In this document: one piece after another, positions 1-35,444 of the stretch
Position numbering within the stretch: the stretch's first letter is position 1
Layout of the letters: each line of letters starts with the position of its first letter
NCBI GenBank assembly: GCA_030592165.1
Contig: JAUVKC010000001.1
Location: forward strand, 1-35,444
DNA length: 35,444 nucleotides
Direction: 5' to 3'
From: Candidatus Buchananbacteria bacterium
GTDB taxonomy: Bacteria; Patescibacteriota; Patescibacteriia; CAIXNZ01
Notes under the pieces: model-generated
The model's database searches: none
The model's input: the letters and a program-made list of their open reading frames with translations, nothing else
Told to the model about the DNA's origin: nothing
Program-made: the position numbers and the translations under genes

Positions 1-37
1 ACAATATTAAATTTTTTTTAAATATTACTATATAAAT

Positions 38-1603
38 ATGTCAAATGAAAAATTTTACGTAACTACTCCGATTTATTACGCGAATGATGTGCCTCATCTT
101 GGCCATGCTTATACTACAATAGCAGCTGATGTGGTTGCAAGATATCAAAGGATGATGCTTGGAGGTGATAATGTTTATTTTCTTACTGGTACAGATGAAC
201 ATGGTGCAAAGATCGCTCAGGCCGCAGAAGATAATAAATTAAAACCGCAAGAATTTGTGGACAAGATCGCAGCTGATTTTCAGATGATCTGGGATAGGCT
301 TAGTATTTCTAATAATGATTTTATCAGGACAACTGAAGATCGTCATAAAGAAATCGTGGTTGATTTTTTGAATAAACTTAAAGAAGCCAAGACACCTTTG
401 GGTAATCCAGTAATTTACGAAGGTGAATATGAAGGCTTGTATTGTGTTGGTTGTGAAACTTTTAAATCAGAATATGATCTTGTTGATGGTAAATGTCCTG
501 ATCATAATAAAGAACCTGAACCATATAAAGAAAAAAACTGGTTTTTACGACTATCTGATTATGGTGATAAATTAAAAGAATTAATTGAAAGTGGAGAGTT
601 TAAAGTTTTACCAGAGATAAGAGCAAATGAAATTCTTGGGCTTATAAATATTGGTTTAAAAGATGTAGCTATTTCTCGTCAGACTTTGAAATGGGGGATA
701 CCATTACCTTTTGATAAGGATCAGGTTACTTATGTTTGGGTTGATGCTTTAAGTAATTATATTAGTGCATTAGGCGGTCCTGAAAGTGATTTATACAAGA
801 AATTTTGGCCTTGTGATATACATTTAATGGCTAAAGATATTTTGAAATTTCACGCAACTATTTGGCCGGCAATTTTGCTAGCCCTAGACCTGCCATTACC
901 TAAGGAAGTTTTTGCTCATGGTTTTTTTACTGTTGATGGTCAAAAAATGAGTAAAACAATTGGTAATGTGATTGCTCCTGATGAACTAGTTGATCAGTAT
1001 GGAACAGATGCTACTCGATATTTATTATTATCACAATTCGGATTCGGAACTGATGGTGATTTTTCTAAAGAAAGATTAACTAATATTTATAATGCAGCTT
1101 TAGCTAATGAACTGGGTAATTTAGTTTCTCGAGTCTTGGCTATGACTGATAAAAATTTTGCAGGCAGGGTGCCAAAATACAATGTAGGTTATGATAAATT
1201 TTTTGAGTTTGATTTACAGACTGACTGGAATCGTTATGATGTTTATATGAAATCATATCAGTTTGATCAGGCTTTAAATGTTATTTGGGAAAATGTACGA
1301 AGATGTAATGCTTATATTGATAAGGAAAAACCATGGGAATTAGCTAACGGACATAAAGATATTTTGGCTGATGTGTTATATAATTTATTGGAAACTATTA
1401 GGCAAACAGCAATTATGAGCAGACCTTTTATGCCGGAAATAAGTGAAAGAATATTAATGCAATTAGGTTTTGAAGCAGAAAAGGAACTTGCTAAATCAAT
1501 TGAAGATTTACGTAAATGGGCAAGTTTACCACTTGATCAAAAAATAACAAAAGGTGAAGTCTTGTTTCCTCGTTTAGAAAATGAAAATAATAAAGACAAA
1601 TAA
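38..1603 (+). CDS. metG: Methionyl-tRNA synthetase, short form without C-terminal tRNA-binding domain
   Basis: Class I aaRS motifs read in the translation: HLGH ('VPHLGHAYT'), KMSKS-type loop ('GQKMSKTIGN') and a zinc knuckle ('CVGCETF...GKCPDH'). 521-aa ORF. Confidence 0.95.
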   Translation: MSNEKFYVTTPIYYANDVPHLGHAYTTIAADVVARYQRMMLGGDNVYFLTGTDEHGAKIAQAAEDNKLKPQEFVDKIAADFQMIWDRLSISNNDFIRTTEDRHKEIVVDFLNKLKEAKTPLGNPVIYEGEYEGLYCVGCETFKSEYDLVDGKCPDHNKEPEPYKEKNWFLRLSDYGDKLKELIESGEFKVLPEIRANEILGLINIGLKDVAISRQTLKWGIPLPFDKDQVTYVWVDALSNYISALGGPESDLYKKFWPCDIHLMAKDILKFHATIWPAILLALDLPLPKEVFAHGFFTVDGQKMSKTIGNVIAPDELVDQYGTDATRYLLLSQFGFGTDGDFSKERLTNIYNAALANELGNLVSRVLAMTDKNFAGRVPKYNVGYDKFFEFDLQTDWNRYDVYMKSYQFDQALNVIWENVRRCNAYIDKEKPWELANGHKDILADVLYNLLETIRQTAIMSRPFMPEISERILMQLGFEAEKELAKSIEDLRKWASLPLDQKITKGEVLFPRLENENNKDK

Positions 1604-1680
1604 GAGGGAGTTAGTAATATTTTACTTTAAAAAAAATGACAAATGTAAAATAACTAATGACTAATCAATGTTTGAATTTT

Positions 1681-1694
1681 AAATTAGTAATTAG
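1681..1694. repeat. Inverted copy of the 14-mer CTAATTACTAATTT, inside an imperfect inverted repeat (1651-1699)
   Basis: 'aaattagtaattag' is the reverse complement of the 5560-5587 unit. AATGACTAAT (1656-1665) pairs with ATTAGTCATT (1690-1699). Confidence 0.8.
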
Positions 1695-1775
1695 TCATTT
1701 TCTCATTTATACTCCAGAAGATGAATTAAAGTATGGAGTAATAGCATTTAAACTTAATAAATTAAATCTAAATTT

Positions 1776-2285
1776 ATGACTATTTTTGATGTTATTTTAC
1801 TATTAGTTCTTGGTGGGTTTGTCATGTTTGGACTATGGTTTGGCATTATTCATACGTTAGGTGCAATTGTCGGAACTTTTGCCGGTGCTTTTTTTGCCGG
1901 GCTTTGGTACGAACCTTTGGGAGCTTGGTTTACTAGTATTTTTGGTCATCCAAATTTGATGCGTATTTTTGCTTTTATCTTAATTTTTTTGGTTGTAAAC
2001 CGTTTGATAGGTTTTGGTTTTTATATTTTAGACAAATTTTTTGATTTTTTGAACACTATTCCGTTTTTAAAAACTGTAAATAGTCTAGTTGGTGGTGTTT
2101 TAGGTTTTTTTGAAGGATTGTTGATAATGGGTTTAGCTTTATTTATTATTGTTAGATTTCCAGTTTCTGACTGGTTTATTGGAGTTTTGCAAGCCTCAAC
2201 ATTATCACCATGGTTTATAAAAGTTTCTAATGTATTACAATGGATGTTGCCTGAATTTTTAAAACAAATCCAGGCGGTAATTTAA
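1776..2285 (+). CDS. CvpA-family integral membrane protein
   Basis: 169 aa with four hydrophobic helices. The N-terminus 'IFDVILLLVLGGFVMFGLWFGIIH' is typical of CvpA (colicin V production) family proteins. Family assignment is by eye. Confidence 0.7.
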   Translation: MTIFDVILLLVLGGFVMFGLWFGIIHTLGAIVGTFAGAFFAGLWYEPLGAWFTSIFGHPNLMRIFAFILIFLVVNRLIGFGFYILDKFFDFLNTIPFLKTVNSLVGGVLGFFEGLLIMGLALFIIVRFPVSDWFIGVLQASTLSPWFIKVSNVLQWMLPEFLKQIQAVI

Positions 2286-2355
2286 TTTTACAGATGTACA
2301 GATAGTTGCGATTTTGAAATCTGTATATTCGTATTGATCTGTAATTCGTAGTCAT

Positions 2356-3168
2356 ATGTTAATTGATTCACACGCACATCTAACTTTTGCAGAGTATGAG
2401 AGTGATTTAGGGGACGTTATTAAACGTTCTTTTGCTTCTGATACACAAATAATTAATGCCAGTAATAATTTTAAAACCAGTGTAATGGCAGTTGAATTAG
2501 CCAAAAAACATGAAGGTATGTGGGCTTTAGTCGGTTGTCATCCCGATGATATTTATTTGGAAAAAGTTGATATAAATAAATATCGTGATTTAGCAAATTC
2601 AAGTGAAAAAGTTGTTGGGATTGGGGAAGTTGGGTTGGATTTTTTTCGTTTAAAAGATGGTGAAAAATCTATTGAGGCAATAAAAAAAGATCAGGTTAAA
2701 TATTTTAAAGAATTTATTGGTTTATCTAAAGAACTTGATTTACCTTTAGTTTTGCATTGTCGTGGTACAAAAGACGATCCATATAAGGCTTATGATTTAA
2801 TGTTAGAAATTCTAAGCTCTAAGCCCATAGCTCAAAGCCCAAAGCCAAGAGGTGTTATTCATTGTTTTGGCGGTAATTTGGAACAAGCTAAAAAGTTTAT
2901 TGATTTAGGTTTTTATATAGGTTTCACTGGTATTGTTACTTTTAAAAATGCCAAAGAATTGCAGGCGATTGCTAAAGAGATTCCTTTGGATAAAATATTA
3001 ATTGAAACAGATTCTCCGTTTTTAGCACCTGAGCCAAATAGAGGTAAGAAAAACGAGCCAAGTTATGTTAAGTATGTTGCCCAAAAAATCGCTGATTTGA
3101 AAGAGGTAAGAGTTATTGAAGTGGAAAAGGCTACTTATATTAATACGGTTAAATTATTTAATCTATGA
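2356..3168 (+). CDS. tatD: TatD-family metal-dependent hydrolase/DNase
   Basis: 'MLIDSHAHL' HxH start, 'GEVGLDF', 'LVLHCR' and 'ETDSPFLAP' motifs of the TatD amidohydrolase fold. Confidence 0.9.
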   Translation: MLIDSHAHLTFAEYESDLGDVIKRSFASDTQIINASNNFKTSVMAVELAKKHEGMWALVGCHPDDIYLEKVDINKYRDLANSSEKVVGIGEVGLDFFRLKDGEKSIEAIKKDQVKYFKEFIGLSKELDLPLVLHCRGTKDDPYKAYDLMLEILSSKPIAQSPKPRGVIHCFGGNLEQAKKFIDLGFYIGFTGIVTFKNAKELQAIAKEIPLDKILIETDSPFLAPEPNRGKKNEPSYVKYVAQKIADLKEVRVIEVEKATYINTVKLFNL

Positions 3169-3788
3169 ATTTACCAGATTGGGAAATGGAATCAGGTTTA
3201 TGGCAAAGAGGCTATAAGTACATAGCTGGAATAGACGAAGTTGGCAGGGGAGCTTGGGCAGGGCCGATTGTTGCTGCCGGAGTTATTTTTGCTGAAGAAA
3301 TAGAGATTGAAGGTGTTAAAGATTCAAAAAAACTTAGTGTGAAAAAAAGAACAGAATTAGTTACAATAATTAAGGAAAAAGCATTATCTTGGACTGTTCA
3401 ATCAGTTGAAAATACTAAAATTGATGAAATCGGTGTTGGCAAGGCTAACGCTTTAGTTATTGATAAAGTAATTAATGAATTAAATATTAGACCTGATTAT
3501 GCTTTGATAGACAAAGCTACTGTTATTGAATATAAGATAAAAATACCCTGGGAAACAATAATTAAAGGAGATAATAAGGTTATTTCAATTGCGGCAGCTT
3601 CAATCTTAGCTAAAGATTACCGTGATAATTTGATGATTGAATTGGCTCAAAAATACCCACAATATGGCTTTGATGTACATAAGGGCTATGGTACGAAATT
3701 ACATAAAGAAATGCTTGACGCTCATGATATTTGTGATATTCATCGTAAATCATATAAACCTATCAGCCAAAGACAGTTATTTCAATAA
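3165..3788 (+). CDS. rnhB: Ribonuclease HII
   Basis: 'GIDEVGRGAWAGPIVAA' (DEVGRG catalytic motif), 'DSKKLS' and 'AASILAK'. The ATGA overlap with the tatD stop suggests translational coupling. Confidence 0.9.
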   Translation: MNLPDWEMESGLWQRGYKYIAGIDEVGRGAWAGPIVAAGVIFAEEIEIEGVKDSKKLSVKKRTELVTIIKEKALSWTVQSVENTKIDEIGVGKANALVIDKVINELNIRPDYALIDKATVIEYKIKIPWETIIKGDNKVISIAAASILAKDYRDNLMIELAQKYPQYGFDVHKGYGTKLHKEMLDAHDICDIHRKSYKPISQRQLFQ

Positions 3789-3923
3789 GTTTGAATTTTG
3801 CTTTATATACATTACAAATTTAAAATATAATTGACGAAATATATAATTTAGTGTAAGCTATAGTTGATTTTTATTAAGTTAAAAAATCTCTTTAAAGAGC
3901 TTTTTTATTTTTTTATCAAAATT

Positions 3924-4193
3924 ATGGAAGAAACTGATTCAAAAAATTGGTGGAGAGACCCTGTTATCAAATTTACTGAACTTGGGAGTTGGATTGCCGG
4001 ACCTATTGTTCTGGGTATTTTTTTAGGAAAATGGCTTGATAATAGATATGATACAGAGCCATGGTTATTTTTACTAACAATTGGTCTAGCTTTTGTGATT
4101 TCAATCACAGGATTAGTGAAAAACACAATTGCCTATATGAACCAAATCGATAAATCAAATAATATAAAAAATAATAAAGATGGAAGACAGTAG
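3924..4193 (+). CDS. AtpZ/AtpI-like small membrane protein of the ATP synthase operon
   Basis: 'LGSWIAGPIVLGIFLGKWLDNRYDTEPWLFLLTIGLAF' matches the G..LG.WLD....T.PW pattern of the ATPase_gene1 (AtpZ) family, and it sits immediately upstream of atpB. I prefer the ATG at 3924 over the TTG at 3864 given in the ORF track. Confidence 0.65.
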   Translation: MEETDSKNWWRDPVIKFTELGSWIAGPIVLGIFLGKWLDNRYDTEPWLFLLTIGLAFVISITGLVKNTIAYMNQIDKSNNIKNNKDGRQ

Positions 4194-5112
4194 TATAGTA
4201 AATCACAATTTAATAGATAATGAAAATCACGCAGATTCAAATAGTGAACATGCGGAAATTAATCATGAAAATAATACTGGCGCAACACATGAGCAAACAA
4301 ACAGTCACGAAAGTGCTGAACATGCTCATACCTTGTTTGCAGAGCCGGTTTTTAATTTGGGAAATTTTACTGTTACAAATTCACTTATTAATAGCTGGTT
4401 GGTTGTTTTTATTATTATTGTTTTTTCTTTAGTATTAAGAACTAAAATAAAACAAATTCCTAAAGGTCTTCAAAATGTGTTTGAAATAGTTGTGGAAAGT
4501 GCTTTAAACCTTTGTGACTCAGTTACTAATGATCGTAAGAAAACATTGAAATTTTTCCCAATTGTTTTTGGTTTGTTTGCTTTTATTTTATTGAATAATT
4601 GGCTTGGTTTGTTGCCAGGTATTGGTTCTGTCGGTTATTATGCTGTTCAGGAAGGTCATAATGTGTTTATTCCATTTTTTCGTGGTGGTACTGCTGATTT
4701 AAATACAACAGTAGCTTTAGCCTTGTTTTCAGTTATTGCTGCTAATATAGCTGGTGTTATTATTATTGGTTTTTGGAGTCATTTTAATAAATTTATCAAT
4801 ATAAACGCATTTATAGAAATTCCTAAGAAAATTGTCAAAGAACCTGCTATTGTTTTAGTTAATCCAATAAAAGCCTTTGTTGGAATAGTTGAAATCGTGG
4901 GTGAGATGGCTAAAGTAGCCTCGCTTTCTTTTCGTTTATTTGGTAATGTATTTGCCGGGGAAGTACTTTTAGCATCAATGGCAGCTATTTTTGCTTTTTT
5001 TATACCTATTCCGTTTATGTTTTTAGAATTAATTGTCGGAATTATTCAAGCTTTAATTTTTGCAGTTTTAACTTTGGTGTATATGACAATTGCCTCAGAA
5101 CATGCACATTAG
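4180..5112 (+). CDS. atpB: F-type ATP synthase Fo subunit a, with ~50-aa His/Glu/Asn-rich N-terminal extension
   Basis: Multi-pass membrane protein with the conserved 'SLSFRLFGNVFAGE' segment containing the essential Arg. Operon position fits. The ATG at 4180 overlaps the preceding stop. Confidence 0.9.
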   Translation: MEDSSIVNHNLIDNENHADSNSEHAEINHENNTGATHEQTNSHESAEHAHTLFAEPVFNLGNFTVTNSLINSWLVVFIIIVFSLVLRTKIKQIPKGLQNVFEIVVESALNLCDSVTNDRKKTLKFFPIVFGLFAFILLNNWLGLLPGIGSVGYYAVQEGHNVFIPFFRGGTADLNTTVALALFSVIAANIAGVIIIGFWSHFNKFININAFIEIPKKIVKEPAIVLVNPIKAFVGIVEIVGEMAKVASLSFRLFGNVFAGEVLLASMAAIFAFFIPIPFMFLELIVGIIQALIFAVLTLVYMTIASEHAH

Positions 5113-5242
5113 GTTGACGGTAAGAAGTGGGAAGTATTAAATATTTAAGATTTAAGTGTTGAGATTTGGGATTTATCAAAATAAATTTTAGTTCTTAATT
5201 CTTAATCAAACTGTTCAAGACGACGTTAAACAAAAAAAATAA

Positions 5243-5494
<252 letters not shown>

Positions 5495-5508
5495 TGATTT
5501 TTTACGTA

Positions 5509-5531
5509 AAGAGGAGAAATTTTCTCCTCTT
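5509..5531 (+). promoter_or_regulatory. Perfect 10-bp stem-loop just downstream of atpE (intercistronic stabiliser/attenuator candidate)
   Basis: AAGAGGAGAA-ATT-TTCTCCTCTT, 15 nt after the atpE stop. No U-run follows, so it is unlikely to be a full terminator. Confidence 0.5.
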
Positions 5532-5559
5532 AGGTAAGTAATTATTAAATTTCCAATCC

Positions 5560-5587
5560 CTAATTACTAATTTCTAATTACTAATTT
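5560..5587. repeat. Exact tandem duplication of the 14-mer CTAATTACTAATTT
   Basis: Copies at 5560-5573 and 5574-5587 are identical. A third exact copy lies inverted at 1681-1694. Confidence 0.85.
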
Positions 5588-5595
5588 TAAATTCT

Positions 5596-6108
5596 ATGGG
5601 ATCATTAATTGAAACATTTCATTTAGACGTAAAATTAATTATTGCACAATTAGTTAATTTTTTTATTGTAGCTGGTGTTTTGTATTTTTTTGCGCTTAAA
5701 CCAATAATGAAAATAATGAATGAAAGAACAGCTAAAATAGAAAAAGGTTTGACTGATGCCCAAGAAATAGAAGAAAGATTAAATAAAACTCAAGAAGAAA
5801 GCAAAGAACTAATTAGTCAGGCTAAAAAAGAATCAATGGAAATTATTGATAATGCTAATACAAAATCAGAAGAAAAGAAAAAAGAAATTGTTACTAACGC
5901 AAAAAAAGAAATTGAGTCATTGATTAATCAGTCAAAAAAACAAATTGCCGATGAAAAAGAACAAATGATAAAAGAGGTAAAGGCTGATGTTGTTGACCTG
6001 GTTACTCAGGTTAGTACAAAGGTTTTAGCAGGAAAAATTGATGCTGATATTAATCAAAAATTAATTGAACAAGCAATTAAAGAAACCAACAAAAATGAAA
6101 AAAATTAA
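5596..6108 (+). CDS. atpF: F-type ATP synthase Fo subunit b
   Basis: Single N-terminal TM helix followed by a long K/E-rich coiled-coil-like helix. Operon position between c and delta. Confidence 0.85.
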   Translation: MGSLIETFHLDVKLIIAQLVNFFIVAGVLYFFALKPIMKIMNERTAKIEKGLTDAQEIEERLNKTQEESKELISQAKKESMEIIDNANTKSEEKKKEIVTNAKKEIESLINQSKKQIADEKEQMIKEVKADVVDLVTQVSTKVLAGKIDADINQKLIEQAIKETNKNEKN

Positions 6109-6490
6109 AGCAAAAATTTATGCTCAAGTTTTATATCAGTTATCTTGCGAGACTGATGATCTTGATAGTGTTTTAGCTAATTTTGTGAAGTTGTTAGTTT
6201 CCAGAAATCAATTAAGTTTGATTAATGAAATAATTAATGATTTCAAGCAAATTTATAATAAGAATGAAAATCAGGTTGATGCACAAGTAGTGACTCCTTT
6301 TGCTTTAGATAAAAACACAAAACACTTGATAGAAGATTTGATTAGGCAAATGAATACTGTGAAAAAAGTTGAATTAACAGAAATAATAGATAAAGAGTTG
6401 ATCGGTGGTTTGGTTGTTAATTTTGATGATACGCGAATTGATACTAGTATAAAAAAACAATTAAGTTTATTAAAAAATAATATTAAATAA
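6095..6490 (+). CDS. atpH: F-type ATP synthase subunit delta (short, ~131 aa)
   Basis: Operon position and the OSCP-like C-terminal 'LIGGLVVNFDDTRIDTSIKKQL'. I prefer the ATG at 6095 over the TTG at 6065. It overlaps the atpF end by 14 nt. Confidence 0.8.
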   Translation: MKKIKAKIYAQVLYQLSCETDDLDSVLANFVKLLVSRNQLSLINEIINDFKQIYNKNENQVDAQVVTPFALDKNTKHLIEDLIRQMNTVKKVELTEIIDKELIGGLVVNFDDTRIDTSIKKQLSLLKNNIK

Positions 6491-6496
6491 AAAAAT

Positions 6497-8017
6497 ATGG
6501 CAGATAAAACACATATTATTGAAAGTTTAAAAAAACAAATTGAAGATTTTAAATCCCAAGCAGTTATAGAAAAAGTTGGTAAAGTATTAGAAATTGGTGA
6601 CGGAATCGCCAGAATTTCAGGCCTGTCAGATTGTATGGCTTCAGAAATGATCCAGTTTGAAAACGGAGAAATCGGAGTTGCTTTGAATCTTGAAGAAGAT
6701 TCAATTGGAGCTATAATTTTAGGTGATTATTTGGGAATCAAAGAAGGTGATACAGTCAAAACAACAGGCCAAATATTACAGATACCTGTTGGTGACAATT
6801 TAGTCGGTAGAGTTGTTGATCCTTTGGGTAATGCTTTGGATGGTAAGGGTGAAATATCAACTAAACAATTTTTACCAATTGAAAAAATAGCTCCAGGTGT
6901 AATTACCCGATCATCAGTAAATCAACCTGTACAAACAGGAATAAAAGCGATTGATTCAGTAATTCCAATTGGACGAGGTCAACGAGAATTAATTATTGGA
7001 GATAGACAAACAGGTAAAACAGCCTTAGCAATTGATACGATTATTAATCAAAAAGGATTGAACATGAAATGCGTTTATGTAGCCATTGGTCAAAAAGAAT
7101 CAAAAGTATCAAAGATTATCGCCAAGTTTGAAGAGACCGGAGCTATGGAATATACCACGGTTGTTTTGGCAGGGGCTTCTGATCCAGCTTCTTTGAACTA
7201 TATTGCACCTTATTCTGGTTGTGCAATTGCTGAATATTTCATGGATAAAGGCGAAGATGTTTTAATAGTTTATGATGATTTGTCAAAGCATGCGGTTGCT
7301 TATCGTGAAATATCTCTGCTTTTACGAAGACCGCCAGGACGTGAAGCTTATCCGGGTGATATTTTTTATTTACATTCAAGACTTTTAGAAAGATCAGCCA
7401 AATTAAACAAAGAAAACGGTGGTGGGTCATTAACGGCTTTGCCAATTATTGAGACCCAATCTGGTGATGTTTCCGCCTATATTCCAACTAATGTTATCTC
7501 AATTACAGATGGACAAATCTATCTTGAAGCTGATTTGTTTTATCAGGGTATTAGACCAGCTTTAAATGCCGGTTTGTCAGTTTCTCGTGTTGGTTCAGCT
7601 GCTCAGATTAAAGCTATGAAAAAAGTTGCTGGGAAATTAAAACTTGATTTAGCTCAATATAGAGAATTAGCTGCTTTTGCTCAATTTGGTTCAGATTTAG
7701 ATGAAGGTACAAAAAAACAATTAGAAAGAGGGAAGCGAGTAGTGGAAATCATGAAACAAGATCAATACAAAACAGTAGAGGTTACCAAACAAGTAATTAT
7801 ATTTTACGCGTTAGGTCAGGGTTTGTTAGATGATATACCTGTTGATAAAATTAAAGAATTTGAAGATAAGTTTTATGAATTTTTGGATGTACAGGCAAGT
7901 GATTTGTTGGAATCAATTAAAACTGAGGGTGATTTAACAAAAAAAATAGAAGAAACAATTACCAAGACCGTTAATGATTATAAAGAAACATTAGATTATT
8001 TAATTGTCAAAGAATAA
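6497..8017 (+). CDS. atpA: F-type ATP synthase subunit alpha
   Basis: Walker A 'GDRQTGKT', '[11 protein letters not shown]' and '[25 protein letters not shown]', all typical of alpha subunits. Confidence 0.97.
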
Positions 8018-8024
8018 ATAGCAT

Positions 8025-9005
8025 ATGCCACAAGCCACAAAAGAAATAACCAGAAGAATAAAGTCAGTTACTAGTACTAAAAAGATTACTAAAGCTATGG
8101 AATTAGTAGCTGCAGCGAAAATGAAAAAATCAGTTGAAGCTACATTAGCTTCACGCTTTTATGCTCGTTATTCTTGGGATATTTTAACTAATTTAGCCAA
8201 TGTAAGTCAGAAAAACGCACATCCCTTACTAAAAGTTAGAAAAGTGAAAAAGGTAGCTATTGTTTTTATTACTTCAAACAAAGGGCTTTGTGGTAGTTAT
8301 AATTCAGCTATAATGAAAAAAGTTATTGATCAAATAAAAACCCCACAATCATTAATGATTAACCGAGTTTTGGATAAAAAAATTGAGTCTGATATTAAAC
8401 CAGAAGATTTGGAAGTAGATTTTATTTGTATAGGTAGTAAGGGTGCTGAAATTTTAAATAAAATGAATAAAAATATTGTTGAAGTTTTTACAGATATCAA
8501 AGAAAGACCGAAATTAAGAGAAATAAAACCCATAGCTGAATCGTTGATTAGCAAATATGCAAAAGGTGAGTATGATAAAATTGTTGTTGCTTACACCGAT
8601 TATTTTTCAGCTGTAAAACAAGAACCAAAAATTAGACAGCTTTTACCTTTATCAAAAATAGATTTAGCAAAAATAATTGATGATTTGGATACTGCTCATG
8701 ATAAATATAAAAAAGAAAATGATGAGAAAGGAATTAAACAGCAGGATTATTTATTTGAGCCAAATAAAAAAGAACTTTTGGAATCTATTTTGCCAAAATT
8801 AGTAGAAATGCAATTATACCAAATGATAATGGAATCAAATGCTTCAGAGCAATCAGCCAGAATGGTAGCTATGAAATCTGCTTCTGATGCAGCAGATGAA
8901 ATGATAGATGAATTAACCTTAATTTATAATAAAGCACGTCAATCTGCAATTACTCAGGAACTTGCAGAATTTTCTGCTGGTAAAGCAGCTTTAGAAAATA
9001 ATTAA
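8025..9005 (+). CDS. atpG: F-type ATP synthase subunit gamma
   Basis: N-terminal 'EITRRIKSVTSTKKITKAMELVAAAKM' and C-terminal 'YNKARQSAITQELAEFSAGKAAL' gamma coiled-coil signatures. Confidence 0.93.
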   Translation: MPQATKEITRRIKSVTSTKKITKAMELVAAAKMKKSVEATLASRFYARYSWDILTNLANVSQKNAHPLLKVRKVKKVAIVFITSNKGLCGSYNSAIMKKVIDQIKTPQSLMINRVLDKKIESDIKPEDLEVDFICIGSKGAEILNKMNKNIVEVFTDIKERPKLREIKPIAESLISKYAKGEYDKIVVAYTDYFSAVKQEPKIRQLLPLSKIDLAKIIDDLDTAHDKYKKENDEKGIKQQDYLFEPNKKELLESILPKLVEMQLYQMIMESNASEQSARMVAMKSASDAADEMIDELTLIYNKARQSAITQELAEFSAGKAALENN

Positions 9006-9015
9006 TAATTAATAA

Positions 9016-10419
<1,404 letters not shown>

Positions 10420-10424
10420 CATTT

Positions 10425-10889
10425 ATGTCAGATAATAAAATACAATTAAAAATTGCCACGCCGGAAAGATTAGTTTTAGAGGAACTAGTTGATCAGGTTT
10501 CTTTACCGACTAAAAATGGTGAGGTTACTATTTTGCCAAATCATATCCCTTTGATAGCTGAGCTTGAGTTTGGTGAGCTTTTAGCTAAAAAAGGTGATGA
10601 AGACATGCCATTTGCTATTTGGGGTGGTTTAGTTGAAGTAAATGATAATACCGTGGTGGTTTTAAGTGATATTGCTGAATTTGCAGAAGAAATAAGTTTG
10701 GAAAAAGTAGAACAAGCCAAGCAAAAAGCTGAAGATTTAATGCAAAAAAAAGGTCAGTTTTCAGAACAAGAATTTGCAGATTTGCTTTATAGTTATCAAA
10801 AACATACGGCTTTATTGAAAGTGGGTAAGAAATTTCAAACAAAAAAATATAGAAAATTAGCCAATATAAAAAACAATTTTAAGAATTAA
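10425..10889 (+). CDS. atpC: F-type ATP synthase subunit epsilon, with a basic C-terminal tail
   Basis: Beta-sandwich N-terminal pattern 'LKIATPERLVLEELVDQVSLPTKNGEVTILPNHIPLI', last gene of the operon. Confidence 0.88.
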   Translation: MSDNKIQLKIATPERLVLEELVDQVSLPTKNGEVTILPNHIPLIAELEFGELLAKKGDEDMPFAIWGGLVEVNDNTVVVLSDIAEFAEEISLEKVEQAKQKAEDLMQKKGQFSEQEFADLLYSYQKHTALLKVGKKFQTKKYRKLANIKNNFKN

Positions 10890-10899
10890 ATTTATACCA

Positions 10900-12381
10900 A
10901 TGAAGAAAATCACAATCATAGCTATTGCTTTTTTAATATTAATCCCAGTGCTTGTTTTTGCTGATAATTCTGCTGCCGGTGGCGAAACAATTATTGAAGA
11001 TCCTGTAGCTCATGAAGAAACTGTTACAGATCCACAAACGCAAGAACATGAAGAGATAGCTACTGATGAAAAAACTGAAGAAGAACATGGTGGCGGACAT
11101 GCTGCTTTTGCTATTGTTTTTTTATTTTTAGCAATTATAATTATTGCTTCAAAAGTTGGAGGGCTAGTTGAAAAATTTGGTCAGCCGCCAGTTTTGGGTG
11201 AGTTACTTGTTGGTATTCTTTTAGGTAATATCGCTTTATTTGGTTGGGGGTTTTTTGATCAGATAAAACATAACGATTTTGTTGCTTTTCTTGCCGAACT
11301 AGGTGTTGTTATTTTACTTTTTCAGATAGGATTGGAAAGTAATATTTACAAAATGAAAAAAGTCGGGATTAAAGCTTTAATAGTAGCTATAATCGGGGTA
11401 GCTGTTCCTTTTGTTCTTGGTGCTTATATTGTTGGTCCTTATTTTTTTCCAGGACAGGATCCTAATATGTATTTATTTTTAGGCGCAACTTTGACAGCAA
11501 CTTCAGTAGGTATTACTGCTAGAGTGTTTAAAGATCTAAAAAAATTACAAACAAAAGAAGCTCAGATTGTTTTAGGTGCAGCTGTTTTTGATGATGTTTT
11601 TGGTTTATTAATTTTGGCTGTAGTATCAGCAATAGTCACTGTAGGTAGTGTTAGTCTAGGGCAGATCGGTATAATTTCCTTGAAAGCTGTTTTGTTTTTA
11701 GTTTTATCAATTGTTATAGGGTTATTGGTAGCACCGAGATTAGGTAAATTTTTCTCAAAAATACATACTGGCGCAGGTATGAAGATTGGTTTAGCTTTAG
11801 CTTTTTGTTTTTCCTTTGCTTATTTAGCGGCCTTGGTTGGCTTAGCGCCGATAGTTGGTGCGTTTGCAGCTGGATTAGTTTTAGACCCTGTACATTTCAA
11901 ATGGTTTAAAAGTCCAAAATTTGTTCGACGGTTAGTAAAAATTAATGAAAAGAGTCAGGATACTGAGGTTAAAGAACAATTAGATTCAGAGATTAAACAT
12001 TTTAGGCATTCACATGTAGAGGAATTAGTTGAAAGTATCGCTCATTTTCTTGTACCTATATTTTTTGTTTATACTGGTATGCAAGTTGATATAACAACTT
12101 TTGCTGATCCTAAAATATTAATTTTAGCCTTGATTTTAACAATTGCTGCTTTTCTTGGTAAAATTGTTGCTGGACTTGGTGCTGGTAAAGGAGTCAATAA
12201 ATGGATTATTGGTATTGGTATGATCCCTCGTGGTGAAGTTGGTTTGATTTTTGCTTCTGTTGGTTTGGCTTTAGGTGTTGTTACTCCTTCTATATATTCT
12301 GTGATTATTATTATGGTAATAATAACGACACTTCTTCCGCCGCCAATTTTATCATGGTTATTGAAAAAACAAGATATGTAA
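10900..12381 (+). CDS. Cation:proton antiporter (CPA2/Kef-NapA-like Na+/H+ exchanger family) with signal peptide and acidic His-rich N-terminal extension
   Basis: About 12 TM helices with patterns typical of the Na_H_Exchanger family ('PPVLGELLVGILLGN', 'GLESN', 'AAVFDDVFGLLILAV', 'IPRGEVGLIFA'). Starts 10 nt after atpC. Confidence 0.85.
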   Translation: MKKITIIAIAFLILIPVLVFADNSAAGGETIIEDPVAHEETVTDPQTQEHEEIATDEKTEEEHGGGHAAFAIVFLFLAIIIIASKVGGLVEKFGQPPVLGELLVGILLGNIALFGWGFFDQIKHNDFVAFLAELGVVILLFQIGLESNIYKMKKVGIKALIVAIIGVAVPFVLGAYIVGPYFFPGQDPNMYLFLGATLTATSVGITARVFKDLKKLQTKEAQIVLGAAVFDDVFGLLILAVVSAIVTVGSVSLGQIGIISLKAVLFLVLSIVIGLLVAPRLGKFFSKIHTGAGMKIGLALAFCFSFAYLAALVGLAPIVGAFAAGLVLDPVHFKWFKSPKFVRRLVKINEKSQDTEVKEQLDSEIKHFRHSHVEELVESIAHFLVPIFFVYTGMQVDITTFADPKILILALILTIAAFLGKIVAGLGAGKGVNKWIIGIGMIPRGEVGLIFASVGLALGVVTPSIYSVIIIMVIITTLLPPPILSWLLKKQDM

Positions 12382-12391
12382 ATTTTTTTAT

Positions 12392-12419
12392 TTGACTTAG
12401 CTAGTTTTTTTGATATTTT
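12392..12419 (+). promoter_or_regulatory. Candidate sigma70-type promoter with extended -10
   Basis: TTGACT (12392-12397), 16-nt spacer ending in TGa, then TATTTT (12414-12419). It lies just after the antiporter stop. Confidence 0.4.
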
Positions 12420-12553
12420 ATATTTAAATAAAATAAATAAAGGAGGATGTAACCGACACTGTTTTAGCACACCGGCCAAAAGTACAAACCCAATTATTAT
12501 ATGTTTTATGCCAGCCAATTAGTAAAAACGGTGGCAGGGAAAGATATACATTT

Positions 12554-12742
12554 GTGTTTGAAGGTGGATTTTACTCCGCAATGTCAATTTATCATGATTT
12601 AGACTATTTGCAGAAATGGCTTAAATCTGGCGAAAAAATTGCAGAAGTAAGATTTGTAACCACGAAAAATTTTAAACAAGTCAGCGCTTTTGATGAATAT
12701 GAATTTATTTGCTGGCATAACCTAGAAAGCGTTTCATCCTGA
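12554..12742 (+). CDS. Hypothetical small protein (62 aa from a GTG start); coding status uncertain
   Basis: The ORF composition looks protein-like and its stop sits in the loop of a good terminator. There is no convincing SD or ATG start, so it may instead be part of a ~330-nt non-coding or dual-function transcript. Confidence 0.3.
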   Translation: MFEGGFYSAMSIYHDLDYLQKWLKSGEKIAEVRFVTTKNFKQVSAFDEYEFICWHNLESVSS

Positions 12743-12757
12743 ATGAAGCGCTTTTTA
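12728..12757 (+). terminator. Rho-independent terminator
   Basis: AGCGTTTCAT-CCTGA-ATGAAGCGCT gives a 10-bp stem with one G-U pair, followed by TTTTT. Confidence 0.7.
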
Positions 12758-12797
12758 TATTTACTTATTAATGGTTTTGAGCTAAAATTAAGGTGAT

Positions 12798-13556
12798 ATG
12801 GAGAAATTTACTATAAAAAATCGTCATGGTTTAAAGATTGTGACCCAATTGGAAAAAGCTGATCAGCCTGCTGGTCTAGCCATTATTTTGCATGGATTAG
12901 GCGGATTTAAAGATCAAGACCATATTGAAGTTTTTGCTCAGTCTTTTAAGGATGCAAATTATACTGTGTTGCGTTATGACGCTACACATTCTTTTGGTGA
13001 AAGTGAAGGGGAGTATAAAGAAGCTACTACAAGCGGATATTATGATGACTTAGAAGATGTAATTGATTGGGCAAAAGATCAGGATTGGTATATTGAACCA
13101 TTTGTTTTGGTTGGACATAGTCTTGGTGGAATTTCAATACTTTTATATGCTGAAAAGTATCCTGATAAAGTTAAAGCCTTAGCCCCCATTTCTACAGTTG
13201 TTTCTGGTGAGTTAATGAAACAAGCTTATGGTGATCAATTAGAGACATGGCAAGAAAAAGGTTTTATTGAAAGACCGTCAGTGTCTAAACCCGGAGAGAT
13301 TAAGATATTAAATTGGAGTTTTGTAGAAGATTTAAAGAATATTGATACCTTTTCTGAAGTAGATAAATTAACTATGCCCGTCTTACTAATTGTTGGTAAT
13401 GTAGATAAATACAAACCCCATTCAAAAATTTTATATGATAAATTACCTGGTCAAAAAGAAATACATATTATAAAGAATGCTCCTCACACTTTTAGAGAAA
13501 AAGAACATTTATACGAGATTAAACAAATATTTGATAAGTGGATTAAGAAATTATGA
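12798..13556 (+). CDS. Alpha/beta-fold hydrolase (serine esterase/lipase-like)
   Basis: Nucleophile elbow 'GHSLGG', oxyanion-region 'ILHGLGG' and a C-terminal 'APHTF' His. SD 'AAGGTGAT' upstream. Confidence 0.85.
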   Translation: MEKFTIKNRHGLKIVTQLEKADQPAGLAIILHGLGGFKDQDHIEVFAQSFKDANYTVLRYDATHSFGESEGEYKEATTSGYYDDLEDVIDWAKDQDWYIEPFVLVGHSLGGISILLYAEKYPDKVKALAPISTVVSGELMKQAYGDQLETWQEKGFIERPSVSKPGEIKILNWSFVEDLKNIDTFSEVDKLTMPVLLIVGNVDKYKPHSKILYDKLPGQKEIHIIKNAPHTFREKEHLYEIKQIFDKWIKKL

Positions 13557-14623
13557 ATAAATACAAAGAACGTTATAAAGCAATAAAATTTCCCCAAGAT
13601 GAACAAAAGCATGATCATGTGATTGAGTGGTGGTATTTTAATGGTAATTTAAAAACAAAAGATGGTCGCTCTTTTTCATACATGAATACTTTATTTTCAG
13701 CAAAACCAAAACAAGTGAAAATACCTTTTTTAAGTAAAATACCTTTAAAAAATTTATATTTTTCTCATTCATTACTGAGTGACAATAATAAAAATAAATT
13801 TTGGCATAAAGTAAACCCAATTTGCTTACTTGATCCAAACAGCTTTACCAAACCATTATTGTGGGCACATTATGATAACGCTTGTTTAATAGAGGAGACA
13901 AGCTTGTTTAATTATCATTTGGTGAATAGGTTTGTTGATTTGAAAATGTCTTTAGTTAAGAAACCTCTTTTATTAAATAAAAAAGGTTTTATAGATTTAA
14001 AAGTAAAAACTACATATTATTATTCTTTAACTCGCTTGGAAACTACTGGGTTGATTAAGGTGAATGATAAATGGTTGGAGGTCTCTGGTTTGTCTTGGAT
14101 GGATCACCAGTGGGCTCAAGGGCCTTTAATCCGTGGAGATAAATGGACTTGGTTCTCAATTCAGTTAGAGGACGGAACAGATATAGTTTGTTTTGTTTAT
14201 GGTGATAAAGAAAAAACTTTTCATGCCAGCTTGATTGATAAAAATAATAGAACAAAATTTACTGATAATGTAGTTTTTAAAACTACTAATAACAAATACA
14301 CTAGTAAAGAAACAGGTTCTGAATATCAATTGGGTTATGAAATTATTATTCCAGACTGGGATGTGAATTTACAGGTTGAACCATTTAATAAAAAACAGGA
14401 AATGGTTTTTGGGACAATTAATTATTGGGAAGGTGGTATGAAAGTAGCGGGCGTGATTAAAAATAAAAAAGTTAAAGGCGATGGATTTATGGAGCTTGTT
14501 GGTTCACCGATGAAAAAAAGTGTTTTTAATGTGTATTTAAAAAAGTTTCGTCAAGAACTTTCAAATCAACCCTGGCAAAGATTAGGTCAGGGAATTAATG
14601 AAAAATTCAAACCATATAAATAG
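13553..14623 (+). CDS. AttH/CrtC-like (lipocalin-like hydratase-fold) protein
   Basis: 'HVIEWWYFNGNL...DGRSFSY' and 'GLSWMDHQWA' match the hallmark EWWY and W.DHQW motifs of the CrtC/AttH family. The ATGA overlap couples it to the hydrolase gene. Confidence 0.75.
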   Translation: MNKYKERYKAIKFPQDEQKHDHVIEWWYFNGNLKTKDGRSFSYMNTLFSAKPKQVKIPFLSKIPLKNLYFSHSLLSDNNKNKFWHKVNPICLLDPNSFTKPLLWAHYDNACLIEETSLFNYHLVNRFVDLKMSLVKKPLLLNKKGFIDLKVKTTYYYSLTRLETTGLIKVNDKWLEVSGLSWMDHQWAQGPLIRGDKWTWFSIQLEDGTDIVCFVYGDKEKTFHASLIDKNNRTKFTDNVVFKTTNNKYTSKETGSEYQLGYEIIIPDWDVNLQVEPFNKKQEMVFGTINYWEGGMKVAGVIKNKKVKGDGFMELVGSPMKKSVFNVYLKKFRQELSNQPWQRLGQGINEKFKPYK

Positions 14624-14707
14624 TCCTTCTTCGCTCCTGTTAGTTTGAATTAAATATACTTGATGTATTATTTATCTGGTCGGAGCTACGAAGGACAAGG
14701 AGGAGAA

Positions 14708-14824
14708 ATGAAAGTAGGGGTTTATGACGAGTTTTTTGAGAGAATGGTATTATTAGCCCGCAGGTTTTGGTTGCCATTAGTGATTGCTGGATTTTTTCAT
14801 TTTATGATTTTATATTGTTGTTAA
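14708..14824 (+). CDS. 38-aa hydrophobic peptide (MKVGVYDEFFERMVLLARRFWLPLVIAGFFHFMILYCC), absent from the supplied ORF track
   Basis: Strong SD AAGGAGGAG (14697-14705) precedes the ATG at 14708. There is one predicted TM helix, the TAA stop is at 14822-14824, and a terminator hairpin starts 6 nt later. Confidence 0.45.
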   Translation: MKVGVYDEFFERMVLLARRFWLPLVIAGFFHFMILYCC

Positions 14825-14862
14825 AAGAAAAGCCGCTTCGTAAAGAAGCGGCTTATTTTTTA
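14823..14862. terminator. Bidirectional rho-independent terminator
   Basis: AAGCCGCTTC-GTAAA-GAAGCGGCTT gives a perfect 10-bp stem (14830-14854). It is flanked by an A-run (AAAAGAAAA) on one side and a T-run (ATTTTTTATTT) on the other. Confidence 0.75.
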
Positions 14863-15121
14863 TTTGGGTATTATAGACGTGATTGCTAAATGTTGATTAC
14901 CCCAATAGACTTAGTATATTTTTAACTATCAATTGATAGTATTATTTTTATGACCGGACACCACAGAAGTGGTGCCCGGTCAATAAGGATGAAAAGTGGC
15001 AATGTGGTAACATGACATTGCCATCGTGGGAAATATTGCAAACTGTTCTTATTAAACAGTAATTTATCTGGCGCCACTTGGTGGCGCCAGAACCATAAGG
15101 GGGACGATTGATGTGGACCTT
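14826..15121 (-). ncRNA. Candidate structured ncRNA of unknown class (core 14952-15121; possible 3' extension to the bidirectional terminator)
   Basis: A GC-rich island in an AT-rich spacer carries four strong hairpins. They are 15068-15090 (10 bp), 15042-15060 (6 bp), 14997-15023 (9 bp) and 14952-14981 (13 bp). The single non-Watson-Crick pair in the 13-bp stem is G-U on the minus strand but A-C on the plus strand. A promoter lies upstream on the minus strand and a terminator downstream. Confidence 0.4.
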
Positions 15122-15126
15122 TGACT

Positions 15127-15155
15127 ATGGTATCAAAATATATCTTTTTTGTCAA
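15127..15155 (-). promoter_or_regulatory. Candidate promoter for the minus-strand RNA
   Basis: On the minus strand: TTGACA (15155-15150), 17-nt spacer ending in TGA (extended -10), then TACCAT (15132-15127). Confidence 0.45.
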
Positions 15156-15267
15156 GTGACTGTTATGTTTTACAACGATTTGTAATGAAATAATTACCTG
15201 ATACGTTATAATTATATTGCTAACTCTTGCAAAATTTATTGATGTATGTTATTATTAGATATTATTT

Positions 15268-16428
15268 ATGAAAACAAAAAAAAATAGAAAGATAGTCCTT
15301 ATTTTACGAATAGCAATAATTGTCTTGTTAGCTTTTTATGGATTTTTGATTCTTAAGGATCCAAAAGTAAAAGATTATTTACAATCAGAGCTTGCAAATA
15401 TTACTGGTGATAAAATTCAAATAAGTTCAGAAAAACAATTGTTGGTTGATTACTTTAATGAATTTTTTAATGTATATAATGAGAAAGATTTCGCTAAATT
15501 AGAAAGATTTTTAGACAATGAAATGGTTCAGTATGTCGGTCTTTCTGAAACAACCTCTACTAAAGTAATAAATAATTTGACTGATTTTTTTGAAAATAAA
15601 GATTATGTTAATTATAAAGCTAATTTTCTTGATTTGAAATATGGAAGAGAAATTGGTTCATATAATATCGAAATCCCAATGACAATTTCTTGGGGTTGGC
15701 AAGAATATGACGAAAAAACTGAATTGAGTTATGCTTATGATAGAGTAGTTGAGGTGATCGCAAAAATTAAATTAAATGAAAATAATAAGATAACAGAGTA
15801 TCATGAAACTAAGGTAATTATACCAAAATTAAAATTATTAAAAGATTTAAGATTAACTGATGATATTATTTTGCAACAAGATACAATAGTTGAAAGTGAA
15901 TTTGTTACAAGAAGTATAGAAGTAGATCCTCCTAAAAGTGAAATGTATTGGCAAAAAATTACCTATAAAGATAAATCTTATTGGTTAGAATCTGGATATT
16001 TTGATAATGAAACAGATTCTATGGTTGATTATTTGCTTAAAATTGATGAAGAAAAAGAAGAATATGAATATTTAAAAAAGATTGAGAGTCCTGATTTAGT
16101 TTTTGAAAAAGGGCTTTTTAAAACAAATGATATCGGTTATGAAATAATGGAGTATAATAAAAAAATTACTGATGATAAATTTGAGATTGATGAATCGTTT
16201 AACTTGAGAATAAAAGCTCCTTATGATAAAAATACAATAATTGAAATGGGGTTGATTACAAGAATTGATGATCAATATTATTCTTTAGATATCTATGAGA
16301 AGGATGATGCTTGGCAACTTATTGAACCATATTATTTGAAAGCGAAATATCAAAAGTTTGATATTGTGTTTATTTTAAATGATGAGAGTAGATATTATAA
16401 TAGTTTTGATCTAGTGAAGTTTGATTAA
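15268..16428 (+). CDS. Hypothetical membrane-anchored protein (N-terminal TM helix, extracytoplasmic body)
   Basis: 386-aa ORF with a 'KKNRKIVLILRIAIIVLLAFYGFLIL' signal anchor. No family recognised; the first ~120 aa may be NTF2-like. Confidence 0.7.
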   Translation: MKTKKNRKIVLILRIAIIVLLAFYGFLILKDPKVKDYLQSELANITGDKIQISSEKQLLVDYFNEFFNVYNEKDFAKLERFLDNEMVQYVGLSETTSTKVINNLTDFFENKDYVNYKANFLDLKYGREIGSYNIEIPMTISWGWQEYDEKTELSYAYDRVVEVIAKIKLNENNKITEYHETKVIIPKLKLLKDLRLTDDIILQQDTIVESEFVTRSIEVDPPKSEMYWQKITYKDKSYWLESGYFDNETDSMVDYLLKIDEEKEEYEYLKKIESPDLVFEKGLFKTNDIGYEIMEYNKKITDDKFEIDESFNLRIKAPYDKNTIIEMGLITRIDDQYYSLDIYEKDDAWQLIEPYYLKAKYQKFDIVFILNDESRYYNSFDLVKFD

Positions 16429-16501
16429 GTTTTATGTAATATTTTTTTAAATACAGCGTTGTATATATAAGTAACATTTTTATTAAATAATAATAATTTA
16501 T

Positions 16502-18571
16502 ATGAGAACAAAAATTACATCTCTAATCATTTTATCAATGGTAATTAGTTTGTTATTTCCAACTGGTTTTGTTTCTGCTGCTTCACTAACAAGCAATGAC
16601 ATATATAAATATACGCCTGGGCAGATAATTGTAAAATTCAGGATAGGTCAAACACCTTTAGATTTAGCTGTGTTAACTGCCGGACAAAGCTTTGTCGGTA
16701 ACCTGGATTTTTCAGGTGAAACAAAAAAAGAGCTATATATGACAGGGCTTTATGAGTTTACGGTTCCTTCCTTAGCATCAAAAAGTGAACCTTTTATTAA
16801 GAGAGCAAAAATTATGATTGATAAACGCCCAGGAGCAAATCGATTTTTTGTCAGAACAAAAGATTTTGGTATTGTTTATGTTTATGTTGATGGTCTTCAA
16901 TATGCTGTAGATTCTTATACTGCAGAGCTTTTAGATTATTTAAATGCTCAGCCAGAGATAGAATATGCAAATGTTGATTATAGCTATGAAGCGTTAATTC
17001 CAATTGATTCAGATGGCAATTCAAGTCCCCAGATTATTCCTGAAGGAGTTTTGGAAATTTCAGAGGTGGAAGCTCTTGGTTTTAATTTAAAATCTAATCC
17101 GGCCTGTACTTTTGCAGTAAATGGAACTGGCTTGACTGGAGATATTGCTATTACTGACAATGAAGATGGGCAAGGTGACGGTCAAATAAATCAATATGAT
17201 GTAGAGGCACTTAGAAAAATGCTTTCAATGAAAATACCTTCTTCAATTTGTGCTGATTTTGATCAGGACACCATTGTTAGTTCATCTGATTATTCTATGA
17301 CTTTGCTAATGATTAATGAATTAAATAAAATAAGGATAGAAAGTCCTGCTAATACTACTCAAGAAGATCCATATTTATGTGTTGCAGGTGATTATGATTA
17401 TGATATGACGTTAAATAATCAGGATTTAGAAAATGTGTTTCAAGTTTTAAATCAAAATGAAGATTTTAGATTTAGTGCTGATTATAATGGAGATCAAAAG
17501 ATTACAGTCAATGATTATTTAATGATGAAAGTTGCTTTAACGAAAACTGGCGGAACAGTTTTTTATACTCCTAGTAATCAAGAATCGTGTAGTTTTCCGC
17601 GTGGAATTATGGTTCTTGGTGATGAAATAGAAATTGAAAATAATTCAGGTGCAGTTGTATATGATCAAGATATTTATGGAGATAAATTAGTTTGGAATGA
17701 TAATGAGGCTGGTAAATATCAAATTTATGAATATGATTTTGCAACTAGTCAAACTAATTTAGTATCAAATAATTTAAGTAGCCAATTTCAGTATAAACCA
17801 GCTGTTTCACAGGATAAGATTGTTTGGTCAGATGGTAGAAATGCTGCTGCAAATATATACATGTACGACATTAATACTGGTCTTGAAACTCAAGTTGGGT
17901 TTGATAAACCAGCTTTAAGTGGTCAATGGCTTCCAGATGTTGATGGTAACTATGTTGTCTGGGTTGAGGATATAGCTGGTCAAAATTTTAGTTCACAGTA
18001 CCTACCAGCTCATAGCGAGGTATATTTGTATGATATAAATACAGGCTTAAGTGGTCAGCTTAGTCCTAATTTATCTGGACCAACCACTCCTAAAGTTTAT
18101 GGAAATAATGTTATTTTCACTGATTTTAATCCTAATACAGGCAAAAGTGATTTGTATTATCATAATATAAATGCTCAATCAGGATTATCAGGTCAGTCTG
18201 TCCCATTACTTACGAATTTATCAGGTTACGCGTCACCAGATTTATATGGTAGTAATGTTGTTTGGGATGTAAATTCAGGTGTATATTTTTACGACTTGAA
18301 TTTAAGTGGACAAAGTAAAAGATTAGCAGATTATCCTTATAGTTCGGAATATCAGTCAGATATTTATAACGATTACGTTGTCTACGCAGGCACAAAAATG
18401 TATAATGAAGATATATTTTTATATGATTTGACTACTGATCGGAATTATCAAATTACTACAAATTTAAGCAATCAATTTAATCCAGTAATTTATGGTGATA
18501 AGATTATTTGGCAACATATTGGAGGATTTGCAGATTACAACTTATCGTATAGAACATTTTACATTTATTAA
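16502..18571 (+). CDS. Secreted protein: subtilase-prodomain-like N-terminal module, two dockerin-like modules, C-terminal beta-propeller repeats
   Basis: Signal peptide ('GFVSA-AS'). Four D-x-[DN]-x-D-x-x-[IL]-x-x-x-D calcium-loop repeats at ~17154-17545: 'GDGQINQYDVEAL', 'DFDQDTIVSSSDY', 'DYDYDMTLNNQDL' and 'DYNGDQKITVNDY'. At least seven repeats of the pattern 'Y/SGD/N-K/N-[IV]VW-D'. Confidence 0.8.
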   Translation: MRTKITSLIILSMVISLLFPTGFVSAASLTSNDIYKYTPGQIIVKFRIGQTPLDLAVLTAGQSFVGNLDFSGETKKELYMTGLYEFTVPSLASKSEPFIKRAKIMIDKRPGANRFFVRTKDFGIVYVYVDGLQYAVDSYTAELLDYLNAQPEIEYANVDYSYEALIPIDSDGNSSPQIIPEGVLEISEVEALGFNLKSNPACTFAVNGTGLTGDIAITDNEDGQGDGQINQYDVEALRKMLSMKIPSSICADFDQDTIVSSSDYSMTLLMINELNKIRIESPANTTQEDPYLCVAGDYDYDMTLNNQDLENVFQVLNQNEDFRFSADYNGDQKITVNDYLMMKVALTKTGGTVFYTPSNQESCSFPRGIMVLGDEIEIENNSGAVVYDQDIYGDKLVWNDNEAGKYQIYEYDFATSQTNLVSNNLSSQFQYKPAVSQDKIVWSDGRNAAANIYMYDINTGLETQVGFDKPALSGQWLPDVDGNYVVWVEDIAGQNFSSQYLPAHSEVYLYDINTGLSGQLSPNLSGPTTPKVYGNNVIFTDFNPNTGKSDLYYHNINAQSGLSGQSVPLLTNLSGYASPDLYGSNVVWDVNSGVYFYDLNLSGQSKRLADYPYSSEYQSDIYNDYVVYAGTKMYNEDIFLYDLTTDRNYQITTNLSNQFNPVIYGDKIIWQHIGGFADYNLSYRTFYIY

Positions 18572-18585
18572 AATAATTTAATTAA

Positions 18586-20553
18586 ATGACAGATAAGTTC
18601 ATTAATAAAGTAATAGTATTTTTAGTAGGATTAGTATTTGTCATTTTACCGATATTAATAAACCCCTTGGGATTTAGTGTCTTCGCACTCCCAAGGGTGT
18701 TTTTTTTGTATTTAGTTAGTCTTGTCTTACTTGTCTTAATTCTTTACCAAAACTTAAAAAAGAAAAATATTAAGATTGAGTATAATATTTTTCATTTATT
18801 ATCTTTAGTTTTTTTATTTTTTATAGTTGTATCGGTTGTTTTTTCTAAACATAAATATACAGCATTATGGGGTTATGATGCCGATTATGAAGGCTTGTTT
18901 ACCTGGCTATCGTATTTATTCTTTTTCTTAATCGGTTATCTATATTTTAGAAACGAAAAATCAATAAAATATTTATTTGCTAGTTTGGCAATCACAAGTC
19001 TTCTGGTTAGCGTCTACGCGATTTTGCAGTATTTTTTTGATTGGCAATTAATGGATTGGGTACAAAAAACTGAAATAGCCAGAGCATCTTCTTTTTTGGG
19101 TCATCCAAACTATTTAGCAGGTTATTATATCTTAATTTTGCCTTTGATTTATTTTTTAATTCAACAAAGATATTTTAAATTCTGGTTACAAGTAGGTTTG
19201 CGTTTGGTATTTGCTTTAGGGGTAGTAAGTTTAGTTTTAACTTTTTCAAGAGCAGGTTGGCTAACATTTATTTTAATGTTATTTATATCCGGGGTAATTT
19301 ATAATAAAAAATTAATTATAAGTTATAAAAAGAATACTAAAGCTTATTTGCTAAGTTTTTTTATATTAATCATAGTATCTTTGTCTGTGATAATTGCGTT
19401 TGATGTTTTTAGTTTAGTTGCTGATCGTTTTATGTCTATTTTTGACAGCAATACGGCTTCAACAAAAGTTAGGGTATTATTATATATCCAAAGTTTGAAT
19501 TTACTTAAAAATAATTTTTTATTTGGTATTGGTCCTGATAATTTCGCATATATTATACCGCAATATTTTTTACCTGCTTGGGGTATTTATACAGGAGCTG
19601 TTGCTGACAAAGCGCATAATCAGATTTTAGACTATTGGGTAAGTTTTGGAATTTTCGGTTTACTTAGTTATTTGAGTATTATTGTTTTTTGGATTTATAA
19701 AATGATTACTAGTATAAAAAATAAATTAGCTGATGAAAAGGAATTATTAATAATGATCTTTTTATCAGTAATTGGATATTTATTTTTCGTACAAATAAAT
19801 TATACAACTATTGAGCTAGCACCAATATTATGGTTTTTAATCGGTTTGGGGGTTTATAATATTTATCGTATTGGTTTGTTGAAGTCTTGGAAATTTGAGA
19901 TTAAATTTGATCAAGCAAACTTGAGATTATTTGTTCATTTGGTCACTGTAGTGACATTAGTTGGATTATTAATTGGCCTAGTTTTAACTGGATATAAGAA
20001 AATTGCTGCTGATTATTATTTTGTGAAATCATTAAAAGCTTCTGAATTAAATGAATCAATTCATTATAATGAAAAAGCTATTAATTATGATCCTTATTTG
20101 ACTAGTTATTATTTGAATTTAAATCATAGATTAGTTAGCTTGGGAGAATTGTCTGGAGATTATAGTTATTTTGATAAGGCAATAGCAAATTTAAATTATG
20201 CTTATAATTATTTACCATTAGAATATAGGATTCATTATCAACAAGGTGAAACTTATTTAAAATTAGTACAATATGCTCAAACTAAAGATTATTTATATCA
20301 AAAAGCAAAGTTATCTTATTTGCAAACATTAAATTTATATCCAAACTCAGTTGAAAGCCATTTGAAATTAGGAGTGATTTTGGCAGAACTTGGTAATGAT
20401 GATCAGGCTATAGATTATTGGCTTAAATGTCTGGAGCTAAATAATCAACAAGAAAAATGTTTGTATAATTTATCCGTAATTCACAGTAAGGTGGGCCAGC
20501 AAGAATTAGCAAATGAATTTCTAGATAAATATAATCAAATTAAAAACCACTAA
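18586..20553 (+). CDS. O-antigen ligase/polymerase-like (Wzy_C) polytopic membrane protein with C-terminal TPR repeats
   Basis: More than 10 TM helices, 'FSRAGWLTF' and 'DKAHNQILDYWVSFGIFGL' (O-antigen-ligase-type loop). The C-terminal ~200 aa carry TPR-like repeats ('AKLSYLQTLNLYPNSVESHLKLGVILAELGNDDQAIDYWLKCLELNN'). Confidence 0.85.
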   Translation: MTDKFINKVIVFLVGLVFVILPILINPLGFSVFALPRVFFLYLVSLVLLVLILYQNLKKKNIKIEYNIFHLLSLVFLFFIVVSVVFSKHKYTALWGYDADYEGLFTWLSYLFFFLIGYLYFRNEKSIKYLFASLAITSLLVSVYAILQYFFDWQLMDWVQKTEIARASSFLGHPNYLAGYYILILPLIYFLIQQRYFKFWLQVGLRLVFALGVVSLVLTFSRAGWLTFILMLFISGVIYNKKLIISYKKNTKAYLLSFFILIIVSLSVIIAFDVFSLVADRFMSIFDSNTASTKVRVLLYIQSLNLLKNNFLFGIGPDNFAYIIPQYFLPAWGIYTGAVADKAHNQILDYWVSFGIFGLLSYLSIIVFWIYKMITSIKNKLADEKELLIMIFLSVIGYLFFVQINYTTIELAPILWFLIGLGVYNIYRIGLLKSWKFEIKFDQANLRLFVHLVTVVTLVGLLIGLVLTGYKKIAADYYFVKSLKASELNESIHYNEKAINYDPYLTSYYLNLNHRLVSLGELSGDYSYFDKAIANLNYAYNYLPLEYRIHYQQGETYLKLVQYAQTKDYLYQKAKLSYLQTLNLYPNSVESHLKLGVILAELGNDDQAIDYWLKCLELNNQQEKCLYNLSVIHSKVGQQELANEFLDKYNQIKNH

Positions 20554-20571
20554 AATAAATTAGTGGTTTTT
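20542..20571. terminator. Bidirectional terminator between convergent genes
   Basis: AACCACTAA (20545-20553) pairs with TTAGTGGTT (20560-20568), loop AAATAA. The A-run and T-run arms allow termination in both directions. The + gene's stop codon lies inside the stem. Confidence 0.6.
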
Positions 20572-20579
20572 AGTTAAAG

Positions 20580-20780
20580 CTAGTTGAAATTTATTTGATA
20601 TTCACAGTCCTTGTGAGGACAAATAAACGTATCTCCTGATCTTACAATTATAAATCCCTGATCAATGAGTTTATTTCTTTGTGCACCTTGAATTGGATTT
20701 TTAGAGGAATCTTCGATAATATTTAGATCTCCACCACAGCCTGGACACTTGTGTATTTCTTTTAAAAATTTTTCCGGCAT
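20580..20780 (-). CDS. Small zinc-ribbon protein (66 aa)
   Basis: 'CPGCGG' and 'CPHKDC' give a four-Cys ribbon. Strong SD (AAAGGAGGAGAAAATCTA-ATG) on the minus strand. It is the only confident minus-strand CDS in the window. Confidence 0.65.
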   Translation of the reverse strand: MPEKFLKEIHKCPGCGGDLNIIEDSSKNPIQGAQRNKLIDQGFIIVRSGDTFICPHKDCEYQINFN

Positions 20781-20871
20781 TAGATTTTCTCCTCCTTTTA
20801 TCTATATTTTACACAAATTTTGAACATTGTCAAGCTTTTTTTAAATCTTGATTTAGTGTAAAATAAGCATA

Positions 20872-23800
20872 ATGAATAAAGAAAAAATACAATTTAATCC
20901 TGAACAAAAAAAGGCGATTACTTATGGTAATGGTCCTGTTTTGATTATTGCTGGTGCTGGCACAGGTAAGACAATGGTTATTACTCAAAGAATTTCTCAT
21001 TTGATATTAGATAAAGATGTGAATACTGATGCGATTTTGGCTTTAACATTTACTGATAAAGCCGCAGAAGAAATGGAAGAAAGGGTGGATAAATTGTTGC
21101 CATATGGGTATGTGGATTTATGGATTTCTACTTTTCACTCGTTTTGTCAAAAAATTTTAGAACAGCATGCTCTTGATATTGGTTTGCCAAATGATTTTAG
21201 TTTGCTTAATCAGACCTCTAGCTGGCTTTTGGTCCGCAATAACCTGGATAAATTTAATTTGGATTATTATAAACCGCTTGGTAATCCAACCAAGTTTATT
21301 CATGCTTTACTTAAACATTTTTCGCGAGCTAAAGACGAAGAAATTTACCCTGACGATTATTTGGAATATGCTCAAAATTTAAAACAAAACAATGATACAT
21401 CAATGAGTGACGATTTGCTTGATGAGGAAGCCTTGAGAGTAACTGAAATTGCAGAGGCCTATCATGTTTATCAGAAATTATTAATTGATAATAATAGTTT
21501 AGATTTTGGTGATTTAATAAATTATACCTTAAAGCTACTACGCAAAAGACCAAAAATTTTAAAGAAATTGCAGGATCAGTTTGAATATGTTTTGTTAGAT
21601 GAATTTCAAGACACAAATATTGCTCAATATGAATTAGTTAAATTATTAGCAGGGGAGAAGAAAAATTTAACTGTTGTCGGTGACGACGATCAGTGTCTTC
21701 CTGGTAATAGTTTAATAAGTGTTCCAAACGGAAAGAAAAAAATTAAGGATTTTAAGGTTGGAGACGAAATCTTAACTGGAATTGGTAGAAGCCAGATAGG
21801 GATAAGCAGTGTAAGCAATGTTATTAAAAATAAAAAGAAAGTCAGGTATCTTGATATAAAAACAAAATCAGGTAAAAAAATTAGAGTTACTGATAATCAT
21901 AAAATGTTTGTTCATGTTTCAGATTGTAAAATTGAAAGATTTTATGTGTATTTGATGCATAGACAGGGGATAGGTTATCGGATTGGGATTACAAGAAGTT
22001 TAAAAACAAGGTTGCGACTGGAAAGATCCAGTGATAGTATTTTGGCGATTGCTAGTTTTGAAACTGAAAAAGAAGCCAGGTATTATGAAACATTTTTATC
22101 ATTAAAATATGGTATGCCAACTTCATGTTTTCAGCAAAGAAAAGGTTTAGTAATTGACAATGAGTACTTATCTAAGTTGTATTCAGAATTAGATGTTGAT
22201 AATGCTGTTCGAAAATTAAGTGAGGATCTTAATAAAGACTTAAGGTTTAATCATTTTAATTTATCGAGTGTTTTTCGTGGTAATAAGTCAAGAGTTAATG
22301 TGAATTTAGAAATATGTTCAAGAAGATATAAGATTAAGAAATTAACGAAATATTCAAAAAATTACGCAGTTTCTCATTTGTTGAGTTTAGAAACTTCAGA
22401 CTTAAAGATTGTTAATAAATTAAAAACCAGTGGGTATGAACTTAAAAAATCAAAAAAAGGCTGGCGATTTCGACTACAGTCTGCTGATTTAAATAAATTA
22501 ATAGAATTATCTGAAAAATTACAGCTTATAACTAATGGTATAAGGCAAGAAAAATTTAAGATAGGGACTTTAAATAAACAAAGTTTAGAAGCTATTGTCA
22601 TGCCAGCTAAAAACCTTGTTGCGGGGCTTTTTGTTCCTGTAGAAAAGGGTAATAAAATTTATTATGATGAAATAGTTGAATTAAAAGAATTGAAAATGAT
22701 TGATACGGTTTATGATTTGGAAGTTAAAAAAACTCATAATTTTATAGCCGATGAAGTGGTCGTTCATAATTCAATCTATAAATTTAGGGGAGCCTCTGTC
22801 TCAAATATTTTGCAGTTTAAAAAAGATTTTCCAGAAAGTCAGGAAATAGTTTTAACTCAAAATTATCGTTCAAAACAAGGTATTTTAGATGTATCATATA
22901 ATTTTATTCAGTTAAATAACCCTAATCGTTTAGAATATCAATTAAATAACAGTAAAAAGTCAAAAAGTATAAAGTTAGAAAGTAAAATTGATAAAAGATT
23001 AAAATCAAATAATAAAGGTAAGGCGATTGTTGAACATATTCATGAAAAAACATTAGATGAAGAGGTTAAGGCTATTTTGCACAAAATAGTTGAACTTAAG
23101 AATAAAGATAAAAATGTTACTTGGGACGACTTTGCTATTTTGGTCAGAGCTAATGATTCTGCAAATTCGTTTATAAGCTATTTGCGTCAATCAAATATCC
23201 CTTATCAATTTTTGGCTTTACGAGGTCTTTATAATAAGCCAATTATTCTTGATATTTTAGCTTATTTTAAATTGCTTGATAATTATCATGAGTCAACTGC
23301 TGTTTTTAGGATTTTATCATCACCAATAGTTGAAATTAGTCAGCAAGATATTATTAAGATTAATCATTATGCTTATAAAAAAACTCAGTCTTTATACGAA
23401 GTTTTAAAAGAAGTCAGAGCGGTTAAGGGTGTAACTGCAAAATCAATTTCCGAGATCAATCGTTTGTTGGGTATGATTGAAAAACATACTCAGTTGATCA
23501 AAGAAAAAACAATAGGCGAAATTTTCAAAGCATTTTTAGAAGATACTGATTATTTAGAAAAATTAGTTAGACGTGATGAGTATGAATCAAACCAAGCTAT
23601 TTCGTATCTAAATCAGTTTTATAAAAAGATCAAAGAATTTGAAGAAGAACAAGCTGATCCAAAATTAAAATTATTTATGGAAAAAATGGATTTGGAGCTT
23701 GAAGCTGGTGAAGAGGGGAGTCTTTCTTTGGATCTTGACATTGGTCCGGAAATGATAAAAATTATGACTATTCATGCAGCTAAAGGTCTTGAATTTAAAT

Positions 23801-24945
23801 ACGTTTTTATTCCCAATATGGTTGATCGTAGATTTCCAACAGGGGAACGTAAAGACCCGATTGAATTGCCAGCAAAATTAATTAAAGAAATAATTCCAGA
23901 GGGTGATATTCATTTGGAAGAAGAAAGAAGACTTTTTTATGTTGCCATGACCAGAGCTAAAGACGGATTATTTTTAACTTCAGCTGCTGATTATGGCGGT
24001 GTGAGAAAAAAGAAATTATCAAGATTTTTGGAAGAATTAATGCAGACAAATAAAGAATTCAAATTAGACAAAAGAGCAGGTGTGGAAAATAAAGACTTAA
24101 TTGAAATCACGGCTGAGACTAAAGAAATTAAAAAGAAAGATAAGTATGAATTACCTTCAAGGTTTTCGTACTCACAATTGGCTGGGTTTTCCAAATGTCC
24201 TTATCAATACAAATTAAGTTATATCATGAGAGTACCTATTTTTGGTAAAGCAGTATTTTCTTACGGAAAAACTATGCATGCGACATTGGAAGAGTTTTTT
24301 AAATTAGTAGTTGGGAAACAGCAGAGCAAACAAACTGATTTGTTTACAAAAAATAGCAAAAAGACTGGTAAACAGAAAATAGGTAATTTAGTGAGCTTTG
24401 ATGAATTAATGGGATTGTTTGAATCTGTTTGGCTGGATGAATGGTATGAAGATAAAGAACAAAAAGAAAAATATTATACTCAGGCCAAGAAAACATTGAA
24501 AATATTTTATAGCCAAATCAAAGATCAGGTAAATCAAACTGAAGATACTGAGAAACCCTTTAATCTGAAAATTGATAATTATACATTGAGGGGTGTTATT
24601 GATAGGATTGATAGGACTGAAAAAGGAGAGCTTGTTATTGTTGATTATAAGACTGGTAAACCAAAAGAACAGGGTAAATTAGGTCCTGAAGATAAAATGC
24701 AACTTTTAATTTATCAAATAGCTGCGGAAGAAGTTTTGCAAGAAAAGGTTGATAAATTGATTTACTATTATTTAGATAATAATTCTAGCGTAGAATTTAT
24801 TGGTCAGGAAAAAGATAAAGAAAAGGTGAAAAATAATATTAGTAATTTAATTAAAAAAATTAACCAATCAGATTTTGTAGCTACTCCGAATCATTTTATT
24901 TGTAAATTTTGTGATTTTAGTAAAATTTGTGAATTTAAGGTATAA
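20872..24945 (+). CDS. UvrD/PcrA/AddA-like SF1 DNA helicase fused to a C-terminal 4-Cys PD-(D/E)xK nuclease; interrupted by an intein
   Basis: Walker A 'AGAGTGKT', motif II 'LLDEFQDTN', and motif III split as 'VVGDDDQ'|intein|'SIYKFRGA'. Also 'QNYRS' and 'TIHAAKGLEF'. The nuclease carries 'VIDRIDR...IVDYKTGK', 'QLLIYQ' and cysteines 'SKCPYQY ... CKFCDFSKIC'. Confidence 0.9.
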   Translation: MNKEKIQFNPEQKKAITYGNGPVLIIAGAGTGKTMVITQRISHLILDKDVNTDAILALTFTDKAAEEMEERVDKLLPYGYVDLWISTFHSFCQKILEQHALDIGLPNDFSLLNQTSSWLLVRNNLDKFNLDYYKPLGNPTKFIHALLKHFSRAKDEEIYPDDYLEYAQNLKQNNDTSMSDDLLDEEALRVTEIAEAYHVYQKLLIDNNSLDFGDLINYTLKLLRKRPKILKKLQDQFEYVLLDEFQDTNIAQYELVKLLAGEKKNLTVVGDDDQCLPGNSLISVPNGKKKIKDFKVGDEILTGIGRSQIGISSVSNVIKNKKKVRYLDIKTKSGKKIRVTDNHKMFVHVSDCKIERFYVYLMHRQGIGYRIGITRSLKTRLRLERSSDSILAIASFETEKEARYYETFLSLKYGMPTSCFQQRKGLVIDNEYLSKLYSELDVDNAVRKLSEDLNKDLRFNHFNLSSVFRGNKSRVNVNLEICSRRYKIKKLTKYSKNYAVSHLLSLETSDLKIVNKLKTSGYELKKSKKGWRFRLQSADLNKLIELSEKLQLITNGIRQEKFKIGTLNKQSLEAIVMPAKNLVAGLFVPVEKGNKIYYDEIVELKELKMIDTVYDLEVKKTHNFIADEVVVHNSIYKFRGASVSNILQFKKDFPESQEIVLTQNYRSKQGILDVSYNFIQLNNPNRLEYQLNNSKKSKSIKLESKIDKRLKSNNKGKAIVEHIHEKTLDEEVKAILHKIVELKNKDKNVTWDDFAILVRANDSANSFISYLRQSNIPYQFLALRGLYNKPIILDILAYFKLLDNYHESTAVFRILSSPIVEISQQDIIKINHYAYKKTQSLYEVLKEVRAVKGVTAKSISEINRLLGMIEKHTQLIKEKTIGEIFKAFLEDTDYLEKLVRRDEYESNQAISYLNQFYKKIKEFEEEQADPKLKLFMEKMDLELEAGEEGSLSLDLDIGPEMIKIMTIHAAKGLEFKYVFIPNMVDRRFPTGERKDPIELPAKLIKEIIPEGDIHLEEERRLFYVAMTRAKDGLFLTSAADYGGVRKKKLSRFLEELMQTNKEFKLDKRAGVENKDLIEITAETKEIKKKDKYELPSRFSYSQLAGFSKCPYQYKLSYIMRVPIFGKAVFSYGKTMHATLEEFFKLVVGKQQSKQTDLFTKNSKKTGKQKIGNLVSFDELMGLFESVWLDEWYEDKEQKEKYYTQAKKTLKIFYSQIKDQVNQTEDTEKPFNLKIDNYTLRGVIDRIDRTEKGELVIVDYKTGKPKEQGKLGPEDKMQLLIYQIAAEEVLQEKVDKLIYYYLDNNSSVEFIGQEKDKEKVKNNISNLIKKINQSDFVATPNHFICKFCDFSKICEFKV
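21694..22770 (+). mobile_element. Intein (359 aa) in helicase motif III with a non-canonical, GIY-YIG-like endonuclease insert
   Basis: Starts with Cys1 ('CLPGNSLISV', block A). Block B is 'RVTDNHKMF', block F 'VYDLEVKKTHNFIA', and block G 'VVVHN' followed by +1 Ser. Removing it restores the canonical 'GDDDQSIYKFRGA'. Confidence 0.85.
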
Positions 24946-24975
24946 TTAAATAGTAATAATTAATCATTGAATAAA

Positions 24976-27540
24976 ATGAAACGAAAAAAAATATTAATAT
25001 TTTTTACATTTTTTAGTTTTATTGTGATTTGCATTATTTTCCAAAAAATTTCATTGGCAGCTACATTTGTTGAATCATTTATTGGCAACGACTACATTGA
25101 TAGTGCGAATACAACAGCAGATTGGGAAACTTCTACTACAACTGCCCATTTAATAAATGGTGAATGGCGACAATTAGATGGAGCTACTTCGCCTTATGTT
25201 TTTAAAGAAGAAGCTGTAACTGGGTTTACTGCTCCTAAACCAGATATTATTCATGATGCTAATAATCAGCCGTTAATTGTTTTTGATCAGACAATAGATA
25301 CAACAATGTCAGCTACAAAATGGAGTGTCGGTGCTGGTACGAGTGTCTGTGGTGCTGGTGTTACAGATTGCTGGACTGATTTATCTGGGACGACAAAAGG
25401 ATTGCATAATTCTGTTTTTAATTTGCCTGGGGGCGATTATGTTAATAGAAAAAGAATTGGCAGATTAAAAAATGGATATCCAGCCGTTATTTTTTCATAT
25501 TATAGTGTGGCAGGATCATATTATGAATTGCATTATATGCAATGGACACCAAATGCTGCGGATGGAGTGTGTAGCTCTGGTAATTCTTGCTGGACAAATG
25601 CTGCCAAAACAGCAGAAGGGTCAGAAAAAATTTCCAATAATAACATGACCGCACTTTCTAATTTTTACAAATCTTTTGATTTAGTTATGGATCAATATGA
25701 ACAACCAAATATCGTATGGAATGAGTATGATGGAACTAATCTATCATACCATTATACAAGATGGAATGGTTCAAATTGGACAAACGCTAATAGAACTACT
25801 ACAGGTAAACAACAACTAACTACAAAGGTAAGTAGTGATAATGCTGATTTAGAATTTATAATCAAAAATGGGGTTATTTATGTTGTTTTAAGATATGATG
25901 ATTATAATTATGTAGGTAAATGGAATGGTAGTAATTGGGTTAATTTGGCTGACACAACTTTTACTAATTATAGTGGTATGACAATTTTTAAAGCAGCTAA
26001 TAATTTAAACATTGGTATAGGTCAAAATAGAAAACGAAATTATTTAATGGTTGAGAATAATCAACTTTATCTAGGAATTAGTTCCTACACTACTGGCACG
26101 GCTGATAATTATTTAGCTTACTGGGATAATACTGTTGATACTTGGAAATATATCAATGGAACAACAATTGGCAATAATCAAACAGCTATTGATAATATGA
26201 ACGAATTATTTAATGGGGAGTCTTGGGATCTTCACGAATTGTACATGGTTAATCTGTCAGTTGATAAAAAAACAAATAATATTTTAATGTTGATGTCTAA
26301 TTATGATGGGGCAAGCTCGGAATTATATTTTTCACAATGGGATGGTAGTAATTGGAAACAACCAGATGGTGACACAGATGGCTATGAAGTTGCTAGTAAC
26401 TTAGTTTACGGTGGTAATTATAATACTTATTCATCAATAGCAATAGATAATTATGGTAAACCTATTTTTAGTTATGTTGATAGAGCTTATACCTCTCCCA
26501 ATAAAAATTTACCATTATATATAAGTAAATTTAATGGTAGCGATATAACTGGTGTTAATGATTATACTGCAAACAGAGATTTGATTGCTGATGATAACCA
26601 AAATTTAAGTACTGGACTATATTACCAGAGTTTATATTTCAATCAAGCTACTGAAGAAATATATTTTGCAGGTATGACTGGTGATGGTGGAATGCTTATT
26701 ACAAAATTTTTTGCAAATAAATACCCAGATCAGGACCAGGATGTTGTGTCTGATACTATTGCAGTTCCATATAATTCAGCTTCAGAGATAACATCTGCAA
26801 CATTAGTAGCAGAACATATTAAACCATCAGGCACAGATATAACATATTATTTAAGTGCAGATGGTGGTTCAAATTGGGAAAGCGTTACTAGTGGTGTAGC
26901 TCATAATTTTACTAATACTGGCGATGATTTGCGTTGGAAAGCTAATTTTACCTCAAGTAGCGAGGATAGTACTCCCACCATACAATATTTATATATAGAT
27001 GTTGATGGAAAAACAAAAGGGACTTCAGGAGATATTATTATAACAGCAGAAATAATACCATCATTAAGCTTGAATATTAATTCCACTACTTGTGATTTCG
27101 GAGTTTTTTCTGATACAAATATTAAAACATGCAGTTATGTAGTTACAGTTTCAACAAATGCAAGTGCTGGTTATATGGGATATATTCAAGAAGATCAGGA
27201 CTTACAAACTATAAATTCTAAAATAATTACAGATGTTGATGATAGTGCTGTAACTGGTGGTGGCACAGGTATTGATGAAGAATATGGCCTTTCAACAAGT
27301 GATTCATCTCAGGAAATTTCTGAAAATAATACAGGCTTAACTTGTGCACAATTAAATAATCAATCGTCTACAGCAATGCCAGCAACACCTTTAACAACTG
27401 ACAATCAAACCTTTGTAACCTCAACTTTACCAGTCGCTAGTGAAGAAACTACTTTGTGTCATTCCGCAGCAATTATTAGCAACACTCCAGCAGGTTCATA
27501 TTCTCATTCGGTTACAATTACAGTCGTTGGTAATTTTTAA
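24976..27540 (+). CDS. Large secreted surface protein: W-rich propeller-like repeats and a C-terminal WxL-like 4-Cys module (CscC-like)
   Basis: Signal peptide; I prefer the ATG at 24976 over the TTG at 24967. Repeated '[RKQ]W[ND]GSNW' and 'CWT[DN]' motifs. The last ~170 aa are paralogous to the C-terminus of the 32791-33798 product; both end in 'TPAGSY..[ST]VT[IV]TVVGNF'. Confidence 0.8.
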   Translation: MKRKKILIFFTFFSFIVICIIFQKISLAATFVESFIGNDYIDSANTTADWETSTTTAHLINGEWRQLDGATSPYVFKEEAVTGFTAPKPDIIHDANNQPLIVFDQTIDTTMSATKWSVGAGTSVCGAGVTDCWTDLSGTTKGLHNSVFNLPGGDYVNRKRIGRLKNGYPAVIFSYYSVAGSYYELHYMQWTPNAADGVCSSGNSCWTNAAKTAEGSEKISNNNMTALSNFYKSFDLVMDQYEQPNIVWNEYDGTNLSYHYTRWNGSNWTNANRTTTGKQQLTTKVSSDNADLEFIIKNGVIYVVLRYDDYNYVGKWNGSNWVNLADTTFTNYSGMTIFKAANNLNIGIGQNRKRNYLMVENNQLYLGISSYTTGTADNYLAYWDNTVDTWKYINGTTIGNNQTAIDNMNELFNGESWDLHELYMVNLSVDKKTNNILMLMSNYDGASSELYFSQWDGSNWKQPDGDTDGYEVASNLVYGGNYNTYSSIAIDNYGKPIFSYVDRAYTSPNKNLPLYISKFNGSDITGVNDYTANRDLIADDNQNLSTGLYYQSLYFNQATEEIYFAGMTGDGGMLITKFFANKYPDQDQDVVSDTIAVPYNSASEITSATLVAEHIKPSGTDITYYLSADGGSNWESVTSGVAHNFTNTGDDLRWKANFTSSSEDSTPTIQYLYIDVDGKTKGTSGDIIITAEIIPSLSLNINSTTCDFGVFSDTNIKTCSYVVTVSTNASAGYMGYIQEDQDLQTINSKIITDVDDSAVTGGGTGIDEEYGLSTSDSSQEISENNTGLTCAQLNNQSSTAMPATPLTTDNQTFVTSTLPVASEETTLCHSAAIISNTPAGSYSHSVTITVVGNF

Positions 27541-27578
27541 ATTTAGATAAAAATAAAATTTACGATATAATATACAAA

Positions 27579-28886
27579 ATGAAGAGAAAAATAAAATTAG
27601 CAATAAGAATTTTTATTTTTTTGATGATTATTAGTTTTTTATTGCCAAAAATTATTAGCGCGGCAAGTTTAACCGTTATGAGCGATAGGATGACACGGCA
27701 TGCACCTTTGACAGTTTCAGATCATGAAATAAAGTTTACTACTCCCAGTGGCGTAGGTGATTCTGGCCAATATATAAGAATATTGTTTGATTCTGGTTTT
27801 GATTTATCAAATATTGATTATACAGATATTGATTTAATGCATGGAGCTATCACAGGAGTTGAGTCTGATGAAACTTTAGATTCAATCGCAGATATTACTT
27901 CATGGGGAGTAAATATTGGTGTGAATAATATTGATTTTTCTCATCCAACAAATAATTTGAATGGTGATATATTACCTGGTGATAAAATTGTTATAAGAAT
28001 AGGCTTTAGTGCAAACGGAGGTGACCAGCAAATAATAAATCCCGCGATAATAGGTTCAAAAATAATTACCTTAACTGGAAATTATGGTGACTCTGGGAAG
28101 TTAGCAGTGGCTATTTTTCAAGATCAAGTCGGGGTTGGTGGTGAAACATCAGGGCTGGCTCCTGTGGCAGTAGTTTTAGATCCACCTTTTAATATCTTGA
28201 CCAATCAAATGGACTTAAGCTGGTCGCAAAATTTAAATAGTGATTTTGCTAATTATCAGGTTTATTACTCAACATCTCCTGGCTTAACTGATTTAACAGG
28301 AACATTGTTTTCTACAATCACTAATCAAACAACTCTTTCTTTGACTGTGACGGGATTAAATCCAAATACAATATATTATTATAAAGTTTATGTTTTTGAT
28401 ACTGAAGGTTTGAAAGTACCTTCAAATGAGGTCAGTGCGAAAACAAATTCTTCAGGATCTGGTTTGCCTCCCCAGCCACCTGTACCAACAGTTAGTAATG
28501 TAACTTGCCCGGTTTTTAAAACACCTGAATTTATTGAGGGTACTAGATCTCCTGGAACCTCAGTTTTTGTAAATTATTCAAATTCAAATGTCACTTATCC
28601 TGGTGTAAGTTCTTGGGAAGCCTTAGTTAATTTTGTTATGGGTAGTAATGTTGTAAATGTTTTTGTTCAAGATGGCTTAGGTCAGACAAGTAATACTTTG
28701 TCAGTAAATATTTTCCGTTGGGAAATAGGGGATACAAATGGCAGTGATATAATTGATGATTTTGACTTGGCTGGGATTGCTTGGCATTGGCAAGGTGATT
28801 GGTGCCAAGGAGATTTTAATAAAGATGATTTTATTGATGATTTTGATCTAGCTGGTTTAGCTGCTCATTGGGATAATGTTTATTGA
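27579..28886 (+). CDS. Secreted protein with an FN3 domain and a C-terminal dockerin-like module
   Basis: Signal peptide 'IISA-AS'. FN3-like 'LSWSQNLNSDFANYQVYYSTSPG...YYYKVYVFD'. Duplicated calcium-loop segments 'GDTNGSDIIDDFDLAGIAWHW' and 'GDFNKDDFIDDFDLAGLAAHW' (28728-28883). Confidence 0.8.
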   Translation: MKRKIKLAIRIFIFLMIISFLLPKIISAASLTVMSDRMTRHAPLTVSDHEIKFTTPSGVGDSGQYIRILFDSGFDLSNIDYTDIDLMHGAITGVESDETLDSIADITSWGVNIGVNNIDFSHPTNNLNGDILPGDKIVIRIGFSANGGDQQIINPAIIGSKIITLTGNYGDSGKLAVAIFQDQVGVGGETSGLAPVAVVLDPPFNILTNQMDLSWSQNLNSDFANYQVYYSTSPGLTDLTGTLFSTITNQTTLSLTVTGLNPNTIYYYKVYVFDTEGLKVPSNEVSAKTNSSGSGLPPQPPVPTVSNVTCPVFKTPEFIEGTRSPGTSVFVNYSNSNVTYPGVSSWEALVNFVMGSNVVNVFVQDGLGQTSNTLSVNIFRWEIGDTNGSDIIDDFDLAGIAWHWQGDWCQGDFNKDDFIDDFDLAGLAAHWDNVY

Positions 28887-28888
28887 TG

Positions 28889-29037
28889 AGAATTTAGAAT
28901 TAAGAGTTTAAGAATTAAGAGTTTTAGAATATAGAATATAGAATTTAGATTTAAGTGTTTAAGAATTTAGAATTTAGAATATAGATTTAAGTGTTTAAGA
29001 ATATAGAATTTAGAATTAAGAATAAATAATTGTAGAA
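28889..29037. repeat. Degenerate tandem array of ~20 heptamer/octamer units T-W-W-A-G-A-R, with higher-order 15-nt and 36-nt repeats
   Basis: It fills the whole intergenic gap. GAATTAAGAGTTT occurs twice (28897, 28912). The 21-mer TAGATTTAAGTGTTTAAGAAT occurs exactly twice (28946, 28982), within 36-nt units that are 34/36 identical. Confidence 0.85.
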
Positions 29038-29041
29038 TAAA

Positions 29042-31843
29042 ATGCGAAGATTAGCAAAAATTAGTTTGGGTATAATTATAAGCTTTTGGATTTTTTCCAT
29101 GATGGCTAGTCTTAACCCTGCTTTAGCTGCAGGTAATGCTATTATGATTTTAACATCAGTAAGAACTGATTATTATGTTGGTGAAACAATTTACATTGAT
29201 ATAGAGGTTCAGACAAATGGAGAAAGTATTAATACAGTTCGTGCTCTAATGGATTTTACCGGCGGAGATGTTTTGCTGATTGATGATTTTGATTTGGGTA
29301 CTGCTTGGCCAAATTTAAGTCCTGGACAAAGTCTTGATAATATTTTGGATACTATAAATGTTGGAGGGTTTATCTTTGTTGATTCTGTCACCCAGGATTC
29401 TTTATTCGGAACTTTAGTTTTTACTGCTAATCAAGTTGGTTCTTCAACTATTAATTTTGCTTCAGGATCTCATTTGATTTCGCCTGATATTGTTGAAAGA
29501 TTAAATTTAGCTGGGTCACAGGGGATTACAATTAATGTTGCTGAACCAGTCATCCCAAATGTACCACCAACTGTTTTGAGTTCCAATATTGAGGTTACAA
29601 TTAATCAAGAAGGTACAACAACTGTAACTGCTTTTGATTCTGATGGTGATAATGTGACAATTACTTGGGATGCAATTAATAATTCATATTTTAGTAACCC
29701 TGTATCAGGTCAGGCTGCATCTGTAGATTTCACTTGGACACCAACTGAAATTGGTGATTTTAGTTTTCCTTTCTATGCTACTGACGACGGTCCTGATTCA
29801 TTAATTACCCAAGGTTTTGTTAATGTTAGTGTAGTAGATGAAGTTATTGTTATTGAAGAAAATTTTGCTCCTATATTTCAGCCAGAATCAAATAAATCAG
29901 TTGAAATAGGGCAAGAAATTAGTTTTCAAGTTTTAGTAACAGACCCTGATGGTGATAATGTGAATTTAACCTGGGATGTCCCAGCAGAAGCAATTATTTC
30001 CAATATAAACAATAATACAACTACGGTAACCGTAAATTTTCGTTGGATTCCAAATGAACAAGGGTCGTTTCCCGTAAATTTTTATGCTACAGATGATAAT
30101 CCTGATAATCCTAAAAATTCAATTTTAACAATAATTATAAATGTTTCTATTCCTGATCCGCTAGAAAATCAGTCACCAGTTTTTATACCTGTTGCTAATC
30201 AATTGATTGATTTGGGCGAAACCATCACCTTTAATGTCCAGGCAACAGATCCTGATGGTGATAATGTTGATTTATCCTGGAATTTACCTTCAGGATCAAG
30301 TTTTACGAATGTTACTAGTGGAATTAGTGCCAATGGTACTTTTAGCTGGTTACCGTCTCAAGAAGGCGTTTATACCTTAATTTTTAGTGCAACTGATGAT
30401 AATATTGATAATCCATTAACAACTGATTTAGTGGTTAGCTTAGGAGTTTCTGTGCCTCCCTTGGAACCTAATGATCCACCTGAATTTGCTAATATTACAG
30501 AAAAAACAATTAATGCAAACGAAGTAATAACATTTGAAGTGTCAGCTACAGATCCTGATGGTGATAATGTTAGTTTAACAATGGAGAGTTTCCCGGGAGC
30601 AAATTTTTCTGTTTTAACTGAGGGCAATACATCGGTCAGTAATTTTAGTTGGAAGCCACAAAATTTTGGTATTTATTATGTAGTTTTCAATGCCACAGAT
30701 GATCGTGCTGATAATAACCTAACTAAGAGTAGAAGTGTTAGAATTACTGTTTTTGGCGGTGAATGTCCTCCTTGTGGAGGTGGTGCTTGCGTAGAATTAG
30801 TTTTAACATGTGATGAGGTTGCTGAAATACCAATAACTGAAGTTATTCCAGATAAAACCTTACCAATAATTACCTCACCATCGCATCCACATGAGGCTTT
30901 TTGGTATGCTAATGCTAAGCCGCAATTTGTTTGGGATATTGATGATGTTGGTATTCTTGGTTATAATTTTAATCTCGATGAGATCCCATATCATGAACCA
31001 ACAAAAGTTTATTCATATAGTCAGAGTAAATTTTTTGCATTTTCTGAAGTAAATGATGGGTTTTGGTATTTTCATTTAAAAACAAGATATGAAGATGGTT
31101 GGGGACCAACAGCTCACTATCAAGTAAAGATTGACACAACACCACCAGATTTTTTCAGACCATCACTTGAAGAAAATGAATTGTATTTTTCAGCTGTAGA
31201 TAAACATTCAGGTGTGGCTTATTATGATATAAAAATTGATCAAGGCTATTGGCAAAGAGCAACTAGTCCGTTGAATTTGAATGAATTTCATGGACAAGGA
31301 GATCGTCTGATTTTAAGAGCAGTTGACAATGTAGGTAATGCAATCGAAAGCAATGTAGATTTAATTAAAAATGAAGTTTTAGAAGAAGAGGTACAAAAAA
31401 TATATATTTTAGAAGATTTTAGCAGAATAATTGAGCCACCATTTATTGAAAAAATTAGTTATAAACAAATACGAGATAAATTATTTAAGCACGATTATTT
31501 AATTGTTTCTGGTATTTCAGAGCCAAATGCCCAAGTTACTATATATTTATCAACTGAACCTGAGTCAATATTTTCTACTAAAGCAGATAAAAGCGGTATT
31601 TGGGAAGCAAAATATGAAATAGAACTAAAAAACCAAGAATATAGCATATATTCAATTGCTACAATTAATAATATTAATTCTTTACCTTCAGAAAAGATAT
31701 ATTTCACTTTCCAAAAAATTAAAGGCATCTCATGGTATTATTACTGGTTTATCATTTTAATTTGGTTAATAATTTTGTTGCTTTTATGGAAATTAAAAGT
31801 ATATATTCATGAATATTTGAAAAAAAAATTCGATAATAATTAA
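29042..31843 (+). CDS. Membrane-anchored scaffold-like surface protein: cohesin-like N-terminal domain, 4 He_PIG/cadherin-like repeats, Cys knot, C-terminal TM anchor
   Basis: Signal peptide. Cohesin-like beta-sandwich at ~29130-29540 ('VGETIYIDIEVQTNGESINTVRALMDF...LFGTLVFTANQVGSSTINF'). Four ~100-aa repeats each carry '[AV]TDPDGDNV.L.W' and 'F.W.P...G.....F.ATDD'. Also 'GGECPPCGGGAC' and a C-terminal TM 'WYYYWFIILIWLIILLLLW' followed by a basic tail. Confidence 0.8.
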   Translation: MRRLAKISLGIIISFWIFSMMASLNPALAAGNAIMILTSVRTDYYVGETIYIDIEVQTNGESINTVRALMDFTGGDVLLIDDFDLGTAWPNLSPGQSLDNILDTINVGGFIFVDSVTQDSLFGTLVFTANQVGSSTINFASGSHLISPDIVERLNLAGSQGITINVAEPVIPNVPPTVLSSNIEVTINQEGTTTVTAFDSDGDNVTITWDAINNSYFSNPVSGQAASVDFTWTPTEIGDFSFPFYATDDGPDSLITQGFVNVSVVDEVIVIEENFAPIFQPESNKSVEIGQEISFQVLVTDPDGDNVNLTWDVPAEAIISNINNNTTTVTVNFRWIPNEQGSFPVNFYATDDNPDNPKNSILTIIINVSIPDPLENQSPVFIPVANQLIDLGETITFNVQATDPDGDNVDLSWNLPSGSSFTNVTSGISANGTFSWLPSQEGVYTLIFSATDDNIDNPLTTDLVVSLGVSVPPLEPNDPPEFANITEKTINANEVITFEVSATDPDGDNVSLTMESFPGANFSVLTEGNTSVSNFSWKPQNFGIYYVVFNATDDRADNNLTKSRSVRITVFGGECPPCGGGACVELVLTCDEVAEIPITEVIPDKTLPIITSPSHPHEAFWYANAKPQFVWDIDDVGILGYNFNLDEIPYHEPTKVYSYSQSKFFAFSEVNDGFWYFHLKTRYEDGWGPTAHYQVKIDTTPPDFFRPSLEENELYFSAVDKHSGVAYYDIKIDQGYWQRATSPLNLNEFHGQGDRLILRAVDNVGNAIESNVDLIKNEVLEEEVQKIYILEDFSRIIEPPFIEKISYKQIRDKLFKHDYLIVSGISEPNAQVTIYLSTEPESIFSTKADKSGIWEAKYEIELKNQEYSIYSIATINNINSLPSEKIYFTFQKIKGISWYYYWFIILIWLIILLLLWKLKVYIHEYLKKKFDNN
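29555..30790 (+). repeat. Four in-frame tandem ~300-nt (100-aa) Ig/cadherin-like repeats inside the scaffold gene
   Basis: The DNA word 'gatcctgatggtgataatgt', or a near-identical variant, recurs at ~29640, 29943, 30249 and 30552. Confidence 0.75.
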
Positions 31844-31847
31844 TATT

Positions 31848-32573
31848 ATGATAAGAAGTTATAAAAAATATTTTAGCAAAATAGTAATATTTATTGCAAT
31901 ATTGATTATTTTGGTTTTAGTTCAACAGGTTAACGCAACTATGTCCAGCAATAATTATAATATTTGGATTGATACTTTTAGTGGTGGAGGAGGGGACTTG
32001 TCATCGTCGAATTATCAAATTGATTCAAGTATTTCCTTTGAACAGGGTGCAACATCTGCCAGTGCAAATTTTTCTGAAATAGCAGCATTTAGCGCTATTG
32101 ATGATGAGCCTACTGTTGGTTTTAGTATTCAGTCAGTAACCCTTAATTTTGGTGAATTATCTCCAAGTGGGACTGCTTATGATACTCATACGTTTTCAGC
32201 TTATACAAACGCTCAGGAAGGCTATACAATCAAAGTCTATGGAGATCCCTTGAATAATGTTAACCATACATTAGCAGGAATAGGTTCAACATCAGCTCAA
32301 TCACAGTCTGGCGCAGAGCAATTTGGCATTAATTTAGTGGCTAATACAGTCCCCATATCTGGAGCTAATCCGTCAGGAGGTATTGGTCAATCATCTGCAA
32401 ATTATGATACAAGTAATTATTTTGCTTATGCCTCTGGTGATATTATTGCTCAGGCTGCTAGCTATTCATATCAAACAGATTTTACAACAACAGTTATTGT
32501 AAATATTTCTGAAGAAACTCCTGCTGGTGCATATACTACAGTTTTAACTTATGAATTTATACCGGTTTTTTAA
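31848..32573 (+). CDS. Secreted small WxL-like-module protein (CscB-like, divergent, no Cys)
   Basis: Signal peptide 'VQQVNA-T' and duplicated 'SSNNY.I'/'SSSNYQI' motifs. The C-terminal module 'LNFGELS...TNAQEGYTIKVYGD...AEQFGINL...TPAGAYTTVLTYEFIPVF' aligns with the modules at 27030-27540 and 33283-33798. Confidence 0.7.
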   Translation: MIRSYKKYFSKIVIFIAILIILVLVQQVNATMSSNNYNIWIDTFSGGGGDLSSSNYQIDSSISFEQGATSASANFSEIAAFSAIDDEPTVGFSIQSVTLNFGELSPSGTAYDTHTFSAYTNAQEGYTIKVYGDPLNNVNHTLAGIGSTSAQSQSGAEQFGINLVANTVPISGANPSGGIGQSSANYDTSNYFAYASGDIIAQAASYSYQTDFTTTVIVNISEETPAGAYTTVLTYEFIPVF

Positions 32574-32732
32574 TTTATTGAAAGTTGTCCACATAGCAGA
32601 TGGAGAAAAATTTATCATTTTCTGCTATACTTATGTCATGATAACTCTTACTTATTTAAGATGTGGAAAACTTTTTAGATTACAAAATATAATGAAAATA
32701 AAAAGTAATAAATATTAATAATTTACATATAG

Positions 32733-32760
32733 CCAAATTAAAAATTTGGTTGTTTATAAT
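32733..32760 (+). promoter_or_regulatory. Perfect palindrome CCAAATT-AAA-AATTTGG next to a consensus TATAAT
   Basis: The palindrome is at 32733-32749 and TATAAT at 32755-32760, 31 nt upstream of the ATG of the putative major subunit gene. No good -35 is present, so the palindrome sits where an activator or repressor would bind. Confidence 0.35.
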
Positions 32761-32790
32761 GTTTTAAAATTAATAAATAACTAATAATTT

Positions 32791-33798
32791 ATGAAAAGTA
32801 GATTTAAGTTAATTTCTTTTTTGGGGATATTTTTGATCCTAGCAATGATTGTTTCATTAGTATCACCAATATTAAATGTTGCTGAGGCGGCTCAAATGAC
32901 AAGTGTTACTTGGGTTTCAAATGATTACATCACAGCTTCTACAACTGCTACCTGGACAATTACTTTCACAGCAACTACTTTGACTGATGGAGATAGAATT
33001 GTTTTAACATTTGCCGAAGAAGATAGTTCAGCTGTTACTACCACTGCAGGAAATATTTCTGCTCAGGGTGATATTGCTTTTACTACAGTTGGAACAATAA
33101 CAACCTCAGGTGGAGTAGTTACTATTCCAATTACTACTGTAGGAGCTGCAGTAGCACCTTATGTAGTAACTATAACAGGGAACACAAACAGAGCTAGTGC
33201 TGGATCTCAAGCGTTATCTTTAGTAACAGATGATGGTTCAACAGACATTGATACAGGGGCAGCTGCTATGTATGCAATAGGTGATAATACAGTGGATATT
33301 ACAGGAACAGTTGATCCAACATTGAGTTTGGTATTAAGTGCTACTTCATGTGATTTAGGTGTTTTAACTTCATCTACAATTGAAACTTGTAGTTATAGTA
33401 CGACTGTAACAACAAACGCTACAAGTGGTTATACTGGTTATTTACAATCAGATGCCGGTTTAGTAAGTGGTTCAAATGAAATAAACGCTGTGGCTGATGC
33501 TGCGGTAACTGCTGCTGCGGAAGAATATGGTGTGGGAACTGATACTACTGATACTGTTGGTGCTACCTTTATTGATTACGCAGCTACTGATACATGTGCA
33601 AACTTAGATGCTGGTACTACAGCGGTTCCAACTGGCGGTCTTAATAATTCAGCTCAGTCATATGTTACTGCCTCTGCTCCTGTAGATGGAAGTTCAACCG
33701 GAGTAACTACCCTATGTCATGCAGCTGCTATTACTGGAACAACTCCAGCCGGTTCATACACTCAAACAGTGACAGTCACTGTAGTGGGTAATTTCTAA
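32791..33798 (+). CDS. Putative major surface/fibre subunit: T/A/G/V-rich secreted protein with C-terminal WxL-like 4-Cys module (CscB-like)
   Basis: Signal peptide 'NVAEA-AQ'. The mature part is almost free of Lys/Arg and rich in T, A, G, V and S. The C-terminal module has Cys at 'TSCDLG', 'ETCSY', 'DTCANL' and 'TLCHAAA', ending in 'TPAGSYTQTVTVTVVGNF'. A 217-nt upstream region gives it its own promoter. Confidence 0.8.
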   Translation: MKSRFKLISFLGIFLILAMIVSLVSPILNVAEAAQMTSVTWVSNDYITASTTATWTITFTATTLTDGDRIVLTFAEEDSSAVTTTAGNISAQGDIAFTTVGTITTSGGVVTIPITTVGAAVAPYVVTITGNTNRASAGSQALSLVTDDGSTDIDTGAAAMYAIGDNTVDITGTVDPTLSLVLSATSCDLGVLTSSTIETCSYSTTVTTNATSGYTGYLQSDAGLVSGSNEINAVADAAVTAAAEEYGVGTDTTDTVGATFIDYAATDTCANLDAGTTAVPTGGLNNSAQSYVTASAPVDGSSTGVTTLCHAAAITGTTPAGSYTQTVTVTVVGNF

Positions 33799-33839
33799 AA
33801 TAAATTATTAAATAATTAAAAATTAAAAAAGGGGAAAAT

Positions 33840-34829
33840 ATGAAAACAAAAATATTTGGATTTATGGTAGCTATCCTACTTGGTGTACTATTACTGCCAT
33901 TAGCAGGTAATGCTATCACAGTATCACCACCGATAATTGAGATTGAAGCTGTTCGGGGTGATGTTATTAGTCAAATTTTAAAAGTTAGAAACGAAAATAC
34001 TTCAGCTGTAACTTATTATCTTAGTGCTGAAAGATTTATCGCTGGTGGTGAAGAAGGACAGCCTCAGTTTATTGGAGAAGATATCGGGCTTTCAACTTGG
34101 CTGAATTTCCCAGTTGATAGTGTGACAATTCCTGGTGGTGAAACAGTAGAAATACCATTTACAATTGCTATCCCAAATTTTGCTGGTCCTGGAGGACATT
34201 ATGCTGCTATTTTTTTAAGCACCTTACCTCCTGATAGTGTTGCAGGCGGATCACAGGTTTCTATAGCTCAAAAGATTGGAACATTAGTATTAGTAAGAAT
34301 TGCTGGTGATATTAAAGAAGGATCATCAGTTGCTGAATTTGAAGCAGTAGCTGATACATTTGATTCTTTACCAGTTGATTTTAATCTTAGAATTGAAAAC
34401 ACAGGTAATGTTCATGTGAAACCAATGGGTACAATTTTATTAAAGAATATGTTTGGTTCTGTTGCTGGTCAGGTTGCAGTTAATGAAACAGGTGGTAATG
34501 TTTTACCAGACCAAATTCGTAAATTTACACCTTCATGGGTAAAAAATCCAAATGCTGTTGGTGCTTCTAGTTTTTGGGGTAAATATAGAGAACAAAGGGA
34601 AAATTATGCTTTTGGTAAATATAATGCAGATTTAACATTAGCTTATGGTACTGCAGGAAAAGTTTTAACTGGTGATGCCAGTTTTTGGGTGATTCCTTGG
34701 AACATTATTATAGTTAATCTGATTATCTTAGTAATCCTAGTTGTAATTCTTTATTATCTAGTTAAGAAATATAATGCTTGGTTATTGACTAAGTATGGAA
34801 AGAAAAGCCCAAAATCAGCAAAAAAATAG
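33840..34829 (+). CDS. CscA-like (DUF916 + DUF3324-like) two-Ig-domain protein with signal peptide and C-terminal TM anchor
   Basis: SD 'AAAGGGGAAAAT-ATG'. 'AITVSPPIIEIEAVRGDVISQILKVRNENTSAVTYYLS', 'TIPGGETVEIPFTIAIP...GGHYAAIFL' and a second domain 'FNLRIENTGNVHVKPMGTILLKN...VLPDQIRKF...GKYNADLTL'. TM 'IIIVNLIILVILVVILYYLV' is followed by a K-rich tail. Confidence 0.7.
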   Translation: MKTKIFGFMVAILLGVLLLPLAGNAITVSPPIIEIEAVRGDVISQILKVRNENTSAVTYYLSAERFIAGGEEGQPQFIGEDIGLSTWLNFPVDSVTIPGGETVEIPFTIAIPNFAGPGGHYAAIFLSTLPPDSVAGGSQVSIAQKIGTLVLVRIAGDIKEGSSVAEFEAVADTFDSLPVDFNLRIENTGNVHVKPMGTILLKNMFGSVAGQVAVNETGGNVLPDQIRKFTPSWVKNPNAVGASSFWGKYREQRENYAFGKYNADLTLAYGTAGKVLTGDASFWVIPWNIIIVNLIILVILVVILYYLVKKYNAWLLTKYGKKSPKSAKK

Positions 34830-34868
34830 GATTTAATTGATTTAGATTTAGAATATATCTTAAAATAG

Positions 34869-34907
34869 TAAGAAGGGCTTCATTAAATGGGTCCTTCTTA
34901 TTATTTA
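34869..34907 (+). terminator. Stem-loop/terminator candidate after the CscA-like gene
   Basis: TAAGAAGGGC (34869-34878) pairs with GGTCCTTCTTA (34890-34900); 10 bp including one G-U pair. A T-rich 'TTATTT' follows. The loop is long (12 nt), so confidence is moderate. Confidence 0.45.
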
Positions 34908-34912
34908 AATGT

Positions 34913-35311
34913 ATGAAGAAATATTATTTTGTCATAGTTATTATATGTTTAGTCTTTACTGCTAATTTTATTTTTTTGTCGGTTGGCTTTGGTCAGCCTG
35001 GTGTTAATATTGGCGGGTATGTGCCTTTAACATCAGAAAATCATGAGTCTACTTTAAATTCTATAAATGATTCTTCTGTAAATATTCAACAAGTAAAATT
35101 TAAAGAAAATAAGTATTTGTATTATTTTGAAAAAGCTTCAGAAGAAAAATCTAAAAAAGTTTTGGTTCAGACTGATTATGATAAATTTTCAAGTTATGGG
35201 TTAATGGTTTTAGTCTTAATTATTTTTGCTATAATATTATTACTATTGCTTCATTTTAATGAGAAATTTTGGCGTAATACTAAGATTAAATCAAGTGATT
35301 TAAAAATATGA
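34913..35311 (+). CDS. Small bitopic protein (N-terminal signal/TM and C-terminal TM anchor with basic tail)
   Basis: 132 aa with hydrophobic segments at both ends ('YFVIVIICLVFTANFIFLSV' and 'LMVLVLIIFAIILLLLL'). It occupies the position of the small anchored CscD-type protein but has no LPxTG. Confidence 0.55.
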   Translation: MKKYYFVIVIICLVFTANFIFLSVGFGQPGVNIGGYVPLTSENHESTLNSINDSSVNIQQVKFKENKYLYYFEKASEEKSKKVLVQTDYDKFSSYGLMVLVLIIFAIILLLLLHFNEKFWRNTKIKSSDLKI

Positions 35312-35444
35312 AAAATAAAATATTGATTAATGCTTCTATTTTAGTTTTGGTATTTATTTTATCGTATTTTATTTTGCATATTGTTAACGCTGGTCTTGTT
35401 AGTAATTTTTCAGATGAAATAGATTCACATTTAATTTCATCGGC
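35308..35444 (+). CDS. 5' part of a further secreted/membrane protein, truncated by the window end
   Basis: The ATG at 35308 overlaps the preceding TGA (ATGA). The translation is MKNKILINASILVLVFILSYFILHIVNAGLVSNFSDEIDSHLISS..., a signal peptide followed by 'NFSDE'. Confidence 0.5.
   Translation, partial: MKNKILINASILVLVFILSYFILHIVNAGLVSNFSDEIDSHLISS

Follow-up and report, generated by a model that had tools for sequence, protein, structure and literature searches.

It appears fairly probable that the minus strand of a 640-nt spacer in this Candidatus Buchananbacteria genome carries a real, stand-alone gene for a structured small RNA (sRNA) which belongs to an uncatalogued, lineage-restricted family. 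The predicted non-coding RNA is about 295 nt long and comprises seven hairpins. It would be transcribed from a promoter of its own (TTGACA-17-TGnTACCAT) and would end at a bidirectional terminator at 14830-14854, common to the RNA and to a convergent gene for a 38-aa peptide. Two modules would stand in tandem, one formed by the hairpins H4 and H3 and the other by H1 and a palindrome; in each, an A-rich linker would join a long GC-rich clamp hairpin to a small hairpin rich in AU. Hairpin H2 and short pyrimidine-rich single-stranded segments would lie between them. In the closest Buchananbacteria/Falkowbacteria-like relatives among the Patescibacteria the family would occupy this same place, with the AttH-peptide operon on one side and the uvrD region on the other. 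We consider it a candidate new RNA family that is narrow and fast-evolving.

The locus is situated on contig C71 of an assembly of 975,808 bp (0.98 Mb) in 103 contigs, which is 95.7% complete and has 31.6% G+C. Its proteins have named relatives in Candidatus Buchananbacteria, Falkowbacteria and Parcubacteria, which places the organism among the ultra-small Patescibacteria of the candidate phyla radiation. In the window, by which we mean the whole stretch of 35,444 nucleotides that was analysed, all 27 open reading frames (ORFs) of at least 100 aa are on the plus strand. The spacer is bordered by an AttH/CrtC-like lipocalin gene on one side and by the gene of a 386-aa orphan protein, for which no relative was found among 5.8 billion proteins, on the other. 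Exact-protein look-ups returned no record for either of the two flanking proteins. Between the spacer and uvrD (20872) the window contains three genes (15268-20553) and a zinc-ribbon gene. The features of the locus and its neighbourhood are:

13553-14623, plus strand: AttH/CrtC-like lipocalin gene, one border of the 640-nt spacer
14708-14824, plus strand: gene for a 38-aa membrane peptide with the motif RRFWLPLVIAGFFHF and the Shine-Dalgarno (SD) sequence AAGGAGGAG; conserved, convergent with the RNA and separate from it
14830-14854, both strands: bidirectional intrinsic terminator, 3' end of the predicted RNA and of the convergent peptide gene
14864-14905, minus strand: H0, weak 5-bp stem with a 27-nt loop in the fold, TTGGGGTA/TACCCAA
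14925-14940, minus strand: 16-nt palindrome ACTATCAATTGATAGT, as RNA a 6-bp hairpin CUAUCA-AUUG-UGAUAG, the small hairpin of the second module
14951-14964/14969-14982, minus strand: H1, 14 bp, loop UUCU, one non-canonical pair (G.U in the minus-strand reading, A.C in the other)
14983-14996, minus strand: pyrimidine-rich linker CUUUUCAUCCUUAU, unpaired in the fold, proposed seed
14997-15005/15015-15023, minus strand: H2, 9 bp, perfect, 9-nt loop, found in the fold and in the hairpin scan
15024-15041, minus strand: single-stranded linker UUGCAAUAUUUCCCACGA, unpaired in the fold
15042-15047/15055-15060, minus strand: H3, ACUGUU(U)-loop-(G)AACAGU, 6 bp plus a seventh U.G pair on the minus strand
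15067-15077/15081-15091, minus strand: H4, 11 bp, perfect, GC-rich, loop CAA, palindrome TGGCGCCA in each arm, no 3' U-run
15092-15120, minus strand: 5' leader with pyrimidine-rich GUCCCCCUUAUGG, mostly unpaired or weakly paired in the fold
15155-15127, minus strand: promoter TTGACA-17-TGn-TACCAT, sigma-70-type with extended -10, 10 of 12 consensus positions
14922-15155, minus strand: 77-aa ORF, starting at the TTG in the -35 hexamer, no SD
15111-15185, plus strand: 24-aa ORF with the SD AAGGGGGA, 6 nt and ATG; SD good, sequence not conserved
15268-16428, plus strand: gene for the 386-aa membrane-anchored orphan protein, other border of the spacer
about 20590-20783, minus strand: zinc-ribbon protein gene ahead of uvrD at 20872

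A sequence-only reading of this DNA had described four near-perfect hairpins, a minus-strand promoter just upstream of them, a perfect 16-nt palindrome and a bidirectional terminator, and all of these were recovered at their positions. The additional stem which it had placed at 14864-14905 was present in the fold, but only as the weak helix H0. The -10 hexamer of the promoter, TACCAT, is imperfect; from the position of this promoter we infer a transcription start near 15120. The loops from H4 to H1 are CAA, AAUAA, CAUGUUACC and UUCU, and the stems lack internal loops. A GC-rich stem followed by a U-run, as in an intrinsic terminator, was found only at 14830-14854. H1 to H4 have no U-run on either strand and are therefore not terminators. 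Besides, a direct repeat with 13 of 16 matching positions links 14780-14795 to 14879-14894. Neither of the two small ORFs of this stretch was conserved. The 77-aa ORF had already been suspected and, judged by its sequence, is an artefact of the hairpins: it takes its start from the -35 hexamer, it matches nothing in Pfam, and neither 190 related loci nor its own genome contained a relative. The 24-aa ORF on the plus strand is probably spurious, as its sequence was not conserved in the related loci, and for the same reason the idea that it encodes a type I toxin was dropped.

In 100-nt windows over the hairpins the GC content was 0.37-0.46 compared to 0.20-0.28 in the flanks and 0.316 in the genome. 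The GC-enriched island that had been reported does exist, but to call the enrichment sharp was an overstatement, since many coding stretches of the genome have an equal GC content. What is rare is the clustering of hairpins. Genome-wide we counted 162 perfect hairpins (stem of at least 9 bp with at least 4 GC pairs), the majority of which are terminators with A/T runs inside the stem, and at least three perfect GC hairpins within 300 nt occurred at this locus only. In a DNA search of its own genome the 261-nt core was single copy, and H1 to H4 differ from one another. The many related copies per genome that mark REP or MITE elements were accordingly not found, with the core matching itself only. 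A separate family of GTAGG REP-like hairpins was observed elsewhere in the genome. The predicted fold of the locus is a row of independent local hairpins. Relative to dinucleotide shuffles its minus-strand folding z-score was -9.4 or -10.7 in two computations.

The locus did not correspond to a known RNA class, which agrees with the verdict reached from the sequence alone. No Rfam 15 family matched anywhere in the window at gathering thresholds, and at E<=10 in 14600-15300 the H1-H4 core remained uncovered; the weak matches at this level fell on the terminator and reached at most 25.5 bits against cut-offs of 41-134. The loci of the relatives, including their larger structured stretches, gave no Rfam match either. 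That the locus could not be matched by eye to tmRNA, RNase P RNA, SRP RNA or 6S RNA was borne out as well. The tmRNA was located by ARAGORN on contig C89 and the RNase P RNA with 161 bits on contig C32, so that the hairpin locus is neither of them. Domain IV of SRP RNA is a GNRA-capped helix whose symmetric and asymmetric internal loops are conserved and form the binding site of Ffh, and 6S RNA folds as one long, irregular hairpin that opens into a large bubble at its centre. For SRP RNA there was no model match at E<=10 on the locus, and the stems lack the internal loops of domain IV. For 6S RNA there was likewise no match at E<=10, and the fold contains no single long hairpin with a central bubble. 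As a caveat to the SRP comparison, the models RF00169 and RF01854 matched no SRP RNA in this genome or in 13 other genomes of the family (14 in total), an observation that may also prove useful more widely. An Rfam scan of 20 GC-rich islands of the genome for housekeeping RNAs returned 16S rRNA and tRNAs only. The properties of an sRNA gene that we did observe are a promoter and a terminator of its own on one strand, the lack of conservation of the ORFs and a structure that is conserved within a small set of sequences. A literature search yielded no paper on sRNAs of these bacteria.

Since the 261-nt core found only AT-rich chance matches in a DNA search against 60 related genomes and the downstream 386-aa protein has no relatives to serve as an anchor, the AttH-like neighbour was used to find related loci. 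These are named here by their labels and ranked by AttH identity: L041 (88%), L042 (76%), L046 (72%) and L045, L047 and L049 (70-72%), to which about 150 additional AttH loci from metagenomes and genomes were added. The contig of L041, Ga0675942_0004856, ends 474 nt past the AttH gene and 24 nt upstream of the first hairpin, and a UvrD search to extend this locus found nothing nearer than 71%. Beyond the terminator the sequence identity between the window and its relatives was gone and the architecture was retained. L041, L042 and L046 all contain a minus-strand promoter, dense hairpins and a terminator, convergent with the conserved peptide gene. In L042 the minus strand reads TTGACA-17-TATACT (11 of 12 consensus positions) followed by about 200 nt of hairpins that run into a bidirectional terminator. 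In L046 it reads TTGACA-18-TAAAAT (11 of 12) followed by about 320 nt of hairpins and by the terminator GACCCGCGAAACCTTGCGGGTC plus T6, which is predicted to function on the minus strand only. In both loci this promoter, with a perfect TTGACA, is the best match and lies directly upstream of the hairpins. L041 combines a weaker promoter match (9 of 12, with TG) with hairpins and minus-strand terminators. The terminator at 14830-14854 is kept in L041 with a compensatory change from G-C to A-U. A hairpin with a long loop at 7231-7283 of L041 occupies the position of H0, and CCUAAUGCUU replaces the window leader CCUUAUGGUU immediately ahead of the first L041 hairpin.

At AttH identities of 70% or less most loci lacked the hairpin cluster, and the RNA family is therefore considered narrow and fast-evolving. 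In L132 and L236 the version is shorter, about 100 nt, and CU-rich in its 5' part. On the other hand, GC-rich minus-strand stretches of 300-480 nt with long-range stems were found in L057 (69%), L137 (70%) and L134, and L046 has also been counted among them. In L057 and L137 the domain is closed by GGG(C/U)CGCU...AGCG(G/A)CCC, with a compensatory change between the two. A stem of 13-16 bp, GGGCGGCGCCUGC...GCAGGCGCCGCCC, is shared by L057, L137 and L046, where GGGCGGCGCCUGC is conserved as sequence beyond its pairing, and is shortened in L041. The window lacks this stem (GGGCGGCGCCUGC/GGGCGGCGCC), of which its H4, CUGGCGCCAC, may be a remnant. When 400 genomes were searched with the pattern GGGCGGCGCCTGC, 6 of the 13 family genomes matched compared to none of the controls, and outside the family the matches were at control level. 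From the window RNA, AUAUUUCCC also occurs in the loop of the long stem of L137, which is a resemblance only.

Several observations support that the RNA is read from the minus strand, as the sequence-only reading had proposed: the promoters, the minus-only terminator of L046, the folding z-scores and the mismatches in the stems. The z-score was more negative on the minus strand in six out of six related stretches, for example in L046 (-9.7 vs -4.9) and L041 (-13.2 vs -7.4). At the locus in the window the plus-strand value was -9.3 and the absolute folding energy was lower on the plus strand than on the minus strand. The mismatch in H1 is indeed a G.U pair in a minus-strand transcript and A.C in a plus-strand one, and the same holds for all five single mismatches in near-perfect stems (H1 and H3 of the window, two in L041 and one in L137), for which the chance is about 1 in 16. 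G.U pairs counted over the whole predicted folds do not favour the minus strand (28 of 398 pairs compared to 42 of 428 on the plus strand). Moreover, the H1 homologue of L042 is capped by UUCG when read from the minus strand. The hairpins of this locus start 2 nt past the terminator of the plus strand, too close for a plus-strand promoter to fit in. Against the minus strand stand the plus-strand fold, which likewise exceeds chance by far, the plus-strand orientation of all 27 long ORFs, the SD-led 24-aa ORF on the plus strand of the window and H3 of L046, which scores as a plus-strand terminator.

The check for conservation and covariation revealed a two-hairpin module which recurs in the relatives with compensatory changes. 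On the minus strand its order is a GC hairpin, an A-rich linker, an ACUGUUU...AAACAGU hairpin and an UUAAGC-like sequence. The window carries the module twice, as H4 with H3 and as H1 with the palindrome, and L041 also contains two copies. A covariance model built from the L042 module only (R2) gave the following matches:

window 14914-14981, minus strand: 34.3 bits, E=2e-7
L046 1905-1970, minus strand: 17.8 bits, E=0.009
window 15031-15092, minus strand: 14.5 bits, E=0.08

Every one of the R2 matches was on the minus strand, where the A-rich linkers and the loops are strand-specific. The model aligned H1 of the window with GGACACAGAC-UUCG-GUCUGUGUCC of L042 and the 16-nt palindrome with the small H3-type hairpin of L042. 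As R2 equates the palindrome with the small hairpin of the module, it is more likely an RNA hairpin than an operator. The piece of the module with the highest sequence conservation is H3, with counterparts at 3773-3790 in L042, 1914-1932 in L046 and 7293-7308 in L041. A LexA box (CTGT-N8-ACAG near uvrD) was considered for H3 and dropped, since the relatives differ in this spacing (6 to 9). In an alignment of six rows 88 of 88 cells paired, and 13 of 17 pairs were changed on both sides. None of 500 shuffles equalled the real alignment, and in slid controls 39-48% of the cells paired. The alignment was fitted to the structure of the model, the matches were partly selected for pairing, and the module is available from four or five sequences. 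The covariation is therefore support and not proof, being partly circular and drawn from a small set. MAFFT alignments placed the hairpins out of register. Searches with a single-sequence model of H4-H1 (R1) over 400 genomes of the class returned chance-level matches only. The best R1 match in L041 was on the opposite strand, because palindromic hairpins can be aligned in both orientations. R2 had no real match in 13 other genomes of the family in a search that also missed the 34-bit match of the window itself. A full-length R2 match in L233 was rejected, as it lies inside a coding region without an AttH, peptide or UvrD match.

Are the hairpins elements of the DNA rather than of an RNA? They could be a scar or a hotspot bordering a variable region, a site at which a recombinase or a HUH-type enzyme acts on a cruciform or on single-stranded DNA, or binding sites of a protein, in which case the common core GGCGCC/GGCACC could be the recognised sequence. 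We regard this as unlikely, although hairpins as perfect as these are unusual in a functional RNA and the locus borders the three-gene block 15268-20553. This block is absent from the relatives, the spacer adjoining uvrD directly in L042, L049 and L236, and the contig of L041 breaks exactly at the locus. An asymmetry of G.T wobbles would equally be expected for hairpins of single-stranded DNA, the stem GGGCGGCGCCUGC is kept as sequence in three loci, and the genome does have its GTAGG hairpin family. However, a single-copy locus with mutually different hairpins, the promoter and terminator that lie on one strand on either side of the hairpins in four genomes, and the strand-specific linkers and loops of the R2 matches speak for an RNA, and no transposase, integrase or reverse transcriptase gene was found nearby. 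A regulatory leader on the plus strand is less probable still. It would start from TTGATT-16-TATATT at 14893-14920, with the palindrome 5 nt downstream as its operator, and the hairpins would mask the SD of the 24-aa ORF ahead of the 386-aa gene. This SD, AAGGGGGA, is good and is paired in the plus-strand fold, the genes here are all on the plus strand, and the terminator score of H3 in L046 also fits such a leader. Yet the promoter matches at only 9 of 12 positions, the 24-aa ORF is unconserved, L042 leaves no space for a plus-strand promoter, the palindrome aligns with a hairpin of the module RNA, and no Rfam riboswitch or leader matched the hairpin core. Moreover, the downstream gene changes among the relatives (the 386-aa orphan in the window, uvrD in L042, a 198-aa gene in L046) and the hairpin module stays.

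Two further explanations accept the RNA and assign it another role. As a cis-antisense partner of the 38-aa peptide gene it would resemble a type I toxin-antitoxin system such as par with Fst and RNA II, or it would insulate convergent transcription through the common terminator. The RNA converges on an SD-led peptide gene, and the bidirectional terminator is shared in the window, L041 and L042. The complementarity to the adjacent peptide mRNA is confined to this terminator and the 13/16 repeat (14780-14795/14879-14894), and by our estimate chance would produce about 0.3-0.8 seed repeats of 9 nt at a distance of up to 120 nt in the spacer. H1-H4, the bulk of the RNA, are not complementary to the mRNA of the peptide. 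In many related loci, also in loci that lack a hairpin cluster (L049, L131, L132, L134, L055), AttH is followed by an SD-led gene for a small membrane peptide with the motif RFWLPL..IH, a distribution unlike that of a sporadic toxin. The RNA of L046 has its own terminator, so that the two predicted transcripts do not overlap. The type I toxin-antitoxin reading is weakened by this synteny and by the separate transcripts of L046, and we give the antisense role little probability. The same small weight is assigned to a scaffold RNA that binds a protein, possibly the zinc-ribbon protein encoded ahead of the larger RNA versions. A CxxC...CPxC zinc-ribbon gene of about 65-100 aa immediately precedes the structured stretch of L057 and L137 on the same strand. 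In L045, where only a minus-strand zinc-ribbon gene separates the spacer from uvrD, the equivalent minus-strand promoter drives this gene, and its promoter region resembles that of the window RNA (63% over 126 nt). The zinc-ribbon gene of the window and the conserved stem GGGCGGCGCC, which suggests a sequence-specific recognition, would fit as well. However, this gene is not adjacent to the RNA in the window or L042, the window lacks the GGGCGGCGCC stem, and RNA binding by the zinc-ribbon protein is a conjecture.

We therefore return to the stand-alone sRNA gene. Provided that the RNA is real, a trans-acting base-pairing sRNA is our tentative choice of mechanism, with a chance that we put somewhat below even. 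The unpaired segments UCCCCCUUAU, AUAUUUCCCAC and UUUUCAUCCUUAU, shielded and presented by the stable hairpins, would base-pair with target mRNAs at their purine-rich Shine-Dalgarno regions. In the fold the unpaired segments GUCCCCCUUAU, AUAUUUCCCAC and UUUUCAUCCUUAU are pyrimidine-rich, and the relatives contain similar CU-rich stretches or CCUCC in loops and linkers; counterparts of CUUUUCAUCCUUAU are found in L041 (CUUCAUCCUAUUUUCUUCUUCUU), L132 and L236. These stretches suggest a pairing with purine-rich ribosome-binding sites. The proposed seed pairing is weakened by a k-mer search that found no unpaired motif strictly conserved across the family. A bolder reading, which we consider conceivable and rather doubtful, takes the window RNA as the smallest member of an undescribed, rapidly evolving and modular RNA family of about 100-480 nt in one lineage of Patescibacteria (Buchananbacteria/Falkowbacteria-like), with the AttH-peptide operon on one side and the zinc-ribbon/uvrD genes on the other as its anchors. 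The larger members would keep the 13-16-bp stem GGGCGGCGCCUGC...GCAGGCGCCGCCC and CU-rich loops similar to an anti-Shine-Dalgarno sequence, and the RNA would either form a ribonucleoprotein together with the zinc-ribbon protein or imitate the 3' end of 16S rRNA and so titrate ribosome-binding sites.

Organisms of the candidate phyla radiation (CPR) have tiny genomes with few recognisable regulators, and to our knowledge almost nothing is known about RNA-based regulation in them. If the stand-alone sRNA gene is real, it would give a concrete example from the CPR, in which the locus stays fixed and compensatory changes alter the stems of its RNA, and it would point to an RNA family which the current RNA catalogues have missed. 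The practical value would be modest, as the family is narrow and the copy in the window simple.

Functionally, the window RNA may be compared with RsaE/RoxS and RNAIII of Firmicutes, in which C- or CU-rich unpaired motifs pair with Shine-Dalgarno regions. Like these it would be a unit from promoter to terminator with hairpins, pyrimidine-rich single-stranded segments and no ORF, an analogy that is speculative. In contrast to them it has no match to their Rfam models, and its pyrimidine segments are not strictly conserved. With RNA II of par/Fst and with type I antitoxins it would share the convergence with an SD-led gene for a hydrophobic peptide and the common bidirectional terminator. However, the peptide is syntenic family-wide here and the overlap comprises the terminator only, or nothing in L046, and with its seven hairpins and about 295 nt the RNA greatly exceeds the size that an antitoxin needs. 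Similar to OLE, ROOL, GOLLD and the raiA motif, it would be a GC-rich and heavily folded RNA in an AT-rich genome, and its relatives reach 300-480 nt. Unlike these RNAs, the window copy is small, consists of simple local hairpins, matches no Rfam family and is restricted to few genera. REP and BIME elements likewise place several GC-rich near-perfect hairpins next to each other in an intergenic region, whereas the locus described here is single copy, has hairpins that differ from one another and no GTAG motif, and possesses its own promoter.

Four loci from relatives carry GC-rich structured stretches running from promoter to terminator, which are bigger relatives of the window's candidate minus-strand hairpin-rich RNA:

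L057, about 3560-3740, minus strand
L137, about 3610-4010, minus strand
L046, 1715-2030, minus strand
L134, about 3740-4060, minus strand

These stretches comprise 300-480 nt and contain long-range stems (GGGCGGCGCCUGC...; GGGYCGCU...AGCGRCCC), and none of them matched Rfam. In L057 and L137 a zinc-ribbon-type gene lies immediately upstream of the large structured stretch. The window itself contains the following small genes and reading frames, together with three larger genes between the hairpin locus and the zinc-ribbon and uvrD genes:

14708-14824, plus strand, SD-led gene for a 38-aa membrane peptide, MKVGVYDEFFERMVLLARRFWLPLVIAGFFHFMILYCC
15111-15185, plus strand, 24-aa ORF MWTFDYGIKIYLFCQVTVMFYNDL, whose ATG stands 6 nt from an almost ideal SD, AAGGGGGA
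15268-20553, block of three genes, coding for an orphan of 386 aa (0 relatives in a set of 5.8 billion proteins), a dockerin protein of 689 aa and a Wzy_C/TPR protein of 655 aa
about 20590-20783, minus strand, unlisted gene for a zinc-ribbon protein of about 64 aa (CPGC...CPHKDC) with the SD AAAGGAGGAG and a TTGACA promoter

The zinc-ribbon gene is divergently oriented to uvrD, and its layout is homologous to that of a 64-aa gene in the related locus L045 (8149-8343). In several relatives (L042, L049, L236) the spacer is directly followed by uvrD; the three-gene block in the window looks like a lineage-specific insertion.

On the other side of the locus, a peptide with the RFWLPL..IH motif is kept 3' of the AttH-like gene in many relatives. 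The 38-aa ORF is a genuine small gene, shorter than usual length cut-offs, and its product is probably a partner of AttH and not a toxin. The 24-aa ORF is antisense to the presumed 5' end of the RNA and showed no conservation in relatives and none elsewhere in its own genome.

The SRP RNA models RF00169 (small bacterial) and RF01854 (large bacterial) matched 0 of the 14 genomes of the family, several of which are 100% complete, while control genomes gave a response. Either the SRP RNA of this family is very divergent or it was passed over by the first-pass filter of the search. In the genome under study, an island of about 500 nt with 55% G+C (contig C58, 20689-21216) had no Rfam match at gathering score; it includes AGGUCAGGAACUGAGCAAG, which faintly resembles SRP domain IV.

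The same genome also harbours a family of long perfect hairpins with a common (C)TGTAGGYG / GTAGG motif close to the stem base, found on these contigs:

C68, 8574-8634
C85, 4745-4797
C31, 5894-5927
C32, 11486-11553
C35, 2068-2105
C74, 5842-5873

A similar hairpin, GTAGAGACGCGG, is present in the related locus L136. The loops of the genomic hairpins often have 4 nt (AGCT, TCGG), and the family calls to mind REP elements, which carry a GTAG tetranucleotide.

Follow-up and report, generated by a model that had tools for sequence, protein, structure and literature searches.

The seven genes at the end of the analysed DNA, a stretch of 35,444 nt hereafter called the window, probably constitute a divergent Pam-type pilus operon (rough probability 0.8), with a shaft formed by strand exchange, a membrane-anchored chaperone and a base tethered by a cohesin-dockerin pair. 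Domain homologies, the fold of the chaperone, synteny and a co-occurrence pattern place the locus in the Pam system. Its organism is an ultrasmall member of the CPR/Patescibacteria with affinity to Falkowbacteria, Buchananbacteria and Uhrbacteria, and filament assembly is predicted here from the genes. Pam is a surface pilus of CPR built by strand-swapping between subunits and carried by Candidatus Mycosynbacter amalyticus (CPR, Saccharimonadia); its components are the pilins PamA/B/E, PamT, the chaperones PamC/D, and PamR (bioRxiv 10.64898/2026.03.03.709456). The pilins consist of an N-terminal domain (NTD), a linker and a C-terminal domain (CTD), PamT has a single domain, the PapD-like chaperones are anchored by a transmembrane (TM) helix, there is no usher, and the genes lie in an ATP synthase neighbourhood; PamR has an N-terminal strand, two FnIII domains and a TM helix, PamA and PamB filaments have been resolved by cryo-EM, and relatives of the Pam pilin C-domain polymerise (same preprint). 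Likeness to the M. amalyticus system was assessed with the NCBIfam models NF058579 (PamT, equivalog cutoff 240 bits) and NF058581 (C-domain of the "Pam pilus system pilin subunit", cutoff 55) together with this published architecture. The self-contained surface-fibre system proposed in an earlier note on this DNA is borne out. Its description as a system with no characterised example in the lineage did not hold, given the matches to both models and the description of Pam in a 2026 preprint.

Organization of the locus

Seven co-directional ORFs for secreted proteins were recovered by ORF listing on the + strand, at the coordinates of the earlier note and with the 4-217 nt spacing reported there (38, 155, 4, 217, 41 and 83 nt, in order), followed by the opening 137 nt of an eighth gene, which the end of the contig truncates. 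The first ORF has a possible TTG start at 24967; the ATG at 24976 had been used previously. The features are as follows.

24967..27540, +, 857-aa large pilus subunit, candidate adhesin (ORF; CTD homology)
27034-27060, +, its donor-linker-like strand IIITAEIIP, aa 690-698 (motif search)
27058-27537, +, its Pam-type pilin C-domain, aa 698-857 (custom CTD HMM, 8e-57)
27579..28886, +, 435-aa donor-only subunit, proposed chain terminator
27657-28148, +, its pilin-type NTD and donor linker, aa 27-190 (hhalign)
28194-28436, +, its FN3 domain, aa 206-286 (Pfam fn3, 8.4e-10)
28719-28883, +, its C-terminal dockerin with two EF-hand-like repeats, aa 381-435
29042..31843, +, 933-aa membrane-anchored scaffold with signal peptide
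29126-29551, +, its cohesin-like domain, aa 29-170 (hhalign)
31751-31807, +, its C-terminal TM helix, aa 904-922, then a basic tail
31848..32573, +, 241-aa PamT-like single-domain subunit, proposed tip and first strand acceptor (NF058579)
32574..32790, no strand, AT-rich intergenic stretch of 217 nt ahead of the major pilin gene
32791..33798, +, 335-aa candidate major pilin (NF058581 family matches, composition)
33283-33318, +, its donor linker VDITGTVDP, aa about 165-176 (motif, conservation)
33313-33795, +, its Pam-type C-domain with two conserved Cys pairs, aa 175-335
33840..34829, +, 329-aa two-domain chaperone of PamC/D type, membrane-anchored (AF2, Foldseek, HMM)
34698-34796, +, its C-terminal TM helix, aa 287-319, then a Lys-rich tail
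34913..35311, +, 132-aa small anchored protein with signal peptide (ortholog alignment A5)
about 35000-35026, +, its conserved donor-strand-like segment GVNIGGYVP, aa 30-38
35201-35257, +, its C-terminal TM helix, aa 97-115, then a basic tail
35308..35444, +, start of the eighth gene (N-terminus matches a pilin paralog of the relatives)

A hydrophobic signal-type segment was present at the N-terminus of all seven products, that of the 933-aa protein being assessed by eye. The gene order is kept in at least eight species-level CPR genomes, which answers the earlier call for a synteny check and indicates that the adjacency is not due to chance. In relatives the operon runs on for about 4-5 further genes, and several shaft-type pilin paralogs are present. 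Kelch and other large CTD proteins are also encoded there, together with an adjoining LamG protein in which no CTD was detected. The translation of the eighth gene, MKNKILINASILVLVFILSYFILHIVNAGLVSNFSDEIDSHLISS, matches the proteins at L001 11478-12512 and L004 12019-13077, which follow the small anchor gene in the relatives and carry an NTD similar to that of the 435-aa protein plus a CTD. The window also holds an ATP synthase operon at 4180-10889.

Subunits sharing a C-terminal domain

Three of the proteins had been noted to end in a common module, and this was confirmed. By BLAST, the 857-aa and 335-aa proteins share 41% identity over 173 aa (E=8e-27), and the copy in the 241-aa protein is far less similar (E=0.004 across 41 aa); profile comparison shows this copy to be homologous (hhalign 95.1%, E=3e-8). 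On NF058581 the 241-aa protein reached 134 bits, above the cutoff, and the CTDs of the 857-aa and 335-aa proteins 25.4 and 31.3 bits, below it; 26 of the 29 members of the 335-aa family match this model (best 3.8e-13). On NF058579 the 241-aa protein was aligned over its full length (9.4e-48, 162.7 bits), below the equivalog cutoff. Since these two CTDs and the 241-aa protein fall below cutoffs, the locus is considered a divergent Pam branch and not an orthologous copy. P0259 of Saccharimonadales, with which the 241-aa protein shares 39% identity, scores 312 bits on PamT (above the cutoff) and is encoded beside a Pam pilin that scores 175 bits and a chaperone. This chaperone of a bona fide Pam operon was matched at 8e-107 by the HMM of the window chaperone family.

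The signal peptide of the 335-aa protein is followed by a beta-sandwich NTD (aa 31-158), the linker and the CTD, and the last two are the best-conserved regions in the family alignment. In the AF2 monomer model pLDDT exceeds 90 in the CTD and is about 63 in the linker, which is unstructured. K/R make up 0.7% and T/A/G/S 54.8% of its residues. This protein had been proposed as an abundant structural subunit, and it now stands as the candidate major pilin. The AT-rich region before its gene is a possible internal promoter: one sigma-70-like match was found in it (32664-32693), and promoter-like sites were not enriched over shuffles (53 found, 60 expected). The 857-aa protein carries a signal peptide and an N-terminal region of about 650 aa with W-x-G-x-x-W repeats, for which no Pfam, PDB sequence or family match was obtained. 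No donor-linker motif was found by motif search ahead of the C-domain of the 241-aa protein.

The shared module had been read as WxL-like. Pfam WxL gave no match in the window proteins or in 29+120 family members, hhalign returned 0.2-45% varying with the alignment, and the module corresponds to the Pam pilin C-domain NF058581; homology to WxL was not established. A non-filamentous, adhesive Csc/WxL-type surface complex, in which a CscA/WxLIP-like protein would hold one large and two small WxL-like proteins, is very improbable. It could draw on the homology of the chaperone to WxLIP, on a layout parallel to Firmicute loci (small subunit, large subunit, DUF916-type protein, small anchored protein) and on a weak colinear WxL-CTD signal (E down to 3.6e-5), but relatives of the subunit domain polymerise by cryo-EM, a conserved donor linker precedes the CTD, related loci hold multiple shaft-type paralogs, and Pfam WxL is unmatched across the families.

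The membrane-anchored chaperone

The 329-aa protein was modelled as two beta-sandwich domains and a C-terminal TM helix (AF2 pLDDT 91.6), with a low-confidence hairpin loop (aa about 128-144) followed by a conserved strand of alternating hydrophobic residues, GTLVLVRIAG. Foldseek returned the WxLIP structures 9i1y/9i25 at the top (6e-11), then CsuC, CfaA, Caf1M and FimC. EfmWxLIP1 headed the PDB profile search, PF06030 is matched by 31 of the 59 family members, the alignment of the family with WxLIP spans both domains (hhalign 98.3%, E=1.7e-14), and reciprocal HMMER searches agree. The earlier comparison of this protein with CscA (DUF916, DUF3324 and TM helix) is thus upheld.

Foldseek also returned RbmA (E=1.2e-9, low TM-score), and two beta-sandwiches with a TM helix are common to PamR. 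The protein could on these grounds be a terminal anchor of PamR/RbmA type, with two FnIII-like domains and a TM helix, and the subunits would then assemble by themselves and need no chaperone, in the manner of archaeal threads or cannulae. This reading is very improbable: target-normalised TM-scores favour chaperone-usher chaperones and WxLIP (0.44-0.57) over RbmA (0.31-0.33), WxLIP was solved with a WxL subunit (9i25) whose sandwich it is predicted to complete, and the disordered hairpin leads into a strand of alternating hydrophobic residues, as in G1 donor strands. Moreover, the gene always adjoins pilins and is the most conserved component (20,379 clusters).

The cohesin-dockerin pair and the small anchored protein

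The NTD and linker of the 435-aa protein align with pilin family A2 (hhalign 98.2%, E=3.7e-14), and a domain of about 95 aa between FN3 and dockerin has no assignment. Neither a pilin C-domain (CTD HMM) nor a TM helix (TM prediction) was found in this protein. Against the GA cutoff of 22.9 bits for Dockerin_1, the window copy stays below with 16.8 bits and the L002 ortholog passes with 25.9. The cohesin-like domain of the 933-aa protein gave no direct Pfam Cohesin match; it aligned over 134/145 columns (hhalign 95.6%, E=1.2e-8) with CPR cohesins, and two of these cohesins score above the Pfam cutoff for Cohesin. The two domains recognised earlier are thus corroborated. The scaffold further contains PKD/Big_9 Ig repeats at about aa 176-571 (Pfam PKD 7.5e-19, Big_9 7e-13) and a conserved OmpL47-type domain (NCBIfam OmpL47-type barrel, 9e-8).

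Donors ending in a dockerin are followed by a cohesin and TM gene in 10/10 loci (perhaps three independent lineages), and the cohesin gene is absent in 3/3 loci whose donors have their own TM helix (perhaps two). Judged from sequence, the pair belongs to the pilus system, and the two genes appear to be its terminator and anchor and not, as had been suggested, an insertion into a csc locus. It is unlikely that they form a separate surface-display module merely co-located with the pilus genes, serving, for example, the FN3 protein or the 689-aa dockerin protein encoded upstream of the locus at 16502-18571 (26.8 bits). This second dockerin protein means that the cohesin may have other clients, and cohesin/dockerin pairs are widespread outside pili; however, the 435-aa protein contains a donor linker and an NTD of bona fide pilin type, both genes lie inside the operon in at least eight genomes, and their pattern is complementary to that of TM-bearing donors.

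The 132-aa protein, of a type placed after the chaperone in 10 loci, has a conserved ENKYxYFFEK segment and one donor-strand motif against 0.007 expected; a similar N-terminal motif occurs in 3/6 Firmicute CscD proteins. The earlier view of it as a CscD counterpart is plausible, but double anchoring is not supported: the N-terminal hydrophobic stretch looks like a cleavable signal peptide, so the protein is probably singly anchored. From its sequence we propose a minimal membrane anchor or terminator.

Proposed assembly

All products would be exported by Sec. The subunits would end in an incomplete Ig-like domain, the Pam pilin C-domain, held open by a strand inserted by the chaperone (donor-strand complementation), and this strand would be exchanged for the linker strand of the next subunit, which lies between NTD and CTD with the pattern phi-x-phi-x-G/A-x-phi-x-P. 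Strand exchange is inferred by homology to the cryo-EM filaments of PamA/PamB. As the cell lacks an outer membrane, no usher would be required. The PamT-like protein, which has an acceptor domain and lacks the linker, would start the fibre at its distal tip; the shaft would consist of the 335-aa pilin and paralogs beyond the contig end, into which the 857-aa protein and other large CTD proteins encoded downstream in relatives may insert adhesive modules. Growth would end on addition of the donor-only 435-aa protein, whose dockerin would bind the cohesin of the scaffold and thereby tether the base to the membrane. The 132-aa protein, with its donor-like strand and TM helix, may act as a second anchor or terminator. 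The order of subunits, the pairing of cohesin with dockerin and the part played by the 132-aa protein are predictions as well.

Comparison with known systems

The window locus shares with Pam of M. amalyticus the subunits that combine a signal peptide, NTD, linker and truncated-Ig CTD, the single-domain PamT-like protein, the two-domain chaperone with a C-terminal TM helix and no usher, the nearby ATP synthase operon, and a K/R-poor, abundant-type pilin with conserved Cys pairs. By contrast, it comes from another CPR class (Falkowbacteria/Uhrbacteria-type) with CTDs under the NCBIfam cutoffs, and the window holds a single chaperone where M. amalyticus has PamC/D. PamR is replaced by a donor-only protein that joins a full pilin NTD to FN3 and dockerin, together with a separate cohesin and TM scaffold; the 132-aa protein and a large CTD-bearing adhesin (857 aa, with large CTD proteins also in relatives) are additional.

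As in chaperone-usher systems, a PapD-like two-domain chaperone fold (Foldseek E about 1e-9), incomplete Ig-like subunits, the logic of complementation and exchange, a tip subunit without donor strand and termination by a subunit unable to accept a strand are found or predicted. The window system differs in lacking an outer-membrane usher, in a chaperone tethered to the membrane, in pilins of two domains and in a donor strand that is an internal linker instead of an N-terminal extension; its organism is monoderm. The anchor recalls the cellulosome (Clostridia scaffoldin) in its C-terminal dockerin with a duplicated Ca2+-binding F-hand on a secreted protein and in the neighbouring gene for a cell-anchored cohesin scaffold. 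However, the client is a pilus-type subunit and not an enzyme, the scaffold is held by a TM helix instead of SLH or sortase, and divergence of the cohesin keeps it from matching Pfam directly.

With Csc/WxL the locus has in common a chaperone-like protein that is homologous over both domains and likewise ends in a TM helix and basic tail, a small single-domain subunit and a large one with N-terminal adhesive domains and the shared domain C-terminal, a small anchored protein with a similar strand motif after the signal peptide, and a two-domain protein whose strand is predicted to complete an incomplete beta-sandwich. Its subunits have neither W-x-L motifs nor a Pfam WxL match and subunit homology is unproven; its anchoring is by TM helix and cohesin-dockerin, whereas Csc uses sortase/LPXTG and peptidoglycan binding, and it has NTD-linker-CTD shaft pilins. 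To our knowledge, WxL clusters do not form fibres. Csc/WxL clusters occur in Lactobacillales, Enterococcus and Listeria (PMC1534035, PMC10599100; PDB 9i1y, 9i25), CscA being the WxLIP (DUF916, DUF3324 and TM helix), CscB/C the small and large WxL proteins and CscD a small LPXTG protein (PMC1534035, PMC10599100).

The Pam-type chaperone family is homologous to the Firmicute WxLIP/CscA proteins, a link that was found in no indexed paper. If WxL clusters also use strand complementation, the Pam-pilus and Csc/WxL readings may be one and the same.

Organization of the pilus locus and its relatives

The window (GC ~30%) is an entire contig of 35,444 nt, and all of its genes lie on a single strand. 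Seven consecutive ORFs, separated by gaps of 38, 155, 4, 217, 41, and 83 nt, encode products that all start with a hydrophobic, signal-peptide-like segment, and are followed by an incomplete eighth gene.

Genes of the pilus locus in the window (TM, transmembrane)
24967/24976–27540, + strand: 857-aa protein
27579–28886, + strand: 435-aa protein
29042–31843, + strand: 933-aa protein, C-terminal TM helix followed by a basic tail
31848–32573, + strand: 241-aa protein, PamT-like
32791–33798, + strand: 335-aa protein, pilin
33840–34829, + strand: 329-aa protein, chaperone, C-terminal TM helix followed by a basic tail
34913–35311, + strand: 132-aa protein, C-terminal TM helix followed by a basic tail
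from 35308, + strand: eighth gene, overlapping the preceding stop codon by 4 nt and incomplete at the window end

Related loci (L numbers) were searched for with a profile of 15 closer chaperone-family sequences, and gene order was determined with family HMMs in all of them. Pilins are described here as an N-domain (NTD), a linker acting as donor strand and an acceptor C-domain (CTD), and proteins with the NTD and linker and no CTD as donor-only. The first five genes encode a large CTD protein, a donor-only protein of the 435-aa type, an anchor of the 933-aa type, a PamT-like protein and a pilin, and the next five a chaperone, a small anchor, a pilin with a 435-like NTD, another pilin and further large CTD proteins. 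This order was conserved in the window, up to its end, and in seven loci (L001, L002, L004, L016, L021, L022, and L023). The surface-fibre locus proposed in the earlier note is real and coherent, and the note had anticipated its nature well. The relatives are labelled Falkowbacteria, Uhrbacteria, Buchananbacteria, Kerfeldbacteria or “Parcubacteria”, and minimal versions of the system, consisting of PamT, pilin and chaperone, were found in Saccharimonadales. Two GTDB-representative MAGs with the CPR operon, L017 (identical to L001) and L026, are recorded as “uncultured Gammaproteobacteria bacterium”; judging by their gene content and nearest relatives, this title is almost certainly a mislabel.

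A UvrD-type helicase was always found upstream of the syntenic operons wherever the flank was present. The one in the window (20872–24945) is a 1357-aa UvrD/PcrA-type helicase-nuclease with UvrD N and C domains and PD-(D/E)XK, whereas the orthologs adjoining this operon in L001 and L002 have 998 aa. The extra ~350 aa are an intein (Intein_splicing 5.6e-19, Hint 8.5e-8, at about aa 272–633) whose boundaries, C...HN-S, are visible.

Several additional genes were observed in the relatives. A 123-aa 23S rRNA intervening-sequence protein (PF05635; L004 11200–11571) separates the chaperone gene from that of the small anchor in this relative only, breaking an order that is otherwise kept. The CPR locus L034 encodes, after the chaperone, a 1390-aa protein (11679–15851) with PT-HINT/Vint (Hint-type autoprocessing) and DUF4215 domains, which suggests another type of cargo or terminator. 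Moreover, very large proteins are encoded downstream of the pilin paralogs in L001 (15773–19249), L002 (15912–19376) and L004 (14402–20450). Those of L004 are Kelch beta-propeller proteins of 967–1000 aa with a Pam C-domain at the end, and those of L001 and L002 are LamG_3 proteins of ~1150 aa in which no C-domain was detected; the L001 protein also gave a weak match (36.8 bits) to the N-domain of a Bdellovibrio “mosaic adhesive trimer”. These large proteins look like swappable adhesin cargo, and their genes map past the end of the window.

The promoter and terminator scan of the window found promoter-like sites at no more than the shuffled expectation, so the suggestion that the 335-aa protein gene has its own promoter is left unsupported either way. 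The intergenic region between the 435-aa and 933-aa protein genes (28887–29041) contains degenerate TAGAAT, TAAGAAT and TTTAGAAT repeats, which yield several overlapping promoter-like matches.

The subunits match the Pam pilin type

Pam pili were first described in 2026, in a single cultivated Saccharimonadia parasite, in which they are thought to make the first contact with the host. The preprint (10.64898/2026.03.03.709456) solved two filaments of this CPR organism, Ca. Mycosynbacter amalyticus, by cryo-EM. In its description, the pilins PamA, PamB and PamE are made of a beta-sandwich NTD, a donor-strand linker and a CTD with a truncated Ig fold, while PamT has one domain, lacks the linker and is placed at the tip. 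The chaperones PamC and PamD resemble PapD/FimC and carry a TM helix at the C-terminus, as does PamR, the RbmA-like anchor or terminator, in which the helix is preceded by an N-terminal strand and two FnIII domains. The operons have no usher and have conserved ATP synthase neighbours. The M. amalyticus accessions are WP_260763277/284 for PamC/D, 280/287 for PamB/A, 282 for PamR and 289 for PamT.

Assignment to this system was based on a Saccharimonadales Pam operon and on two NCBIfam models derived from the preprint, NF058579 (PamT equivalog, cutoff 240 bits) and NF058581 (pilin C-domain, cutoff 55 bits). The 241-aa protein matched NF058579 over its full length (6–241 of 241; 9.4e-48) with 162.7 bits, below the cutoff, and NF058581 with 134 bits, above it; it shares 39% identity with the Saccharimonadales protein P0259, which reaches 312 bits on the PamT model. 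From these matches the 241-aa protein is predicted to be PamT-like, while not an equivalog at the NCBI threshold. The 335-aa protein matched NF058581 at 1.9e-7 (31 bits, below the cutoff), as did 26 of its 29 homologs (best 3.8e-13), and the C-terminus of the 857-aa protein gave a weak match (25 bits). The CTDs of these two window proteins are 41% identical (E=8e-27), the C-domain of the PamT-like family of the 241-aa protein aligned with the CTD family in hhalign (95.1%, E=3e-8), and a CTD HMM recognized a bona fide Pam pilin of the Saccharimonadales locus at 9e-15. In the 335-aa family, conservation is highest in the segment NQVxISGTVDP and the CTD. The AF2 model of the 335-aa protein (pLDDT 81.8) has an NTD, an unstructured linker (aa 165–176, ~63) and a CTD above 90. 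Foldseek with the whole two-domain model was uninformative, returning just generic two-Ig adhesins with TM-scores of 0.2–0.28, and neither the pilin profile nor the N-terminal region of the 857-aa protein had any match among PDB sequences. The 335-aa protein is thus a pilin of the Pam type, from a divergent subfamily, and by homology the subunits would assemble into helical filaments through donor-strand exchange.

No usher family was found among the seven window products with Pfam and NCBIfam. A complete F1Fo ATP synthase operon (4180–10889; genes identified for a, b, delta, alpha, gamma, beta, and epsilon) precedes the pilus genes by ~14 kb, parallel to the neighbourhood reported for pam operons, and is followed by a Na+/H+ exchanger (10900–12381).

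The locus had been put forward as a candidate undescribed system, but the Pam pilus is a system on record, both in the two NCBIfam models and in the preprint. Relative to the accessible part of the latter, what is new here is the lineage, the proposed split cohesin-dockerin anchor, the putative small donor-strand anchor and the homology of the Pam chaperone with WxLIP/CscA, the Firmicute protein with DUF916, DUF3324 and a TM helix.

The chaperone is a homolog of WxLIP/CscA

The AF2 model of the 329-aa protein (pLDDT 91.6) consists of two beta-sandwich domains and a TM helix (aa 287–319), with a low-confidence loop at ~aa 128–144 followed by a conserved strand of alternating hydrophobics, the hairpin strand region covering ~aa 128–154. 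Its best Foldseek matches in the PDB were Enterococcus faecium WxLIP, 9i1y (6e-11) and 9i25 (1.6e-10), the latter a complex of WxLIP with a WxL protein; CsuC, CfaA, Caf1M, DraB and FimC came next (1e-9 to 5e-7, target-normalised TM-scores 0.5–0.57). As RbmA was also among the matches, a PamR-like anchor was considered for this protein and rejected because of the TM-scores and the likeness to WxLIP and chaperone-usher (CU) chaperones.

A Pfam search of the window proteins at E<=1 detected no WxL, DUF916, DUF3324, Cohesin or Dockerin domain, and therefore scans at the family level and with isolated modules were used. The 329-aa protein itself has no Pfam match, and PF06030 (DUF916, renamed WxLIP_PGBD) was found in 31 of 59 members of its family (best 3.3e-10); PF11797 (DUF3324) gave no direct match in Pfam scans of the chaperone. 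The two best matches of the family profile among PDB sequences were EfmWxLIP1 (E ~0.004). Using genuine WxL clusters from Firmicute plasmids, seven WxLIPs aligned with the CPR chaperone family over 231 columns and both domains (hhalign 98.3%, E=1.7e-14). The search was reciprocal in HMMER: the CPR HMM ranked all eight WxLIPs in places 1–8 among 145 Firmicute ORFs (8.9e-12 to 2.5e-3), and in the WxLIP HMM search of 770 CPR ORFs the chaperones were 11 of the 12 best matches. Since these independent tests agree, the CscA architecture that the earlier note had read in 33840–34829 is supported, and the analogy is a true homology.

Additionally, the CPR chaperone HMM matched at 8e-107 the chaperone encoded beside a cutoff-passing PamT (312 bits) and pilin (175 bits) in Saccharimonadales; the family of the window chaperone is therefore the Pam chaperone family. 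This family is very large, with 20,379 clusters at 50% identity at E<=1e-3, 4,261 of them at E<=1e-30. A tie of WxL/WxLIP to chaperone-usher-type assembly appears neither in the accessible part of the Pam preprint nor in any indexed paper.

Comparison of the pilin C-domain with the WxL domain

PF13731 (WxL) was found neither in the window proteins nor in the 29 pilin homologs, nor among the Pfam annotations precomputed for 120 PamT-like homologs, and W-x-L motifs are absent. Fourteen WxL domains compared with the CTD and PamT families gave hhalign values of 0.2–0.6%, like the negative controls, and across the comparisons of WxL with the CTD that used full sets the values were 0.2–1.8%. When one CTD subfamily was used, the values rose to 30% in local (E=5.5e-4) and 45% in global mode (E=3.6e-5), over 137–151 colinear columns, with controls at <=0.2%. 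This alignment pairs aGW.l with GY... and YsttLtWtL with Ys.tvT.t, the pairing on which the WxL-like module had been proposed; the signal fell to 5–11% once six more WxL sequences were added. The unfiltered WxL HMM gave no significant match on CPR pilins (E=0.005–0.4), with one of the alignments falling on the NTD. The motif pairing was thus recovered in one subfamily, but no homology of the subunits is claimed, since the signal shifts with the sequence set. A likeness independent of homology holds: in both systems a strand from a two-domain protein is predicted to complete an incomplete sandwich.

A putative donor-strand anchor

The 132-aa protein is kept after the chaperone in 10 loci. The N-terminus of its mature form, GQxxVN[IV]xG[YI]VP, has the pattern of the pilin linker, phi-x-phi-x-G-x-phi-(x)-P. 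The 857-, 335-, and 132-aa proteins each have a single copy of this motif, located where it would be expected (shuffle expectations of 0.08, 0.09, and 0.007, respectively), and it is absent ahead of the CTD of the PamT-like 241-aa protein. A similar strand right after the signal peptide was found in three of six CscD proteins, the small LPXTG proteins of Firmicutes (SIRFTGTYVP, SIQFSGYYEP, and TSFFGVYEEP). In the Firmicute plasmid WxL clusters L008, L035 and L039 the motifs read GSIRFTGTYVP, GSIQFSGYYEP and GVTSFFGVYEEP. From this likeness we infer that the 132-aa protein is a putative donor-strand anchor; by the same reasoning, resting on sequence patterns, CscD may anchor a WxL domain to the cell wall by donating a strand to it. 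The earlier note had placed the 132-aa protein where CscD would be, with a TM anchor instead of LPXTG; the protein shares the motif with CscD, has no LPXTG and carries a TM helix with a basic tail.

A proposed split terminator-anchor built on cohesin and dockerin

Over its N-terminal ~190 residues, the 435-aa protein is homologous to the pilin NTD and linker (hhalign 98.2%, E=3.7e-14), the linker being AVAIFQDQVGVGG. In place of a CTD there is an FN3 domain (8.4e-10), and the C-terminus (aa 381–435) contains the repeats GDTNGSDIIDDFDLAG and GDFNKDDFIDDFDLAG, in which the ligands are spaced as in EF-hands, with D/N/S at loop positions 1, 3, 5, 9, and 12. A subunit that donates a strand and accepts none is, by logic, a chain terminator.

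The cohesin and dockerin named in the earlier note are candidate domains: the window copies fall below the Pfam threshold or lack a Pfam match, and counterparts in other CPR loci pass it. Dockerin_1 (PF00404) reached 16.8 bits in the 435-aa protein (GA 22.9), 25.9 bits in its L002 ortholog and 36 bits in the L029 equivalent from Kerfeldbacteria. In the 933-aa protein, the N-terminal domain (aa 29–170) gave no direct match to Pfam Cohesin (PF00963) or PDB sequences, and aligned over 134 of 145 columns (hhalign 95.6%, E=1.2e-8; controls <1%) with CPR domains, two of which pass the Cohesin GA (26 and 34 bits).

To survey co-occurrence, 770 ORFs of the CPR loci were searched with a cohesin HMM and scanned for TM helices. 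Donor-only proteins with a dockerin-type end and without a TM helix had a gene for a cohesin and TM protein directly after them in 10/10 loci, whereas the cohesin gene was absent in the 3/3 loci (L028, L030, and L032) where the donor-only protein has its own TM helix; the independent lineages behind these counts are few, perhaps three versus two. In L030 and L032 the donor proteins are single chains that combine FN3 repeats with a TM helix. The interpretation of the 435/933 pair as a PamR-like terminator-anchor divided in two is supported mainly by this complementarity between the two groups of loci. No single protein of the PamR type was found in the window, and the PamR function appears to be divided between the 435-aa protein (NTD, linker, FN3, and dockerin) and the 933-aa protein (cohesin and TM helix). 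The dockerin-ended terminator would plug into the membrane-bound cohesin, forming a putative pilus anchor.

Elsewhere in the window, a 689-aa protein (16502–18571) contains an internal Dockerin_1 (aa 295–346, 26.8 bits, above the cutoff) and is a possible second client of the 933-aa cohesin scaffold. Its gene is followed by that of a Wzy_C/O-antigen-ligase-like membrane protein (18586–20553).

Discussion

The window system resembles Pam in its NTD-linker-CTD pilin, its TM-anchored two-domain chaperone, the lack of an usher and the nearby ATP synthase, and differs from it in having the 435/933 pair instead of a single-chain PamR. With Csc/WxL clusters it shares a homologous chaperone, whereas WxL-domain proteins (PF13731) and an LPXTG CscD are absent in the window. 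The chaperone-like fold is also common to chaperone-usher pili, but the usher is absent in the window; the system would work like a CU system and is not a member of that group.

A tentative reading of these results is that the Pam pili of CPR and the Csc/WxL clusters of Firmicutes are two branches that descend from a single ancient system of single-membrane bacteria, which combined a chaperone with donor strands and had no usher. WxLIP/CscA would be a membrane-tethered PapD-like chaperone, the WxL domain would be the counterpart, possibly the homolog, of the Pam pilin C-domain, and the CscD-type (LPXTG) and 132-aa (TM) proteins would be donor-strand anchors. The probability that we assign to the whole, that is, a common monoderm-bacterial origin, the equivalence of the parts and the cohesin-dockerin anchoring together, is about 0.4.

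If true, the WxL clusters of enterococci, listeriae and lactobacilli would assemble by strand complementation or exchange and not by simple peptidoglycan binding, and a dockerin-ended terminator held in a membrane-bound cohesin would be an unreported way of anchoring a strand-exchange pilus. The locus places a Pam system with a conserved order of 12–13 genes and a richer, adhesin-bearing set of subunits in another class of CPR, and suggests modular anchoring, with cohesin-dockerin in place of a covalent TM anchor. Moreover, it bridges two mutually non-citing literatures, that of Pam pili and that of the WxL/WxLIP clusters implicated in Enterococcus virulence and Lactobacillus adhesion, and gives the latter a mechanistic hypothesis, chaperone-type strand complementation, on which the solved 9i25 complex bears.

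Follow-up and report, generated by a model that had tools for sequence, protein, structure and literature searches.

The window, i.e. the whole 35,444-nucleotide stretch of Candidatus Buchananbacteria DNA analysed here, contains a run of pilus-related genes, among which a gene encoding a dockerin-bearing protein is followed by one encoding a membrane-anchored cohesin protein (Table 1). All sequence features named in the earlier note were present, in reading frames 27579-28886, 29042-31843 and 16502-18571. The operon was encountered in a clade of the Parcubacteria group (relatives of Buchanan-, Uhr- and Falkowbacteria). A tandemly repeated heptamer, AGAATTT, fills the spacer between the dockerin and cohesin genes.

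Table 1. Features of the window (aa, residues of the respective protein)
Feature	Position	Strand	Basis
ATP synthase	4180-10889		
689-aa protein, dockerin modules and beta-propeller repeats	16502-18571		ORF
Giant pilin, 857 aa; N-terminal region of unknown fold, linker, Pam-type acceptor CTD (aa 701-857)	24967..27540	+	custom pilin-CTD HMM, E 6e-58
Dockerin-bearing pilin-derived protein, 435 aa, proposed terminator/adaptor	27579..28886	+	signal peptide aa 1-28
Pam-pilin-type N-terminal beta-sandwich domain, aa 29-180	27663..28118	+	homology to true pilins; pLDDT ~90
Conserved linker FQDQVGVGGE, collinear with pilin donor strand	28119..28148	+	alignment
FN3 domain, aa ~195-290	28161..28448	+	Pfam fn3, 39.2 bits
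Ig-like domain, X-module-like, aa 306-381	28494..28721	+	AF2 strands
Compact dockerin, aa 382-435	28722..28883	+	two Ca-loop + helix repeats, 27 residues apart
Heptamer repeat AGAATTT, ~19 copies	28889..29023	.	TRF, sequence
Membrane-anchored cohesin stalk protein, 933 aa	29042..31843	+	signal peptide aa 1-27
Cohesin domain, aa 28-170	29123..29551	+	AF2, Foldseek, PDB profile matches, Pfam on relatives
About four PKD/Big_9 Ig-like repeats, aa ~175-570	29564..30751	+	Pfam PKD 68 bits, Big_9 49.7 bits
SHP...WYFH beta-sandwich and OmpL47-type Ig domain, aa ~595-775	30824..31366	+	NCBIfam barrel_OmpL47, 32.5 bits
C-terminal transmembrane (TM) helix, aa ~895-920, then short basic tail	31724..31801	+	sequence, hydrophobic-window scan
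PamT-like tip pilin, acceptor domain only	31848..32573	+	NCBIfam CPR_Pam_pilin_C, 134 bits (cutoff 55)
Pilin, 335 aa, linker and acceptor CTD	32791..33798	+	custom CTD HMM, E 1e-57; NCBIfam Pam_pilin_C 31 bits, under cutoff
TM-anchored chaperone-like protein, PamC/D position	33840..34829	+	C-terminal TM; homology
Small conserved TM protein, 132 aa	34913..35311	+	orthologues after chaperone in 7 related loci
Start of further pilin, runs off window	35308..35444	+	translation; compared with L004/L007 344-aa pilins

The N-terminal domain of the 933-aa protein, initially read as a cohesin from its strand pattern, was modelled by AF2 with a pLDDT of 96.3, and all of the 50 best Foldseek matches of this model were cohesins (probability 1.00). 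The window's own copy stayed under the Pfam thresholds and gave no Cohesin match, whereas 38 of 45 homologous domain segments matched this family (best E 1.8e-10); four relatives exceeded the gathering cutoff on their own sequence alone. Cellulosomal cohesins were also retrieved from the PDB by the family profile (1g1k, E 2.7e-5). Judged by model and profiles, the domain is a true cohesin fold. It is the most conserved module of its protein (mean pairwise identity 0.67 versus 0.44), and the least conserved region is that of the PKD/Big_9 repeats, forming a stalk of variable length and repeat number. Cohesin stalk proteins of related loci were 737-933 aa long. The OmpL47/SHP...WYFH chassis was common to ~400-aa cohesin-TM proteins and the same motifs were displayed by P0067, P0069 and P0071. 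Membrane anchorage, already proposed in the earlier note, agreed with the hydrophobic C-terminal helix. No second cohesin was found in the 35-kb window.

The 435-aa protein belongs to a family of 430-450 aa proteins from Parcubacteria-group CPR and its ORF ends in ...GDTNGSDIIDDFDLAGIAWHWQGDWCQGDFNKDDFIDDFDLAGLAAHWDNVY. The duplicated calcium-loop segment formerly recognized there appeared as two loop-helix motifs in the AF2 model (pLDDT 83 overall). Dockerin_1 was the best family for 17 of 18 family tails, and dockerins were the best PDB matches of the tail profile; the window's tail reached 16.9 bits against a Pfam cutoff of 22.9. The Pfam search suggested in the earlier note was thus positive for both families and fell short for both window copies. 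The tail was confirmed as a dockerin and the neighbouring cohesin as real too, an observation far beyond chance. This dockerin is unusually short (54 aa, with a 27-residue repeat period and a 5-residue inter-repeat linker) and is the most conserved segment of its protein (mean pairwise identity 0.77 versus 0.51). The Ig-like domain was always located before it, and family variants of 332-334 aa, which lacked FN3, kept this Ig+dockerin cassette.

The N-terminal domain of the 435-aa protein is homologous to those of pilins ending in a CTD (P0046, P0047, P0051 and pilins of L004, L007, L008 and L010) and belongs to the same class as that of the pilin starting at 35308. Domain and linker were collinear with true pilins, divergence setting in where the acceptor CTD should begin; FN3, Ig-like domain and dockerin stand in place of the strand-accepting C-terminal domain. 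D182 of the linker was invariant, and Q183, G185, V186 and G188 were conserved to at least 90 %. By this alignment, the protein is a pilin derivative that retains the pilin N-terminal domain and donor linker and is devoid of an acceptor domain, a make-up that suggests a role in anchoring or ending the pilus and not in generic display. The linker was unstructured in the monomer model (pLDDT <50) and could be a mere flexible tether.

Among the neighbours, the giant pilin displayed 25.4 bits with NCBIfam CPR_Pam_pilin_C (cutoff 55) and the PamT-like protein 162.7 bits with the PamT equivalog (cutoff 240). Orthologues of the giant pilin occupied the same position in L003-L008, and the chaperone-like protein was homologous to the gene that follows the pilins in PamR-type operons (E 1e-26 to 1e-45). 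The order dockerin gene, cohesin gene, PamT gene was encountered in all ten related genome loci and also in metagenome loci L040-L043 and L047. As indicated by this order, both genes are a fixed part of a Pam-type donor-strand-exchange pilus operon.

The 689-aa protein does carry the dockerin modules formerly assigned to it, together with beta-propeller repeats. The ratio of three dockerins to one cohesin did not hold, as these dockerins represent a sequence subtype different from that of the 435-aa protein and the gene was absent near all ten related operons; judged by its distribution, this double-dockerin protein is outside the conserved module. The dockerin carriers, with their FN3 and beta-propeller domains, were rightly considered non-enzymatic, and neither GH nor CBM domains were found in any protein scanned. 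In an unrelated genome (L038), the Ig+dockerin cassette (288-aa protein, BLASTP 2e-11) is encoded between two cohesin-TM genes; no pilins were found in the 10 kb seen around them.

The Pam system was described with TM chaperones PamC/D, tip pilin PamT, terminator PamR and a nearby ATP synthase (Troman et al., bioRxiv 10.64898/2026.03.03.709456). According to this preprint, which emphasizes Saccharimonadia and Microgenomatia and makes no mention of cohesin or dockerin, PamR comprises a strand donor, FnIII domains and a TM helix and is proposed, on the basis of AlphaFold, to end elongation and attach the pilus to the cell. No NCBIfam match to PamR (E<=1) was obtained for eight window proteins, i.e. 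the products of all operon genes except the 132-aa one, and a custom HMM (E<=1) likewise found none among the ORFs read in six frames from the window and from L001-L010. PamR was detected at 392 and 353 bits, above the curated cutoff of 300, in two distant operons (L036 and L037), where neither cohesin nor dockerin was found. Among PamT operons, this single-chain terminator/anchor was present in 18 metagenome and two genome loci, and cohesin and/or dockerin in eight metagenome loci plus the genome set. The two types were mutually exclusive: none of these PamT operons displayed both (metagenome census: 18 PamR-type, eight cohesin/dockerin-type, none with both). Five fully covered PamT operons displayed neither, so that operons can either do without both kinds of anchor or have one of another form. 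PamR is located downstream of the chaperone and the cohesin and dockerin genes upstream of PamT; they are therefore not positional equivalents, and their exclusivity may in part be phylogenetic, with operon types specific to clades, and not a matter of one functionally replacing the other.

The best explanation, to which we would assign about even chances, is a cognate non-cellulosomal cohesin-dockerin pair integral to the Pam-type pilus operon and acting as a split PamR anchor. The 435-aa protein would be a pilin-derived terminator/adaptor retaining the N-terminal domain and the linker strand with which pilins fill the groove of the subunit before them; we infer the same donation for its own linker. 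Since the groove-bearing C-terminal domain is lost, no subunit could be added after it and it would be the last, cell-proximal one. Its Ig-like domain and dockerin would plug, in a Ca2+-dependent manner, into the cohesin, which forms the outermost part of the 933-aa protein; the Ig-repeat stalk of the latter would be fixed in the membrane by its C-terminal helix. The constraint on both modules counts in favour of such a pair. The load geometry, with the dockerin C-terminal on its carrier and the cohesin N-terminal on a C-terminally anchored protein, is also the native one of the mechanostable CttA XMod-Doc:CohE anchor (PMC4266597).

Display had been preferred to a cellulosome in the earlier note; the non-cellulosomal nature of the pair stood, whereas the supposed free-standing scaffold turned out to belong invariably to a Pam-type pilus operon. 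A TM-anchored cohesin showing dockerin-tagged non-enzymatic adhesins (the FN3-containing 435-aa protein and perhaps the 689-aa one) for pilus-independent host attachment, with the operon link as mere co-expression of surface structures, would fit a real cohesin and dockerin, the second dockerin protein of the window, the L038 arrangement, and the ~165 clusters of N-terminal-cohesin proteins sharing the TM chassis, most of them outside any visible pilus context. It nevertheless seems unlikely, because a plain displayed adhesin would need neither a pilin N-terminal domain nor a conserved donor-type linker, the two genes invariably stand between pilin genes in the related operons, the pair and PamR are mutually exclusive, and the gene of the 689-aa protein, whose dockerins are of another subtype, is not retained as a neighbour.

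It is rather improbable that the stalk is an assembly platform instead of an anchor. In this reading it would act like an usher or a nucleator by bringing the dockerin-tagged subunit to where polymerisation takes place, or as a checkpoint of length or termination; the contact would be short-lived, and the pilus, once complete, would be released or held otherwise. The genomic context would fit it as well as an anchor, the absence of a dedicated usher from Pam pili (bioRxiv 10.64898/2026.03.03.709456) leaves room for a platform, and the five operons with neither anchor type indicate that anchoring is possible by other means. However, a subunit without acceptor groove cannot nucleate a filament growing by strand donation from later subunits, and a long, variable Ig stalk with a distal cohesin is more suited to spanning the envelope as a spacer than to assembly close to the membrane. 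The strict adjacency of the two genes in all operons examined, the same cassette adjoining cohesin genes in an unrelated genome, the strong constraint on both modules and the single cohesin of the window make it very doubtful that the two are not mutual partners, i.e. that the tail is a Ca2+-binding stabiliser or serves a cohesin elsewhere and the cohesin-like domain, at the stalk tip, binds carbohydrates or acts as an Ig-like adhesin. Such independence would be compatible with the sub-threshold Pfam scores of both window copies, the atypical shortness of the dockerin and the numerous cohesin paralogues in genomes of this kind.

The system shares with that of Ca. Mycosynbacter amalyticus (bioRxiv 10.64898/2026.03.03.709456) a tip pilin made up of nothing but an acceptor domain, pilins in which a linker strand joins an N-terminal domain to a truncated Ig-like CTD, a chaperone ending in a TM helix, a nearby ATP synthase operon and an occurrence restricted to CPR. 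It differs by the lack of PamR, the pilin-NTD/dockerin and cohesin/TM stalk genes upstream of PamT, giant pilins of 670-890 aa, and divergent pilin CTDs and PamT (163 bits versus the equivalog cutoff of 240). As in the cellulosome anchoring pairs of R. flavefaciens (CttA XMod-Doc:ScaE cohesin, PMC4266597) and C. thermocellum (type II Coh-XDoc, PDB 2b59, 5k39), whose cohesins match in fold, a cell-bound cohesin would take a C-terminal dockerin preceded by an Ig-like module, the dockerin being pulled from its N-terminal and the cohesin from its C-terminal side (PMC4266597). In contrast to these pairs, the present putative one displays a TM helix instead of a sortase motif or SLH domains, a pilin-like cargo instead of a scaffoldin/CBM protein, no glycoside hydrolases, and the compact dockerin with its short inter-repeat linker. 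Structure and sequence comparisons also ranked modules from outside plant-cell-wall degradation among the top matches (Archaeoglobus fulgidus cohesin 2xdh; C. perfringens toxin-complex cohesins 2jh2, 2vo8 and 2w1n, and dockerin 2jnk/2ozn). These pairs link enzymes or proteins of unknown role; they neither belong to a pilus operon nor carry a fused pilin domain.

As with PapH of P pili, PamR of Pam pili and the basal pilins of sortase pili, the last subunit of a split anchor would join the fibre, be non-extendable and be coupled to surface retention. Unlike in those systems, termination and anchoring would be divided between two polypeptides with a non-covalent cohesin-dockerin joint; usher and sortase are absent, and the terminator itself lacks a TM helix. 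Jointly, the two proteins would perform the task proposed for PamR, stopping growth and tying the pilus to the cell; rather than assembling enzymes, the pair most likely fastens the pilus base to a membrane-anchored stalk.

The gene pair followed up here, coding for a dockerin-bearing protein of 435 aa and a membrane-anchored, cohesin-bearing stalk protein of 933 aa, was found embedded in an operon of a Pam-type pilus (see table). The Pam system, a donor-strand-exchange pilus of CPR, was described in a preprint on Ca. Mycosynbacter amalyticus (bioRxiv 2026.03.03.709456). According to this source, Pam pilins are composed of an N-terminal domain, a single linker strand and a truncated Ig-like C-terminal domain (CTD), and each subunit inserts its linker strand into the groove of its neighbour. 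PamT, the proposed tip, has the groove only; PamC and PamD, which carry a TM helix, are PapD-like chaperones; the role of terminator and membrane anchor is proposed for PamR, in which an N-terminal strand is combined with two FnIII domains and a TM helix. Pam operons characteristically have ATP synthase genes nearby, and neither cohesin nor dockerin is mentioned in the paper. Membership was judged here with NCBIfam models NF058578/79/81 and this same preprint.

The gene directly following the cohesin gene matched Pam_pilin_C with 134 bits (cutoff 55). With the PamT equivalog model it obtained 162.7 bits, below the cutoff of 240; its architecture and position fit PamT. The 857-aa giant pilin and the 335-aa pilin remained under the curated Pam_pilin_C cutoff (25-31 bits vs 55) and were recognized by a custom HMM of the CTD (E 1e-57). 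The N-terminal region of the giant pilin had no relative in PDB or Pfam. The 329-aa protein displayed a C-terminal TM helix, a weak match to Pfam fn3_5 and homology (E 1e-26 to 1e-45) to the gene that occupies the chaperone position in PamR-type operons. ATP synthase genes lay ~14 kb upstream of the pilus operon, in keeping with the co-localisation that marks the Pam system. The small protein encoded after the chaperone gene displayed one TM helix and was assigned to no family; its position was kept in seven related loci. The last pilin begins at an ATG (MKNKILINASILVLVFILSYFILHIVNAGLVSNFSDEIDSHLISS...), leaves the window and belongs to the class whose N-terminal domain is common to the dockerin protein.

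All genes of the window, whose GC content was ~30 %, were on the + strand. Its housekeeping content included MetRS, TatD, RNase HII and the F-type ATP synthase operon, among others; promoter and terminator scans remained at chance level. A UvrD/PcrA-type helicase-nuclease encoded directly upstream of the pilus operon contained an intein (Pfam Intein_splicing, aa 289-633; Hint, aa 272-353), while its orthologues upstream of related operons were ~1000 aa long and without intein. Homologues of the studied proteins were encountered in Candidatus Buchanan-, Uhr- and Falkowbacteria and in unclassified 'Parcubacteria' MAGs, all members of the Parcubacteria group (Patescibacteria/CPR).

Features of the window and of one locus from an unrelated genome; order numbers refer to the stretch 24967-35444 as resolved with custom HMMs
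Order	Feature	Position	Strand	Remarks
	F-type ATP synthase genes	4180-10889	+	
	Double-dockerin protein	16502-18571	+	689 aa
	Wzy_C membrane protein	18586-20553	+	
	Helicase-nuclease	20872-24945	+	1357 aa
	Intein	~21685-22790	+	within helicase-nuclease
1	Giant pilin	24967-27540	+	857 aa
2	Dockerin protein	27579-28886	+	435 aa
	C310 codon	28506-28508	+	Ig-like domain
	C409 codon	28803-28805	+	between dockerin repeats
	Repeat spacer	28889-29023		
3	Cohesin/TM protein	29042-31843	+	933 aa
4	PamT-like	31848-32573	+	
5	Pilin	32791-33798	+	335 aa
6	TM chaperone-like	33840-34829	+	329 aa
7	Small TM protein	34913-35311	+	132 aa
8	Start of further pilin	35308-35444	+	
	Cohesin-dockerin genes of L038	1877-5471 (GCA_964373615.1)		cohesin-TM genes of 490 and 408 aa flanking the gene of a 288-aa protein; 1470-aa gene next

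The ORFs and peptide segments quoted in the earlier note were present exactly as given. The cohesin that it had placed at the N-terminus of the 933-aa protein was borne out by AF2 fold, Foldseek and family profile, and the TM anchor at the other end was plain in the sequence. The domain itself did not match Pfam Cohesin (PF00963, gathering score 24.1 bits) even at E<=10. Among homologous segments, 38 of the 45 sampled matched this family, and four (P0086, P0071, P0093 and P0069) passed its gathering score alone (29.7-40.7 bits); as homologues match and the window copy does not, the latter is a cohesin via transitive homology. Its AF2 model (pLDDT 96.3, pTM 0.87) displayed the nine-stranded flattened beta-sandwich (jelly-roll) of cohesins. 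The top 50 Foldseek matches in PDB were all cohesins (probability 1.00, TM up to 0.78), including non-cellulosomal ones of A. fulgidus and C. perfringens, and the family profile matched PDB entries 1g1k (cellulosomal cohesin, E 2.7e-5), 5g5d, 2vn5_A and 4uyp.

A word-index search with the cohesin domain returned two relatives only, while an exhaustive search with residues 28-180 returned 165 cluster representatives, and in almost every one the cohesin directly followed a signal peptide. In the wider family, the common chassis consisted of a cohesin, a SHP...WYFH domain, an Ig domain and a TM helix; the 933-aa protein is this chassis with inserted PKD repeats. Its conservation was highest in the cohesin (0.67) and lowest in the PKD repeat stalk (0.32), where repeat number was variable.

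The dockerin at the C-terminal end of the 435-aa protein, also proposed earlier, found support in the family profile, the conservation of Ca2+ ligands and the AF2 helices. Single-sequence searches (Pfam, NCBIfam, PDB phmmer) retrieved nothing for the cohesin and were weak for the dockerin, and family profiles were required. A Pfam scan with the whole 435-aa protein gave no Dockerin_1 match; its tail alone obtained 16.9 bits with Dockerin_1 (PF00404, E 0.0073), under the gathering score of 22.9, and phmmer against PDB retrieved dockerins only at E ~0.6-0.75. Foldseek with the whole model retrieved FN3/Ig tandem arrays alone and was uninformative on dockerin and pilin domain. At family level, Dockerin_1 was the best Pfam family for 17 out of 18 tails (best E 9.2e-6), and the best PDB matches of the tail profile were all dockerins (2vn6_B, 2jnk, 2vn5_B, 2y3n_B, 2mte and 1daq). 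Both the cohesin and the dockerin calls were thus confirmed by family-level evidence, although the window copies are under Pfam curated cutoffs.

Relatives of the 435-aa protein formed a tight family of 430-450 aa in which the last 54 residues were the most constrained module (0.77). Positions D1, N3, D/N/S5, D9 and D12 of the Ca2+ loop were conserved in both loops (D385-D396 and D412-D423), and each loop was followed by a helix in the AF2 model (394-402 and 421-434), which is the tandem loop-helix duplication of type I dockerins. Dockerins are typically ~60-70 aa long with a linker helix between the repeats; this one departed from the usual size and spacing, with 54 aa, a repeat period of 27 residues and five residues (QGDWC) between repeats. 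Variants of 332-334 aa lacked the FN3 domain, which is therefore dispensable, while Ig-like domain and dockerin were always kept. C310 and C409 were invariant in the family alignment, and a second pair covaried ('RC..GDTNC' in most members, replaced by 'RW..GDTNG' in a few, including the window copy); these cysteines suggest disulfides that tie the dockerin to the Ig-like domain before it. P0039, a homologue of 521 aa, carried an extra canonical dockerin (GDVNGDYKVDQTDYDL...GDINQDGVIGPSDH...) C-terminal to the family-type tail, so that this pilin-derived protein combines two dockerin subtypes.

The remainder of the 435-aa protein shows it to be a pilin derivative. Its partial matches included true pilins (P0046, P0047 and P0051) which shared its N-terminal domain and ended in a ...TGNF acceptor domain, and a pilin with this type of N-terminal domain was present in every related operon. 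The alignment was collinear through the linker (DQVG-VGGE versus DQFS-ISGTV, DSVS-LQAEV and DNVI-VNASI in pilins), past which the acceptor domain followed in pilins and FN3 in the 435-aa family. Within the linker, D182 was invariant and Q183, G185, V186 and G188 were at least 90 % conserved; it was also the sole internal segment left unstructured in the AF2 model (pLDDT below 50). Such a conserved and yet unpacked segment would be expected of a strand destined for the groove of a partner, although it may also be a flexible tether. With a donor strand and no groove, the 435-aa protein could only be the last subunit added.

The order dockerin gene, cohesin/TM gene and PamT was found in all ten related genome loci (L001-L010). 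Two near-identical Buchananbacteria assemblies displayed a 221-aa insert between dockerin and cohesin genes. The dockerin of the 435-aa protein may bind the cohesin of the 933-aa protein, with indirect support from the adjacency of their genes in all operons and from the high conservation of both modules. The spacer between both genes consisted almost entirely of ~19 copies of a heptamer tandem repeat (AGAATTT), which may serve in regulation or as a switch of variable length; other short degenerate repeats filled the equivalent spacer of related loci (AATAGGT-like in L003 and L007, AGTCCGAAG-like in L008). What looks like a related cohesin-dockerin module was encountered in L038, where a secreted 288-aa protein with a matching Ig and dockerin cassette (BLASTP 2e-11; 25.7 bits with Dockerin_1) lay between two cohesin/TM genes. 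The N-terminus of this protein displayed PamT-like 'SDNFxI' repeats.

The PamR model NF058578 matched none of the eight window proteins scanned (E<=1), and a custom PamR-like HMM gave no match in the window or in the ten related loci. The possibility that the 933-aa or the 435-aa protein is a divergent PamR was rejected, as neither resembled PamR models. Two distant PamT operons (L036 and L037) displayed the published Pam layout, that is ATP synthase, a minus-strand gene, PamT, two pilins, chaperone and a TM protein of 301 or 335 aa. With 392 and 353 bits, the latter exceeded the cutoff of the PamR equivalog (300), and all frames of both operons were devoid of cohesins and dockerins. A metagenome census was derived from the PamT alignment (best 80 of 499 relatives), of which 18 loci had enough flank on both sides. 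PamR-type operons accounted for ten of these loci and the cohesin-dockerin type for three; five displayed neither and none both. Partially covered loci added eight PamR-type and five cohesin-bearing cases, again never with both. This exclusivity could be partly phylogenetic. In the five loci with neither (L050, L055, L058, L085 and L100) the chaperone directly followed PamT, and they represent a third, simpler design of PamT operon. L058 also encoded, just upstream of PamT, a 553-aa protein with a pilin N-terminal domain and without acceptor domain or dockerin.

The earlier note had also counted three dockerins for one visible cohesin, including two modules of the secreted 689-aa protein. These modules (aa ~218-275 and ~293-350) were indeed canonical dockerins, and this was the only protein to pass Dockerin_1 (22.9 bits) in the single-sequence scan, with 26.8 bits; the second module obtained 33.7 bits, and the protein further displayed seven TIGR04275 beta-propeller repeats. 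Its dockerins matched the profile of the 435-aa family only marginally, and its gene was absent near all related operons. With a different dockerin subtype and no conservation nearby, it was rejected as part of the module. The only cohesin in the window is that of the 933-aa protein; the 689-aa protein probably serves as cargo of another cohesin, one encoded outside the window, and the count of three to one is therefore not meaningful. Its gene is followed by that of an O-antigen-ligase-like membrane protein with TPR repeats. The earlier view that the carriers are non-enzymatic held: GH and CBM families were absent from all proteins scanned, and the carriers were composed of pilin/FN3 and beta-propeller domains. 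As GH and CBM were lacking and the window held a single cohesin, membership in a cellulosome was rejected as well.

In the mechanism proposed here, the 435-aa protein would donate its linker strand and so end the fibre, and its Ig-dockerin end would plug into the cohesin, which sits on the Ig stalk at the side away from the membrane anchor. Jointly, both proteins would replace the single-chain PamR, whose own role is predicted only. Tension would act on the N-terminal side of the dockerin and on the C-terminal side of the cohesin. Such a load path is the native geometry of the CttA XMod-Doc:CohE anchor, which is mechanostable and withstands 600-750 pN (PMC4266597). We give somewhat less than an even chance to the full proposal, namely that the cohesin-dockerin bond is a load-bearing, non-covalent joint seating a pilin-derived terminator on a membrane-anchored cohesin stalk, a modular 'split PamR' of one CPR clade and the first such pair in pilus biogenesis or anchoring. 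Non-cellulosomal cohesins and dockerins were already known, as was, from one preprint, the Pam pilus; in the literature searched, no paper tied cohesin-dockerin modules to a pilus, whether of CPR or of other organisms. Such a split PamR might permit swapping of pili or other dockerin-tagged cargo on one anchor.

CPR/Patescibacteria are thought to live attached to hosts, and the filaments on their surface rank among the first candidates for host contact. So far, a single predicted protein, PamR, is proposed to retain the Pam pilus on a cell that lacks outer membrane, usher and sortase, and the present locus may offer a second, differently built solution. If true, this would add filament anchoring to a cohesin-dockerin biology centred on enzyme assembly, and provide a natural, modular and non-covalent pilus anchor that is possibly mechanostable. 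It would also supply sequence markers, that is a pilin N-terminal domain with Ig-dockerin, and a cohesin with SHP/WYFH chassis and TM helix, which would serve the annotation of hundreds of 'hypothetical' CPR surface proteins.
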